Below are positions 1-64,000 of a stretch of DNA of 64,000 nucleotides, one piece after another (the first letter of the stretch is position 1; each line of letters opens with the position of its first letter). A program made the position numbers and the translations under genes. The notes under the pieces were generated by a model. The model saw only the letters and a program-made list of their open reading frames with translations. It was not told the DNA's origin and made no database searches. The stretch comes from Octopus sinensis (taxonomy: Eukaryota): assembly GCF_006345805.1 (NCBI RefSeq), contig NC_042999.1, forward strand, positions 63,736,001-63,800,000. The letters are read 5' to 3'.

Positions 1-71
1 GACTGTAGTCCACAAACTGAAATTTCGTATGTATATATGATGTGATGTGTAAAGTCGTATGGTGTAGTGTA

Positions 72-335
72 GAGAGAGGAGATGAGGGAAGAGGAGAGAG
101 GGGATGGGGGAGAAAGAAAGGGGAGAAGAGGGGAGAAGGAAAGGGGAGAAGAGGAGAGGGAAGGGGGAGACGGAAGGAGAGGAGAAGAGGAGGGGAGAGG
201 AGGAGGGAGGATAGAGGGAGAGGGGGCGGAGAGAGAAGGGGAGTGAGGGAGCAGAGAGAAAGAGGGAAGGGGAAGAAGGAAGAAGGAGGGAGGGAGAAAG
301 AGAGAAGAAGGGAAGAGGAGTAGGGGTGAAAGGAT
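72..335 (+). repeat. Low-complexity G/A polypurine tract
   Basis: About 260 nt almost entirely G and A. Confidence 0.9.
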
Positions 336-1079
336 GAAGGACTATGGATCTAAACAATATGTAAAAAAAATAAATTCATTGTTTCTGTTATTCTCTATGA
401 AAATTATATTATAACTGATTTTAAATGACTTGAAAGATTGTATGCTACGATATTTGGAATTTGATTTAGAAAACATTAAGGAATCAGAGTAGACGTGGAA
501 GAAGATATTTTTGATATATAAATACATTTGTGACGTTCATACTTTCTGAAAAGAGATAAACATCATAAAAGAACTGGTTACTAATAGGAATCGAAACCGG
601 GTGGTGAATTTGGCTCTCTAAGCTCTTACACAAAATATCCGGCTCACGCCATGCGGAAGAAAGATTGTTGTGCTTATATCACCGTTAATCGAGATATGAA
701 CGACCGGTAAGATATTTACAGCAATAGACTCAATAAACTAATAAATAATTGATAATAAAACAACAGAAAATAATTAAAAATGCAATCTCAATTTATATTT
801 TACTAACTAATTTTATAATGCTTTTATATAAAATTTATAAACTTTGTATTACTGTATGCAACATGGTAATTAGATTGCCTATGATTTTAAACCAAAAGTT
901 TTGTATTTAATAAACCATGTGGCTGAATCACTGGCAACAATAATGAATTTGCTTCGTATTTACCTTCCCATATTTACCTGTGTTTGATGTATTGAGTGGT
1001 TTAATTAATAATGAATTTGATTATTTTTAAATTAATTAAAATAATTAATAAATGCAAGTATTTTTGTCTTATTTAAGTG

Positions 1080-1208
1080 AGACGCATTTATCGCGCATCA
1101 TTATAGCTATACGGTAACTTCCGGTTTAAGACCCACATGGTACACAGGGAGCGATAGAGGCAAGACCGATAGTGTTCCCTATATTTTCTACCCGGTGTGT
1201 TGTTGCAG
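1080..1208 (+). promoter_or_regulatory. CpG-enriched candidate promoter with ETS-type motif ACTTCCGG (1117-1124)
   Basis: Local CpG excess against an AT-rich background; ETS/GABP-like core about 270 nt upstream of the ATG, typical of housekeeping promoters. TSS not determinable. Confidence 0.45.
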
Positions 1209-1396
1209 TATGAAATACTGCTTAGTATTTACTATGTACGAAGAAAATAATGGTATCTTGCCGTTCGATGGTTTGAAGAAACGCCTTCCGTTCGGATATT
1301 GCAACAGTCAGACATTATATATTGGGTCCCGTGGTGAATGAATGTCCTCATTGCCACTGTTTCTCCTCCTTTCTTGATAATTTGGAAGTTAACAGC

Positions 1397-1453
1397 ATGG
1401 ACATGGACGACTTGAACTCTTGGTTTGACTCTAACTATCAGAATGACTCCCAG
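1397..1453 (+). CDS. ICE1: Coding exon 1, MDMDDLNSWFDSNYQNDSQ (start codon provisional)
   Basis: First ATG in this frame after a TGA at 1274; strong donor CAG|GTAAGT at 1454, phase 0. Confidence 0.7.
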
Positions 1454-1499
1454 GTAAGTACTGCAGATACTCGCGTACACACGTTTTATTCAGCTGTAA

Positions 1500-2005
1500 C
1501 GTAAACACACACACATATATGTACAACTACTGATGTAAATCTGTACACACACGTGTGTATATATATTTATGTATGTATATATGTATGTATATATGTATGT
1601 ACGTATATATGTATGTATGTATATATGTATGTATGTATATATGTATATGTATATATGTATATATATATATATGTATATATATATGTATGTATATATATAT
1701 GTATGTATATATATATGTATGTATATATATATATATATATATGTATGTATATAATATATATATATGTATGTATATACTTACTTTGATACTTTATAGGTTC
1801 GGCCATTATTGGCCCAGGCCATGTCTAACTTAATAGCACCACCTGGTGAAGTCTTTCAGTCAGAATTTGGGCACTATGGCCCACTCAAGTATATATATAT
1901 GTATGTATATATATATGTATGTATATATATATGTATGTATATATTATATATGTATGTATGTATATATATATGTAGTATGTATATATATGTATGTATATAT
2001 ATATG

Positions 2006-2037
<32 letters not shown>

Positions 2038-2103
2038 TGTATGTATGTATATATATATGTATGTATATATATATGTATGTATGTATATATATATATATGT
2101 ATG

Positions 2104-2140
<37 letters not shown>

Positions 2141-2664
2141 GTATGTATATATATATATATATGTATGTATATATATATGTATGTATATATATATATGTAT
2201 GTATATATATATATGTATATATATATATATGTATGTATATATATATATATGTATGTATATATATATGTATGTATATATATATATATGTATGTATAGTATA
2301 TATGTATTATATATATATATGTAATGTATATAATATGTATGTATATAGTATATATATATGTATGTATGTAATATATATATATGTATGTATATATATATAT
2401 ATATGTATGTATTAATATATATATGTATGTAATATATAATATATGTATGTAATATATATATGTATGTATGTATATATATATGTATGTAATATATATGTAT
2501 GTATATATATATATTATGTATGTATATATATTAGTGTATGTATATATATATATGTATGTATATATATATATATGTATGTATATATATATATATGTATGTA
2601 TATATATATATATGTATGTATATATATATATGTGTATGTATATATATATATGTATGTAATATAT

Positions 2665-2696
<32 letters not shown>

Positions 2697-2793
2697 TATA
2701 TATATGTATGTATATATATATATATGTTGTATATTAATATATAATATAGTATGTATATAATATATATATGTATGTATATATAATATATATGTG

Positions 2794-2829
<36 letters not shown>

Positions 2830-3482
2830 TATGTATGTATATATATATATATATGTATTATATATATATATGTAATGTATATTATATATATATATGTATT
2901 ATATATATAATGTATATAATATATATATATGTATATTATATATATGTATATATATGTATAGATATGTATATATATTAATATATATGTATATATATATTAT
3001 ATATGTATATATATATATATTGATATATATATATATATTGTATATATATATATTGTATATGTGTGTATATGTATATATGTGTATATATGTGTATATATGT
3101 ATATGTATATATATATGTATATATATATGTATATATATATGTATATATATATATATATATAATATATGTATATATATATATATATGTATTATATATTATA
3201 TGTATGTATATATATTATATGTATGTATATATATATATGTATGTATAATATATATATGTATGTATATATATATATGTATGTATATATATATATGTATGTA
3301 TATATATATATATATGTTATGTATATATAATATGTTATATATTATATATATAGTATGTATATATATATATGTATAATATATATATATGTATGTATATATA
3401 TATATGTATGTATATATATATATGTATATATATATATATAATGTATATATATATATATATGTATGTATATATATATGTATGT

Positions 3483-3516
<34 letters not shown>

Positions 3517-3540
3517 GTATATATATGTAGTATATATATG

Positions 3541-3572
<32 letters not shown>

Positions 3573-4063
3573 TATGTATATATATATGTATGTATTATAT
3601 ATATGTATGTATATATATATTGTATTATATATATATATATGTATATATTATATATATATGTAATGTATATATATAGTATATGTATATGTATATATATATG
3701 TATATTATATGTATGGTGATATGTATATATATATGTATATATATATTGTATATATATATGTAATATATATATATATGTTATATATATATATATGTATGTA
3801 TGTATATATATATATGTATGTATTATATATATATATATGTATGTATGTATATAATGTATGTATGTATATATATATGTATGTATGTATATATATATGTATG
3901 TTATATATATATATATGTATGTATATATATATGTATATATATTATATATATATGTATTATATATATATGTATATATATATATATATGTATGTATATATAT
4001 ATATAGTATGTATATATATATATATATATAAATTATATATATATATATATATGTATATATATG

Positions 4064-4101
<38 letters not shown>

Positions 4102-4160
4102 GTATGTATATATATATATATATGTATGTATATATATATATATATATAATATATATAATA

Positions 4161-4205
<45 letters not shown>

Positions 4206-4302
4206 ATATATATATAATATATATATATATATATGTATATATGTATATATATATATGTATATATATGTATATATATATATATATATTATTATATATATAT
4301 AT

Positions 4303-4359
<57 letters not shown>

Positions 4360-5125
4360 TATATATATATATATGTATGTATATATGTATGTATATATTA
4401 TGATGTATGTATGTATATATGTATATATGTATATATATATGTATATATGTATGTATATATATATGTATGTATGTATATATGTATATATGTATATATATAT
4501 GTTATATATATATGTATATATGTATATATATGTATATATATATGTTATATATGTATATATATGTATATATATGTATATATATATGTATGTATATATGATA
4601 TATATATGTATATATATATGTATATATATATGTATGTATAATATGTATGTATATATGTATATATATATGTATATGTATATATATATATGTATGTATATGT
4701 ATATGTATATGTATATATATATGTATATGTATTATATATGTATATGTATATTATATGTATATGTATATATATATGTATATGTATATATATATATACATGT
4801 ATATGTATATATATATATACATGTATATGTATATATATATATACATGTATATGTATATATATATATACATGTATATGTATATATATATATACATGTATAT
4901 GTATATATATATATACATGTATATGTATATATATATATACATGTATATGTATATATATATATACATGTATATTATATATATATATACATGTATATGTATA
5001 TATATATTACATGTATATGTATATATATATATACATGTATATGTATATATATATATATACATGTATATTGTATATATATATATACATATATACATATATA
5101 TATACATATATATATACATATATGG
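1500..5125. repeat. About 3.6-kb compound (TA)n/(TATG)n microsatellite with a 24-nt higher-order unit at 4796-4963
   Basis: Near-continuous purine-pyrimidine alternation, broken by a unique island at about 1775-1890; catgtatatgtatatatatatata occurs 7 times at exact 24-nt spacing. Confidence 0.95.
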
Positions 5126-5825
5126 ACTCGAATGTATATAAGCCCCAATATATATTCCACTTCATAAATATACAGTCTCGGGAATATATTTGTGAAATGT
5201 TATTTTTCTTACGTCATGTTTAAATTTACCGCTTTACAGTCCCTTTCTCTTTTGATAGTTGTCATGCCCCCTAGTCAATCTTGATTGAGCAGGTCCTTGC
5301 ATGAAGATATTCCAGATATGACCATCTCGCATTTTTGAATATCAGAACCTACATTGTTCAAAATATCCATCGTTTTCCTTTTTAAGATCACAGAGTATGA
5401 TTTGAGTTAAATTTTAGCTGGTATTTCTAGCAGGTCGAGCGTTTAGGTGTCATCGTTAGCTCTTTCTCTATTGAGTTTTAAAGTTGGTAAACTTTCTCAA
5501 TTGTTTGTGAACCTCTTTTTTTTTTTCCACTGAAAATGTCTTGTTTTTTTTTTTCATAACATTTACGTTATGAAAATTTTACCCCCATCGCCCATTTTTT
5601 GCCTTCGTTTTCATTCTTACAATACGCTATTATCCATTGTATTAAAATGAATGAACCAATAAAAGTAAGCATGAAACGTTCTCTTTCGTTTTTGCGATGA
5701 AGGCTTCTTTCTATGTAGTCGCTCGACCTTTTAGAAACTGCAGCCAAACCCCCATCAGATCATGTCCTACCGTCTTAAATAATAAAGGGACGCATTCGAA
5801 AATGCAGTTGTATGTCCCTCTAAAG

Positions 5826-6056
5826 CAATGGTTCTCAACGATTTTTTGACTATGGCATCCTTTGATTCCTATTTTACTCCTTTCATCATAGCCATTCAAT
5901 GTTTAAAATATCCTATTATATTTTTATAATTAAATATTATTAAGAACTGTTTAAAATAATGTTAAAATAGTTTGTGTGTTGTAGAACTATAAACTTATTT
6001 ACTGCACATTAATTTTTACAAGAAAATCTTATATGGGCCCTGGTTCAGAACCACTG
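5826..6056. mobile_element. hAT (Charlie-like) MITE, 231 bp
   Basis: TIRs CAATGGTTCTCAAC / GTTCAGAACCACTG; 8-bp TSD ctctaaag (5818) and ctcgaaag (6057), 7/8 identical. Confidence 0.8.
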
Positions 6057-9000
6057 CTCGAAAGTGACGTTATGGGCACCAGATGGAATGGTTTTGGCTG
6101 AAATGGGGACAGTAGTAATATTTAACAAGAGTAGTGTAAGACGTTGACAGTTCCTTCTATCTCAAACTTTGACAGGATCATTTCCCCAGGAAGAAATTTT
6201 GTCTGCTTTCAAATTTGAATCTGCAGTGTCTCTTTAGACCTGTAGAAACAGTGGTTTAATCATTAGGCTCACCATCATCATCCGTTTTCCGTGCTGGCAT
6301 GGCTTGGACGGTTTGACTGAGGTCTGGAGAGCCAGTGGCTGCACCAGGCTCCAGTCTGATCTGGCAATGTTTCTACAGCTGGATGCCCTTCCTAACGCCA
6401 ACCACTCTGAGAGTGTAGTGGGTGGTTTTTATGTGCCACCGGCACAGGAGCCAGTCAGGTGGGCCTAGCATCGACCACGTTTGGATAGTGCTTTCTACGG
6501 GAGCCAGTCGGGGGGAACTGGCCACAAAACAGTAATCTAATGTTGGTGATACGATAAAATACATCCAGAACACTGAGTAATTTTTTTTTTATATAAAAAA
6601 ATACTTTCTTTTACTAAGCAACATGTTTTAGAAGAAGTGAAGAAAATAACTAAAAGTATAAATGATCAAATTATCAAGAAAACATTCACAATTACCTCAA
6701 TAAGGAAAAAGAGGAAGAAATTGGCTGGTAGTAGAACTAACAGTGTAGGGTTGATAAAACATCTTAGCTGCATCGAGGATATGACAACCTCTGTTGTGCT
6801 GGTGCTATGGAAACAATGCACCCAGTACACTCTGTAAAGTGATTGGCATTAGGAAGGGCATCAAAACAGACACCTTGCCAGAGATAGAACATACTGTAAG
6901 CCAGACATAGTCATCTATCCTATTTTGGAGGGCAGTAGCTCAGATAATGACCACCTGTCTAATCCATGTCAGCATGGCAAATGGATGCAAAATGATCGTG
7001 ATAATGATGCACAACTATGAATTCGTAAAATTAAAGATGCTTTTTTTTTTGTTTCTCAGCACAGATGTACACACCCCACCCCACAGGTGCTACAAAGGTT
7101 CCCTGTTTCTGCTCTGTATGGTCACTCAAATAGCAGCTAAATCTCCCTCAAAACACACCCCTACCACTTTATTTTAAAAGCAGAATAAACCATTAAATAA
7201 TGTGGTATGCAATGCTTGAAAAATAGATGGTAAAGTGTTGGTTGGATTGCTTTTAATCACGAGTATTTTGCTCTATCAGGGCTGGCTTAGAGTTAAATAA
7301 TTGTCTTTTATTTATCAGTTGGTAGTCTCACAGGTTAACTTTCTGTGGTATAACTCTGAGACAGCTGTATTTCGTCTGCCGTTACATTCTGAGTTCAAAT
7401 TCTGCCGAGGTCGACTTTGCCTTTCATCCTTTCGGGGTCGATAAATTAAGTACCAGTTACGCACTGGGGTCGATATAATCGACTTAATCTGTTTGTCTGT
7501 CTTTGTTTGTCCTCTCTGTGTTTAGCCCCTTGTGGGCAATGAAGAAATAGGTATTGAACCTGAAATCATGCGGTTGGGAAGCAAATTTCTTGACTGCACC
7601 CCTGCATTTTAAGCCTCACAATGAAAAAAAATTTTAAGATGAAAGATCATCTGAAAGTGTGACGGGTTCAGTTTATTTCCACAGTATATATTTCAACATC
7701 CATAGTCCTTGTTATTACATGACACCCCCATACCCCGTGCATCCATACTCATATGCAACACTTCTGAGCACTAGTACAACACGCTAATTTACTCTACTTC
7801 TCACACTGCAGTCATGGCTATGTAGTTATGTTAACTTAGTAACCATTTGGATCTAGTTATGATCCCATTGCTTGGCACCTTAACCATGTATTGTAACTGT
7901 AGCCACAAGCTAACTAATACCTTGTGGGTGGAGATGTATGTGTGTGTGTGTGTGTGTATGTGTTTGACACAACACTGTTGATTGGTAAACAAGTATTGAT
8001 GTGTTACAATGTCTAATTTGACAATTCAATAAAGACTGAAGTAAATAGTTTAGAAATGAGCTACGAAAAACTCTTGAAAGTAATGGGACTCATGGACATA
8101 GCCCCAAAATTGGAACCTTCAAAAGGACATATGACAGGCTTCCACACAGTTTCTATCTACTGAATTTAATTTGTAAATCTTTAATTAGATCAGAACTATG
8201 GTGAAAACACTTGTCTGAGGTGCCAAGAGGTGGGACCTAACCTAAAACCTTATGATTTTGAAATAAACAACCATGTAGGATTCTTTTAAAATATAAAACT
8301 GGATTGTTTTATTTATTTCACAAGAGATAAAGGGTCATTTGATTGACTCACTCACTAGTACACTATAATACTGACCCACAGACACACTTTCTCTTCTGTC
8401 TACTATACAAATAGCCTCTGCTTCTCTGTTTCTACAAAGATATACATGACCTAATGCATGTCTTCCACCTTCTCCTCCAGTCACTCCAATTGCATCACTG
8501 TCCAGATTCCTGTATACTAGATACTTACCTAATTCTTTCATACCAATGTTGCAACACTATGGAATTTCCTTCTCTTCTACAGAGTTTTCCTTCAGGCATC
8601 AATCTTCAGATGCTCAAACTTAACATCAGCCCCTTCAGTTTCGCTTGTCTGGAATGAACACTGATTAATTGACCTTCCCCTCCACTTGCTAAACTCATCT
8701 TGGACTTATATATACCTCTGGAACAGTTTTCCTACTGAACAATCAATCTGATTGACAAGAAAAGCTTAAAACTGGCCTGACTTCACCCAATTATTCTGAT
8801 CTTTTAGTCTAGTGAAGTCTAAAGCGGTTTTAAGCTCAAATATTTTCAGGTTTTGAAACAGAAGGTCAGCTTTTGTGAAAACATTTTGCTGGGTGAAGAA
8901 TGCTGGGTTATCCATCAAAGATTTCTACAACCTTTTATTCTGCGACTAGTGGAAGAGAGAGAGAGTACATCCTCAAACTAGAGATGTAACCTGAGGTGTT

Positions 9001-10811
9001 TGCAGCACAGTGTAACCACTAAATGCACTCCATGTGCTAGGCAGTGGCATTAAACTAGGTAGCATAATCACAAGATTACTGAAAATTGATAGAGATATTC
9101 AATGTTGGTTGTGTGTTATTCCTGAGTTGTAGAATTGTAGTGTTATTAGATGTTATGTCTTCGTTGTAGTGTGTTGTGGACGTCAACATTCATTAAAGAA
9201 TGCACAGACTTGACGAACCCTGATCAAGTTAGGCGTTTCAGAATACAGGGAGATAACAACATTGATTGTAACCAGATTTATCTCCTCTTACATTAATTTG
9301 ATAACGAAGCAGCTGCTTAAAATTAAGAATTCTTGGCTTAACAAAGTCAATTAGATAATAATAAACATCACGTTGGTTTGGATGTAATCCCATAATTTTG
9401 AATCAGGAATTCATAATTTACAAACCGTGATACAGTAGGGAATCCTCCTCCTCCTCATCACCACCACCACCATCGTTTAACATTCGCCTTCCATGCTAGC
9501 ATGAGTGGGAGGGTTTCACAAGGCCTGCATCAGACTTCTGTGACTGTTTTGGCAGGATTTTTACAGCTGGATGCCCTTCTTAACACCAACCATTCAGCAA
9601 AATGGACTTAGTGCTTTTTACGTGCCACAAGCACAGGCGAGGTCAGTTTTGGCAAGGTTTTAACAGCTGGATGCCCTTCTGAGCACCAGTCACTTTACAG
9701 TGTGGACTGGGTGCTTTTAAGTGGCACCTGCACTGACAGGGTCACCAAGTACTTGCAGGACAAAAAAAAATGCTTTCAAGAGGGGAGGAGGTGATCTTGC
9801 TTTGGATTATGAATAGTGAGACAGAAACATGTGTCTTGCTGTAGAGGAAGTACAAGGTTACCCAGCCAGAGAGAGAAAGATCAGGAATGAAGACAGAGGG
9901 AAGTGCAGGAGAAGGAGCGAGAGAGTGGGAGACAGCAGGATAGAGAAGGTGGCAAAATACCAGGCATATTCACAAGGAATGGGGATCAGAATATAAATGG
10001 GATGGTTGAGTAAAGGAAGGGAGAAATATAGACGATGGCAAGTGCCAGGGCATACCCTTGAGGTTCAAATGCCAATATATAAGTGGCAGGATATTACGAA
10101 GGGAGTGTAATTAAAGAGTGCAAGTAAGTGGCGAAAGACCTGGGTATGTATAGAGTTGGTGGGGCTACTGGATAGCCTTGATATAGAGGGACAGGGGTGT
10201 GAGGACAGGATTGGGGAGTGAGAGCTAGGCATAGTGTATGAAGGAGTTACATGTGGGTAGAACACACAGGTTGGAGGCTAACAGATGGCAAATATAGAGT
10301 AAGACAGAGCATGTGGGTAGAACACACAGGTTGGGGGAAAGCAGAGAGCAATGATACAATGGTACAGGGCCAAGAGGACAGGATTTAGTAGCCTGAGGTA
10401 ACCAAAGTATATTGAAGCGGAAATGTGAGAAAGAGATGTAGAGACGTAGTTTGGTTTGTTGTAGTAAAGTGTGGGTGGGACACAGTGCTCCTAGAACTCA
10501 GTTTTGCTGATGTGGCCAAGGACTTCATATTTCCTGACATCTCAGTCCATTGTCATTTCCCCCGTAAGGCCCATCTTCCTGAAATTGGTCCTTACCTTTT
10601 CATCTCACATCTTCCTGGGCTTCCCTCTTCCACTTTCAGTGATCAGTACTTCTTTATGCAGCTGTTCTCATTCATATGCATCACATGTCCAAACCAGTGT
10701 AGTCTTCTCTCTTGCATGCTACATTTGATTCCTCTTGTGCCCTACTTTTCTCTCAATACATTTGCACTTTGCTGTACATGTGCACCGATGTTGCACATCC
10801 AACAGAGCATA

Positions 10812-12750
10812 CTATGCCACCCTGCGGGATTGAGCCAAAGTGGCATAGTACCAAGGGTCTGTTATCTAAACACTTCATAACCAAAAATTTACTGAACATA
10901 GGAATAAAAATTCATAGGGTAGGAAGTAAGGCCAATAAGAAGTTCAATGCAATGGTAAAAAGAAGACATCCAAGTTTATTAAGTTCAGATTGCTTTTAGT
11001 TAATCCTGAAGCTCTCAAAAATTGTCGGCTGACGCATCTTCTTTTGGCGGATTTCATTCATTTCATTGTCTAGCCTATCACACGCCTGCATGACGCTGGG
11101 TTTTCCACTGCTCTGCTGCTGCATAAACTTTTGGATAGTGCTCCATGCTCTCTGGGCATCTGCAAATGAAACGTATTCCTCTTCCACAATTACCTCGTCA
11201 TCTTCACTTTCCACCGGCTCTTCGTTATGCATTACCTCCTTTGCTATTTCTTCTAGAGTGAAAGATCCTCCAGTTACGAGGCGATCGTCAGCACTGAGAA
11301 AATCAAACAGCTCAATTGTTTCGTTCTCATGTGTCTTTTCCTCGGGAGGTAAAGCTTTCCAGATCTCGAGCAGCTCAGCATCCTCTGGCTCTATTTGTAT
11401 TTCCTCTTCAATAAACTTGGCTTTCGCGAAACAGTTCTTAATCGTCAATTCACTGACCTGCTCCCATGCACGCCGAGCAACGTGCAGAGAGTTGAGCAAT
11501 GTAAATTTAAACTCGTTTCCTTTGTCCATGGCTTCGAGACAGCGGGACAGCAAGAGCTTTTTGTAATGGTGCTTAAGATTTTGTATGATTCCTTGATCCA
11601 TTGGTTGGGAATTTGCTGTCGTGTTGGGCGGAAAGAAGAGCATTTGGATGTTGTCCAAGTGGACGTCAGAAGGGTGACCAGAGAAGTTATCGAGACAGAG
11701 CAACACTTTGCAGTTTTGCTGCCCGAGTTGTCTGTCCTACGTTTGTAATATTTCTTCAAAAATTTCTGCTGTCATCCACGCCTTCGAATTAGCCTTGTAC
11801 TTCACAGGAATCTCATTGTTCTTAAACGCACGAGGTTGCTTGGAATTTCCGATCACCAGAAGAGGTAGCTTCTTGCTGCCGCTTAAGTTTGCTCCGACCA
11901 AAAGAGTGATTCTTTGCTTGCTTTTCTTTCCCCCTGTGCACTGCACTCCCTTGAAAGCCATGGTCTTGTTCGGAAGTAGTTGCCAAAAGAGTCCAGTTTC
12001 GTCCAAGTTGAACACATCGTTCGCAGAAAACTGCCTGAGCAAGGGCCACAGAACCTCTTGTTGCCACTTAATAAGAGATTGAGAATTCACCGCTCCAGTT
12101 TCGCCCTGCACTGTCTTGAACGTGATGCCGTGACGATTTTTGAAATTGTCTCGCCAACCATTGCTTGCTATAAAGTTCGGAATGTGCATAAGCTCGGCCA
12201 GTTTAATTGCTTTCTTCTTCAAAAGTTCACCACTGACCGGCAGATTCTGTCCTCTTGCTTGTTTCAGCCACATTAGCATGCCATCATCGAGCTTCGGGTT
12301 GTGAGATTGCGTCAGCTTCATGCGCTTCGATGGAATTCCAACGTTGATGGCTGCCTCGATTGCATCCTTTTTGTTGAGAATGCCCCTCACTGTGGTTCTC
12401 TTGACTTCGATGCCCCATTTCTTGCTCATTTCTCTAGCCAGCTTAGACTGGTTCGGCTCGTTTTTCACAGCATTGATAATCTCCTTCTTTTCCCTCAGCG
12501 TAAACTCAGTCCGATTGCGTTTCTGAGCTGACATTGTGTGCTACTTTCTGAACTTTTCCACAAGATTACAAATACGAAATGTACAAAATGTAGGAGTACA
12601 AAATTTCGAAAAGTTGCGTGCGCTTCAGTTTACAAGTGGCATAGTAGCAAGAGTTGAGGGTGGCATAGTAAAAATTTTTTGTTTATTATTTGGCCGGGAC
12701 CATGCAAAACTGGCATAGTAGCGAGGTGGCATAGTAGCGAGAGTTGACTG
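10812..12750 (-). mobile_element. Tigger/pogo DNA transposon (Tc1/mariner superfamily) at a TA site
   Basis: Right end TA-CAGTCAACTCTCGCTACTATGCCAC (minus strand) with repeated subterminal TACTATGCCAC motifs at both ends; TA at 10810-10811 and 12751-12752; flanks rejoin into a continuous RTE frame. Confidence 0.92.
10996..12534 (-). pseudogene. Tigger-type transposase, 512 codons with one in-frame TAG at 11737-11739
   Basis: ORFs 11737..12534 and 10996..11706 share a frame. CENP-B-like HTH domains (FTLREKKEII, ASNGWRDNFKNRHGI) and DDD triad NLDETG / LDNFSGH / QPMDQG (DD30D). Confidence 0.92.
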
Positions 12751-14624
12751 TATTACCTTCATTTCTCTCCAGTCTACACATGTCTTCTGCATTCCGAGCC
12801 CATGTCTCACTACCATGGAGTACAGACGTTTGTACACAAGCATCATATAGTCCACTGTTCACGCTGAGAGTTCTTTTGTTGCCAACAGAGGTAATAGCTC
12901 TCTGAACTTCCTCCACCCAATTCTTATTCTAGAAACAATATTTAGAATTTCTTCCAACTCCTTTCCTACATAGTGAGCAGGGCCTTTTACCTGATGGAAA
13001 GAGAAAGTTTTATCTTCTTTCTCACTAACAACCACTTTTGTCTTAGGTAGGTTAACTTTAAGGCCCTTTGTTTCCTTTCCTGGAATTTCTTCTCCATTTC
13101 TGCTAAAGATTTTGCAATAAGAGCTAGGTCATCAGTATCTGGCTGTTCCCACAGGCATCCAGTCTTGAATTCCTCTGTTATGTCCTGGAGGACTATAATG
13201 AATATGAGTAGGGTGAGAACTGAGCCCTAGTGAAACGCTGAATTCATCACTGTATTTATGGTCGACTCTCACCTTATTGACAGCACCACTGTACATGGCT
13301 TGGACAGCTCTAACGAACTACTCCTCTACTCCTAAATTCCTTAGAGACCACCATATAACAGAGCAGGGAACTGTTGAATGCTTTCTCCAGGTTAATGAAG
13401 GCTAAGTACAATGGCTTACTTTTGGCCAAGTAGTTTCCCTGCAGCTCTCTCAATAGGAAGATGCCATCTGTGGTACTCTTCCCCAGTACAAAACCAAACT
13501 ACATTTCATCTAGTTAATTCTATTTCTAATCAATTGAGCTATAATCCTCTCAGTAATTTTCATGTCTTGGTCCAGCAGTCTAATACCTCTAGTTGTTTCT
13601 GTCTAAGGCATCACCTTTGCCCTTGTAGCAGCCAACTATAATGCTACTACACCAGATGTTGGGGATGGTGCCTTCCTGAATAACCTGATTAACTATACAG
13701 GTGACTAAGCTGTCTCCTACACCACCAGAAATTTTAATCATCTCAGCAGTGATTCCTGATGGTCCAGGGGTTTTTTCTGTCTTTGTGTCTTTAATTGCCT
13801 TATCTATTATGCTGCTATCAACTTTTTCATGTTTAGTAACCTTTCATAGTGACACTTCCATGGATATTTCTTCTCTGAGCCACTAAGTGCAAGCATACCA
13901 TTATCCATTCACACACATTTCTCACCTATCACATCTCTATTTTCTCTGATACACTACTTTGCAATACTGTTCGCCTTACACCTCTGATCCTCACATTGTA
14001 AGACATTTGCAAATCTCTTACCTAGCCGCCCTTTTGGCTACCTGATATAATTCTCTGCTTCCACTGTTTTTCCAGTCTTTCCAGGCCTGTCTTTTTGCTT
14101 TTATAACACTGTCAACCTCCTTGCTCCACCACCATGTCACCCTTGGTCTAGCCAGGACTCTGCACCTGCCACAGATTTCATCCGTAGCCCTCAGTAGATT
14201 GTCCTGCAGGAACTTCCAGTTATCCCCAACTCTTCCTCTCTTTCATCAAAAGCTCCCATTAGTAAATCTCTAAATTTTTGTCTTATAATATAATTCAAAT
14301 TTCTTGGCTCATTATATTAACATCCACTTTCCTGATCATATTTATGAAATACATGGTTTATATTTTTTAATTATTTAGAAAAAAAAAAATTATGCAGAAC
14401 TTAGTTAAATAATGTTTTTCCATTATTATTCAGGAACATAGTTAAAAAAAAAAAGATTCTTTCATAAATTATAATGGACAGTTTAATTTAATGATCAACA
14501 CTAAAATTTGAGGTGTAATATGATAAAATTTGAGGTGTAGTATGATAGTAGGACCAATTGAAAGCTGTATGATGTTGAAAGATATTTTTGTCTTATGTTA
14601 TTTGGTCTATATTTCTCTTTTCAG

Positions 14625-14683
14625 AAATTTATTGAGAAGAATTCACTGTTGAAATCTTTGAAAGACAAAATCATATCATCTGA
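14625..14683 (+). CDS. ICE1: Coding exon 2, KFIEKNSLLKSLKDKIISS(D)
   Basis: Acceptor tttctcttttcag, donor GA|GTAAGT; 59 nt, phase 0 to 2. Confidence 0.88.
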
Positions 14684-15941
14684 GTAAGTAAATACTAGTT
14701 TCTTTTTCTTGGACACCAGGTTTTAAGGTTTTATAGTAGATGGGAAATGGGATATAGTACATGCACTTCTAAAAAATTTATGTCAATGCTTTCCAACTTA
14801 TGTAATGCAAAATTATATAGGTATGATGCAACATTATCTTTCGTTTGAACAGAACAGCTGACTGGCTTCCGTGCCAGTGGTACGTAAAAAGCACCATTTG
14901 AGCATGATTGTTACCAGCGTTGCCTTACTGGCACTTGTGCTGGTGGCACGTGAAAAAACATTCGAGCGAGGTTGTTGTCAATACCACTGGACTGGCTCCT
15001 GTGCAGGTGGCACGTAAAAAAACACCATTTGAGTGTGGCTGTTACCAGTACCGCCTGATTGGCTCTCGTGCTGGTGGCATGTAAAAGCACCCACTGCACT
15101 CTTGGAGTGGTTGGCATTAGGAAGGCATCCAGCTGTAGAAACTCTGCCAGATCAGATTGGAGTCTGGTGCAGCCATCTGGTTCGCCAGACATCAGTCAAA
15201 TCGTCCAACCCATGCTTGCATGGAAAGCGGATGTTAAACGATGAGGAGGAGGTGGATGATGATTGTCAACAGTGAGAAATTTTCTCCATGAGAAAACACA
15301 GCGAATCCCTTTCTTACAGATTTGAATATGTCTCAAGCATATTTGAACTGTTAGCAAGTTTGTATTTATTTACATCACTGCCTAATGCTGTCAGCCCGTA
15401 CTAAGTGTCTGCATATATTTTGACTTGCTGCAGGATTAGGCATATGAAGGCTTTTTTTTTACAGTGTGGGATGAATATGAAAATGACTTATTCTTTACTT
15501 GTTTCAGTCATTTGACTGTGGCCATGTTGGAGCACTGCCTTTCGTTGAGCAAATAGACCCCAGGACTTATTCTTTGTAAGCCTAGTACTTATTCTATCGG
15601 TCTCTTTTTGCCGAACTGCTAAGTTATGGGGATGTAAACACACCAGCATCGGTTGTCAAGCGATGTTGAGGGGAAAAACACACACACATACATACATACA
15701 TATATATATATATGCATGGCCACAGTTAAATGACTGAAACAAGTAAAAGAGTAAACAATAGCTTACATGGGTAAAAATCCACCTTACTAATTTGCTCCAA
15801 GAAGTAATATGTAAATATTCAAATTTACCAAATCCTTTCTGTTATATGATAGCTTTAATCTAAAAAAAAAAAAAATCATTTTTGAATTTTTTGTTTTATA
15901 TATTTTTTATCCTATTGTAATTTTTTTTTCTCTTTTTGCAG

Positions 15942-15976
15942 TAAAATCATGAAGCTACTTCAGACCAAGACAAATG
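15942..15976 (+). CDS. ICE1: Coding exon 3, (D)KIMKLLQTKTN(E)
   Basis: Acceptor tttttctctttttgcag; ends at U12 donor G|ATATCCTTT; 35 nt, phase 2 to 1. Confidence 0.88.
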
Positions 15977-17465
15977 ATATCCTTTATCTACTTTTTGAGA
16001 TAATATCTCATTGTTTGCTTTTTAATTTGCTGTATGAATTATTCATGTCTGTGCATACATGAACATATATAAAGTAGGTGCATTTAGATTTACAAATTGG
16101 AGGAAAAAGTACTCAACATGCTAAGCAGAGTGAATGTGTGTGTGTCTCTTTTACTCTTTTACTTGTTTCAGTCATTGACTGCGGCCATGCTGGGGCACCG
16201 CCTTTAGTCAAGCAAATCAACCCCAGGACTTATTCTTTGTAAGCCTAGTACTTATTCTATCGGTCTCTTTTGCTGAACCGCTAAGTTACAGAGGACATTG
16301 GTTATCAAGTGATGTTGGGAGGACAAAAACAGACACACAAACACGCACACACATATATATACATATATACGACGGACTTCTCTCAGTTTCCGTCTACCAA
16401 ATCCACTTACAAGGCTTTGGTCAGCCCGAGGCCATAGTAGAAGACAGTTGCCCAAGGTGCCACGCAGTGGGACTGAGCCCGGAACCATGTGGTTGGTAAG
16501 CAAGCTACTTACCACACAGCCACTCCTGCGCATCCCTAACTTGTTTCAGTCATTAGATTGTGACTATGCTGGAGCACCACCTTGAGGAATTTCAATTAAA
16601 TGAATCAACCCCATTACTTATTTTTTTTTAAGTGTCTGGTATTTATTGTATTGGTCTATTTTGCCAAACTGCTAAATTATGGGGATGTAAACAAACCAAT
16701 ATTGCTTGTCAAGTTGTGGTGGGTGACAAACACAGACACACACATACATGATGGGCTTTGGTCAGCCCAAGGCTATACTACAAGACACTTGCTCAATGTA
16801 CCATGCAGTGGGTCTGAATCTGGAATCCTGCTGTTGGGAAGCAAACTTCATACCAAGCAGCTGAAAAGGTTACCCACCCCATAATTGCTATGGTGCTTGA
16901 GCTTTGTGAAGTGTTGTGCATGAAACCTGAGTGCCAGATTGACTTTGAAAGATTTTTGCTTTTGTATTATTTTTCAGTTTCAGGTGTATCTATCTACCTG
17001 TCTGCTTTCCACCAGAAACACACACACACAGAGCAATGTTTAGAAAATGTAGGATTGTGTAAATTTAATAAATGGAATAAGAATTCTAACATATTATATT
17101 TTGTGATGTAAATATTTTTCGAAGAGCTGTAACTGATGTGATATGATACATTTTTAGAAATATAATTATATGGTTTAGTTGTTTTTGGTGTTACACAAAC
17201 TGTTGTGTTCTATTCACTAGCGTAGCTAGAGTGTGTGCCACCCAGGGCAGCTCCTCTATTTTCCACTCCCAGATCCCACAAAAATCACATGTTGCCTACA
17301 ACAGAATGAAAAGTGCTGCCCAAGGTGGACCACCCTTATAGCCCCCACCCCAGCTATGCCAGTGATTCTATTCATACCATGTTATTGTGTTCGTCCTGAG
17401 ATAATACTTGGTTTGATTTTAAAAATGTCTTTACCAAAATTAAGATAATCCTTAACAGCTATCAC
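15977..17465 (+). other. U12-type (minor spliceosome) AT-AC intron, 1489 nt
   Basis: 5' splice site ATATCCTTT at 15977, branch site TCCTTAAC at 17449-17456, terminal AC at 17464-17465; removal keeps the frame (AAT G|AG TCA). Confidence 0.93.
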
Positions 17466-17526
17466 AGTCAGCATTTCTTAAGAAAAAGTTGCAGAATTTA
17501 GCCGAGTGTTTAAAGCAAAAAGAAAG
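17466..17526 (+). CDS. ICE1: Coding exon 4, (E)SAFLKKKLQNLAECLKQKE(R)
   Basis: Preceded by TCCTTAAC branch site and AC acceptor; donor AG|GTTTGT; 61 nt, phase 1 to 2. Confidence 0.88.
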
Positions 17527-20285
17527 GTTTGTATGATATAATATATTTAACTGTGTTATTTGTGCTGTTTCTGTATTTATATTTGTCTGCTAAATCTCAT
17601 TTGCATGAAAGACTTGATATACTGGAGCATGGCAAGCTATATAAGTAGCCAAGTGAGTAGGGTATGGAATAGTTTCAAGTTTATATGCCATCCTTGGTGC
17701 TGTGCTCTGTTGTACCATTGATGAAATATGAACCCTTGGTTCTCTACTTACCTGGCAGTAGTAGAGCAATTGGAAATACAGGGAATGATGTGGTGGTGGT
17801 GGTGAAGTGTCAGAGCAACTGGAGATTGATAAAACATTTGGTGGATGGTCTTCAGTGATTGGTCATTACTGGTTTATTTGTTGGTCTACAGTTGTAGACC
17901 AACCTCTTTTGCACCGTAGACCAGTTTCATGCGAGATAATTTCCCCCCAGTACAGTGTATCATAAAAAAAAATAAATAAATAAATGCGCCCTTTTAAAGC
18001 CTAGCTAGGCTCATGGGCCCGGATTCTCAGTTCCCATGGCGTATGTGTTCCCAAGCTGGACGGGACGCCAGTCCATCGCAGTGTTACTCATTTTTGCCAG
18101 CTGAATGGACTGGAGCAACGTGAAATGAAGTGTTTTGCTCAAGAACACAATGCGTCGCCCAGTCCGGGAATCAAAACCACAATTTTACGATTATGATGCT
18201 GACACCCTATCCACTAAGCCACGCGCCTCCACACAGTGTATCATACACATGAAAAAACACAATAAAGTGCATGATATATTACACAATACATATATAATGC
18301 AAAAACACCTTGCAGTGTATGCTAGTTAATAAAATAGAAATAAACTTTAAAAATTTATTCTTTTTGTGTGACCCACTGGTTGAGGATCCCTAGTCTATGG
18401 GATTGGAGATTTATCACCAATCTGATAATTGGTTAACAGTACTAGAAATCAGACTATGGTTGGTTGTTATTAGTTTGATGGTCACAACTAGTTAATGGTT
18501 GGTCTACAAAACTGAGATCGGCTACAGTTTAATGATATGTATAGCAGTAAGATTATTAATTTAATTGTTTGTATACTGTATTGAGATTGGTCGCTATTTT
18601 AATGGTCGGCCTACTGTTGTGACATTGCTCACTAGTTCATGTGGTTCATCTATAGTGGTAAGATGAAGTCTGTCATGAACCCAAGGACTCATAAGGCCTG
18701 AAAATAACCAGGTTCCCATGACATAAGTGACTGAGATTGCAACACTCCCCACTGAAAAGAATGCTGGTCCATTGCAGGGTTAAGTTACCAGTTATTATTA
18801 CTAAGTTATTATTACTAAGTTATTATTACCAGTTATTATTACTAAGTTACCAGTTATTATTAAGTTCCCAGTTATTACTGGTTATTACAGCTGAGTGTAC
18901 TGGGGCAATAGGAAATGAAGTGTTTTGCTCCAAAACACAATACACTATCCAGACTTGGAATCGAACCCTCAATCTTATGATTGTGAGTGTCATACTCTAA
19001 TCACTAGGCCACATGCCTCCACACAGTAGTGAGCTTGATAACATTTTAATGGTTGTGCACCACATTTGGTTTCTGCAGTAAGCTACCTAAACAATTGTGA
19101 GCACTGTACATATCTAGTCTGTTACAAGTGAGATTTGAACCATGAACACATTGTTTGTAAAGTGCATGACATTACCTATTGCTCTACTGATCCAAAATAA
19201 GGTTGGGTTATTTGCTTTGAAACTGCAAACATTTTATTTTAACTTGTTTTGGAAGGGATTTTACAGCTGGATGCCCTTCCAGATGCCAACCACATTACAG
19301 TGTAGACTGGGTGTTTTTAATGTGGCACCAGCACTGGCAGGGTAACCAAATAATTCACAAGACAAGGAATTATGAGAGGGGCAGGGCATTTGTGGAGGGG
19401 AACTTGTGACAGAGGATGAAAAGTTAGAGTGTGAAAAAGAGATAGAGAGACAGAAGCAGGTGTCTTGCCACAACAGAGGGGTCATTTGAGGAGGTGATCC
19501 AGTATCAAATGATGAAAGATTAGAGTGTAACAGGGAAATAGAGAGGTAGAAATAGGTGTCTTGTTATAGAGGAGGTACATGGTTACCCAGAGAGAGAGAG
19601 AGAGAGAGAGGGGTACAGAAAGGGGCCATAAACAAGTGTGCTGATATAAAGGAGATAATTAGTTACCTAGTCAGGGGAAAACAAGAGAGAGAGAGAGAGA
19701 TTGACCAAAGGGAAATAGAAAGAGAGTAGGAAACAGCAGAAGAGAGATGGTGTGGTGTTACTAATAAGTAACAGGAATATGAGCATAGAACCTGGTTAGG
19801 AAAATGGGGAGTAGGTGTGGGGAGCAGTGATACAGTGAGTATGGCAGTGTGGGCAAGAAAGGGGATTGGAAAACAATCATAATTTATGAAGAGGAAATGT
19901 GAGGAAGAGAAAGATGCAATTAGAAAAGGAATGGTAGTTTGATTTCTTAGGGTAGAGTGGGTGAAAAGTGTGTTGTTACATGTGGGTGGGACACAACTTT
20001 TCTAGCACTCAGTTTTATGGACGGGTCTTCCCTAGGACCTCATATTGCCAAACGTCCCGGTCTACTGTCATTTCCTCAGTGAGCCCCAACATATAATCTG
20101 GTAATATATTTATGCTTACTATTCCATGCTAGCATAGACAGACAAGATTTTTTGAGGCAGTGTTTTGTAGCTGGATACCCTTCCTCATGTCAGTCTTCTT
20201 ACTTACCTCTTATGCCACAATATCTTGTCTGTTCTTCAATACTTTTATTTTCTTTCTCTGAAGCTGATTGATTTCTCTTTGTCAG

Positions 20286-20349
20286 GACTTCTCAAGAACT
20301 GCGTTCACAAGTCAACAATCTTCTCAAGGGAGCTGAACTCAATAAGAAG
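20286..20349 (+). CDS. ICE1: Coding exon 5, (R)TSQELRSQVNNLLKGAELNKK
   Basis: Acceptor tttctctttgtcag, donor AAG|GTAAAG; 64 nt, phase 2 to 0. Confidence 0.88.
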
Positions 20350-20530
20350 GTAAAGCAGACAATTCTGTATCTTTTATTCTTTTAATGGTTTCAGCCATTT
20401 GACTGTGGCCATGGTCGGGGGTACTGTTTTCTTATGCATCTTAAAGTGGATGTTTTGTTGGAACACCAAATAGTGTGTTACTTACCCTGAGAGGATCTCT
20501 ATGGATACATGTTGCATAAAAGCACACATT

Positions 20531-21042
20531 CCATAAATCCTCGACTATAATCCGCACTTTTTCCCCCAAATTTAAAGGTCAAAATCCCTAGTGTGTACTA
20601 TATACGAGGTTAAAAATGAAAATTATTTTCTAAGCAATGTCTAAGTCTCTATTTGCTGTCCGGCAATGTTTATTCAGATGCATTTTGTGATGTCGGGTGC
20701 AAAAATACCTTAAGCTAAGCCTGAAATCAATGAAGTCATAAAAGAATCATCCATAACTTGCAGTAAGCAACATTTATTAAACATTATTACTGTTATTTCT
20801 TTATTTTCTGCAAACAAAATTCACAAAAAAGCTACACGTTTGCATTATGCTATATATATAATAATAATAAAGGACGTTACCGTATACATTTTTACAAACC
20901 AAGGACGTTATATAGACCTCATTGACTCAAGTTAGAGAAGGGGTGTGTATTATACACATGGTTTAGGTTTTTCAGAGGTACAGCCCCCTAAAAATCCCCT
21001 GCGTATTATACTCAAGGGCAGACTGTACTCGAGGGTTTATGG
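20531..21042. mobile_element. Non-autonomous Tc1/mariner-superfamily element (Tc2/pogo-like ends)
   Basis: Ends CCATAAATCCTCGACTATA and TACTCGAGGGTTTATGG-TA are imperfect inverted repeats; TA on the right flank. Confidence 0.6.
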
Positions 21043-21050
21043 TATTTATA

Positions 21051-21333
21051 TCATTGGCAGATGAGAATTCTCTGCTATGGTTGCCAGTTGGATGTAAAAA
21101 TTGCCCTTTGGTATTGATACTGCTTCTGTTCTTAATAATTATTTTTGGATGAGCCTGCTGGCTATTTGCAACATCAGTGTCAGAAATGGCACTAAAATTC
21201 TATATATTGTTGGCAGTGAGATTTGTCTGGTATGTGGCTACAAGATGTCTGCCGTTGAAGGAACCGAGTAGGTCAAAATTACGTGATTTGGCAATTTTGG
21301 AGCCTGTTGCAGACGATTCTCATCTGCCAATGA
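21051..21333. mobile_element. MITE with 19-bp TIRs
   Basis: TCATTGGCAGATGAGAATT and GATTCTCATCTGCCAATGA, 18/19 complementary. Confidence 0.65.
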
Positions 21334-21484
21334 CATAAATATGTGTGCTTTTATGCATTATGTGTCGGTATGAGAGGTTCTGTCGAAGTAAATACCACAG
21401 CGTTTGCTGTTGTAACAAAGCACTCTCACTGGATATAAAGATTGCCTTTTGATATTAATACCATTTCTGTTGCTAATAATTATA

Positions 21485-21742
21485 TATATATATATAAAAA
21501 TTAGAAAAAAAAACACCTTTTATCAATTCAAAATGAACAATTAAATTACACCATCTAGAAAACTATATATAATAGAAATATTAAAATTAAAATAACAGTA
21601 AATTGCAATTTACTTAATCATCGGTATATTATTGTTATTTTGATTTTAATATTTCTATTATATGTAATTTTCTAGATGGTGTAATTTAATTGTTCATTTT
21701 GAATTGATAAAAGGTGTTTTTTTTCTAATTTTTATATATATA
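21485..21742. repeat. Long foldback palindrome with about 110-bp arms
   Basis: 21485-21597 is nearly the reverse complement of 21633-21742. Confidence 0.9.
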
Positions 21743-23392
21743 TTATATTTTGTGGAATTTGATTTAGTATTTCTAAATTGAATTTTTCCCTGTAAGTTAA
21801 GAATAATATTCCCTCAAATAATAATAATAATTATTATTATTATATACATATATATGCACACAACACACATACAACCATTATCTTCCATGCTGACATGGGC
21901 TGGACTAATAATAGATACTGGCTGGGCACATGAAAAATTCACAGAAAATATAAAAAATGTAAGCATTTGTAAATTGTGTGCTGGTGCCATGAGAAATGTT
22001 TCTATATTGTGACAGTTACAGAATATAGAAAGAATTGTAAAACCGATAACTATATAATCCAACCAAAATATCTCAGTTACGCAAACGTAAACAGAATTGC
22101 TATTTCACCTAAAATACATTGTACGTATTCAAAGAACCTTCTTGGTTTAGTGGTACGGAATGTTTTTCTGATATTCTTTTATTCTTTTACTTGTTTAAGT
22201 TATTTGACGGTGGCCATGCTGGAGCACTGCTGTTTAGTTGAAGAAATTGACCTCCGGACTTATTCCCTGTAAGCCTGGGGCTTATTCTATCAATCTCTTC
22301 TGCTGAACAGCGACTATAAAGTCAAAGTCAGTCAGTCAGTGATAGTAGATTCATTGTACAAGTTTTTCAGTTGGTGTCAGTGTCAGTTATGTGATACATA
22401 CGAGTTTGAGTTACCGTCAAGGTATACGTTTCAAAGTCATTGCCTTGCGGAGCTATCACCGATAGCATGATAGATGAGCCAATATTAGCAAAAACAAACC
22501 CCAGGACTTGTTTTTTTTATGTTTGATACTTATTGTTTTGGTCATTTTTGTCAAAATGCTTAGTTGCAGGGGACACCAATTGTCAGGCATTGGTGCAGGG
22601 GCAAGCACAAATGCAAAGACACACACACACATAATAGGCTTTCAAACAGTCTCTGTCTACCAAATTCGCTCACAAGGCTTTGGTCAGCCCTGGTAGAAGA
22701 TACTTACCTAAGAGGCTGTGCCATGGGATTGAACTCAGAACCACATGGTTGCAGGACAAGCTTCTTAACCACACAGTTTATCTGCACCTTGCCATGTCTT
22801 AAGAAGGGTAAAACGAGAAACAAAAACTAGGAGCTTCTCTATGGTTGCCTGATTTGCTAAAAGTAACAGATAAATCTCACTTAATTTGTATCCTACTGTT
22901 ATTTAAAAGGGAAGATACGTTAGATAATGTCTTTCTAAATATGTTCTTGTCTGAATTAAAGACAGGAGGGATATGATGGGAATGCTTTTGACCAGAGGTC
23001 TATTCAATTAGGGCTAAGCAACTAGAACTGAAGAAATTACTGTATTTTCTGGCTTATAAATCAAATTTTGGTCTACAAAATTTGTAGAGAAAAAAGGTAC
23101 GTCAACTTATACACAAAGATGTTTTGGAAGGACCAAAAAGTTTATGTGAGAGCAGCAAGATTTTGAAAGATATGATGATGTTTGAATGTTTACATCGCAT
23201 ACTACATTGACCTGTATCTTGAAAAATACAGTAGTGTTGGCCTGTGATGACCTATGATGTTGTGTTTGTATTAAAAAGGTTATTGTTTCTGATTGTCTAA
23301 TTCTTACTTGCTTTCCTACTATTTAGGTAATATTTGTTTAATTTTAACATTTAACTTCTATTCACCTTTATAAAATGCAATCCATTTTTCAG

Positions 23393-23473
23393 CTTAAAGC
23401 AGACCATGAGTTGGCTTTGACTAAGAAAGATTCAATTATTGAGGACTTGAAGCTTAAAATCTCTTACATTGAG
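23393..23473 (+). CDS. ICE1: Coding exon 6, LKADHELALTKKDSIIEDLKLKISYIE
   Basis: Acceptor ccatttttcag, donor GAG|GTAAGT; 81 nt, phase 0 to 0; coiled-coil-like. Confidence 0.9.
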
Positions 23474-23782
23474 GTAAGTTTCTAATTGACTGAAAAAACA
23501 GTGAATTTATTGATGTTTTTTGTTATTCTTTTATGTTTATTTGTCTGAAACAACATTAGTTTGCTGTTGTTTAGTTGTAATGAGATATTAAGTCCAGCTG
23601 TAGCCTCTGTGTCATATTTTTAGGCAACATACATGACTTTATCTTGAGTTTATTTTGTTGGAAACAAATGTCATTGTTCCTGTTGGGAAACTGGAAAGAA
23701 AAAACCCATCATGCAAGCAGTGTCTCTTGTTTCCACTCTTCTGTGATAATATCTGGTCATGGAGAAATGTTACTTCGCTTGG

Positions 23783-24013
23783 AAACGGCGAGCTGGCAGA
23801 AACGTTAGCACGCCGGGCGAAATGCGTAGCCGTTTTTCGTCTGCCATTATGTTCTGAGTTCAAATTCCGCTGAGGTCGACTTTGCCTTTCATTCTTTTGG
23901 GGTTGATAAATTAAGTACCAATTATGCACCGAGGTTGATGTAATCGACTTAAACGTTTGTCTGTCCTTGTTTGTCCCCTCTGTGTTTAGCCCCTTGTGGG
24001 TAGTAAAGAAATA
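23783..24013 (+). mobile_element. tRNA-derived SINE family B; other copies near 7366-7550, 24411-24640, 44470-44704, 49073-49300 (+) and 58029-58423 (-)
   Basis: Recurrent about 230-nt unit GGCGAGCTGGCAGAAACGTTAGC...GAGTTCAAATTCC (B-box-like)...TTTAGCCCCTTGTGGG...AAAGAAATA. Confidence 0.8.
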
Positions 24014-26315
24014 GGTGGGGTTAGTAAGAAGAAGGACACTGGGCCATAGAAAAGTTGCCTCAACAAATTGTATTTGACCCATGCAAGCATGGAAGGCTGG
24101 ATGTTAAAACAATGATGGTATCTTTAAAAAGGAAGGGTACATGAAATAATTAATGTAGTATTAAATGCCCTGAGTTTGAATAAAAGACTGGATGGTTATG
24201 AATGGAATGGTTATTCAATCAGTGTTGCCCTAAAGTTAAACAATGTTCGGAACCCAAGGAAATTAGTGACGGTCTGTATTGGCAAAAAAGTATTTGTTAA
24301 TAAAAGATGTAAGGCGGTGAGCTGGCAGAAACGTTAGCATTCTGGGCAAAATGCTTATTGGTCTCTTGTTTCCACTCTTGGTCATGGAGAAAAGTTACTT
24401 TGCTTCGAAATGGTGAGCTGGCAGAAACATTAGCACGCTGGGTGAAATGCGGAGCCGTATTTCATCTGTCTCTACGTTCTGAGTTCAAATTCCGCCGAGG
24501 TCGACTTTGCCTTTCATCCTTTCGGGGTCGATAAATTAAGTACCAGATATGAACTGAGGTCGATGTAATCGACTTAATCCCTTTGTCTGTCCTTGTTTGT
24601 CCCCTCTATGTTTAGCCCCTTGTGGGCAATAAAAAAACAAAAAAGATGTATTGGTTGAAATGTTACAGTTAACCGCTCTCATTGTTGTTCGTATCTCTGC
24701 TTACTTCATTGTTTAGTAGTTAACTGTAGGAATGGTAGTGTAATAGCAGGCAACAAACTGACTGTCTTTTTAGACCATTGGAGAAAATGCCTTGCACTAT
24801 CTGTTCTGACTCTCTGCTCAGTGAGTTCAAATCCCACTGAGGGTAACTTTGTCTTCCATCCTTTTGCAGTCAGTAAAAATTGACAGTAATGGGATATCAA
24901 CTCTGAACTTATAAGAGGTTAACCCATTACCTCAAAGTATTTAAATCATTGCTCTACCAATTCTGTTGACCGTAAAAAAGTACAACTGAGTATTCTTATC
25001 ATTATCATCGTCATCATTTTATGTTCACTTTTCCATGGCTGCATGGGTCAGATGGAATTTACTGAGGTAGATTTTCTATGGCCAGATGCCCTTCTTGTTG
25101 CCAAGCTTGTTTTCAGTCAAGGTAATAATCATTTAGTCTATCATCAATGGACTATGATTCTTTTATTTGCAACATGTCAAGAAGTTCTAAAGTGCTTTCA
25201 CAGTTGACTGCAAACATACAACACTGATCATATTGATAGCTAGGCTGTTGTTTTGTTTAAAGTCAGTGAACGTGTATTGACAGAATTGCCAATTTTACCT
25301 GTTTTTTTCATTCGGTATAGACTTATCTTGGGCCGTAGACTTAATCTATTGCCTAATTGAACACCACCATAAGGTGCTTGAGTGTCTTTAACAGTGTTTA
25401 TTCCGATGCAAACATTTGGGTCAGTTCTCTTGTTTAAGGATAACTTTCCATCTTCTCAAGAGTCTCAGAGACTTTAATAAAAATAAAGGGTCATAATTGT
25501 AGCCCTTTCCTCCCTATGTGGTAAAAAATGAAAGTAAGATAGTAAAGCAGTAAAAGAATGTTATTTTGTTTCAGTCATTGGACTGTGGCCATGCTTTGGC
25601 ACCACCTTGAAGGGACCAGTCAAACAAATTGATCTTAGCACTTGGTGTTAAGTCTGGTACATATTTTAACTTTTACTGAGCTGCTAAGTTACAAGGACAT
25701 AAACAAACCAAGATTGTCAAGTGGTGGTGGGAGACAAACCAAACACAAGGATACATATATATATATACCAAATTCACTTACAGGGCATTGGTTGTTCTGG
25801 GACTGTAGTAGAAGACACTTGCCCATGGTGCTGGTGGTGGGACTGAACCTGAAACCATATGGTTGCAAAGTGAGTTTCTTAACCATACAGCCATGCCAGG
25901 AACAATTTTAATGGCTTAGTCCCAAAAGAAATTTCAGTATTCATGACCCTTTTCAAGGGCTCCAAGACTGGTGTGAGAAAGAGAGAGGTCATCTTCAGTT
26001 TTGAAATCTGGCTTGAATGCTTGCAACAAAATGTACTTTTGTAAAGGTGACCATGTCCCAGATAATGGTGTTAAACCAAGCAACAGATCAAATCCACCCC
26101 TGATAATAGAAACAGCTTTCCAGTAGGCTTCCACACTGTTTCCATTTACCAAATTTCACTCACAAGGTATTGGTTAATCTGAGGTGATGTTTATAGAAAC
26201 TTGCACATCACTCCACACCAGTATTGAAACTGAAAAGTGAACATTTGCAAAGTAAATTTCTTAACCCCAACGTTATGCTTAATTTATAACCTGACTTTTT
26301 ATTTTTCTACTTCAG

Positions 26316-26425
26316 AGTGAAAATAAGATCTTCCGTGAATCATCTGAAGCCTATCTTGCTGAAAAGAGCAAACTAAAGGAGTTGGTCTCAGTGAAGGAGC
26401 TTGCTGAGAAAAAACATTCATTAAG
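26316..26425 (+). CDS. ICE1: Coding exon 7, SENKIFRESSEAYLAEKSKLKELVSVKELAEKKHSL(S)
   Basis: Acceptor tttttctacttcag, donor AG|GTTAGT; 110 nt, phase 0 to 2. Confidence 0.9.
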
Positions 26426-27191
26426 GTTAGTTGAAGTTTTTATTGTGCATTTATTCATATTTCTGTGAATTGTATCAGGTGAAGTCGTTTATTGTTCTTC
26501 GCTTCTGATGACATAACTTTGGTCATACTCTCTCTCTCTCACACACACACACCTCTACCACCACCAAGTACATACATCTTAATCACTCTTATTGTTCAAA
26601 CTACATTAACCACATATCAACCACTAAGCCAACAAGGGAGCCTCTACACAGTTACTCAGCCTTCAAGAAACAGCAATCAAATCTCCCTCATATCACATCA
26701 TCTTAGAAAAAAAAGGAAGACCATTGGATAATGTGTTCTGTGATACACTAAACCTGAAAAAAAAAAGGAAAAACAACTGGGTGGCTATGGTTGGAATTTA
26801 TATTTTGATCATAGGTTAACTCATCATCATCATCACCATTGTCTTTTTAATGTCCATTTTCCCATGCTTACTGGATGAGAAGGAATGTTTTGAGTTAGAT
26901 TTTTCTATGGCCAGATTCCCTTTCTGTTGCTAGCCATTACATATTTCGAAGCAACATTTGAGGAAGATTTGGTTGCAGTTTCTAGTGTATCATGTTACCC
27001 TGTATATGCTTCCTTGGTGGCTCAAAACTGTTTTATAATGGACATCTGGTGTAAAACTGTAAAGAATTGGGATTCAGAATGACAGGATATTCAATAAAAT
27101 GAATGTTTTGATATTACGGATTAAAAATATATTGTTGTTCTGTATGTTCTATTGCTGATCATAATAAAAATAATTGCGATTTCTGTTGCAG

Positions 27192-27229
27192 CATTGAGAA
27201 GAAAGACAAGCGGATTAAAGTGTTAACAC
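27192..27229 (+). CDS. ICE1: Coding exon 8, (S)IEKKDKRIKVLT(Q)
   Basis: Acceptor tttctgttgcag, donor AC|GTGAGT; 38 nt, phase 2 to 1. Confidence 0.88.
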
Positions 27230-27439
27230 GTGAGTTTATAATTTTTTAATATTCCTTTTTGTTTTCCTTTTCTTTTTCATTATATGCTAGTGCTATCAGT
27301 TTTGAATTTTAACCCTTACAGAACTGGAATTGTCAATAAGTAATTTTTCTAAAGTACACTGAGAGACAGTAGTTCTGATTGTCATGCCATTTTCTATCCT
27401 TATATAATGCTAGGTAGCCATGTATCTTCTGTGCTACTT

Positions 27440-27830
27440 TGTCTCCAACAATTCGGTGCTACACCAGTGCAGAATCACCTTCCTTAGACAAGTCATCCTA
27501 ACAAGACGTCTGCGTTGGCTGGGTCATGCCCTCCATTGTCAACCAGGGTAATTCATCTACAAAGCAATTGCCCCAGCTCCCCTTCAGGATTGGCAAAAGT
27601 GATGTGGTGGACAACGAAAAACCTGGCTGATGACAGTCAAGGCTGATCTGGAACCCAACCTAGGCCCCCATATCTATGGCGTTTGCCGCTGGAATAGGGA
27701 GTGGTTGGAGATCACGCGATTGTTAGCCTCAAATCGCCAGGTCTGGTCGGCATTTGTGAGAGATGCAGCATTGAGGATGAATGAAGCCAGCTCAACCCAC
27801 CCCAGATGAATGCTGTCCCAAGTCAAGTCA
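27440..27830 (+). mobile_element. 3' end of a second RTE-like LINE with a (CAAGT)n tail
   Basis: Encodes RRLRWLGHAL...RKTWL.TVKADLE...RWNREWLEI...SNRQVWSAFVRDA with stops; ends caagtcaagtca. Confidence 0.7.
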
Positions 27831-29581
27831 TGTATCTTCTGTCCAGCAGGAAACCTTTTTCTGTCTATCATATTTTCACCTCCCAACAACACCAGGCATA
27901 AACCTGCCTCCTCCTCAGTGGAATAGTCTCTTTTCTCTTAACATGGCAGCCTCACTTGTACAAGTAGCACAAAAATGTATCCAGAACACTCTGTAAAGTA
28001 GTTGGCATTAATTGGAGCATACATTGAAACTTGGCACATTCTTTTATTTCGGAACCTATCAAACCATCCAACCCATACCAACATGGATGGATGTTGGCAT
28101 GGGTTGGATGCTGCTGGTGATGACAAACCTTCAGTTTTAAATATAAATTTTTGTGCCTTTTTATGAGACCACAGTGACATGCTTGAACACCAATAAGCAT
28201 AATTAAACAGCTAAACTGGTCAATGTTTAATCAGCATCCATTTACAAAAGACTTTCCACATGATAGAAAGAAAGAAATTACGATAATTATCTGTAAAGAT
28301 AATTATTAATTACTGTGAAGATAATTATTAATTAGTGTTATAGAGAAGTACAAATATACTGTTAATGTGGATATGAAATGTGAAAATATTAGTGAGTAAA
28401 CTTCTCTTCGTGTGTGTTTGTGTGTGATCCTCATCATTTAATGTCTGTTTTTCATGCTTGCTTGGGTTGGGTGGTTTGACAGGATCTGAAAACACAGGGC
28501 CACGCCAAATTCCAATGTCATCTTTGGTATGGATTTTACTGCTGGATGCCCTTCCTAAAGCCAACACACTTTGCATAGTGTACAGGGTGTTTTTTTTCCA
28601 TGTCACTGATACTATTAAGATTGCCAAGTGACTAGCAAGACAAGAAGAAAGAACAGGCAGAATGAAAAAGGAAAAAAAGCTCGCTTGACTAAATGGGGTG
28701 TAGGATGTATTTGAGGAGATATGATGGTTCAATACCAGATATTTGTCATACACACACACACACACACACACACATAACATGGCCTTGCTTGGTTGGGTCT
28801 ACATGTGTTACTTTGAAATCATAATTCCATAAAATTTGTTTATGGGGAGAAAAATATTGAGAAATATCAATAGATGTGTGAGTGAGAAAGAAACGAGGAG
28901 GGAGGTTTTGGTATTTAGCAATTTCTTTTTAAACCGAAAATGTTTCTCTCAAATGCTTAGTGAAAAAAGAAGAAAAAAAAATGGCCAAAATCACATTGGA
29001 CTGAGGTGGTGAGGGGTTGGCAGGAGTGAAAAAAATTTTTTTCCAAAAAGATGCCTTCCATGATTCTGAAGACTTTGATGAAAAACAATGGAAAAAAGTC
29101 CGTCAAAATGGAGAAATTCCAACTTATGTGGACTGTCTGATCTGAAACTCCATTTTCCAGAAACTCCTCCCCATTGCCCCCTTCTAAAAATTTTGCTTAC
29201 AAATTTCTTTGTAACCATAATCTACACTGTTTGAAAGGTATTTGTATAAAATTTCATTAAAAAATACCTATTTTCCAGAATGTCATGAGGGGACAAATGT
29301 CAAGTCTTGTGAAGTTTCCAAAATTCCTCTCCCCAACCCCCTCAGAAAAATTTTCCAACAAATCTTTGCACACACCCAATCTACAGGAAAAAAGCAATTA
29401 TTTGGAGAAAGTTTTGTTAAAAAGTATCCATTTTTCTGGAAGTTATGAGGCAACAAAGTAGGTGGGGTATTAAACTATAGTTATGACTTTTTTCAATAAA
29501 AGTTAACGTTAATGGATTAACATTAACTTCCATTATATTTTCAAAGAATTAACGGATTAACAAAGTTAACTTTTCGATTAA

Positions 29582-29803
29582 CCCTTTCGTTACAGAACCT
29601 GGCTGAAACTGCCTCTAGCTCAGTAGTACAAATGTCTTATTTGCATAAGTTTTGAATTAAAATCTTCCACCAAACCTTAGTCACAATTTATGTTCCTAAC
29701 ACTAGCTTAATAATAACTGAGTTATTTTACTAAATTCCTTGTTATATTTAAAATAATTGAAAGAAACACAGAGCATCTCAAAGTAAATACGGTAACGAAA
29801 GGG
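29582..29803 (+). mobile_element. TTAA-specific (piggyBac-type) MITE, family 1, intact
   Basis: Perfect 12-bp TIR CCCTTTCGTTAC / GTAACGAAAGGG with TTAA on both sides. Confidence 0.88.
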
Positions 29804-30372
29804 TTAATGGTATCCACCTCTGTATCTATGTATGTGCATATTTATCTGCCATTTCCTTCAGTATAACATCCCTTCAGTATAACTACTTTGTCATTTATGC
29901 TTCTCGTACTTCTCATGTCTTGATGATTCTGTCTCTCTTACTTTGTGTGTGTGTGTAGCATTTCTTTACTGCTTTGATTTATCCCTCTTTAATTCTCTCT
30001 CCATATGATGTAAAGTATAACGGGAGAAATCAGTCAACCCACATTTATGTTGGTTATGATATCTGTGTGTGTGTGTGTTTGTGTTACCCATACAGGTGAG
30101 TGAATTGAAAGTACCCGTATGAGTAACACCTCAAATAAAACTGCTTAGGATTGTCAACCTTCAGATTTGAACGTGTTGCAATTTATTTAATATAAATCAA
30201 CTGAATGCATGTTATTGCTATATCAAAGGACACTGGGACACTTAACCGACAGAAACACATGTTGGAGTGGAATATGAAGAAAATACTTTAATAAGTAAAT
30301 TTGGAAGATGTATTATTTTCCATTCTTCATTATGATACCTTAATTATACACACACACACACACATATATCAC

Positions 30373-30672
30373 AATGGCTCAGTGGTTAGAGCAGTGGACT
30401 TGTGGTTGTAAGATCTCAGTTTTGATTCTCAGACCGGGCGTTGTGAGTGTTTATTGAGTGAAAACACTTAAAGCTCCACGAGGCTCCGGCAGGGGGTGGT
30501 GGCGATCCCTGCTGTGCTCTTTCGCCACAACTTTCTTTCACTCTTTCTTCTGTTGGCCTGCTCGCTTAGCCAGCGGGGTGGCGTCATTTGAAGGCTAAAA
30601 CAATGTGAAGCGCATTGTGACCAGCGATGTGTAGCAACATCTGATAGCCTGGTCGGTCACAGTGATCACGGT
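30373..30672 (+). mobile_element. tRNA-derived SINE family D; related heads on the minus strand near 17983-18229 and 36499-36799
   Basis: Head GGCTCAGTGGTTAGAG...GATTC; the segment to about 30560 is the reverse complement of 36600-36790. Confidence 0.65.
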
Positions 30673-30826
30673 AATATATATATGCATTCAATCATATTTG
30701 AGTTGTGTTGTGCATGTTTGTTCAAGTGTCTATGTTGATACTGCTTGTAAAACAATGCTCTATGTTCATGTCCTTTGTAAATTAGCAGTTTGAAAAAAGA
30801 TTGATTAAAATAAGAGCCAGACTTGA

Positions 30827-31045
30827 CCCATTAGCATTTAAACTGGCCATATCCAGCCAAGGTATTCTACCTATTTAACGTTCAGACTGACCAGATCTTG
30901 CCTCTCACACCTACCCTACTATGTCATTCTAAAAATAAGCATTCACATATCGAAATCACAAGGATATGAGATAATGTGTGATTAATTCAAAACATTGTGA
31001 ATAAATAAGCATTACATTTGACAGAGTAATCTGAATGCTAAAGGG
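30827..31045 (+). mobile_element. TTAA-type MITE, family 2 (CCCTTTAGCAT ends), degenerate
   Basis: Ends CCCATTAGCATT / AATGCTAAAGGG; internal sequence is the reverse complement of 51598-51792. Confidence 0.7.
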
Positions 31046-31242
31046 TTCCAAATGATCAACTAAAATCCTTCAAAGCTTTGCCTCAGGAAGACCAAAGTGT
31101 TATAACTGAAACATGTAAGTGAGGAAAAGAGAATACAAGAAAATAAAGCTTGATAAATTAAAAGAAAGTAAATTTATGAAAATGAAGATAAATCCTGTAT
31201 TTACATTAACCTTCTTAATATCAACAAATCCTCTTTTGAGAA

Positions 31243-31248
31243 TTTATT
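31243..31248 (-). terminator. Candidate polyadenylation signal AATAAA of the nested Ig gene
   Basis: AATAAA on the minus strand about 115 nt after the stop, in AT-rich sequence where chance matches are common. Confidence 0.45.
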
Positions 31249-31362
31249 TTCTGTAACTTTCAAATATTGTTTTTTTTTTTTCTTTCTATGAATGCCATTG
31301 TCCTAACAATTTAGTAATTAGTGTTTTTCCCCCTCCATGTCTTTCTATTTGTCTCAGGGCAT

Positions 31363-31863
31363 TCAAATATTTTCATTTAAATCCGTGGGTGCTTGTTGAT
31401 ATTTCCTTCTATAGGACCTGATAAATCTAACAATATAACAAGTAAAAATTATAAGCAATAAAGAACAATTTATACCGACAATGATTAAACCTTCTTTAAA
31501 ATAGTCATATTTGATGTAAATGACCACATTAACCGTGGTATTCATCTTAGTTTCCACCTGCATGCATGTGTAGGAACCAGAATCCTGAACAGTAGCATTT
31601 CTTATGAATAATGTGTTTGAGATTTGCTCAATATGATTGCTGTCATATTCATCGACCTTGGTACCATTTGGTAAAAGCCAGGTAATGTTTCCTTTGTGTG
31701 GGAGGCTGCATTCGTATTTTAAAGATTTCCCTTGTTCTTGAGGATGAGGAAATGGGTCTATTTTTAGGTCCTGTGAATGAGTTTCAGTGGCTTCACTTGC
31801 CTTGAAGACAATGGTAATGATGACAATACATAAGACGATCAGTGGTCTTGAATCTGTAGACAT
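31363..31863 (-). CDS. Nested antisense gene: 166-aa type I membrane protein with one Ig (I-set-like) domain
   Basis: Signal peptide MSTDSRPLIVLCIVIITIVFKASEA; Ig motifs YEC, ITWLLPNG, LFIRNATVQDSGSYTC; four N-glycosylation sequons (NIT, NGT, NAT, NTT); TM GLIIVGINCSLLLIIFTCYIV; basic stop-transfer RFIRSYRRK. Acceptor tattttcag lies 5 nt before the ATG. Confidence 0.9.
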   Translation of the reverse strand: MSTDSRPLIVLCIVIITIVFKASEATETHSQDLKIDPFPHPQEQGKSLKYECSLPHKGNITWLLPNGTKVDEYDSNHIEQISNTLFIRNATVQDSGSYTCMQVETKMNTTVNVVIYIKYDYFKEGLIIVGINCSLLLIIFTCYIVRFIRSYRRKYQQAPTDLNENI

Positions 31864-32769
31864 TATTCCTGAAAAATATATCGTACAAGAATTTAACAAA
31901 TAAGGTTTTACTAACAGTTTGATATGTGTGTGTGTGTGTGTGTATCATAGATATATATATGTATCATTATATTATATAATAATTTACATGTAATTAGGCA
32001 TATATATCATCATTATAGTTTTATGTCCATCTTCCATGGGTGGGATGGGTTCACAAGAGCCAGCCAGCCAGAAGCCTGCACGAGACTTCTGTGACTGTTT
32101 TGGCAGGATTTTTACAGCTGGATGTCCTTCCTAACACCAACATCATCATCATCATCATCATCATCAAAATGGACTTAGTGCTTTTTACGTGCCACAAGCA
32201 CAGGCGAGGTCAGTTTTGGTAAGGTTTTTACAGCTGGATGCCCTTCTGAGCACCAATCACTTTATAGTGTGGACTAGGTGCTTTTTAAGTGGTACCTGCA
32301 CTGACAGGGTCACCAAGTACTTGCAGGACAAAAAAATCGCTTTTGAGAGGGAAAGGGGCATTGGAGAAGGTGATCTTTTGTCAGATGATGAAAGGTTAGA
32401 GTGAGACAGAGAGACAGAAACATGTGTCTTGCTGCAGAGGAAGTACAAGGTTACTGGCTGGTGAGAGAGAGAGAGAGAGATCAGGAATGAAGACAGAAAC
32501 AGGTGTGCTACCGCAAATGAAATACATGGTTATCCAACCTGAGGGAAGTCAGGAGAAAGAGAGAGTGGGAGACAGCAGGATAAAGATGGTGGCAAAATGC
32601 TGGGCATACTCACAAGAGATGGGGGATCAGAATATAAATGGAATGGCTGAGTAAAGGAAGAGAAAGATATAGATGGTGGCAAGTGCCAGGGCATACCCTT
32701 GAGATTCAATTGCCATAATATAAGTGGCAGGATATTGTGAAAGAAGTGTGATTAAAGAGTGTGGAGTGG

Positions 32770-32808
<39 letters not shown>

Positions 32809-34170
32809 GAGCAAAACACCCCCCCTCCAATGGACGAGGCTGATGTACTTGTGCGTACAAATGCACGTTCCCATGGCTTTATTGATCACATTCTTATCTG
32901 GAATCGATTTTTGTAATTTTTTCAAGACTTATACTCACCCTGATACCTTTGGTATCTACATATCAAATTTGAGCACAATCGGATGGAGGATGCCCGAGAT
33001 CCTGGAAGACACACACACACAGACAGACAGAATGGATTTTATATAAGATATATATGTGTCGGTGGCACATAAAAAACACCTTCCGAGCGTGGCCGTCTGC
33101 CAGCCTCGTCTGGCACCTGTGTCGGTGGCACATAAAATCACCCACTACACTCTCGGAGTGGTTGGCGTTAGGAAGGGCATCCAGCTGTAGAAACACTGCC
33201 AGATCTGACTGGCCTGGTGTAGCCTTCGGGCTTGCCAGACCCCAGTTGAACCGTCCAACCCATGCTAGCATGGAAAGTGGACGTTAAACGATGATGATGA
33301 TGATATATATATATATTATATCCTGACTCTCCATTGTTTATGACAACAAGTGTTCCAGTTGATCTGATCAATGGAACAGCCTACTTGTGAAATTAAGATG
33401 TAAATGCCTGAGAACTCCACAGACACACGTCCCCTTAACGTAGTTCTCAGGAAGATTCAGCATGACAAGGAGTATGACTAGGCTGGCCCTTTGAATTACA
33501 GGAACATTTTTACTTTTTACCAGCTGAGAGGACTGGAGGAACGTGAAATAAAGTTTTTGCTCAAATGTACAGCATGCTGCCAGGAATTGAACTCCTGACC
33601 TTCTGAATACCCTAACTACTAAGCAATGCACCTTCACTATATCCTACATCCAATTATATAATTATCTATAGGAGAGTATTGTAGTTCGCTGGAAGCATTG
33701 TGTATTGTTTGTGAAATATAACATGTCTTGAATGGCACAACAATGCAGAGTGGACTATAATAACTGTTATAATTTAATTATTAATAGTCTGATATAATAA
33801 TCATCATCATCATCGTTTAACGTCCACTTTCCATGCTGGCATGGGTTGGACGATTTGACTGAGGTCTCGCGAACCAGATGGCTGCACCAGACTCCAATCT
33901 GATTGGGCAGAGTTTCTACAGCTAGAGGCCCTTCCTAATGCCAATCACTCCGAGAGTGTAGTGAGTGCTTTTATGTGCCACTGACAAGAAGGCCAGTTAG
34001 GCGGTACTGGCAGCGGCCACACTCAAATGGTGCTTTTTATGTGCCACCTGCACACGAGCCAATCCTGTGGCACTGGCAATTTTGGAATATAAAAATTCCT
34101 TCTTCAAATATTGCTAGGAATTGATCGAGTCACTGCTGTAATTGTTTTTTTTCTTTCTCTTTTATAATAC

Positions 34171-34523
34171 ACTAGCACTAGCGTTGCTGGGTCATAGTGC
34201 TAGTGCATGCATATACAGCTGCGTGCGTGCGCACATACACGCGAGTACTGTCCAAATCTCTGACCAATCACATATGCTGGCATTCAATTGGCGTATCAAG
34301 TTTCGGGCATTTTGATTGGGTTTTGGATAGAAATTTCACAAAAAAGTCACTTCTATTGTTTTTTTAATGGCTTTGCAGGGTGATTGGGGAAATGTAAATA
34401 TTTGCATGACCACCCTTGGACGGTTTTGAATGACCATAGAAAGTGCGAGCCCTCTAACTAAAAAATTGTGGATTTGTATAAAGGACACACACACAGACAT
34501 TTTGCTGTTTACATATAGAGAGA
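34171..34523 (+). mobile_element. Non-autonomous element resembling Helentron-associated (HINE/DINE-1-like) repeats; second copy about 49764-50321
   Basis: 5' hairpin ACTAGCACTA...TAGTGCTAGT with GCGTTGC core; about 190-nt 3' block shared with the second copy, ending CACA..ACATTTTGC.GTTTA.A.ATAGAGA. Classification is tentative. Confidence 0.4.
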
Positions 34524-34693
34524 TGAGCATGTTCCAGAAATGAACTGACATGCATCCAGCTGAAGCTAAATAATATATTGATTGCTAATTTCCCGCCTGC
34601 TATTAATTTGGGGCCCTAGTCTGTCCATGAGGATAGCTTCTAAAATGAAAATGCAAATTTGTATTGTAAATTATATTTATCAATTCCCCCACC

Positions 34694-34729
<36 letters not shown>

Positions 34730-35851
34730 TGAAATCAATCAATTATCTGCATGACTAGGTAATTAAGTTGGTAATCACTCATTGTAGGAACTCATTTGTT
34801 GTCCAATAGTGATTTCTAACGTGTATTGATCACAAACTTTGGAGAAGGGTAGGACCACTAAGATTCCTTCACCCTCATATTTAGCTACTTGTTATTTCAT
34901 TGACCCAGTGTGCTGGTGGCACGTAAAAAGCACCATCCATATGTGGCCAATGCCAGCGCCACCTTGACTGGCTTCCGTGTCAGTGGCACGTAAAAACCAC
35001 CAACTGATCATGGCCATTGCCAGCCTTCCCTGGCACCTGTGCCAGTGGCACATAAAAAGCATCATCTGTACATGGTCGATGCCAGCACCACCTTGACTGG
35101 CTTCTGTGCCGGTGGCACGTAAAAAGCACCAACCGATTGTGACCATTGCCAGCCTTCCCTGGCACCTATGCCGGTGGCACGCAAAAAGCATCCACTGTAC
35201 TCACGGAGTGGTTGGCGTTAGGAAGGGCATCCAGCTGTAGAAACAATGCCAGATCAGACTGGAGCCTGGTGCAGCCTTCTGGCTTTCCAGACCCCGGTTG
35301 AACCGTCCAACCTATGCTAGCATGGAAAAACGGACGTTAAACGATCATGATGATGATGAATAAAAGAAAGGGAAAATCAAGTTTGATGGGATTTGAACTC
35401 AGGAAGCGAAATGGCTGAACCAATTATCACATATTATTTTCTCCATTGCTTTATCCCTTCTTCCATCAAGCATCTAATAGTAGCAAACATACTGTGTGAC
35501 TTTTTAAGAAGGTTTAGTGTAGAGGTTATACTAATCCAGTTATGTTGGCCTATGACAGGTATTTGACTATAATTAGTCATTATAGCTATAATTTATTAGA
35601 GTAGGTAAATTCTGGGAAGATAAAGAAAGAAAACTAATCTTGTTTATCATTCAGCTTTATCTAGTTATTTAATTATTTATTTATTTTTCATCACAGCTTA
35701 TTAGATTAGTTACTAATGTTATTTAACCCCAGGTCACCCCTGATCCAGTAGACCTATGAACATTCCACTATTTTCCTTTATATATATATTATGGAGATGT
35801 ACTCGCATAGCAAGTAATTTGATCTGAGATCGTGTGCTGTGTTTATATATA

Positions 35852-35901
<50 letters not shown>

Positions 35902-37562
35902 GACTGGAGTCTGGTGCAGCCTTCCAGCTTGCCAACCCTGGTCAAACCATCCAACCCATGCCAGTATGGACAGTGGACACTAAATGAAGATGATGACTGT
36001 TTTATCCAATATTTCTTTTTTATAAAATGGTCGAGTGTGCTTTAAAGGTTAAAAAATCACATTGTGGCTCCTTCATTGGCTCACTAATAGAGTAATTTAG
36101 TAGAGAATTAATTAAAAGAAATTGTTGTAATTATATTATTGATAGCTGTGCATTGATGATTTAAAATGATGAACTTCTAATAAAACTTTTATCAGTGAAC
36201 AAGAGAGCACCACTCTTAAAACTTCTCTCTTATGGCATGGAAGACTATGATAAACAGAAGAACACTGAGGACAGAGCCATGGTGCCCCTCTCTTCTTCAG
36301 TTTTGAACTTGTCACTGTATTCATTGGTAACTCTCGCCTTGTTGAGAGCATGTCTTTATATGGTTTGAATGGCCTTCTGAAGCCAAGCCATTCATCTACT
36401 ACTTACCTTAACACCACCCCCTACAGAACATGGAACTACACACACACATACACACATGCACATAAATAATACTTAAACTATGATCATTTATTTTTATTTA
36501 TGCACCCTTTTCAAGCCTAGCCAGGCTCATGGGCCCAGATTCCCGGTTTCTATGGCGTATGTGTTCCCCCAGCTGGACGGGATGCCAGTCCATCGCAGCA
36601 TCACTCAAGAAACGGGAAGAAAGAGTGAGAGAAAGTTGGGGCGAAAGAGTACAACAGGGGTCGCCTCCCCTCCCTGCCAGAGCCTCGTGGAGCTTTAGGT
36701 GTTTTCGCTCAATAAATACACACAACGCCCGGTCTGGGAATCAAAACCGCGATCCGTCGACTGCGAGTCCGCTGCCCTAACCACTGGGCCATTGTACCTC
36801 CAATCTATGATCATTAGTCTGACAAACGATATTTTGTTGGATTAATGATTATGGATTAAATATCTTATTCATTCTTAGACTTATTCTATGTTTATTCTAA
36901 GTCACTGGAGATAATTTGTTTTGAACTTGTTACCCCCTGGAATGTGTGTTTGTGTGTGTGTGTTTGTTTCAAGATACATCTCACAGATACTCTGGAATGG
37001 GATCATATGAGGTTTGGAGTCTTTCACTGTCAGACCCCTTTGTCCAGTTCATCCAATCATCCTATCATTCAGGTAGCAACAAGCCTTGGGCATTCTTCTT
37101 TATTCACTATTAAGTAGGACTTCTCTCAGCAGCTTCAGTGATGGAACACACTGCTGTTTTGTCTTTGCTGCACCAATATATTTCAAATTTAAATTATATA
37201 CTTGCATGAATAGTCGAATGGTGTGAATGGTGTTTTTTTTTTTTTTGACACTGTTTGAATCTCAATCACTTGTTGATAAACCAGTGCTCTTATTTAGTTG
37301 CTATGTAATCCCTTTGGCATTTAGCTCAACGCATTTTGTCCAACCGAATATTGTTTCTAAATGTAGGCACAAGGTCAGCAATTTCAGGGGAAGGGATAAC
37401 ACTGACCCAAGTGTTCAACTGGTATTTTATTTTATCAACTCCAAAAGGATGAATGGCAATGTCAACCCTGGTGGTATTTGAATTCAGAATGTTAGGTCAG
37501 AAGAGATGCCACTAAGCATTTCTTCCAGTGCAGTAACAATTTTACCAGCTTGCTACCTTATA

Positions 37563-37972
37563 GGCATAGGAGTGGCTGTGTGGTAAGTACCTTGCTTACC
37601 AACCACATGGTTCTGGGTTCATTCCCACTGCGTGGCACCTTGGGCAAGTGTCTTCTACTATAATCTCGGGCCGACCAAAGCCTTGTGAGTGGATTTGGTA
37701 GATGGAAACTGAAAGAAGCCCGTCGTATATATGTATATATATATATATATATATGTATGTTTGTGTGTCTGTGTTTGTTCCCCCACCGTTGCTTGACAAC
37801 CAATGGTGGTGTGTTTACATCCCCGTAACTTAGCAGTTTGGCAAAAGCGACCGATAGAATAAGTACTAGGCTTACAAAGAATAATTCCTGGGGTCAGTTT
37901 GCTCAACTAAAGGTGGTGCTCCAGCATGGCCACAGTCAAATGACTGAAAAAACTAAAAGAGTAAAAGAGTTA
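37563..37972 (+). mobile_element. tRNA-derived SINE family C with internal (TA)n; other copies near 16147-16531, 39504-39892, 15490-15720, 48050-48230 (-)
   Basis: Head GGAGTGGCTGTGTGGTAAG...GGTTC..TCCC (A/B-box-like); tail CCAGCATGGCC.CAGTCAAATGACTGAAAC. Confidence 0.8.
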
Positions 37973-38224
37973 TGTCCAACCAAATATTGAACTAAACTAA
38001 AGACTAAATAAACTAGATAAACTAAAAGCTAGCTTTAAGAACTAGGGCTTTTAACTTTTTCAATACTGTAATATCCACAGTATAAGTCACCTTACTGAGA
38101 TATTCTGATTTTAACTTAGTCAATATATAAAGCCTTTATATTTTCCCACTTTTGTATAATCCAGTCACTTTGGTTTAAAGTGGACTACAACACAATTTTG
38201 TGCTTTTGGTGAAAAGATGTTTAA

Positions 38225-38444
38225 CATTTTCATTACTGTATTTATTTTGAGATGTTCTGTGTTTCTTTCAATTACGTTAAATATAACAAAGAATTTAGTA
38301 AAATAACTTAGCTATCATTCAGCTAGTGTTAGTAACATAAATTGCGGCTAAAGTTTGGTGGAAGATTTGAATTCAAAACTTATGAAAACAAAACATTTGT
38401 ACTCAAAGCCAGAGCTGGTTTCAGCCGAGTTGGTAACGAAAGGG
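38225..38444 (-). mobile_element. TTAA-specific MITE, family 1, inverted copy
   Basis: Reverse-complement similarity to 29582-29803; TTAA flanks; one TIR degenerate. Confidence 0.82.
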
Positions 38445-39434
38445 TTAATGTTAAATTAAAATTGATATTATGGGAGAATTAACTCCTAAAATATTTGTGT
38501 AATGTCAAATACTTCTTAAAGTTGAAAGTTAAAACCCCAGTTAGTAGCAACATGTTATTTAATATTATCTGTCTGATACACATTACAAGACAGTCTTTTG
38601 TATTTTGATATAAATATAATTCTCTACTCTGAAATTTGACTAAAGTTAACTACAGTAGTGAAAAGGTTAATGTCAGTTGTAAGAAAGAGTGAAGTTGATA
38701 TTTGCTAGTAGCAATTTATCCTGAACATTGCCGCCATTAATGCTTTATGACTGTTTTTCAATACTGATGTGGGTTGAATAGGTCTATTTTTTAGCACAGT
38801 ATCTCACCACTTTTCAAGGTCCTTCATTATTTGATGCACAAAATAGCAGAGAAAAAGACAATCATTAATCTTGTGTATATCTTACTCTGGTCAATATTAC
38901 AGATGTTGAGCAGTAATTCTGATCCTGTCAAACAGGTTTTTTTAACTCAAACACAAGGGATCTTATTTTATAATAAGATATATTAATAAGAGTGTATATA
39001 TATGTTTATCAATTTGTGTTGCTGGATTCCTGATGTGAAATGAGTTAATGGACATGAGTTAAAGTAAGAACAGTAATAAACAAATAAAAAACAAATATAT
39101 AGTGTATTTATTTGTTAAAATTTTTTTTTTTTAAATGACATCCCAAAATACAAGTGTATATATAAATATATATATATATATATAGCATGGAAAGCGGACG
39201 TTAAATGATGATGATATATATAAATATATATATAAATGTAAAAATTCTATAATTATGAGTATAATTATAATTATGATTCAGCAAAAATTTGCTTCACCAC
39301 ATACCGAAATTTAGAAATAGCAGTTAAAACTAACTATTTCACTACCATAAGACAATCTTCCAGACAGCAATACTCGACAACTCACACAAGTAAAGAGATA
39401 TTACTGTCATTATATATATACATACACACTTGTG

Positions 39435-39468
<34 letters not shown>

Positions 39469-39684
39469 CGTGCATGGGCTTTGTAAAGTTTCTATCTACC
39501 AAATTGACTGTGGCCATGCTGGAGCACTGCCTTTAGTCAAGCAAATCGACCCTTGGATTTATTCTTTGTAAGCCTAGTACTTATTCTATCGGTCTCTTTT
39601 GCCAAACTGCTAAGTTACGGGGATGTAAACACACCAGCATTGGTTGTCCAGCGATGTTGGGGGGATAAACACAGACACACAAAC

Positions 39685-39732
<48 letters not shown>

Positions 39733-39984
39733 CGACGGGCTTCTTTCAGTTTCTGTCTACCAAATCCACTCACAAGGCTTTGGTTGGCCCGAGGTTATAG
39801 TAGAAGACACTTGCTCAAGGTGCCATGCAGTGGGACTGAGCCTGGAACCATGTGGTTGGTAAGCAATTACTTGCCACACAGCCACTCCTACACCAAAACT
39901 CTGTACAGACAGATTTTTTTTACATGCAGTACCTTCCTATGCATAGAGCGATGGCTAACCATTAACAAACACACACACACACAC

Positions 39985-40163
39985 TATATATATATATATA
40001 TAAAAGATATGTACATATATAGCATTGAAAACATATATAATATATATATTATAGTAGTTGGTTATAACAGAAATAATTGAGATTTTTTAAAATATAAATA
40101 CATTTGTGCAGATGAAAAGAATTGCCTGATAGAAAAAAAAGCATGCATCACCTACAGCTTATA

Positions 40164-40201
<38 letters not shown>

Positions 40202-41038
40202 AAATGATATTGTGTATCAACATATCACGGTTCCCAACTTTTGAATTCCAATAGCAAGGTAAAAGTCAAGCTAAGGCTACAGCGGAAGACACTTGTGTGA
40301 AATGCCATGCAATGAAATTGAACTGGAACCATGCAGGTACAAAACAAACTTCTTAATCAATGACAGACTTTCTGTCTAGTCACTGAAACTGCTAGAAATA
40401 GCACCAAATTTCCATTAAGTTACTGTATCAAAAGAAAATGTGACAGACTGGATATAGTGTTGTCCAAGGGGTACTATTGTTGAAATTAAATTGGGATGGT
40501 CATAACTGGAATGCCCATGGTCATAGGTGTGCTTGATAAGGGCTGGCTTGATGGTGAGCAGCAACAATAACAACAACAACAAATAACCAATGTGTGACAT
40601 ATTAGAATGGAGACTTCACAACTGACTGACTTACCAATGGCTTTCCTCCTTCTTACTCACTCATTCAACTGGTATTTAACTTTGATGCAAGGTGGTCTAC
40701 TCTTTACATAATTTTCATGGATTTGTGTGTGTGTGTGTCGGTGAGAGTGTGCAAGGTGGTGTTGTGCTTATTCTCTTTCCCTCACACCCTGCTGTCAGCT
40801 GACTAAACAGCGTAAACACAAATAATATATATAATTGTCTTCATTCTAGCTGACTTTATCTAGCAACTGTCATTTACATAATGAACTTAACTATTGTGTG
40901 ATATAATATGTTTACCTTCATACACACACACATTTGTGTGTGTGTGTGTGTTTTTACTGATTGTCTGTGCCTTTGTAATTGTCTATGCAATGTGTGTGTG
41001 TGTATGTATATATATATATATATATATATGCATCTCTA

Positions 41039-41088
<50 letters not shown>

Positions 41089-41241
41089 GTACATATATAG
41101 CATTGAAAACATATATAATATATATATTATAGTAGTTGGTTATAACAGAAATAATTGAGATTTTTTAAAATATAAATACATTTGTGCAGATGAAAAGAAT
41201 TGCCTGATAGAAAAAAAAGCATGCATCACCTACAGCTTATA

Positions 41242-41279
<38 letters not shown>

Positions 41280-42116
41280 AAATGATATTGTGTATCAACA
41301 TATCACGGTTCCCAACTTTTGAATTCCAATAGCAAGGTAAAAGTCAAGCTAAGGCTACAGCGGAAGACACTTGTGTGAAATGCCATGCAATGAAATTGAA
41401 CCTGGAACCATGCAGGTACAAAACAAACTTCTTAATCAATGACAGACTTTCTGTCTAGTCACTGAAACTGCTAGAAATAGCACCAAATTTCCATTAAGTT
41501 ACTGTATCAAAAGAAAATGTGACAGACTGGATATAGTGTTGTCCAAGGGGTACTATTGTTGAAATTAAATTGGGATGGTCATAACTGGAATGCCCATGGT
41601 CATAGGTGTGCTTGATAAGGGCTGGCTTGATGGTGAGCAGCAACAATAACAACAACAACAAATAACCAATGTGTGACATATTAGAATGGAGACTTCACAA
41701 CTGACTGACTTACCAATGGCTTTCCTCCTTCTTACTCACTCATTCAACTGGTATTTAACTTTGATGCAAGGTGGTCTACTCTTTACATAATTTTCATGGA
41801 TTTGTGTGTGTGTGTGTCGGTGAGAGTGTGCAAGGTGGTGTTGTGCTTATTCTCTTTCCCTCACACCCTGCTGTCAGCTGACTAAACAGCGTAAACACAA
41901 ATAATATATATAATTGTCTTCATTCTAGCTGACTTTATCTAGCAACTGTCATTTACATAATGAACTTAACTATTGTGTGATATAATATGTTTACCTTCAT
42001 ACACACACACATTTGTGTGTGTGTGTGTGTGTTTTTACTGATTGTCTGTGCCTTTGTAATTGTCTATGCAATGTGTGTGTGTGTATGTATATATATATAT
42101 ATATATATATATGCAT
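39985..42116 (+). repeat. Tandem duplication of about 1.08 kb (39985-41033 and 41053-42116)
   Basis: Offset 1078-1081 nt; identical 61-aa spurious ORFs at 40415 and 41494; both ends lie in (TA)n. Confidence 0.95.
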
Positions 42117-45100
42117 ATCTCTGTGCTTGTGTGTACATGCATAATTACATTCAGTCTTATACACACATACAATATATATATCAGCAAACTGAAAAAAAAT
42201 CAGACATACTCACAAACTGATTTAAAATTTGCTGCAATATTATTTTTAAAAATTAATTAAAAACCCAAATGTTAATTAATGTCTTGAGCTGGTCTTTGAG
42301 AAAATAGATGTCAGTAAGATGAATATGCATAAGAAGATAAGAGAAGAAAATGTTTGTTTTCTAAGACTATAAATAGCTAATTAGTGCAGGGCATAATTAA
42401 TTGGGAAGTGATAGGTCACGGGGTATCTATTTTCACATTTATTGAATAAAAATAGTTCTGTTTTGTTGTTTAGCCCTATGTCTATCTTAATTGTGAAGAT
42501 GTATGATCAAAGATGTTCCAACATTGACTATTCTATCTTCATTCAGTCACAATGTGTCCAGGTTTATGTTACTTGATGCGGCATCAAGAAAACTTTTATT
42601 TTTGAATTAAGGGAAATCTTATCATTGTTGGCGAAAGGGCACAAATTTAGGGAGAAGGTTTAGTTGCTTAACCTGAATCCAGTACATGATTAGTACTCTA
42701 TCTTTATCAATGCTGGAAGGATGAAAGACAAAGTTAATCCCTGCAGGATTTGAACTCAGGAACATATAAACAGTGAAACAAATACTGTAAGGCATTTGGT
42801 TTGACGCTCCAACAATTCTACTAATCAACTACCTTTAATAATCTGTATGTAGTAATTCAAATATGGAGAACCTTGCCTCTCACAATATAGAAGCATTTCT
42901 CATGGCACCAGCAGACAAAATGGAAAAGGTGTTGCCCCAGATGATAGTGTGGCAGATGCACTGGAACAGCCACTCTGAGTTGTGGACAACAATCTCTGCC
43001 CTGATAGTGGTAAGCAGGGATATGGTCCAGGGACCAAGGATGCTGGAGGTCTCAATTGCCACAATTTCAACCATAAACCTGTCAGAGAGTGACCGATACC
43101 TTGACGTTTTTTTTCTTCTTTGCCTAATGAGCAACAGAGCCTGGGCTGGTAACTGACACATCAAGTTAATGCTAAGGTACAAGGCCAGAAACTTCTAGGT
43201 GAGTTAATCAATTAAGTTGACCCTGGTCCTTGACTAATCTTTATTGACTCCACACAGATGATTTTGGAAGTTTTATAATGATTGGAGAAGTATGGGGTAT
43301 TGATTGTAGAAGTTCTGTAAAGGCATTTGGGACATGGGATTTTGATTGTGGTAGTTCTATAATAGCTGGAAAAAATTGAATATGTTGTATGTGTCATGCT
43401 AAACTTACATGAAAGACAGAGCATAAGTGAAGTGAGAGATTAAATATATCAATAGAGGTGATTGCTCTTCTGTGACCATGAACTGTGAATAGAAGAGGAT
43501 TACTGCTTGAAAAAGTGCTGTATACTGACATTGAAAGTATTTCATAGTGATACTTTAGTCATGGTGACTTAAAATTCAAACTGAATGGGGTATTTGCTGT
43601 ACTGCACAGTTTTATCAAATCCCTGCCAGTATGAAAAAATGATGTTGTAACAATAATAATAAGGATGGTTTATAAGTTCACAAATTCTTAATTTAACAAA
43701 TTGTCAATACATACCCAGACATTCGTATACTTTATTTTTATTCACCCCTTACCTCACCACTACCACACTATTGCCTCCCCTCTAATCAGGCTTTTTTTTT
43801 ATCTTGTAATTGTAAAAGAATAAGAAGGAGATTTAAAGCTGTTTTCCCTCAAAATGTATAAAAATATATTTGAAATTTGAGTCTGCTGTATATAATTTGA
43901 GACGTTTTTTCTTCCCCCACACATCCTGTGATTTTTTTTTCTAAGCTTTCATTGTCTAGAGTCAGTTCTCTTAAAACGAAACTTAGAATAATGAGATTCA
44001 TATATCAGGGAAGGGGCTGAACAGATGTCAGAAATTACAGGACTTATCTCTTTGACCTCATGTATCAGCAAGGTTCCAGAAAGAATCTGATAACTTACTT
44101 AGAGAAAGATAAAAATTCATGTTTTTTGTTTTAATTATGACTTAGACGAAAAAGGACAATACTTATAACCTTTTTTTCAGAGACTCTTAGATTTGTGGAA
44201 AGAAAAGAGGAAACTATCCTGAAGTGGGACACTTGGTTTGAATACCTGCAGCAAAGTTGACATGTTACTGTATTTCTATTGAAACACACTGCCTTCATTT
44301 CAATTAATTTAAAAAAATAAGAAGAATTTAGTAAAAAAAATTTAGTCATTTTTAAGCTGGTGTTTGGAACAGAAATCAACATGAAATTTTGACTGAAGTT
44401 TTTAATTTAGAGCATTTTAAAACATGGAGTTTGTTTCATAGAACCATGGGTGGGTTAGTATCAAAAGAGGAAGGTGGTGAGCTGGCAGAATCATTAGCAC
44501 GCCGGGCAAAATGCTTAGTGGTATTTCGTCTGCCATTACATTCTGAGTTCATATTCTGCCGAGGTCGACTTTGCCTTTCATCTTTTCGGGGGTCGATAAA
44601 TTGAGTACCAGTTACGCACTGAGGTCAATGCATTTGACTTAATCCGTTTGTATGTCCTTGTTTGTCCCCTCTGTGTTTAGCCCCTTGTGGGTAGTAAAGA
44701 AATATGTATCAAAAGAGTTAAAAGGCATGTGGTAATGTCAGGCCAGGTGACAGATTAAATCTACCCCACAAAGACAGGAACAGTTTCTCTGATGTGCTTT
44801 CACACAGTTTCTATTTGCTCAAAGTGTCACACACTGGAAATAAAACTAGAACCATGTGGAAGAAAAGTGAATGTCTTAACCACATAGCTTTATCTTCTGA
44901 GTGAGAATAATCATCACTGTGTGTGTGTGTGTGTCCATCCAGTTAGAAGTAATCTGAGTAATTAAGTTACTAATCTTCTTTCTGGGTCATATAAACACTC
45001 CATATTTCAGATAGTTTAGCAGTTGTGGAGATAAATCTTCTCACTGTTTAGGATTTTGCTTGCTGCTTTCCAAAGAATTCTCATAAGTTTGTCTGTAACG

Positions 45101-45576
45101 TCCATGCTTATTTTCACACTTTCTTCGTTTTTTTTTTTTACCTTCTCCATGAACATTGTTTTGCATTTTCTTGTATAGAGGATTCTTGATAAATTCTAAG
45201 ATCTTCTGTTGCTTTGAACAATAGTAGGTCATGTCTAGCCCTTGCTATATTTAAAAAAAATTATTTTTTAAAAATTAATAAAGATGGGGAATGCTATATG
45301 ATGAAGTAGGTAGCTAGAAGGAAAACTCTGATGCAACACCTGCGACTTCGTTTACGTGTTATAATGTAGAATAGTTATTTTTAATAAGCAAATGCATGTG
45401 AAGTGAGATTGACACACTCAGCTGAAAAACCTTGGAAGTGGTCCTCCACCATAGCCTCAGTCCAGATTACTGAAACAAATAAAAGATTGAGAAAATGCTG
45501 ATGAAATTTGTATCGTTAAATTCTTGCTAACTAGTTTTATCCTTTTCTTTCTTTCTTTCTTTATTTATTTCAACAG

Positions 45577-45659
45577 AAAATTTTGAAGGCAATAAACAAA
45601 TGTTGTTAGAACTGAGAGAAAAATTCAACTCACTGCAAAAAGAAATGCACAAGCTAAAG
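45577..45659 (+). CDS. ICE1: Coding exon 9, (Q)NFEGNKQMLLELREKFNSLQKEMHKLK
   Basis: Long pyrimidine tract then caacag; donor AAG|GTATGT; 83 nt, phase 1 to 0; joins exon 8 in frame across an 18.3-kb intron. Confidence 0.88.
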
Positions 45660-47174
45660 GTATGTAGACTCCTCCTGCTGCTGCTGCTTCTCATCCTCCT
45701 CCTCCATTGAACACTGGGATCAATATAATCAACTTAACCTTCCCCTTGAAATTACTGGCCTTGTGCCAATATTTGAAATTATTATTATTATTACTAATGT
45801 GGCGGGTTGGCAGAAATCTTAGCATGCCAGGCGAAATGCTTAGTGGTATTACTTAGTCTGTCTGTACATTCTGAGTTCAAATTCTGCTGAGGTCAACTTT
45901 GCCTCTCATCCTTTCGGGCTCGATAAATTAAGTACCTAGTTGCATAATGGGGTTAATCTAATCGACTGGCCCTCTCCCCAAAAATTTCAGGATTGTGCCT
46001 AGAGTAGAAAAGATTTTTACTACTACTACTACTACTACCACCACCACCACCACCACCACTACTGCTGTTGCTGCTGCTACTACTACTACTATTTCCTTTT
46101 ATCTTTTTGGAGGGTTTATAGAATACATGCCAGTCTAGTACTGGGTTTGATGCATTTGACTCCCCTCTCCCCTCAAAAACTACTGACCCTTGACAAAATT
46201 TAAAATCACTATTATTATTAGGATGGTGGATGGATAAAATTGTTAGAGCAATGAACAAAATATACCTTATGCCATTTATATCAGTTCCTTATGTTCTGAG
46301 TACAAATTCTGTCAAGGTCGACTTTGCTCTTCATCCTTCTAAATTCAATAAAATAAAGTACCAGTTAAGTACTGATGTTGATGGTATTGACTTATCTTTT
46401 TCTCTCTGTTAGTCTTGTATGTAAATCAGAAGCAGGTAAAATGCCTTTAGGTACGTCTGTGATGAAATCCTGGTAATGCCAATTTCAGCTTTCATTCTTT
46501 TTTGAGGTCAATAAAATTAAGTACCAGTTGAGCACTGCGATTGACCTAATCTCTTCCCACAAAAATTGGTTGCCTTGTGCCAACATTTGAAACCATTATT
46601 ATTATTATTATTGAGTGCATTGCCATCACAGTGACACCGGGGTAAAATATACGAAGCCCAGTATACCCATCATGACTACCTGTCTGATAAGAGTACACCA
46701 GGCACATGCATCACAACCATATGTGCGCAACATGGCGATTTCATATCAAGATAAACAGCACATGACCTTGCAGGTGGGACCCAGTTAGAATTTTCTTCTA
46801 GTCAAGTAACCCATTCCACTCAAAAGGTCTCTGAATAACGGTTGCTTAAGGATGTTGAACGAAACACCCATGTTTCCAGAGGTGAATTATTAAAACCCCG
46901 AAGAATCCCTCTCAACACATGGCTATGATGCTCCCCCACTACTTCTGCTCATGATCAGAGATACACATATTGTCAGCCACTAAGGGACATGCTCAACTGG
47001 TTATGGTCAAACAACTGACAAGCAAATCTGTGGTATTGAGCAGAATATTTGTTGTAGCTCATCTTTTATACCAAAACAAAACAATGTACATGATAACACT
47101 TCCAGTCAGTTAAGATCAGAAGCCATGAGAGCCACTGTCAGGTACTGCATCAGGGCATTGGTACTGCACCAGGG

Positions 47175-47815
47175 CATTTATTATTATTATTATGTTTTTT
47201 CCTTCTTTCTTCAAATTTTCTTCTGTTTCTCGCTGAGTGTTTTCCATACACCTAGGGCAGAGAAGGGCATTGTATGCATTCCCAGATTACATGCGCAAAT
47301 TCACAGATAAAATATGTATTTAAAAATTAATAAAAAATAAATTCATGGATGGATGTTATTTTCACAACGATAGTGCTCTTCTCAGTACATGAGCCGTTCC
47401 AGTTAATACGATTTTTTGCACTTCCTGTAGGGATGGTAAGCCTGGAATCATTTTCAAATAGGTTTCAGTACCTATTTTTATCATTCCTAGAGATCCTACA
47501 ATCACTGGTACTGTAGTCACCTTGAGATGCCACATTTTTTCAATTTCCATTAGCAGGTCTTTATATTTACTAATCTTGTCAAATTCTTTCGCCGCTATAT
47601 TGTGATCACAGGGAATACTCATGTCAATTAATAAACACATCCTTTTATAGTCCTGTCGGTCTGCACGGGGAAGTCCCATAGAATCGACACATTTTCTCCC
47701 TCAGTCACAGCTTCAGGATGATGTTTATACCATTTGTCAGCGGTTTTGATCTTATAATGCCGACATATTGTCCAGTGTAAATACTGGCCGACTCTGTCAT
47801 GTCTTGCTTTATATT
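47175..47815 (-). mobile_element. 5'-truncated R4/Dong-like non-LTR retrotransposon (restriction-like endonuclease end) between (TAA)n tracts
   Basis: RHDRVGQYLHW..C..Y...WYKHHPEAV..ILWDFPVQTD and LIDMSIP.D.N..KEFDKISKYKDL..EI..MW...PVIVGSLG; an internal deletion removes the expected RPD motif. Confidence 0.75.
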
Positions 47816-48588
47816 CTTTATATTCTTTTATTATTATTATTATTATTATTATGATATTTTTATTTTCATATAAGTACACCTCTGCTGGTGTCACATAAAA
47901 AGCACCTAATACACTCTGTAAAGTGCCTGATTTTAGGAAGGGCATTCAGCCACAGAAACCATGTCAAAGCAGACAATTGGAGCCTGGGTGGCTCTCTGGC
48001 TTGCCAGCTCCTGTTAAGTTGTCTAACTCATGCCAGCATGGAAAACGGATACTCTTTTACTTGTTTCAGTCATTTGACTGTGGCCATGCTGGAGCACCGC
48101 CTTTAGTCAAGCAAATTGACCCCGGGACTTATTCTTTGTAAGCCTAGTACTTATTCTATCGGTCTCTTTTACCGAACTGCTAAGTTACAGGGACGTAAAC
48201 ACACCAGCATCAGTTGTCAAGTGATGTTGGGGGTGGGGGTACTTTATAAAGAGGACAAGAGTATATAACTTTGGTCTGAAAATGAGTTGAAATAACCTTT
48301 TGGTATAAGCATTATACTAATTCACTTAGTATTAAAGTTATTGTATTGTGGCCATGCTGGTGCACTACTGCTTCATTTACAGTTACAATTGTGGTGCTGT
48401 AACCATGGGCACTACATGTCTTCTATTTATATATTACTGTAGTTATTGTTGGATGTGACTATCTGTATTAGTGTGTTTACTGTTGCAGCCATTTGACTGT
48501 GGCCATACTGAGGCAGTCTGTAGTGGCCATCTAGATTGCTGTTTGTATGATCCACAAATATTTATACATTTATTCTTCTTCTTTACAG

Positions 48589-48628
48589 GAACAAAATAAA
48601 AGTTTCCCTCCAGTCTTCCAAGATACTG
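48589..48628 (+). CDS. ICE1: Coding exon 10, EQNKSFPPVFQDT(A)
   Basis: Acceptor ttcttcttctttacag, donor TG|GTATGT; 40 nt, phase 0 to 1. Confidence 0.85.
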
Positions 48629-48850
48629 GTATGTATATTGTTATAATAACTTATAAATTCCACCAGATGTAGATCTATTTTTTTGTTTATATTCATATAC
48701 ATTTTGTAAATTTACATGTATAAAATAACTTTTGTTTGTTTATTTTTACTTGATTTTTTTTTATTTTGCTAAAATGTGGCAGGCTGTGATGTGGTGGTGG
48801 TGAGCAGGGTAGAGTATTATGTTAATTTGAAATTTTCTCTTTATTTAAAG

Positions 48851-48966
48851 CTGTCACTTCTCCACCTCCAAACCTTCCATCCAGAGATGATGAAATTGCA
48901 CGTATAATTAGTGAAATGACTTTACCAATTATGTTGTCTCCTATCCCTTCAGAACATAATGAAGAG
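48851..48966 (+). CDS. ICE1: Coding exon 11, (A)VTSPPPNLPSRDDEIARIISEMTLPIMLSPIPSEHNEE
   Basis: Acceptor ttctctttatttaaag, donor GAG|GTAAGT; 116 nt, phase 1 to 0, supplying the phase change needed between exons 10 and 12. Confidence 0.88.
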
Positions 48967-51597
48967 GTAAGTAGTCTTGTGTACTCTTTTACTGGTTCTG
49001 CCATGTAGTAGTGTTTGTGTACATCAAAATGTGTTCTCTTTGTTGTAATGTTGTTAATAATTTTTCAGTTGTGAAGGTGGCGAGCTGGCAAAATCATTAG
49101 CATGCTGGGCGAAATGCTTTGCAGTATTTCATCTGCTGTTATGTTCTGAGTTCAAATTCTGCCGAGGTCAACTTATCCTTTCGGGGTCAATAAATTAAGT
49201 ACCAGTTATGCACTGGGTTCGATGTAATCAACTTAATCCCTTTGTCTGTCCTTGTTTGTCCCCTCTATGTTTAGCCCCTTGTGGGCAATAAAGAAATAAG
49301 AATCATTTGCACACCAGACAAAATGCTTAACAGCATTTTGTCAGTCTTTATTTTCTGAGTTCAAATTCCACCAAGGTTGACTTTGCCTTTATCCTTTTGG
49401 GATTGATAGAATAAGTAACAGTTGAATATGAGGTTGATGTAATTGACTTACCCATTCCCTGAAATTGCTGGCCTTGTGCCAAAATTTGAAACCAATATTT
49501 TTTCAGTTGGGGCACGGTAGAATTTTTAGAATGTTGGATAATCAGTCTTGCACTATTTAGTTATGTCCTATGTTCTAAATTCACCAAGGTTGACTTTGCA
49601 TTTAATCTTTTCAGGATCAATAAAATAAATTACCTGTCAGGTACTGAAGTTTAATTAATTATACTCGCTCTCAAAAATTCATGGCCTTCTGCTGCCAGTA
49701 TTAAAAATCAATTATTCTCAGTTTTAATGTAGTATATTTTCACATGTGTATCATTTATTACAGTACTACCTCTATGACCCAGCGTTGCCGGATCTAGTGC
49801 TAGCCAAGCATATATGGTCTTTCATGAAAATCCTGCTCTCTTGTCATTCACTTGGTCTAACTCGTTTATTAATTATTCCCTGCATTTCTCAAAGCAAAAA
49901 AGCGTGCACGTTTGAAAGCCAAAACACATCATAACGCGTCTTCGCAAAACACAAAAATGCGCTGAGTCATACAGACTGTCTGCAAATGTGAACGCGCATG
50001 CAATTGTCAAGGGTAAAATTATCTCCGTCCAATCAAAAAGCAGCTGGCAGTCTATTGACGTATCTAGCTGTACCGCGTACAAATTTCTATGTTTTAGCGA
50101 TTTTGAATGGATATGCCCATAACTTATGAGCATAAGGGGTCGGTTTATCGATTTTTTTAATGGCTTTCTGGGGTGACTGGGGAAATGAAAAGATCTTCAC
50201 GACCACCCTCAGGCAGTTTTGAAAGCCCATAGAAAATGTGAACCTTTTACATGTAAAACTGTGGATTTGTATTAAGGACACACAGGCACACAAACATTTT
50301 GCCGTTTATAGATATAGAGATTGTGTTATTATGTGATATAAAATAATAATTTATTTTAAGTTATAATATTGTTAGTAATAAGGCAGTAAGTTAGCAGTCA
50401 TTAAAATATTGGATAAAATGTCTAATGATATTTGCTTTGGCTTTTTTTGCCCTGAGATCAAATGAAAGGCAAAGCTAACTATCAAGGTCAACTTTGCCAT
50501 TCAGTCAATAAATAAAATACTTTGAAGGCATGTGACCTATAGGTTAAGGCTCTGTACTTATGATTATAAGATCATGGTTTTGATTCTCAAACTGGGCAGT
50601 ATGTTATGTTCTTGAGCAAAGCACTTCATTTCACATTGCTCCAGCCCACTCAGCTGTAAATGAGTTCCAACTTTATCTAGGAAGTTAACAGAGATGATTG
50701 TTGTAATCTTAGTCACTTATATGCTATGGAAATCAGGTTAAGCTCCAGCCTTATTAGTCCTAGGGCTCATTAAAAAAAAAAAGTACCATCTCAGTGATTG
50801 ACACACTTGGAAAGGGACAGTCACTTTCAGATAAAAGACACAACATTATGCCACATCATCCTTATGACTCCATTAGGTATTGAAGGCCCAAGGTGTATAG
50901 GTTGTAATATAGTATATTTGTAATTTAATGTTTTGTTATACAATGTTATTATTCAGCTTCATGCCAGACATAATCAGACAGAATTGTGATCAAAGATGTT
51001 CCATACAGAACAATCTAGAACTGCATTAGCCAGTGTGTCCTCTTTTCCAAGACGAATTGAGGGAGATTTGGCTGCTATTTTGGCATGCTAAGTCACCATG
51101 TTGAAGATTCCTTGTCAGTTGGGGTATGTTGTTAGTTGTAATATGTTGTGTTACATATTGTTGGGGAATGTAACTTGTAGCATTGATGTTTTATAAGCTG
51201 AAAAGTATTGTGTTATAAGCTTTTTCTGTGTTTTGTATATAAGCTGTCATGCATTAATATCAATTTCAGTGATGTGCACTGTTCATTTAGAGGTTTGTTT
51301 CATGTATTTCTGTATTAAAACTATGGTAACTAATTATATTAGGATGAAGCCTGCAGATGTGGCTCTATGGGGTGGTGGGGGAATCTTGTTTTAACCCTGC
51401 CACAGCTTAACATAGTTATGATAAAATAAAGTATAACATGTTAAAAATATGGGCTAAAGAGGAAGATACTTTATACAATATCTGTGTAGAATTAGAGAAA
51501 TAGGAATCATTATCAAATACTAAGATTAACTTTTTTTAATTTTATGTCTGATTTGAGTTAAATGGTTCTACAAACTCGTGCATTTACGTTTGTTTGA

Positions 51598-51792
51598 CCC
51601 TTCAGCATTCAGATTTCTTTTTCAAATTTATTGCTTATTTATCCACATTGTTTTGAATTAATTATGCATTATTTCATAGCTTCAAGATTTCAATGATGCG
51701 ATTGTTTATTTTTAGAATGACATTGCAGGGTAGGTGTGAGAGGTTTAACATAAAACAGGTAGAATATTTGGGCCAGATTAAATGCTAAAGGG
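51598..51792 (-). mobile_element. TTAA-type MITE, family 2
   Basis: Ends CCCTTCAGCATT / AATGCTAAAGGG-TTAA. Confidence 0.7.
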
Positions 51793-52543
51793 TTAAGTAT
51801 TGGATTGTCTGGAAAGTTCATGCCGATTTTTAAAGGAAAGAGAAACGTCAATAAATACTTGCCATTACATTTTTAATCAACCAAATATGAACCATTTTGT
51901 TGCATAATGCGTCTCCATCTTTCCTTTAACTTGAAAATACCCTCTTCCCAGAATTGAGGTGGTTTCATGGCAAAGATTTCATCAAGGTATCTTTTTACGT
52001 CATTCAAGGAATTGAAATTTTTACCATTAAGACTATTCTGCAGAGACCTGAATAAGTGGAAATCCGAAGGAGCAATATCTGGTGAATATGGAGGGAGGGT
52101 AACACATCCCAGTTGAGCTGCAGCAATTTTTGTCTGGTTCCCAAAGCATCAAGTGCTGAAAATGAACTTTCTTATCATCCATTTTAAAGGGTTACAGAAT
52201 TAACACAGGTTATAGGAACATAAACGTTATTCCACGAAAAGATAGCTTAAACTGTGCTCTAAACGGAGGTGTAGTCAAATCCTATTTTATGGACTCAACC
52301 ATATTCTAAAATAAGTCGAAAGGTGAGCTACTATAAATCGGCATGAACTTTCCTGACAACCCAATAGATACATGTACATGGTCAGTGTTTTATGTAACCT
52401 GTTACAATTCATAGCATAAACATTACATATGCGCATGTTGAATTGTAAGCAATTAACTATCATAAATAACATTTACATGAATATTAACTTTCAACATTTT
52501 AATATGCTTGTTTTATTTTATTTTATTTATATTTATATTTTAG

Positions 52544-55500
52544 GATGATGAAAATTCATTCTGTAGCCTTCCAGATCAGAATGGCTGTGATGATGGTTCT
52601 GTTGACCACTTTGCAGAAATGTTGGAGACAGAATTTCTTAAAGGAGTTGATGCTGACAGTGAAACCAATAAAGTACAAGATGCTGTGATGCTACCAAATG
52701 ACAATTCTTGCCATCTTTTGCAATCTCCTCAGAATGAGGATCATTTACAGGTTAATCCTTATCAAATAAATGAAAATGGTATCAATACTACCACAATTGT
52801 CTGTGATAAAAATAGTGAAAGTGGTAATGATCATCTCAATGCTGAACAAGGTTGCATGAAACAAGATTTAGAAGATGGAAGTTCTAAACAGTTTGAAAGT
52901 GTTCCTGGCACAGCAATCCGTACAGACGTTATCCAGATAAATGACACAGAACTTTTACCACGTTCTGGTAATATAAATTCTGGAGATGTCTCTACACCTG
53001 ATTCTGTAACATATCACAATGTTGCCTATAATTACACTGATACAATGCCAAGTCATGGTGAAACATTGTTAAATGATAAAATCAATACAAATCCACCAGC
53101 ACCTAGAAAATGTTCAAATTTGTTTGATGAAAACTTAAAGAAATCTAAAGAAAACAAGGAGCAGGATATAATTAGTGAATCTTTGGTTGAATATCAGAAT
53201 GATAATGATAATAAATGTGATATCAAGTGTGGCTATAATTCTGATTGCAGCAAAGCAAATTCAAACAAAATTTTGGAAAACCATATAGCAAAAGATCTTA
53301 GTCAAACTGCTGATAATTCAAAGTTTGATTCTGTTACATTCCATGAAGATGCTTATAATAACACTGAAACTCTTTCAGTTTGTGGTGTAACATCTTTAGA
53401 AAATGAAATTGATGCAAATCTATCAGTTCAAAGGAAATGTTCAGATTCGTCTGAAGGTACCTTAAAGATATCTAAAGATAGGAAGAAGAGGAATATCCAT
53501 AAAGAATCTTTGGCTAAAAATCAGAATGACAATGATAGAAACAAATCTAATACCATGTGTGGTTATAACTCTGATTATAACAAAATGAATTCAAAAGAGG
53601 TTTTAGGAAACCATATTGAAGAAAATTCCAGTGAAACTGTTGATATTAAGATTGGATCACTGTCTGCTAAGATTCCTGCAATAACAAAAGATTTATCTGA
53701 AGCAGACTTGAGGTTAACTATTTCTGAAACATTTCAGCTAACTCAACCTCCACATCACCAAAATGACATCATTAATTATCATCATTCACAGAATAACTCC
53801 CAAACCTTAGATACTGAAAATTTTAAAGATGAAAACCTAGCAGTTAAAAATATTTTAGATGATAAAAGCCTTCTTCATGAATTTTCTTTGTCTAAAGATG
53901 ATAAATCTTCAAATCTTTCCTTGTTATTTAACAAATCAGACAGTAAATTAAACAATTCAGAAACTCACTTTAACAATTCAGAGATTAAAGTCAACAATTT
54001 AGAAACTAAAGTTAATAATTCAGAAACTGAATTTAACAATTCAGAAATTAAATTCAGTAATTCAGAAACTAGATTCAGCAATTCAGAAACTAAATTCAAC
54101 AATTCAGAAACTAAATTCATTGATTCAGAAACTCAATTTAACGATCCAAAAACAAAATTTAACAATCCAGAAACTATATTTAACAATCCAGAAACTAAAT
54201 TTAATGATTCAAAAACTACATTTAACAATCCAGAAACTAAATCTAACAATCCAGAAACTAAATTTAACAATCCAGAAACTAAATTTAACAATCCAGAAAC
54301 TATATTTAACAATCCAGAAACTAATTTTAACAATCCAGAAACTAAATTTCACAATCCAGAAACTAAATTTCACAATCCAGAAACTAAATTTCACAATTCA
54401 GAAACTAAATTTCACAATTCAGAAACTAAATTTCACAATTCAGAAACTAAATTTAACAATCCAGAAACTAAATTTAACAACCCAGAAACTAAATTTAATG
54501 ATTCAGAAATTAAATTTAACAATTCTAAGAAAACAAATATCATATCCACATCAGTCTCTCTTCCTAAAATATCTGAAATAGTTATTGCTAATAATGAAAT
54601 GGAAGATCTAAATGATAGAACTAGTTTGGTATCCAATGAACCAGCAGCATTGAAACTCCAAGAGAAAGTTTGTACTGAGATTAACAATGGAAATACTTCC
54701 AGTGAAGAATTTAATGATTTTAGTGATGATTCTTTAGATTTGGATTACAACACATCTAAGAAAGTGGGCTTTCAAAGAAATTCAGTAGAATATGTAGCTG
54801 ATGGTGAGATAAAGGAACGTCACCTGATTAAAATTGAACATTCATATGCATTAGAAACTATGAACGATGAAGATAGCTTGATATTTTCTGATTCACTCTC
54901 TGAGCAAGAAATAGATTCAAGTTTAGCTAAATGTTATACAACAAAACCTAAGCCTACTACCTTTATAAATGACTTGTTTGGTATTTGTAGTTCAGACTCT
55001 GAAAGTGAGAAGCAATTTTCAAATAGTGATATTCCTTTAAAATCTGTAAATAATAGTGATAGAATAGAAACCAGTACAAACTCTGATGACCCAAATCCCC
55101 AAATCTTCCCAGTGAAATTAAAAGAATTACAGTCTGAAGATATTCCTTTAAAATCTGTAAATAAAAGTGATAGAATAGAAACCAGTACAAACTCTGATGA
55201 CCCAAATTCCCAAACCTTTCCAGTGAAATTAAAGGAATTACAGTCTGAAGATATTTCTTTAAAATCTGTAAATAATAGTGATAGGATAGAAAGCAATAAA
55301 AATTCTGATGACCCAAATTCCCAAATCTTTCCAGTGAAATTAAAGGAATTACAGTCTGAAGAGAAGACAATGCCTGAAGATAAAAATCTGCTGATCCGAT
55401 GTGACTCTTTTAATACATCTCTAGATGTTGATGATAATAATGAAGATTCACAGCTGTCGAATTTCAGCATTAAGACAAATATGGAGCATAAAAAAGTTAC

Positions 55501-56265
55501 TGCAACTGGAACAGCTTGTGGAGACATCAAAGAAAATAGTAAACCTTCCCAGAAGGTTGAAGAAGCTCCATGTATCAGAACTAATGTTGTAAATAATAAA
55601 CCATCATCTCATATTAAATGTTCTGTAACCTTTCTCCAACATTCTACTTCATTATTGGATTCTATAAAATCTAAGAGCAAAGCAGTAGAGAATGGGAAAA
55701 ACAATTCTGTGAGTTCAAAACAATTAGGATTTGAACAGGTCGTTGATTTCTGTCACAATACTGAGAAATCCCAGTCAGAAAACATAGCACATGACACATC
55801 ATATCCAAAGATCTTTGCTCGAGAATCTAATGAAACTACTTCTAGTAATGATAGTCTGACATTAATTGAAGAGTTCATTTTAGTTGCTCCTCTGATAACT
55901 CCATTCCCAGATACTTTAGAATTTATCAAAAAACATTCTTCACACACAGATACGGTAAACAGTAAGTATGCTGTTGATCAAATCTCAACAAAGAGTTCTG
56001 TAGAGAACCCTTTGCCTCCACATCTGTCCATCAACTTTAGGAAAAGACCAACTGAAAATTCCATTCTACCAAATATCAGTAGTGGAAACAAAAACCATGT
56101 TAATAGTCAAGACAGCAAATACCCTGATGAACCGGTGCTAAAGAGCAGCAAGCAGACCCCTGTGAAAGTATTCAATCTTTCCCATAATTTATCATCTGAC
56201 CAAAATGTCCCCAGCAAAATCTCAGCTACATTTGCTCACAGAAGGAGATTATTAAATAAATCCAG
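52544..56265 (+). CDS. ICE1: Coding exon 12, giant 3722-nt S/N/D/E/K-rich, probably disordered segment with internal repeats
   Basis: Contains ORF 52619..56269 and extends 25 codons upstream to acceptor ttatattttag; donor CAG|GTAAGA at 56266; phase 0 to 2. Confidence 0.93.
53948..54535 (+). repeat. Coding minisatellite, 28 x 21 nt, heptad F-N/H-N-P/S-E-T-K
   Basis: Counted directly in the exon 12 translation, LNNSETH through FNNSKKT. Confidence 0.95.
55028..55360 (+). repeat. Coding tandem repeat, 3 x 111 nt (37 aa)
   Basis: DIPLKSVNNSDRIETSTNSDDPNPQIFPVKLKELQSE units start at 55028, 55139 and 55250. Confidence 0.95.
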
Positions 56266-57400
56266 GTAAGAAATAAAAATTTTGTTGTCTCTTCTTCTGT
56301 ATTGATGAAAGTTAGGATGTTGTTGTTGTTTTAGCCAAGCTTGATAAAAAAACAGGCCACTTAATGTATCTAGGACTGCATTATATAAGATCTTCTATTC
56401 TTTTGTTCTTTTTAAAGTGTTAGTCATTAGAGGGAGATTTGATATTCATTGGCTTGTTGAAAAAAAAATAACATCTATTGTTTGGTGATAGGAATAAAAT
56501 TGTTTAGAGTCTTAATGAGTTTTAATCATTAGCACACCAAACAAAATACTTAAAGGCATTTCTTCCAGCTTTACATTCTGAGGTTGGCTTTACCTTTTAT
56601 TCTTTCAGGGTTGATAAAATAGATGCCAGTTAAGCACTAAGGGTCGATGTGATCAGCTTCCATTTTCCCTCTAAATTGCTGGCCTTGAGTGAAAAACTAG
56701 AAAGAATTATTATTTTAATATCCTTATGAGTACAGAGTCATGACTAACATGCAAAATTTGTAGACAACATTATTTACACGAGATAGAATAATCACAGCCA
56801 GAAACACCAATTCAATGAGTAATCACTTTGATAGGGTTTCTGTGTATCGTAGGTCTTCTCATGCAGAAGTCTCTGGAGATACACCATAATGACAACAGCT
56901 CAGTTTATAGAATCTACTGAATATATATTTCATCATCATCATCATCATCATTATGACCATGAAGACAACGACTGTTACCTGTTTATCTCTAACAATGCTA
57001 GTGCATAAAAGCACCCACCACACTCTGTAAGGTGGTTGGCATTAGGAAGGGCATCCAGCTGCAGGAACCATGCCAAATTAGACTGGAGTCTGGTGCAGCT
57101 CCCCAGTTCAGGTCAAACCACCCAATAAATGCAGGCATGGATGTTAAATGATGGTGGTCGTGGAGGTGGTGGTGGTGGTGATGATGATGATGATATACTC
57201 TGTGTTCAATTTGTATGTGTATTGTGTGTCTGTGTGTGTCGACTTGTGTGTAAGTGATTGTGTAATGTTTTCTACGGGGTGGGCCAAAAGTCACGAAAAG
57301 GTATGAGATGTTAATAAATTTTTTAAATTATTTTTTTTATTTAGCTGTGATTTTTTTCTCACCTAGCTTACATCTATTGTGTGTATGATATTGCAGTATT

Positions 57401-57582
57401 CAGATGGCTGCACCAGACACCAATCTGATCTGGCAGAGTTTCTACAGCTGGATGCCCTTTCTAATGCCAACCACTCTGAGAGTGTAAAGCACCCACTACA
57501 CTCTCGGAGTAGTTGGTGTTAGGAAGAGCATCCAGCTGTAGAAACTCTGCCAGATCAGATTGGAGTCTGGTGCAGCCATCTG
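57401..57582. repeat. Inverted repeat of RTE-tail sequence, 86-bp arms and 10-nt loop
   Basis: 57401-57486 versus the reverse complement of 57497-57582: 7 differences in 86 nt. Confidence 0.92.
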
Positions 57583-58574
57583 GTTCGCCAGACATCAGTC
57601 AAATCGTCCAACCCATGCTAGCATGGAAATCGGACGTTAAACGATGATGATGATGATGTAAATTTAAAACAGAAAATAAAAAATTAAGAATGACTTTTGG
57701 CCCACCCTTTAGTAAGTGGATTGGTATTTTGAAAATAAAGTGTTTTACTTAATGAAACAATTATATGTTTGTAACAATGTAGGAATTAATGAATCATGGC
57801 ACCTGATTCACTTTGGTACTGTCTGTCTCATTATTTTATGAGGCCAGAGAGGTCAGAATATGCTGCAAACTCAATTGATTCCAGTTATGTATCATATATT
57901 ATCTCTCAGCTGCAGAATGTCATATCAAGATTATAAGTGGGACATTTGCCCTCAATTATAAACTGTTAAAGATAACAGTGACATGATTTGATTTTATTTT
58001 ACTTATCAAAGGCGTTTATTTTGTTTCTTATTTCTTTATTGCCCTCAAGGGGCTAAACATAGAGGGGACAAACAAGGACAGACAAAGGGATTAAGTAACT
58101 GGTACTTAATTTATCGACCCCGAAAGGATGAAAGGCAAAGTTGACCTCAGCGGAATTTGAACTCAGAACATAACGGCAGATGAAATACCTATTTCTTTAC
58201 TACCCACAAGGGGCTAAACACAGAGAGGACAAACAAGGACAGACAAACGGATTAAGTCGATTACATCGGCCCCAGTGCGTAACTGCTACTTAATTTATCG
58301 ACCCTGAAAGGATGAAAAGGCAAAGTCGACCTCGGCGGAATTTGAACTCAGAATGTAATGGCAGACGAAATACCACTAAGTATTTCGCCCGGTGTGCTAA
58401 CGTTTCTGCCAGCTCACCACCTTAAATTTTATTTTGTTTATTTTGTTTCTAAGCTTACTCAGGGTCTATCTCCCTTATTTCACCCTTCAACCAGATTAGC
58501 CCTTTTAAAACTGAACCACTACTATATGACAGTATTCAGAATTAATACAACACTTTGCAAATATCTTTTCTAAG

Positions 58575-58917
58575 TAAAACCACCCATAGAAGAGAATATG
58601 ACCATGTAGTTGTGGTAGGCTATACAAAGGCGAAACATGCCGCCCCCTTAAAGTAAGGGTAGAGGAACACTGTAAAGCTGTGACACGAGGGGAATGTTGG
58701 AAAATCAGGCATAGCCAATCATGTATGGGAAAACGGAGACCACCTCCCCCTGTGGGATGAAGTTAAAATAATCGACAGAGAACACCACTGGAAAATACGA
58801 AAATTAAAAGAGGCTACACATATGCTTGGATACAATAACCTCCTAAGTAGACCGAGTGCAGATATGAATGTAATATGGGAACCTGTAGTAAGGAAAGATA
58901 AAATACTTGGTTTATAA
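58575..58917 (+). mobile_element. Penelope-like element remnant, GIY-YIG endonuclease C-terminus
   Basis: CGRLYKGETCRPLKVRVEEH.KAV, then after a frameshift KSGIANHVWENGDHLPLWDEVKIIDREHHWKIRKLKEA...LLSRPS...IWEP. Confidence 0.75.
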
Positions 58918-59319
58918 GCCCTCAAATTCATTCTATAATTACCCATGGGCATATGGCATAGTGGATAAGAACATGGGCTACTAACCCTAGAACTAATAAA
59001 ATAACTGTTCAGGTGGTTCAATGATTGTAGTTGATAGTTTCTATTACTTAGGTGATATAATTATTTCCTAGATGTAATTTGCAATTATTACCTTGTGGAT
59101 GTAGTGAATACATAGTAGCTAGCATAAATAAGGTCTGAAATTGTTGTTTCTGTTATCTCTGCCTGTCTGTCTGTACCATTAGCAGACTATACATAATAAA
59201 GTAAGAAGATGGTCTGTGTCAGCGTTTAGTGTGTATACACAGTTCAAAATTGAAATGAAATGATTTGGTGTAAAGAAGTGGGGGAAAATCTAAGGTTCCT
59301 AACTTTCAAACAAAAGATT

Positions 59320-59766
59320 CATCATCATCATCATCATCATCATCATTTAATGCCCGTTGTCCATGCTGGCATGGGTTGGGCAATTTGACCAGGGCTGGCA
59401 AGCTGGATAGCTGCACCAGACTCCAGTCTGATTTGGATTGGTTTCTATGGCGGGATGCCCTTCCTAATGCCAACCACTCTGAGAGTGTAATGGGTGCTTT
59501 TATGTGCCACTGGCACAGGTGCCATATGTGTGACACTGGTATGTGCCACAACTGTGATTTTGCTCAGCTTGACAGGTCTTCTTCTCAAGAACGACATAAT
59601 GCCGAAGGTCTCGGTCACTAGTCATTGCCTCTGTGAGGTCCAAAGTTCGAAGATCACGCTTCACCACCTTGTTCCCTCTCTTCCTGGGTCTACCTCTACC
59701 ACAGGTTCCCTCCACAGTTCGGGATCGGCATTTCTTTACACACCTGTCCTCTTCCATATGCATCAC
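59320..59766 (-). mobile_element. 5'-truncated RTE LINE 3' end
   Basis: Peptide VEGTCGRGRPRKRGNKVVKRDL...MTSDRDL followed by the common tail and (GAT)n. Confidence 0.8.
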
Positions 59767-59907
59767 ATATATATATGCTTATATCCTGGGGGGGGGGACC
59801 ATGAGTGTTATTCCCTCAAATGATATCTAATTGAAAAAAATATTTCTTGTGTAAAATGTTTGATTCTGTCTTTTTTTTTCATTAAAATAATTATTTGTAT
59901 CTTTTAG

Positions 59908-60262
59908 ATCCTTAAATCGATCACATCATCTGCTTTTAAGCAAGAAGACTGGTCAGTTGAAAGAATTTAAAAAAGAGTCTCATATTACAGCCGTCCAGAC
60001 AACTGAGAAACTGACAAAAAAACAAGTTCAGTTTGAATCTATTTCTGATCTGAAGTTAAAGAAGGCTGAAGAAATTAAGAAGTGTTTTGTCAAAGCTGGA
60101 GAAGTTATTGGTGATAACTCTGTTACCACTTCAGAAAGTAAGCTTCCAGAAACTTCCAATGTAGATATAATATGCAAAAGTGTCGGTCAGAAAAAGCACA
60201 AAAGATTAAAAATTGATAAAACATCAGAAGATTCCACTGAAGAACAGCTCCATAAAAGACAG
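59908..60262 (+). CDS. ICE1: Coding exon 13, (R)SLNRSHHLLLSKKTGQLKEF...EEQLHKRQ
   Basis: Acceptor gtatcttttag, donor CAG|GTATGT; 355 nt, phase 2 to 0; overlaps ORF 59957..60424. Confidence 0.9.
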
Positions 60263-60320
60263 GTATGTTTTAGGTTTCTCTTCAATGGCACACATCTTTA
60301 TAGTTATTTTTGTAAATTTA

Positions 60321-60582
60321 CTGCACATATGCTTGGATACAATAACCTCCTAAGTAGACCGAGTGCAGATATGAATGTAATATGGGAACCTGTATTAAGA
60401 AAAGATAAAATACTTGGTTTATAAGCCCTCAAATTCATTCTATAATTACCCATGGGCATATGGCATAGTGGATAAGAGCATGGGCTACTAACCCTAGAAC
60501 TAATAAAATAACTGCTCAGGTTGTAGTTGATAGTTTCTATTATTTAGGTGATATAATTATTTCCTAGATGTAATTTGCAATT
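60321..60582 (+). repeat. Local direct duplicate of 58814-59086 (Penelope 3' end plus flank)
   Basis: Offset 1507 nt; a few substitutions and one indel of about 12 nt. Confidence 0.92.
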
Positions 60583-61983
60583 TTCTATACTAGTTTTTGA
60601 GGTGGGATGGTTCCTTGTAAATGTTGATACATAGGCATAAGTATGGCTATGGGTAAAGGTGTGTCATAGGAAGTTTGCTTCCCAACCACATGGTTCTAGA
60701 CTCAGTCTCACTGCATGGCACCTTGTGCAAGTATCTTCTACTATAATCCTGAGCCAACCGAAATCTTGTGGTTGGCCCTTCCTAACACCAACCATTTTAT
60801 AGTGTGTCCCAGGTGCTTTTTATGTGGAACCAGTACTAGTGAGATCACCAAGTAACATGCAAAACAAGACCTCTTAAGTGAGGTGGGAGCAGTATTGAGG
60901 GAGGTGCCAGGTGAGGAGAGGTTAGGCTATGATAGAGGGATGGAAACCGGTGTCTTGCAATAGAGGGGATATAGGGCTATTTCAGTTGGAAAAGGAGAGG
61001 TGAGAGAGAAGATGGTGAAGATGTGCTGGGGTACACCCTCAACTTACAGGGAGGGGTAATATAAGCGAAGTGGTACAGAGGATTGGATAGGGTTAATGGG
61101 TAGGAGAGTTTGTGGGAGTATGGAAGGGGGATGAGAGATGGTGATGAGGAGAGTGGAGTTAGAAAGATGAGTTGTGAGGGACAAATTGCCTGCTAGTACC
61201 CAACTTGTCTTTCCTTGCATCAAGTGCATTATAAGGAAAAATGAAGGTCAATAATTTTTGAATTTCACAAGTCTGTAGTGTTGCTGCTTTCATTGAGACA
61301 ATACACCCTGTCAGTACATTTGAAGATGACTACTGAAGGCGAAAGATCTGTAGCACTTCAGTATAAAGCTGGTTGCATGCATGTAACTTACAACAGATGT
61401 ATTACACTATCCTTCTGAATAACTTCAATGGATGAAAAACATGTTCTCTCTGGAGAAGATACCAGTTTTTTGCAGATTGTAGTGAGTTTTTCCCACATTA
61501 TAAACTGCATTGATTCTGCTGCACTGATTACAGCAGTAAAATATATCATCCTGGGTACCTACAATTTATAGAATTAGAAGCTAAATTAAGTAAGATTGTA
61601 ACAATTATAACAAGTTAGATGCACCAACCTCATCCATTACTCTCTTCCTACCAAGTGAGTTAGGAGGACTTTAAATGATTCATAAGCATTATTGTTGCTT
61701 AATGAACACCAGTAAATAAAAATAAGGGTGGAGGGATAATCTATAAGTTTTTATATTTAACATTGTGCTATTATTACTCTATTTTATATTGAATTTTCTA
61801 GACCAAAATTTACAACCAAAAATGGTAGGTTGATTTATACACCAAACAACATTAGAGGACCAAAAATACCCTGTGAAAAGCAACAGGTTTTGGAAAGACA
61901 GTGTTTGTTCACAATACATGTTTACATTGTATATTATGTTGTGTGTCATGTTACATTTCATAACAATTGTTTGTTTGTTGCAG

Positions 61984-62035
61984 TGTAAAGAAAACCGAGT
62001 GATAGCCGAGAAAACCAGATCAGCTTCTCATAAAG
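61984..62035 (+). CDS. ICE1: Coding exon 14, CKENRVIAEKTRSASHK(V)
   Basis: Acceptor tttgtttgttgcag, donor AAG|GTAAAT; 52 nt, phase 0 to 1. Confidence 0.82.
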
Positions 62036-62339
62036 GTAAATTTAAGAAACAAAAATCTTTATCAAGGCTACTTTTTTCTTTTATTTATCTTGTAAGTAAT
62101 TCAAAACTATGTGGAAGTATTTATGTGTATTTCACATAATGTAGTACCAGGTCTTATCAATTCAATACTAGACTTATAAAACACAAACAAACCACGCAAA
62201 GCTCATCAAGGTCTTTGCTTGATCAACTCAGAGAAAACAGTATTACGTGAAACTCATTTGATGTTTTGGTCTTGTTTCATATTTTAGAGCTTTATTAGAG
62301 TAACGATTCTTTGTCTGATATTTTGTACATGACTCGTTG

Positions 62340-62818
62340 ACAGAGCGGCTAACTGGCTTCCATGCCAGTGGCACATAAAAGGCACCATTCGAGTGTGATT
62401 GTTACCAGCATCGCCTTACTGGCACTTGTGCCCGTGCTAGTAGGGTGCCAGGAGCACCATCCGAGCATGATCGTTGCCAGAGCAGCCAACTGGCTTCCAT
62501 GCTGGTGGCACTTAAAAGGCCACCATTCGAGCGTGATTGTTATCAACATCACCTTACTGGTACCTGTGCTGATGGCATGTGTAAAAAGATTCGAGCAAGG
62601 TCATTGCCAGTATCGCCTGACTGGCCCCGTGCCGGTGGCACATAAAAAGCACCCACTACACTCTCGGAGTGGTTGGCGTTAGGAAGGGCATCCAGCTGTA
62701 GAAACTCTGCCAGATCAAGATTGGAACCTGATGCAGCCATCTGGTTTGCCAGCTCTCAGTCAAAATCGTCCAACCCATGCTAGCATGGAAAGCGGACTTT
62801 AAACGATGATGATGATGT
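62340..62818 (+). mobile_element. RTE-tail-derived repeat with internal tandem units and a (GAT)n tail; many copies (e.g. 14860-15260, 33050-33303, 34900-35358)
   Basis: Shared GGAGTGGTTGGCGTTAGGAAGGGCATCCAGCTGTAG...CATGCTAGCATGGAAAG.GGAC.TTAAACGATGATG; the same tail follows RT coding sequence at 59320-59766. Confidence 0.75.
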
Positions 62819-63084
62819 CTTCAAACATTGAGCAAATGGATAAATAGATGAAATGTGATTTTGAGTCATGTTATGTGTCATCTACTGAGATATGGAAAGT
62901 TGCTATAGAGCAACCCTATTTAATCCATAGCAATATGGAAATGTAGATGTTAAAATGAAGATCATCATGGCATTGTCTATGTCACCAGTCATGGTATCAA
63001 GGGTTTGAGAATAGAAAAGTAATGAGTTGTAATTTTTATTAAAGCTGTCACATGGTACCATTTATTTTTGTTTTCTTTCTGTAG

Positions 63085-63212
63085 TTGAACGAGAGTTGGT
63101 AAATTATTGGAAGTCTTTATCATCACCACCAAGTGGAACAATTGAGAAAATATTTAACTCCAGATTAGAACCAGCATTAATTATAAACAGTCTGGTGTTG
63201 CAGATTGTCAAG
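63085..63212 (+). CDS. ICE1: Coding exon 15, (V)ERELVNYWKSLSSPPSGTIEKIFNSRLEPALIINSLVLQIVK; gene continues beyond window
   Basis: Acceptor ttttctttctgtag, donor AAG|GTAAGT; 128 nt, phase 1 to 0; no stop codon reached. Confidence 0.88.
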
Positions 63213-64000
63213 GTAAGTAAACTTAAAGAGACTGGGAACTTAGCACCACACACCATATTAGAGTTTTATTGATTTTACAGAAAATGCAAGAAACTGTTTA
63301 AAACTACTTGGTTATCTAAGAGAAGTGTAACAACACAAACTCATTTGCCTGTTTTTCCATGATAGCATGGGTCGGACAGATATGTTATTAAAGTATTGTT
63401 TTACATCTGGATACCCTTTCTGCTGTGAACCCTTACCCGTTTTTCAATTAAGGGATCTCTTGTACCACATGTCTTCAAAATTATGAAGTGAATGGATGAT
63501 TTGTTGATATAAAACATGACAACACCACCATTGCTTGTAGCTCACAACTTTCATAAAACACAAATGTAAACAAGAACACAGACATACACACACACACAGG
63601 TTTCTTTTCAGTTTCCATCAATCAGATTCACTCACAATCCTAAAGTAAAAAAAAATTGTCCAAGGTGGTGTGCAGTAGGACTGAACCCCAAACTTCATGG
63701 TTAGGTAGTGACCTTTCTTAACCACTCAGTCATTCTCCCACCTGTCTTATAAATGTTTCAAAATATATTTTGAGGACAATAGCCTTATTGGCTCTCAGTA
63801 TCCAGTGAGTTAATTACTGTTTCACTGTGTTTGCAATGGTGTGAATGATAAGGGAATGTTTGTACAACTAAGAATTAGTACAATATGATGCTTTTGTACG
63901 AACATATCAGTTTATTAACAATTTTCTGGCTGATATACATCTACATATATCATCACTTTATGCCTGGCATTTATTGGACAGGTCTGACAAACATTTTAAC

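What the first reader, a model, noticed from the sequence alone, without database searches (positions are those of the whole stretch)
15977..17465. U12-type AT-AC intron in a putative snRNA-transcription factor: possible spliceosome feedback loop
Seen: exact minor-spliceosome signals (ATATCCTTT donor, TCCTTAAC branch site 9 nt before the end, terminal AC). This junction keeps the frame; the neighbouring AG at 17466-17467 gives a stop within four codons. Established: AT-AC introns are rare, need U11/U12/U4atac/U6atac snRNPs and are often slowly spliced; the little elongation complex promotes Pol II snRNA transcription. Inference: if this is ICE1, its production depends on minor snRNAs whose synthesis it may support, creating a feedback circuit. 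Whether the intron is already catalogued in vertebrate ICE1 is unknown to me.
Basis: partly seen in the sequence, partly recalled or inferred. Interest (0 to 1): 0.8.

Follow-up and report, generated by a model that had tools for sequence, protein, structure and literature searches.

The report
Conserved minor-spliceosome intron in octopus ICE1
The window holds the octopus version of ICE1, a scaffold protein for snRNA transcription, and its third intron is a true AT-AC minor-spliceosome intron at the same codon as the one already catalogued in human and mouse ICE1, so it is real and ancient but not new.

Summary
Intron 15977-17465 (+) starts with ATATCCTTT. It carries TCCTTAAC at 17449-17456, with the branch A 10 nt from the end, and it ends in AC. 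Joining 15976 to 17466 gives an open frame of 1624 codons that matches an annotated Octopus sinensis protein across the junction.

The gene is an ICE1 orthologue from an octopus, not a vertebrate. A profile built only from vertebrate ICE1 C-termini hits the octopus C-terminus at E 3e-16, profile-profile probability is 100%, and the N-terminal motif aligns.

The intron is already catalogued. Olthof et al. 2019 list Ice1/ICE1 as a minor-intron gene in mouse and human with the same 12-base donor, ATG|ATATCCTTT. I read orthologous genomic DNA directly. An AT-AC intron sits in the same codon and phase in Argonauta, a bivalve, a nemertean, a starfish, amphioxus and a gerbil. A scorpion lacks it.

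This is therefore an ancestral bilaterian U12-type intron. The proposed feedback loop (ICE1 needs minor snRNAs, and LEC transcribes them) is logically possible. ZC3H8, another LEC subunit, also has an AT-AC intron in mammals. The loop remains untested, and loss of the intron in the scorpion argues against it being essential. Novelty and interest are low.

The parts
1397..64000 (+). Octopus ICE1 orthologue, partial. The start codon is at 1397 and 15 exons lie in the window (aa 1 to about 1631 of about 1972). The conserved C-terminal domain lies mostly beyond the window end.
   Evidence: tblastn of P0001 on the window; exon boundaries; family assignment.
15942..15976 (+). Exon 3 (35 nt). It encodes (D)KIMKLLQTKTN plus the first base of codon E51.
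   Evidence: preceded by a GT-AG intron with a strong polypyrimidine tract.
15977..17465 (+). Intron 3: U12-type AT-AC intron, 1489 nt, phase 1.
15977..15985 (+). 5' splice site ATATCCTTT, an exact U12-type AT-AC consensus. With its 3 exonic bases it is identical to the mouse and human ICE1 donor, ATG|ATATCCTTT.
16146..16861 (+). Two adjacent copies of an interspersed SINE-like repeat fill about half of the intron interior. They are not part of the splicing signals.
   Evidence: blastn of the intron against the window: copies at 37568-37969, 39503-39889, 48050-48231, 15494-15755, 22175-22776 and 25566-25893.
17449..17456 (+). Branch-point sequence TCCTTAAC, with the presumed branch A at 17455, 10 nt from the 3' end.
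17464..17465 (+). Terminal AC of the intron. There is no polypyrimidine tract upstream (pyrimidine fraction 0.50).
17466..17526 (+). Exon 4 (61 nt). It encodes the last two bases of E51 plus SAFLKKKLQNLAECLKQKE(R). The 61-nt size is shared with Argonauta, Solemya, Acanthaster and Branchiostoma.

Best explanation
Intron 3 (15977-17465) of the octopus ICE1 orthologue is an ancestral U12-type AT-AC intron removed by the minor spliceosome.

Inferred mechanism, from established knowledge of U12-type splicing: U11 snRNA, and later U6atac, pairs with ATATCCTTT. U12 snRNA pairs with TCCTTAAC and bulges the branch adenosine about 10 nt from the 3' end. The AT and AC termini are joined without need of a polypyrimidine tract. 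Exons 3 and 4 are joined in phase 1 to make codon E51, inside the conserved N-terminal coiled-coil motif of ICE1.

Failure to splice gives a premature stop, whether by retention or by use of the adjacent AG. Functional ICE1 mRNA therefore requires minor-spliceosome activity.

Shown here: the signals, the unique reading-frame solution, agreement with the annotated protein, orthology to ICE1, and conservation of the same AT-AC intron at the same codon in seven bilaterian lineages, together with the human and mouse catalogue entries.

Inferred: actual U12-dependent splicing in octopus. I found no evidence that the intron is more than a conserved, constitutively spliced relic. A regulatory role remains speculative.
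For: Sequence signals at the stated coordinates.

AT-AC is the only splice pair that reproduces the protein P0001, and the CDS is open for 1624 codons.

Orthology to ICE1:
- The C-terminal 382 aa of the Octopus sinensis orthologue P0001 (97% identical to the window's protein; only its first ~40 residues are encoded in the window) find 86 proteins among 1.84 billion. Every match lies at or near the C-terminal end of its protein; about three quarters are over 1,300 aa and the rest are short fragmentary models.
- These proteins are named little elongation complex subunit 1 in frogs, rodents and a fish, and carry UniRef's ICE1-domain name in a lizard.
- An HMM built from 26 vertebrate C-termini hits the octopus at E 2.9e-16 with Z = 1.8e9. 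hhalign of invertebrate against vertebrate alignments gives probability 100%, E 7e-42, over 343 columns.
- The N-terminal motif LKxKII.(T/S)D aligns, which places octopus TKTN|E opposite vertebrate QKCD|E.

Catalogue: Ice1/ICE1 has a minor intron in both mouse and human, with 5'ss ATG|ATATCCTTT and BPS TTTTCTTTAACA / TTTTCTTTAATA (PMC6717393 Table S2).

Direct reading of orthologous DNA. An AT-AC, phase-1 intron lies in the same codon in:
- Argonauta (ATATCCTTT...TCCTTAAC...AC, 1752 nt)
- Solemya (3481 nt)
- Lineus (407 nt)
- Acanthaster (306 nt)
- Branchiostoma (2443 nt)
- Meriones (2404 nt)

Molluscs are relatively rich in minor introns, and O. sinensis was used in a pan-eukaryotic minor-intron survey (PMC10639083).
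Against: No RNA-seq or cDNA was available here. Use of the junction in octopus rests on a RefSeq (Gnomon) protein model, frame logic and conservation.

The motifs alone are not statistically rare in a 64-kb AT-rich window.

Pfam ICE1_C scores 24.9 bits on the octopus protein, just under the gathering cut-off of 27. The Pfam model is vertebrate-centred: a frog protein scores 284 bits, an annelid 25.6, and an oyster and a scallop score nothing.
Confidence: 0.93

Rival explanations
1. The minor intron makes ICE1 output depend on minor-snRNP levels. ICE1/LEC in turn drives transcription of U11, U12 and U4atac, so the intron has been kept by selection as a homeostatic sensor.
For: ICE1 is the LEC scaffold, and LEC acts on Pol II snRNA genes, which include U11, U12 and U4atac (PMC5493778). 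U12 behaves as a LEC target in flies (PMC6199344).

The intron has kept its AT-AC type, codon and phase in seven bilaterian lineages. A second LEC-specific subunit, ZC3H8, also has an AT-AC minor intron in mouse and human, while ICE2, ELL and EAF1 do not. Retention creates a premature stop.
Against: Nothing tests it, and no paper in the searchable library states it. Positional conservation is the rule for U12-type introns, and neutral processes are argued to explain much of their evolution (PMC10639083). The scorpion orthologue has lost the intron cleanly. LEC also serves the major snRNA genes, so the loop would not be specific. U6atac is a Pol III transcript (general knowledge).
Confidence: 0.12
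2. The intron is a U2-type AT-AC intron spliced by the major spliceosome.
For: A small class of AT-AC introns is U2-dependent (general knowledge; also mentioned in PMC7367187).
Against: The donor is the exact U12 consensus ATATCCTTT, not the U2-type ATAAGT-like donor. A perfect TCCTTAAC lies 10 nt from the 3' end and there is no polypyrimidine tract. Orthologues in human and mouse are scored as minor introns.
Confidence: 0.02
3. The motifs are chance matches and the junction is an annotation artefact. The real mRNA uses other junctions or skips exons 3-4, which would stay in frame.
For: The motif arrangement arises in 16% of shuffled windows. Skipping exons 3 and 4 together keeps the frame. 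There are no transcript data here.
Against: The motifs sit exactly at the two exon ends that the protein requires, and no GT-AG alternative fits. The same intron with the same signals is present at the same codon in six other species. Exons 3 and 4 encode the most conserved N-terminal motif of the family.
Confidence: 0.02

Closest known systems
Minor (U12-type, AT-AC) intron of human ICE1 and mouse Ice1, as listed in the Minor Intron Database work of Olthof et al. 2019
   Same: Identical donor 12-mer, ATG|ATATCCTTT. Same gene family, same codon of the N-terminal motif (KCD|E in mammals, KTN|E in octopus), same phase 1, AT-AC termini, and a branch site about 10 nt from the 3' end. The position was read directly in gerbil DNA.
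   Different: The octopus branch site is a perfect TCCTTAAC, where mammals have TCTTTAAC/T. The downstream exon is 61 nt in octopus, as in other invertebrates and amphioxus, but 19 nt in the gerbil. Intron length is 1489 nt against 2404-2780 nt. The intron interior is unrelated and in octopus is filled with SINE-like repeats.
U12-type AT-AC introns in general (for example in ZC3H8, PHB2, E2F4, SCN8A)
   Same: 5'ss /ATATCCTT, BPS TCCTTRAY close to the 3' end, no polypyrimidine tract, a single such intron among GT-AG neighbours, not phase 0, and deep positional conservation.
   Different: Nothing of substance. This is a textbook example.
Little elongation complex subunit 1 (ICE1), the scaffold of LEC for Pol II snRNA transcription
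   Same: Overall architecture: N-terminal coiled coil with the conserved LKxKII.TD motif, a very long low-complexity middle encoded by one 3.7-kb exon, and a C-terminal ICE1_C-type domain. Profile matches to vertebrate ICE1 are significant.
   Different: RefSeq names the octopus protein 'probable serine/threonine-protein kinase DDB_G0282963'. That is a compositional misnomer, and no kinase domain was found. The Pfam ICE1_C score is just below the cut-off. The middle region carries octopus-specific tandem peptide repeats. Function was not tested.

Membership tests
U12-type (minor-spliceosome) intron, AT-AC subtype | 5' splice site matching /[AG]TATCCTT | tested here: met
   ATATCCTTT at 15977-15985, the only copy in the window.
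U12-type (minor-spliceosome) intron, AT-AC subtype | Branch-point sequence TCCTTRAY roughly 8-20 nt upstream of the 3' splice site | tested here: met
   TCCTTAAC at 17449-17456, with the branch A 10 nt from the intron end.
U12-type (minor-spliceosome) intron, AT-AC subtype | AT and AC terminal dinucleotides at junctions that keep the reading frame | tested here: met
   This is the only splice pair reproducing the protein (15/15 residues). The CDS is open for 1624 codons. The neighbouring AG gives a stop.
U12-type (minor-spliceosome) intron, AT-AC subtype | No polypyrimidine tract before the 3' splice site | tested here: inconclusive
   The pyrimidine fraction from -25 to -4 is 0.50. Twelve of the 13 GT-AG introns have 0.59-0.82, but intron 7 also has 0.50.
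U12-type (minor-spliceosome) intron, AT-AC subtype | The orthologous intron is U12-type in other species | tested here: met
   Human and mouse catalogue entries. Direct DNA reading in Argonauta, Solemya, Lineus, Acanthaster, Branchiostoma and Meriones.
U12-type (minor-spliceosome) intron, AT-AC subtype | The junction is observed in transcripts and splicing depends on U11/U12/U4atac/U6atac | not testable with these tools
   No RNA-seq or experimental data were available. There is only the RefSeq protein model P0001 spanning the junction.
ICE1 (little elongation complex subunit 1) | C-terminal ICE1_C domain at the extreme C-terminus | tested here: met
   Pfam PF25817 scores 24.9 bits, E 2e-5, below the cut-off of 27. 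A vertebrate-only HMM hits at E 2.9e-16 and hhalign gives 100% probability, E 7e-42. The phmmer hits are named ICE1. The domain itself lies mostly outside the window and was tested on the 97%-identical O. sinensis protein.
ICE1 (little elongation complex subunit 1) | N-terminal coiled coil with the conserved LKxKII.(T/S)D.L motif (the ELL-binding region in human) | tested here: met
   Alignment A1: L31, K32, K34 and D39 are invariant across octopus, bivalves, an annelid, a brittle star, frogs and a lizard. This region is encoded in window exons 2-4.
ICE1 (little elongation complex subunit 1) | Gene structure shared with bona fide ICE1 (AT-AC intron in the codon after KC[DEQ]) | tested here: met
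ICE1 (little elongation complex subunit 1) | Binds ELL/EAF, ICE2 and ZC3H8 and supports Pol II snRNA transcription | not testable with these tools
   Known only from the human and fly literature (PMC5493778).

The most novel reading that the evidence does not exclude
The AT-AC intron has been held in the same codon of ICE1 since the bilaterian ancestor, and a second LEC subunit (ZC3H8) also carries an AT-AC intron in mammals. Together they could form a homeostatic loop. Minor-snRNP shortage would lower ICE1/LEC output through intron retention and a premature stop, and LEC output would set transcription of U11, U12 and U4atac. No searchable paper states or tests this loop.
Probability: 0.12. 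Interest if true: 0.55.

Novelty: already known. Interest (0 to 1): 0.18.

Why it matters
As found, it matters little. ICE1 is already on the published lists of minor-intron genes, and the octopus junction is already built into a RefSeq gene model.

Two modest points are useful.

First, the intron is a clean, deeply conserved marker: same codon, phase and AT-AC type from octopus to mammals, lost in a scorpion. It identifies the octopus protein, misnamed a 'serine/threonine kinase', as ICE1.

Second, the intron explains annotation errors in other genomes. Models for Solemya, Lineus, Elysia and a frog read into it as '...D-I-L...'.

If the feedback idea were true, it would link minor-spliceosome activity to snRNA gene transcription. 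That would be relevant to minor-spliceosome diseases, but it would have to be tested in human or mouse cells, where the same intron exists.

Tried and rejected
- Two of the three word-indexed protein searches returned nothing. These were the C-terminal query and the N-terminal alignment A1. The first probably failed because the index does not reach the far C-terminus. The second probably failed because coiled-coil words saturated the candidate list. The exhaustive HMMER search replaced them.
- Genomic look-ups of the two octopus proteins P0001 and P0002 failed because they are not on record. The oyster gene was too long to return DNA.
- No solved structure matches the protein.
- An Rfam gathering scan of the whole window gave no hit, so there is no snRNA or other known RNA gene here.
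- I considered treating motif rarity as evidence and rejected it. Shuffles show the arrangement is not rare by itself.
- I considered the kinase name given by RefSeq and rejected it. No kinase domain is present. The only other Pfam hit on a homologue is a sub-threshold Tropomyosin match to the repeat-rich region in O. bimaculoides P0002 (the same match is seen on the window's own large exon).
- Before DNA was available I inferred conservation from protein read-through signatures such as KCED-ILF...FLNFVH-YDEQ. Direct DNA reading later confirmed this.

Full report
**What is in the sequence**

Reading 15700-17800 shows exon 3 (15942-15976) ending ...ACAAATG, followed at once by ATATCCTTT (15977-15985). 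Near the other end, TCCTTAAC lies at 17449-17456. After nine more bases comes the terminal AC (17464-17465), and exon 4 begins AGTCAGCATTTC... at 17466. Each motif occurs once in the whole window on either strand.

On their own these motifs are not rare in an AT-rich 64-kb window. Expected counts are 1.5 and 2.4. A donor, branch site and AC arrangement on one strand within 20 kb turned up in 16% of Markov shuffles. The case rests on context, not on motif statistics.

**Gene model**

The largest ORF in the window (52619-56269) is 97% identical to an Octopus sinensis RefSeq protein of 1972 aa, P0001. tblastn of P0001 places 15 exons on the + strand from 1397 to at least 63215.

A search over all GT-AG, GC-AG and AT-AC pairs around each gap finds a unique perfect solution for every intron. 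Thirteen introns are GT-AG. Intron 3 can only be AT-AC, at 15976|17466, which gives ...LLQTKTN-E-SAFLKK... exactly as in P0001.

The spliced CDS is open for 1624 codons. The same call gives these further results:
- The intron is phase 1.
- Its last 25 bases are only 50% pyrimidine, against 0.59-0.82 for all but one of the GT-AG introns.
- Retention gives a stop after 28 intron codons.
- The adjacent AG gives V-S-I-S-stop.
- Skipping exon 3 or exon 4 alone shifts the frame, whereas skipping both keeps it.

**Is it ICE1?**

RefSeq calls the protein a 'probable serine/threonine-protein kinase DDB_G0282963'. Pfam finds no kinase domain, only ICE1_C at 24.9 bits, just under the cut-off of 27. The Pfam model is vertebrate-centred: a frog protein scores 284 bits, an annelid 25.6, and an oyster and a scallop nothing.

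An exhaustive phmmer search with the C-terminal 382 aa against 1.84 billion representatives found 86 proteins. Every match lies at or near the C-terminal end of its protein; most of these proteins are 1,300-3,100 aa long and about a quarter are short fragmentary models. The vertebrate hits are named little elongation complex subunit 1. UniRef gives the same name to a bivalve protein.

An HMM that I built from 26 vertebrate C-termini alone hits the octopus C-terminus at E 2.9e-16, even with Z set to 1.8e9. hhalign of an invertebrate alignment against the vertebrate alignment gives probability 100%, E 7e-42, over 343 columns.

The N-termini also align (A1). The motif LKxKII.(T/S)D.L...KC(D/E/Q) is shared, and octopus TKTN|E lies opposite vertebrate QKCD|E. 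The gene is an ICE1 orthologue. The organism is an octopus, not a vertebrate.

**Already catalogued**

PMC8034651 names Ice1 among minor-intron genes. Table S2 of Olthof et al. 2019 (PMC6717393) lists Ice1/ICE1 as a minor-intron gene in both mouse and human. Its entries are:
- 5'ss ATGATATCCTTT in both species
- BPS TTTTCTTTAACA in mouse and TTTTCTTTAATA in human
- intron chr5:5437115-5439894 in human
- intron chr13:70621457-70623922 in mouse

The 12-base donor string is identical to the octopus one.

**Direct comparison of orthologous DNA**

Gene loci could be fetched for seven orthologues. An AT-AC intron interrupts the same codon in the same phase in six of them. In all six species and in the octopus, a TCCTTRAY-like box places the branch A 8-13 nt from the terminal AC.

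| Species | Group | Exon end and donor | Intron length (nt) |
|---|---|---|---|
| Argonauta hians | octopod | g\|ATATCCTTT | 1752 |
| Solemya velum | bivalve | g\|ATATCCTTT | 3481 |
| Lineus longissimus | nemertean | g\|ATATCCTTA | 407 |
| Acanthaster planci | starfish | g\|ATATCCTTT | 306 |
| Branchiostoma floridae | amphioxus | g\|ATATCCTCA | 2443 |
| Meriones unguiculatus | gerbil | g\|ATATCCTTC | 2404 |

The gerbil branch site matches the mouse entry. The seventh orthologue, from the scorpion Centruroides sculpturatus, has a continuous exon at this point, which indicates a clean intron loss.

The 61-nt size of the downstream exon is also shared by octopus, Argonauta, Solemya, Acanthaster and Branchiostoma. 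In the gerbil that exon is 19 nt. The intron therefore predates the protostome-deuterostome split.

Several published gene models mis-handle it and read into the intron as '...D-I-L...'. These are Solemya, Lineus, Elysia and one Leptodactylus model.

**How it most likely works**

By the established mechanism for U12-type introns, U11 and U6atac recognise ATATCCTTT and U12 recognises TCCTTAAC. Productive ICE1 mRNA therefore needs the minor spliceosome, because unspliced or mis-spliced RNA carries an early stop. This step is inferred; I had no transcript or perturbation data. The intron interior is not conserved, and about half of it consists of two copies of an interspersed SINE-like repeat found elsewhere in the window.

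**The feedback idea**

LEC, with ICE1 as scaffold, acts on Pol II snRNA genes, which include U11, U12 and U4atac (PMC5493778). U12 behaves as a LEC target in flies (PMC6199344). ZC3H8, another LEC-specific subunit, also has an AT-AC minor intron in mouse and human, whereas ICE2, ELL and EAF1 do not. The loop is therefore logically possible, and I found no paper stating it.

There are four points against it:
- It is untested.
- Positional conservation is normal for U12 introns, and neutral explanations are favoured in the largest survey (PMC10639083).
- LEC also serves the major snRNA genes.
- The scorpion has lost the intron.

I put the loop at about 0.12.

**Verdict**

The feature is an orthologue of an already catalogued minor intron, and interest is low.

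Noticed in passing
window 31363-31899 (-), inside ICE1 intron 8 (27230-45576): A single-exon ORF of 178 aa on the opposite strand, with an Ig domain (Pfam Ig_3, ig, I-set) and a hydrophobic, transmembrane-like stretch near its C-terminal end. A 59%-identical ORF (E 4e-72) lies in the same intron of Argonauta ICE1 (L006 12581-13084). A 156-aa Ig-domain gene is also nested antisense in the oyster ICE1 gene. This looks like a conserved nested gene.
   Followed up: partly
window 10996-12534 (-), inside intron 1: Two adjacent ORFs (265 and 236 aa) carry the CENP-B_N, HTH_Tnp_Tc5 and DDE_1 domains of a pogo/Tigger-type transposase. They appear to be one transposase gene split into two ORFs.
   Followed up: partly
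window about 1555-5200, inside intron 1: An extremely AT-rich block of simple repeats (GC 10-20%) gives long spurious 'YIYIYM' ORFs on the + strand.
   Followed up: no
window 52544-56265 (exon 12, 3.7 kb): The giant exon encodes low-complexity sequence with tandem peptide repeats. There are many 'NNPETKF'-type units, and a unit of about 37 aa (DIPLKSVN...KLKELQSE) is present three times here but twice in O. sinensis P0001. The NNPETKF array is much longer in O. bimaculoides P0002.
   Followed up: no
window 16146-16861, 15494-15755, 22175-22776, 25566-25893, 37568-37969, 39503-39889, 48050-48231, 60660-60745: Multiple copies of one SINE-like interspersed repeat of about 380-400 bp, at 64-93% identity. 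Two sit side by side inside the AT-AC intron.
   Followed up: partly
L004 609-650 (Centruroides sculpturatus ICE1 orthologue): The scorpion orthologue has no intron at the conserved AT-AC position. The exon reads straight through ...AAATGCGAAGAAAACGAA.... This is a clean loss in a lineage (arachnids) said to be fairly rich in minor introns.
   Followed up: partly
Proteins P0010 (Solemya), P0011 (Lineus), P0072 (Elysia), P0086 (Leptodactylus), P0039 (Pelobates), P0012 (Sinanodonta): Deposited gene models mis-handle the AT-AC intron. They read into it ('KCED-ILF...', 'KCQD-ILKK...', 'KCDD-ILLYNKC'), start inside it ('...KKIQ-LQF', where Q = C|AG), or skip the flanking exons. DNA confirms this for Solemya and Lineus.
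   Followed up: partly
L001 12581-12599 (Meriones) compared with window 17466-17526: The exon after the minor intron is 61 nt in octopus, Argonauta, Solemya, Acanthaster and amphioxus, but only a 19-nt micro-exon in the gerbil. This matches a 14-residue gap in vertebrate ICE1 in alignment A1.
   Followed up: partly
Literature: PMC6717393 Table S2: ZC3H8, another LEC-specific subunit, also has an AT-AC minor intron in mouse and human (ATA|ATATCCTTT). ICE2, ELL and EAF1 are not in the list.
   Followed up: partly

What the first reader, a model, noticed from the sequence alone, without database searches (positions are those of the whole stretch)
31243..31871. Nested antisense gene for a minimal single-Ig membrane protein in the 18-kb intron 8
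Seen: a complete 166-aa protein in one coding exon with signal peptide, one Ig domain, four sequons, TM helix and a 21-residue tail containing YRRKYQQA. An acceptor just before the ATG implies an upstream non-coding exon and promoter further inside the host intron. I cannot assign a family; the layout recalls small Ig receptors or co-receptors. Inference: an uncharacterised cell-surface protein, possibly a retrogene or old nested gene, subject to transcriptional interference with the host.
Basis: partly seen in the sequence, partly recalled or inferred. Interest (0 to 1): 0.7.

Follow-up and report, generated by a model that had tools for sequence, protein, structure and literature searches.

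The report
Ancient Ig membrane gene inside ICE1
The ORF is a real, selected octopus gene for a small one-Ig-domain membrane glycoprotein, and it belongs to an uncharacterised family that has sat antisense inside an intron of the ICE1 (snRNA transcription scaffold) gene in molluscs, annelids and nemerteans, a rare example of a very old gene-within-a-gene.

Summary
Window 31363-31863 (-) is an intact 166-codon ORF. It encodes a signal peptide, one I-set/C2 Ig domain with four ectodomain sequons, a TM helix and an 18-residue tail. A cag acceptor lies 5 nt before the ATG, and an AATAAA lies at 31243-31248.

The ORF sits on the opposite strand in an 18.3-kb intron (27230-45576) of a + strand gene. 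RefSeq names that gene's O. sinensis product a "kinase", but it looks like the ICE1 orthologue.

The ORF is under purifying selection: dN/dS is 0.37 against another Octopus-like genome and about 0.18 against Argonauta. For the TM plus tail the values are 0.05-0.08.

At least 52 proteins of 145-211 aa share the full layout. They also share a juxtamembrane/TM signature, VYxMPxYFxEGMIIxxINxxLxxxFxxC, which is better conserved than the Ig core. No Pfam family or PDB chain covers that signature, and every named member is "uncharacterized".

In Argonauta, the nemertean Tubulanus, the annelid Owenia and one unidentified contig, the homologue is again antisense inside ICE1. In the first three it lies between the same two host landmarks.

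It is therefore an old nested gene, not a retrogene. Its function (I favour a TM-anchored accessory subunit or co-receptor), its 5' exon and its expression remain untested.

The parts
31363..31863 (-). Complete CDS of the nested gene: 166 codons plus TGA, no intron.
   Evidence: Orthologues of 166, 166 and 167 aa have no frame disruption. dN/dS is 0.37 and 0.18.
31789..31863 (-). Signal peptide (aa 1-25), with predicted cleavage after SEA.
   Evidence: Read from the sequence using the -3/-1 rule. AF2 models a helix at 6-22. It is the least conserved part of the family.
31510..31767 (-). Single I-set/C2-type Ig domain (aa ~33-118), with C52-W62-C100, DSGSYTC, and sequons N59, N66, N89, N108.
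   Evidence: Pfam Ig_3, ig and I-set are above cut-off. AF2 pLDDT is 93-98 over this stretch. Best Foldseek matches are NCAM Ig1, LINGO-1, NGL and AMIGO Ig domains.
31420..31509 (-). Juxtamembrane motif plus TM helix (aa 119-148: YDYFKEGLIIVGINCSLLLIIFTCYIVRFI). This is the family hallmark. Y121 and L135 are invariant; N132 and C142 are near-invariant.
   Evidence: It is the most conserved block across 53 family sequences. It is nearly identical among the three Octopus-type sequences. Regional dN/dS is 0.05-0.08. No Pfam or PDB relative was found.
31363..31419 (-). Cytoplasmic tail RSYRRKYQQAPTDLNENI plus the stop codon.
   Evidence: Identical in the three Octopus-type sequences. Across phyla only its basic character is conserved.
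31864..31880 (-). Polypyrimidine tract plus cag acceptor (31869-31880), then 5 nt of 5' UTR (GAATA).
   Evidence: The same ttttcag lies 5 nt before the ATG in L001 and in Argonauta L005. Actual use of the site has not been shown.
31243..31362 (-). 3' UTR down to the AATAAA hexamer at 31243-31248.
   Evidence: An AATAAA is at a matching offset (+112) in L001. The UTR aligns with L001 for about 255 nt after the stop.
27192..27229 (+). Host (ICE1-like) coding exon 7 (aa 157/158-167 of P0163). Its donor gt is at 27230.
45577..45659 (+). Host coding exon 8 (aa 168-196 of P0163), preceded by acceptor caacag.
27230..45576 (+). 18,347-nt host intron that contains the nested gene.
   Evidence: Against Argonauta, the nested ORF is the only single-copy conserved block inside this intron. 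The other matches are multi-copy repeats.
1397..63215 (+). Part of the host gene visible in the window. It is the ICE1 orthologue, 97% identical to O. sinensis P0163, which RefSeq names 'probable serine/threonine-protein kinase DDB_G0282963'. Coding exons: 1397-1453, 14622-14684, 17462-17527, 20284-20355, 23390-23473, ~26316-26429, 27192-27229, 45577-45659, ~48592-48630, 48850-48966, 52544-56266 (giant exon), 59906-60262, 61981-62034, 63084-63215.
   Evidence: ICE1_C domain at E 2e-5.

Best explanation
This is a real, intronless-CDS gene nested antisense in an early intron of the octopus ICE1 orthologue.

It encodes a type I membrane glycoprotein. One heavily N-glycosylated I-set Ig domain sits directly on the membrane with almost no stalk. 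It is followed by a TM helix with a buried Asn and a cytosol-proximal Cys, then a short basic tail.

The gene is the octopod member of an unnamed, uncharacterised family present at least in molluscs, annelids and nemerteans. Its position inside ICE1 dates back at least to their common ancestor.

Inferred mechanism: the juxtamembrane and TM segment is more conserved than the Ig core, and the tail carries no signalling motif conserved across phyla. The protein therefore most likely works through a specific intramembrane association. That would make it an accessory (beta-type) subunit or co-receptor of a multi-pass membrane protein, or an obligate TM-mediated oligomer. The Ig domain would supply the extracellular contact.

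The nesting is most simply a frozen arrangement. A gene inside a host intron cannot easily be moved without damaging the host. Shared regulatory constraint may reinforce this.

What is shown: the gene is real, it is under selection, the fold and topology, family membership, and conserved nesting. What is inferred: the accessory-subunit role, palmitoylation of C142, use of the 5' acceptor, and the reason for retention.
For: Gene reality and selection:
- The ORF is intact at 166/166/167 aa in O. bimaculoides, a Logan octopod contig and Argonauta.
- Against L001, dN/dS is 0.37 overall, with the TM plus tail at 0.017/0.354.
- Against Argonauta, dN is 0.30 and dS 1.64, with the TM plus tail at 0.14/1.80.
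- The ORF is the only single-copy conserved block inside the intron in the Octopus-Argonauta comparison.

Fold: Pfam Ig_3, ig and I-set are above their cut-offs. The AF2 model has pLDDT 91.4, with an Ig sandwich followed by a helix at 121-157. Foldseek finds NCAM, LINGO and AMIGO Ig domains.

Family: a HMMER scan of 1.84 billion representatives found 336 hits at E <= 0.001. Besides giant multi-Ig proteins, the best 150 include dozens of 121-240-aa proteins, nearly all matching almost the full length of the query. Their sequences share ...WxxPNGT...GTLxI...DxGxYTC...NxT..L.VYxMPxYFxEGMIIxxINxxLxxxFxxC..RR. Named members are only 'uncharacterized' or 'Ig-like domain-containing'. They come from Octopus bimaculoides (two paralogues), Littorina saxatilis, Tubulanus polymorphus and Owenia fusiformis.

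Conservation by region: the mean frequency of the commonest residue is 0.67 in the juxtamembrane segment, 0.54 in the TM, 0.43 in the Ig core and 0.27 in the tail.

Nesting:
- Argonauta has a 167-aa Ig gene at L005:17081-17584 (-), between host exons 13229-13342 and 30293-30379. This is the orthologous intron.
- In Tubulanus (L007) and Owenia (L008) the homologue is antisense inside 2332-aa and 2391-aa genes that carry ICE1_C.
- In the window, L005, L007 and L008 the nested gene lies between the host exon encoding LKxKII(S/Q)(S/T) and the exon encoding ...(L/V)SP(L/I)P, upstream of the giant exon.
- L004, an unidentified ENA contig, has the same exon-2 motif on the opposite strand 8 kb away.
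Against: - No transcript, protein or expression evidence was available. The window's own protein is absent from the 15-billion-protein collection. It is probably not annotated as coding in the source species.
- The accessory-subunit idea rests only on the conservation pattern. No partner is known, and a TM-only profile finds no relative among solved complexes.
- The octopod copies deviate from the family motif (IKYDYF or ARYDYS instead of xMPxYF). This could mean changed function.
- The host's ICE1_C scores are just under Pfam's gathering threshold in cephalopods (24.9, 25.4 and 22.3 bits against 27).
- Orthology of the exact intron across phyla is inferred from landmarks, not from aligned host proteins.
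- For Littorina, L003 and L010 the host could not be identified within 10 kb.
Confidence: 0.85

Rival explanations
1. The gene and protein are as described, but the protein acts as a free-standing adhesion or recognition molecule. It would bind homophilically or heterophilically through the Ig face, like the smallest IgCAMs. The TM conservation would reflect only homodimerisation or membrane-raft targeting.
For: The closest folds are Ig domains of neural adhesion proteins such as NCAM Ig1, LINGO-1, NGL, AMIGO and SALM5. The conserved glycosylation pattern and the DxGxYxC face are typical of IgCAMs.
Against: The Ig core is less conserved than the juxtamembrane and TM segment. A single membrane-hugging Ig reaches only about 4 nm from the bilayer. 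The tail has no conserved cytoskeletal or PDZ motif.
Confidence: 0.3
2. It is an immune-type activating receptor that signals through a TM adaptor, in the manner of TREM, NKp or CD3.
For: The layout is one small Ig, a short tail and a polar TM residue. There are weak sub-threshold matches to the CD3 epsilon and delta Ig models (Ig_5 at E 0.008; Ig_4 and Ig_5 in 5 of 55 members).
Against: The polar TM residue is Asn, not the Lys, Arg or Asp used for adaptor pairing. There is no ITAM or ITIM. The gene is one or two copies per genome under purifying selection, not a rapidly expanding family. The CD3 model hits are below their cut-offs.
Confidence: 0.07
3. The ORF is only the last coding exon of a longer minus-strand gene. 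The acceptor 5 nt before the ATG would join it in frame to upstream coding exons, so the real protein would be larger.
For: There is no in-frame stop between the acceptor and the ATG. The acceptor is conserved in Argonauta.
Against: The ATG is followed at once by a canonical signal peptide. At least 52 homologues from several phyla start at the equivalent Met and are 145-211 aa long. Independent gene models in O. bimaculoides and Argonauta start there. No conserved single-copy sequence lies upstream between Octopus and Argonauta.
Confidence: 0.05
4. It is a recent retrogene or a chance ORF in intronic DNA, without function.
For: The coding region is intronless and sits in a repeat-rich, AT-rich intron.
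Against: The ORF is conserved with dN/dS well below 1 across octopods, with saturated dS against Argonauta. The same nesting occurs in other phyla. The single-exon CDS is the family norm. No poly(A) tract follows the 3' end.
Confidence: 0.02

Closest known systems
Synapsin-TIMP nested pair (TIMP antisense in a synapsin intron, conserved from cnidarians to human; PMC2825198)
   Same: A small secretory-pathway gene lies on the opposite strand inside an intron of a functionally unrelated host. The same relative host position is kept across phyla for hundreds of millions of years.
   Different: Host and guest are different families (ICE1 and a single-Ig TM protein). TIMP genes have five exons, whereas here the CDS is a single exon. 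Conservation is shown here only for Mollusca, Annelida and Nemertea. Ecdysozoa, Deuterostomia and Cnidaria were not tested.
LRRTM genes nested in alpha-catenin introns (jawed vertebrates; PMC3933685)
   Same: A type I membrane protein gene sits antisense in a large conserved intron of an intracellular-protein gene.
   Different: That arrangement is vertebrate-specific and much younger. The ectodomain is LRR rather than Ig, and the proteins are about 500 aa.
Basigin / neuroplastin / embigin (Ig-TM accessory subunits of MCT transporters and PMCA pumps) - established knowledge, used only as a functional analogy
   Same: Small IgSF type I proteins in which the TM helix with a conserved polar residue is the most conserved part and mediates binding to a multi-pass partner. 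Their tails are short.
   Different: There is no detectable sequence relationship. The TM profile A3 does not retrieve basigin, neuroplastin or embigin chains from the PDB even at E <= 10. Their polar TM residue is Glu, here it is Asn. They have 2-3 Ig domains (the major isoforms).
I-set/C2 Ig domains of neural IgCAMs and LRR-Ig proteins (NCAM Ig1, LINGO-1, NGL, AMIGO)
   Same: Best structural matches: Foldseek E 1e-7 to 1e-5, target-normalised TM-score up to 0.74. They share the Cys-Trp-Cys core and the DxGxYxC motif.
   Different: Those are multi-domain proteins. Identity is only 20-28% and limited to the generic Ig core. None shares the juxtamembrane/TM signature.

Membership tests
Immunoglobulin superfamily, I-set/C2-type domain | Sequence match to curated Ig models above their thresholds | tested here: met
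   Ig_3 34.0 bits (cut-off 30), ig 26.2 (21.8), I-set 23.9 (23.7); V-set 20.2 is below its cut-off of 26. All 55 aligned family members hit Ig_3.
Immunoglobulin superfamily, I-set/C2-type domain | Beta-sandwich fold with the intersheet Cys-Cys pair, core Trp and DxGxYxC | tested here: met
   C52, W62 and C100 are invariant in 55 sequences. The AF2 model has pLDDT 91.4. Top Foldseek hits are Ig domains of NCAM, LINGO and titin.
Unnamed single-Ig TM family (VYxMPxYFxEGMIIxxINxxLxxxFxxC signature) of molluscs, annelids and nemerteans | Full-length collinear similarity: signal peptide, one Ig, juxtamembrane motif, TM and a short basic tail, 145-211 aa | tested here: met
   The small family proteins match about query positions 10-160 at E 1e-25 to 1e-8 in the HMMER scan. 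Alignment A2 shows the collinear layout.
Unnamed single-Ig TM family (VYxMPxYFxEGMIIxxINxxLxxxFxxC signature) of molluscs, annelids and nemerteans | Hallmark residues Y121, E124-G125, N132, L135, F139, C142 | tested here: met
   All are present in the window protein (YDYFKEGLIIVGINCSLLLIIFTC). Only the 'MP' before the Tyr is replaced, by K-Y.
Unnamed single-Ig TM family (VYxMPxYFxEGMIIxxINxxLxxxFxxC signature) of molluscs, annelids and nemerteans | Location antisense in the 5' part of the ICE1 orthologue | tested here: met
   Shown for the window, Argonauta (32, 35), Tubulanus (37, 42), Owenia (38, 72) and L004 (52). Not resolvable for Littorina, L003 or L010.
Conserved host-nested gene pairs (SYN-TIMP type) | Guest lies entirely within one host intron, and the arrangement is retained in distant lineages at the same relative host position | tested here: met
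   In four taxa from three phyla the guest lies between the host exon-2 motif LKxKII(S/Q)(S/T) and the ..SP(L/I)P exon before the giant exon. Exact intron orthology across phyla is not proven.
ICE1 (little elongation complex subunit 1) - identity of the host gene | C-terminal ICE1_C domain (PF25817) | tested here: inconclusive
   P0163 scores 24.9 bits (E 2e-5), P0164 25.4 and P0165 22.3, against a cut-off of 27. Precomputed ICE1_C hits exist for the O. bimaculoides, Tubulanus (E <= 1e-5) and Owenia (faint) hosts.
ICE1 (little elongation complex subunit 1) - identity of the host gene | About 2,000-2,400-aa protein with an N-terminal coiled coil, a giant disordered central exon and an N-terminal LKQKII-type motif | tested here: inconclusive
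   The architecture and the motif are shared by the octopus, Argonauta, Tubulanus and Owenia hosts. Resemblance to the human ICE1 N-terminus is recalled from memory and was not tested. No PDB relative was found.
Basigin / neuroplastin / embigin | Sequence similarity of the TM with its conserved Glu | tested here: not met
   There is no Glu in the TM. The TM profile A3 retrieves none of them from the PDB at E <= 10.
ITAM-bearing or adaptor-coupled immune receptors (CD3, CD79, TREM-like) | ITAM in the tail, or a charged TM residue for adaptor pairing | tested here: not met
   The tail RSYRRKYQQAPTDLNENI has no YxxL/I(x6-8)YxxL/I. The only polar TM residue is Asn. The CD3 Ig models score below their cut-offs.
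Processed retrogene | Intron-containing parent gene, a 3' poly(A) remnant or target-site duplications, and a lineage-restricted insertion | tested here: not met
   The CDS is a single exon in every homologue whose DNA was read, from four phyla-level lineages. The locus is shared by Octopus and Argonauta and beyond. No A-tract follows the AATAAA.

The most novel reading that the evidence does not exclude
The ICE1 / single-Ig gene pair would be an obligatorily coupled unit preserved since at least the mollusc-annelid-nemertean ancestor, and possibly earlier. Antisense transcription of the guest and expression of the snRNA-transcription scaffold would be mechanistically linked. The guest protein would be an essential, so far unrecognised TM accessory subunit of a conserved channel, pump or receptor in spiralian animals.
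Probability: 0.15. Interest if true: 0.75.

Novelty: new member of a known kind. Interest (0 to 1): 0.55.

Why it matters
There are three reasons.

1. Nested pairs conserved between phyla are few; SYN-TIMP is the classic case. Another pair spanning three phyla gives an independent test of why such arrangements persist. The competing ideas are entrapment, shared regulation and antisense coupling.

2. The guest defines a widespread animal membrane-protein family. All its members are currently labelled 'uncharacterized'. Its TM helix is more conserved than its ectodomain. That pattern has, in other cases, pointed to hidden accessory subunits of transporters and channels.

3. There are practical annotation points. 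The gene seems to be missing from the protein set of the source species. The host carries a misleading automatic 'kinase' name, although the evidence points to the ICE1 orthologue.

Tried and rejected
- Exact-sequence look-ups of the window protein, of P0001 and of the O. sinensis host found nothing. Neither the O. bimaculoides locus nor transcripts of the source species could be read.
- The two Logan contigs for P0002 (L001, L002) are collinear with genomic DNA on both sides. They give no splicing information. Logan contig L009, from another family member, has no terminal poly(A), so it is not usable as transcript evidence.
- AF2 on the three-sequence alignment failed (pLDDT 48). Only the 55-sequence alignment gave a usable model.
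- The profile search through the word-indexed database added no named relatives.
- The PDB search with the full profile returned only generic Ig domains. With the TM-only profile it returned only insignificant hydrophobic matches: SERINC3, ACE2 TM and DPP6 TM.
- tblastn of octopus ICE1 N-terminal exons against the Tubulanus, Owenia, Littorina and ENA loci was too insensitive. I used motif landmarks instead.
- No conserved single-copy block was found upstream of the ATG between Octopus and Argonauta. The 5' exon and promoter could not be located.
- A superficial resemblance of YDYFKEGLII to the FXYD motif (PFxYDYxxLRxGGL) was considered, from memory, and dropped. The spacing differs by three residues and the family consensus is MPxYF.
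- Weak Hemotin and other TM-only Pfam hits in 1-3 of 55 members were treated as noise.
- Large multi-Ig hits whose match extended toward the TM region (P0031, P0082, P0138, P0151) lack the signature.
- Literature searches for ICE1 plus 'nested gene', and for a lophotrochozoan single-Ig TM family, found nothing relevant.
Full report
**1. What is in the sequence**

On the minus strand, window 31863 to 31363 reads ATG to TGA, 166 codons with no interruption. The product is:

MSTDSRPLIVLCIVIITIVFKASEATETHSQDLKIDPFPHPQEQGKSLKYECSLPHKGNITWLLPNGTKVDEYDSNHIEQISNTLFIRNATVQDSGSYTCMQVETKMNTTVNVVIYIKYDYFKEGLIIVGINCSLLLIIFTCYIVRFIRSYRRKYQQAPTDLNENI

- It starts with a hydrophobic signal, probably cleaved after SEA25.
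- It has the Ig hallmarks C52, W62 and DSGSYTC100.
- Four ectodomain sequons lie at N59, N66, N89 and N108. A fifth, N132-C-S, is inside the membrane.
- The TM segment spans about residues 125-148.
- The tail is 18 residues.

Pfam places one Ig domain above the curated thresholds: Ig_3 34 bits against 30, with ig and I-set also above threshold.

Immediately upstream is tatatttttcag|GAATA-ATG. An AATAAA lies 115 nt after the stop, at 31243-31248.

**2. The host gene and the intron**

The 1241-codon open exon at 52544-56266 (+) is 97% identical to a 1972-aa Octopus sinensis protein, P0163. RefSeq names it 'probable serine/threonine-protein kinase DDB_G0282963'.

tblastn and exact peptide matches place its coding exons at these positions:
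- 1397-1453
- 14622-14684
- 17462-17527
- 20284-20355
- 23390-23473
- ~26316-26429
- 27192-27229
- 45577-45659
- ~48592
- 48850-48966
- 52544-56266
- 59906-60262
- 61981-62034
- 63084-63215

The nested ORF therefore lies in the 18,347-nt intron 27230-45576, on the opposite strand, 4 kb from the intron's 5' end.

The host is not a kinase by any evidence here. Its only Pfam signal is the C-terminal domain of little elongation complex subunit 1, ICE1_C. That signal has E 2e-5 and sits just under the gathering score. The same domain is recorded for its O. bimaculoides orthologue.

**3. Is the ORF a gene?**

The ORF has full-length relatives. O. bimaculoides A0A0L8I3M4 is 166 aa and 89% identical. 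A 166-aa protein on Logan contigs of an unidentified octopod is 83% identical.

Those contigs are collinear with the window on both sides of the ORF, so they are genomic.

Against L001, the coding region has 48 differences in 501 nt and no indels. NG86 dN/dS is 0.078/0.208 = 0.37. The signal is concentrated in the TM plus tail, at 0.017/0.354.

The host orthologue of Argonauta hians (P0165) was retrieved with its locus, L005. A 167-aa Ig gene is annotated there on the opposite strand at 17081-17584.

Host exons map at 13229-13342 and 30293-30379. These are the counterparts of the window exons at ~26316-26429 and 45577-45659. The nested gene therefore lies between the same two host exons as in the window. 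Argonauta's counterpart of the short exon 7 was not mapped.

A blastn of window 26000-46000 against L005 finds only two single-copy matches. One is host exon 6, which lies just upstream of the intron. The other is the nested ORF, 31326-31776, at 71.6% identity. Everything else is multi-copy repeat.

Octopus against Argonauta gives 58% amino-acid identity, dN 0.30 and dS 1.64 (saturated). The TM plus tail gives 0.14/1.80. This is a gene under purifying selection.

The ttttcag acceptor sits 5 nt before the ATG in Argonauta as well. That supports a spliced 5' UTR, but I could not find the upstream exon. No single-copy sequence is conserved upstream.

The window's own protein is absent from the 15-billion-protein collection. 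It is probably not annotated as coding in the source species.

**4. The family**

A HMMER scan of 1.84 billion representative proteins returned two kinds of hit. One kind is giant multi-Ig proteins that match only the Ig core. The other is dozens of 121-240-aa proteins, nearly all matching the query almost end to end (about positions 10-160).

The sequences of 55 small hits were read, and 52 of them were aligned with the three octopus sequences. All have the same plan: signal peptide, one Ig, and then a striking conserved block, VYxMPxYFxEGMIIxxINxxLxxxFxxC, followed by basic residues.

Column statistics, leaving out the two close octopus orthologues, show where conservation lies:

| Region | Mean frequency of the commonest residue |
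|---|---|
| Juxtamembrane | 0.67 |
| TM | 0.54 |
| Ig core | 0.43 |
| Tail | 0.27 |

Y121 and L135 are invariant. N132, F139 and C142 are conserved in at least 91% of sequences.

With this alignment AlphaFold2 gives a confident model (mean pLDDT 91.4). An Ig sandwich (strands 34-113) runs with almost no stalk into one continuous helix, 121-157. Foldseek's best PDB matches are NCAM Ig1 and the Ig domains of LINGO-1, NGL, AMIGO and SALM5, an I-set/C2-type fold.

No Pfam model covers the juxtamembrane/TM block. A profile of that block alone finds nothing significant in the PDB.

The few members that carry names are 'uncharacterized' or 'Ig-like domain-containing'. They come from O. bimaculoides (a second, 33%-identical paralogue, A0A0L8GZU8), the gastropod Littorina saxatilis, the nemertean Tubulanus polymorphus and the annelid Owenia fusiformis. 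The rest come from unnamed Logan, ENA and JGI contigs.

**5. The nesting is ancient**

This is the main new result.

- In Tubulanus (L007) the homologue lies at 10001-10603 (+). It is inside a minus-strand gene that spans 1-14251 and beyond and encodes a 2332-aa ICE1_C protein.
- In Owenia (L008) it lies at 10001-10579 (+). It is inside a minus-strand gene that spans 1-16744 and beyond and encodes a 2391-aa protein with a faint ICE1_C hit.

Reading the host strand directly, the order of landmarks is the same in all four taxa. First comes an early exon encoding LKxKII(S/Q)(S/T). Then comes the antisense Ig gene. Then comes an acidic ...(L/V)SP(L/I)P exon, and finally a giant open exon of 1200-1600 codons.

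| Taxon | Early-exon motif (position) | Nested Ig gene | ..SP(L/I)P exon | Giant exon |
|---|---|---|---|---|
| Octopus (window) | SLLKSLKDKIISS (14658) | 31363-31863 | 48886 | 52544-56266 |
| Argonauta (L005) | same motif (8072) | 17081-17584 | 32997 | 34476-38513 |
| Tubulanus (L007) | LNFKTLKQKIISTE (13802) | 10001-10603 | 6718 | 6353-2661 |
| Owenia (L008) | YIMLKQKIIQTE (~15600) | 10001-10579 | 6507 | 4739-3 |

A fifth locus, L004, is an ENA contig of unknown taxon. It has ELNYTALKEKIISTE on the opposite strand, 8 kb to the host-upstream side of its Ig gene.

In Littorina the gene is inside an opposite-strand gene model that I could not identify. Two further ENA loci gave no information within 10 kb.

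The arrangement therefore predates the divergence of molluscs, annelids and nemerteans. From general knowledge, that divergence is Cambrian or earlier.

The coding region is a single exon in every member whose DNA I read. The 'retrogene' alternative can be dropped.

**6. How it probably works**

What is shown: a secreted-pathway type I glycoprotein with one membrane-hugging Ig domain. Its strongest constraint falls on the juxtamembrane and TM helix, which carries a buried Asn and a cytosol-proximal Cys. The tail conserves only basic residues across phyla. YRRKYQQA is specific to Octopus; Argonauta has CRRKYHLA.

What I infer: a conserved polar residue in a single-pass helix, together with a helix more conserved than the ectodomain, is the signature of proteins that work by intramembrane association. 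I therefore favour an accessory subunit or co-receptor of a multi-pass membrane protein, or an obligate TM-mediated oligomer. Basigin and neuroplastin with MCTs and PMCA offer a functional analogy, from established knowledge.

This is an analogy only. Membership of that family was tested and not met.

An adhesion or recognition role for the Ig face is the main rival. An immune-receptor role is unlikely: there is no charged TM residue and no ITAM, the copy number is low, and the gene is under purifying selection.

Why the nesting persists is open. The default explanation is entrapment in an intron of an essential gene. Regulatory or antisense coupling is possible but untested.

**7. Comparison with what is known, and novelty**

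Conserved opposite-strand nested pairs are a known phenomenon. TIMP in synapsin is conserved from cnidarians to human (PMC2825198). LRRTM in alpha-catenin is conserved in jawed vertebrates (PMC3933685).

I found no paper linking ICE1 to a nested gene. I also found none describing this Ig-TM family. These searches cover only the held library.

I therefore rate this as a new member of a known kind: a new ancient host-guest pair, and a new, uncharacterised IgSF family. Interest is moderate to good.

**8. Limits**

- There is no transcript or protein evidence.
- The taxon sampling is limited to what carried names.
- ICE1 identity of the cephalopod host rests on a near-threshold domain hit plus shared architecture.
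- Cross-phylum intron orthology is inferred from landmarks.

Noticed in passing
window 1397-63215 (+), e.g. giant exon 52544-56266: The host gene's closest RefSeq product is named 'probable serine/threonine-protein kinase DDB_G0282963' (O. sinensis), and 'putative uncharacterized protein DDB_G0282133' in O. bimaculoides. The only domain signal is ICE1_C, with no kinase domain. The names look like low-complexity artefacts.
   Followed up: partly
window ~54000-54580 and ~55000-55400 (+), inside the giant host exon: There are in-frame tandem repeats: many copies of an 8-aa unit ETKFNN(S/P), and three ~38-aa units (DIPLKSVNNSDRIETSTNSDDPN.QIFPVKLKELQSE). O. bimaculoides aligns poorly across this stretch, so the repeat region appears to vary between species.
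   Followed up: no
window ~1490-5220: A compound TA-rich microsatellite of about 3.7 kb (TATA/TATG/TACA-type units; GC 10-20% in 2-kb bins) lies in host intron 1. It produces long artefactual 'YIYIYI' ORFs on both strands.
   Followed up: no
window 10999-12540 (-): A pogo/Tigger-type DNA transposase lies in host intron 1. It has CENP-B_N, HTH_Tnp_Tc5 and DDE_1 domains. It is split into two same-frame ORFs by a single in-frame stop at 11737-11739.
   Followed up: partly
window 28427-28565, 33145-33311, 33774-33961, 35204-35369: Short interspersed repeat copies (~150 nt) each match many places in the Argonauta hians locus at 70-76% identity. This is an old SINE-like family shared across octopods.
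   Followed up: no
window 31925-31945 and 32140-32165 (minus-strand upstream of the nested ATG): (AC)n and (GAT)n microsatellites lie 60-300 nt upstream of the nested gene's acceptor. The Logan contig L001 breaks in the corresponding AT/AC repeat.
   Followed up: no
P0014 (O. bimaculoides A0A0L8GZU8, 170 aa): A second, divergent paralogue of the family exists in octopus. It is 33% identical, with the juxtamembrane motif degenerated to KPMYSYYLEELAMIGFNCC. Its genomic location, nested or not, is unknown.
   Followed up: no
L005 (Argonauta hians) 1028-3145 (-) and 55135-58064 (+): The ICE1 orthologue is flanked by an HSCB-like co-chaperone gene and a Med11 gene. I did not check whether this wider synteny holds in Octopus, because the window ends inside the host gene.
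   Followed up: no
window 51876-52148 (-), 47365-47700 (-), 12628-13843 (-): Further ORF fragments look like decayed transposable elements. By eye they resemble a mariner-type transposase C-terminus and reverse-transcriptase pieces. None reached E <= 0.01 in Pfam.
   Followed up: partly
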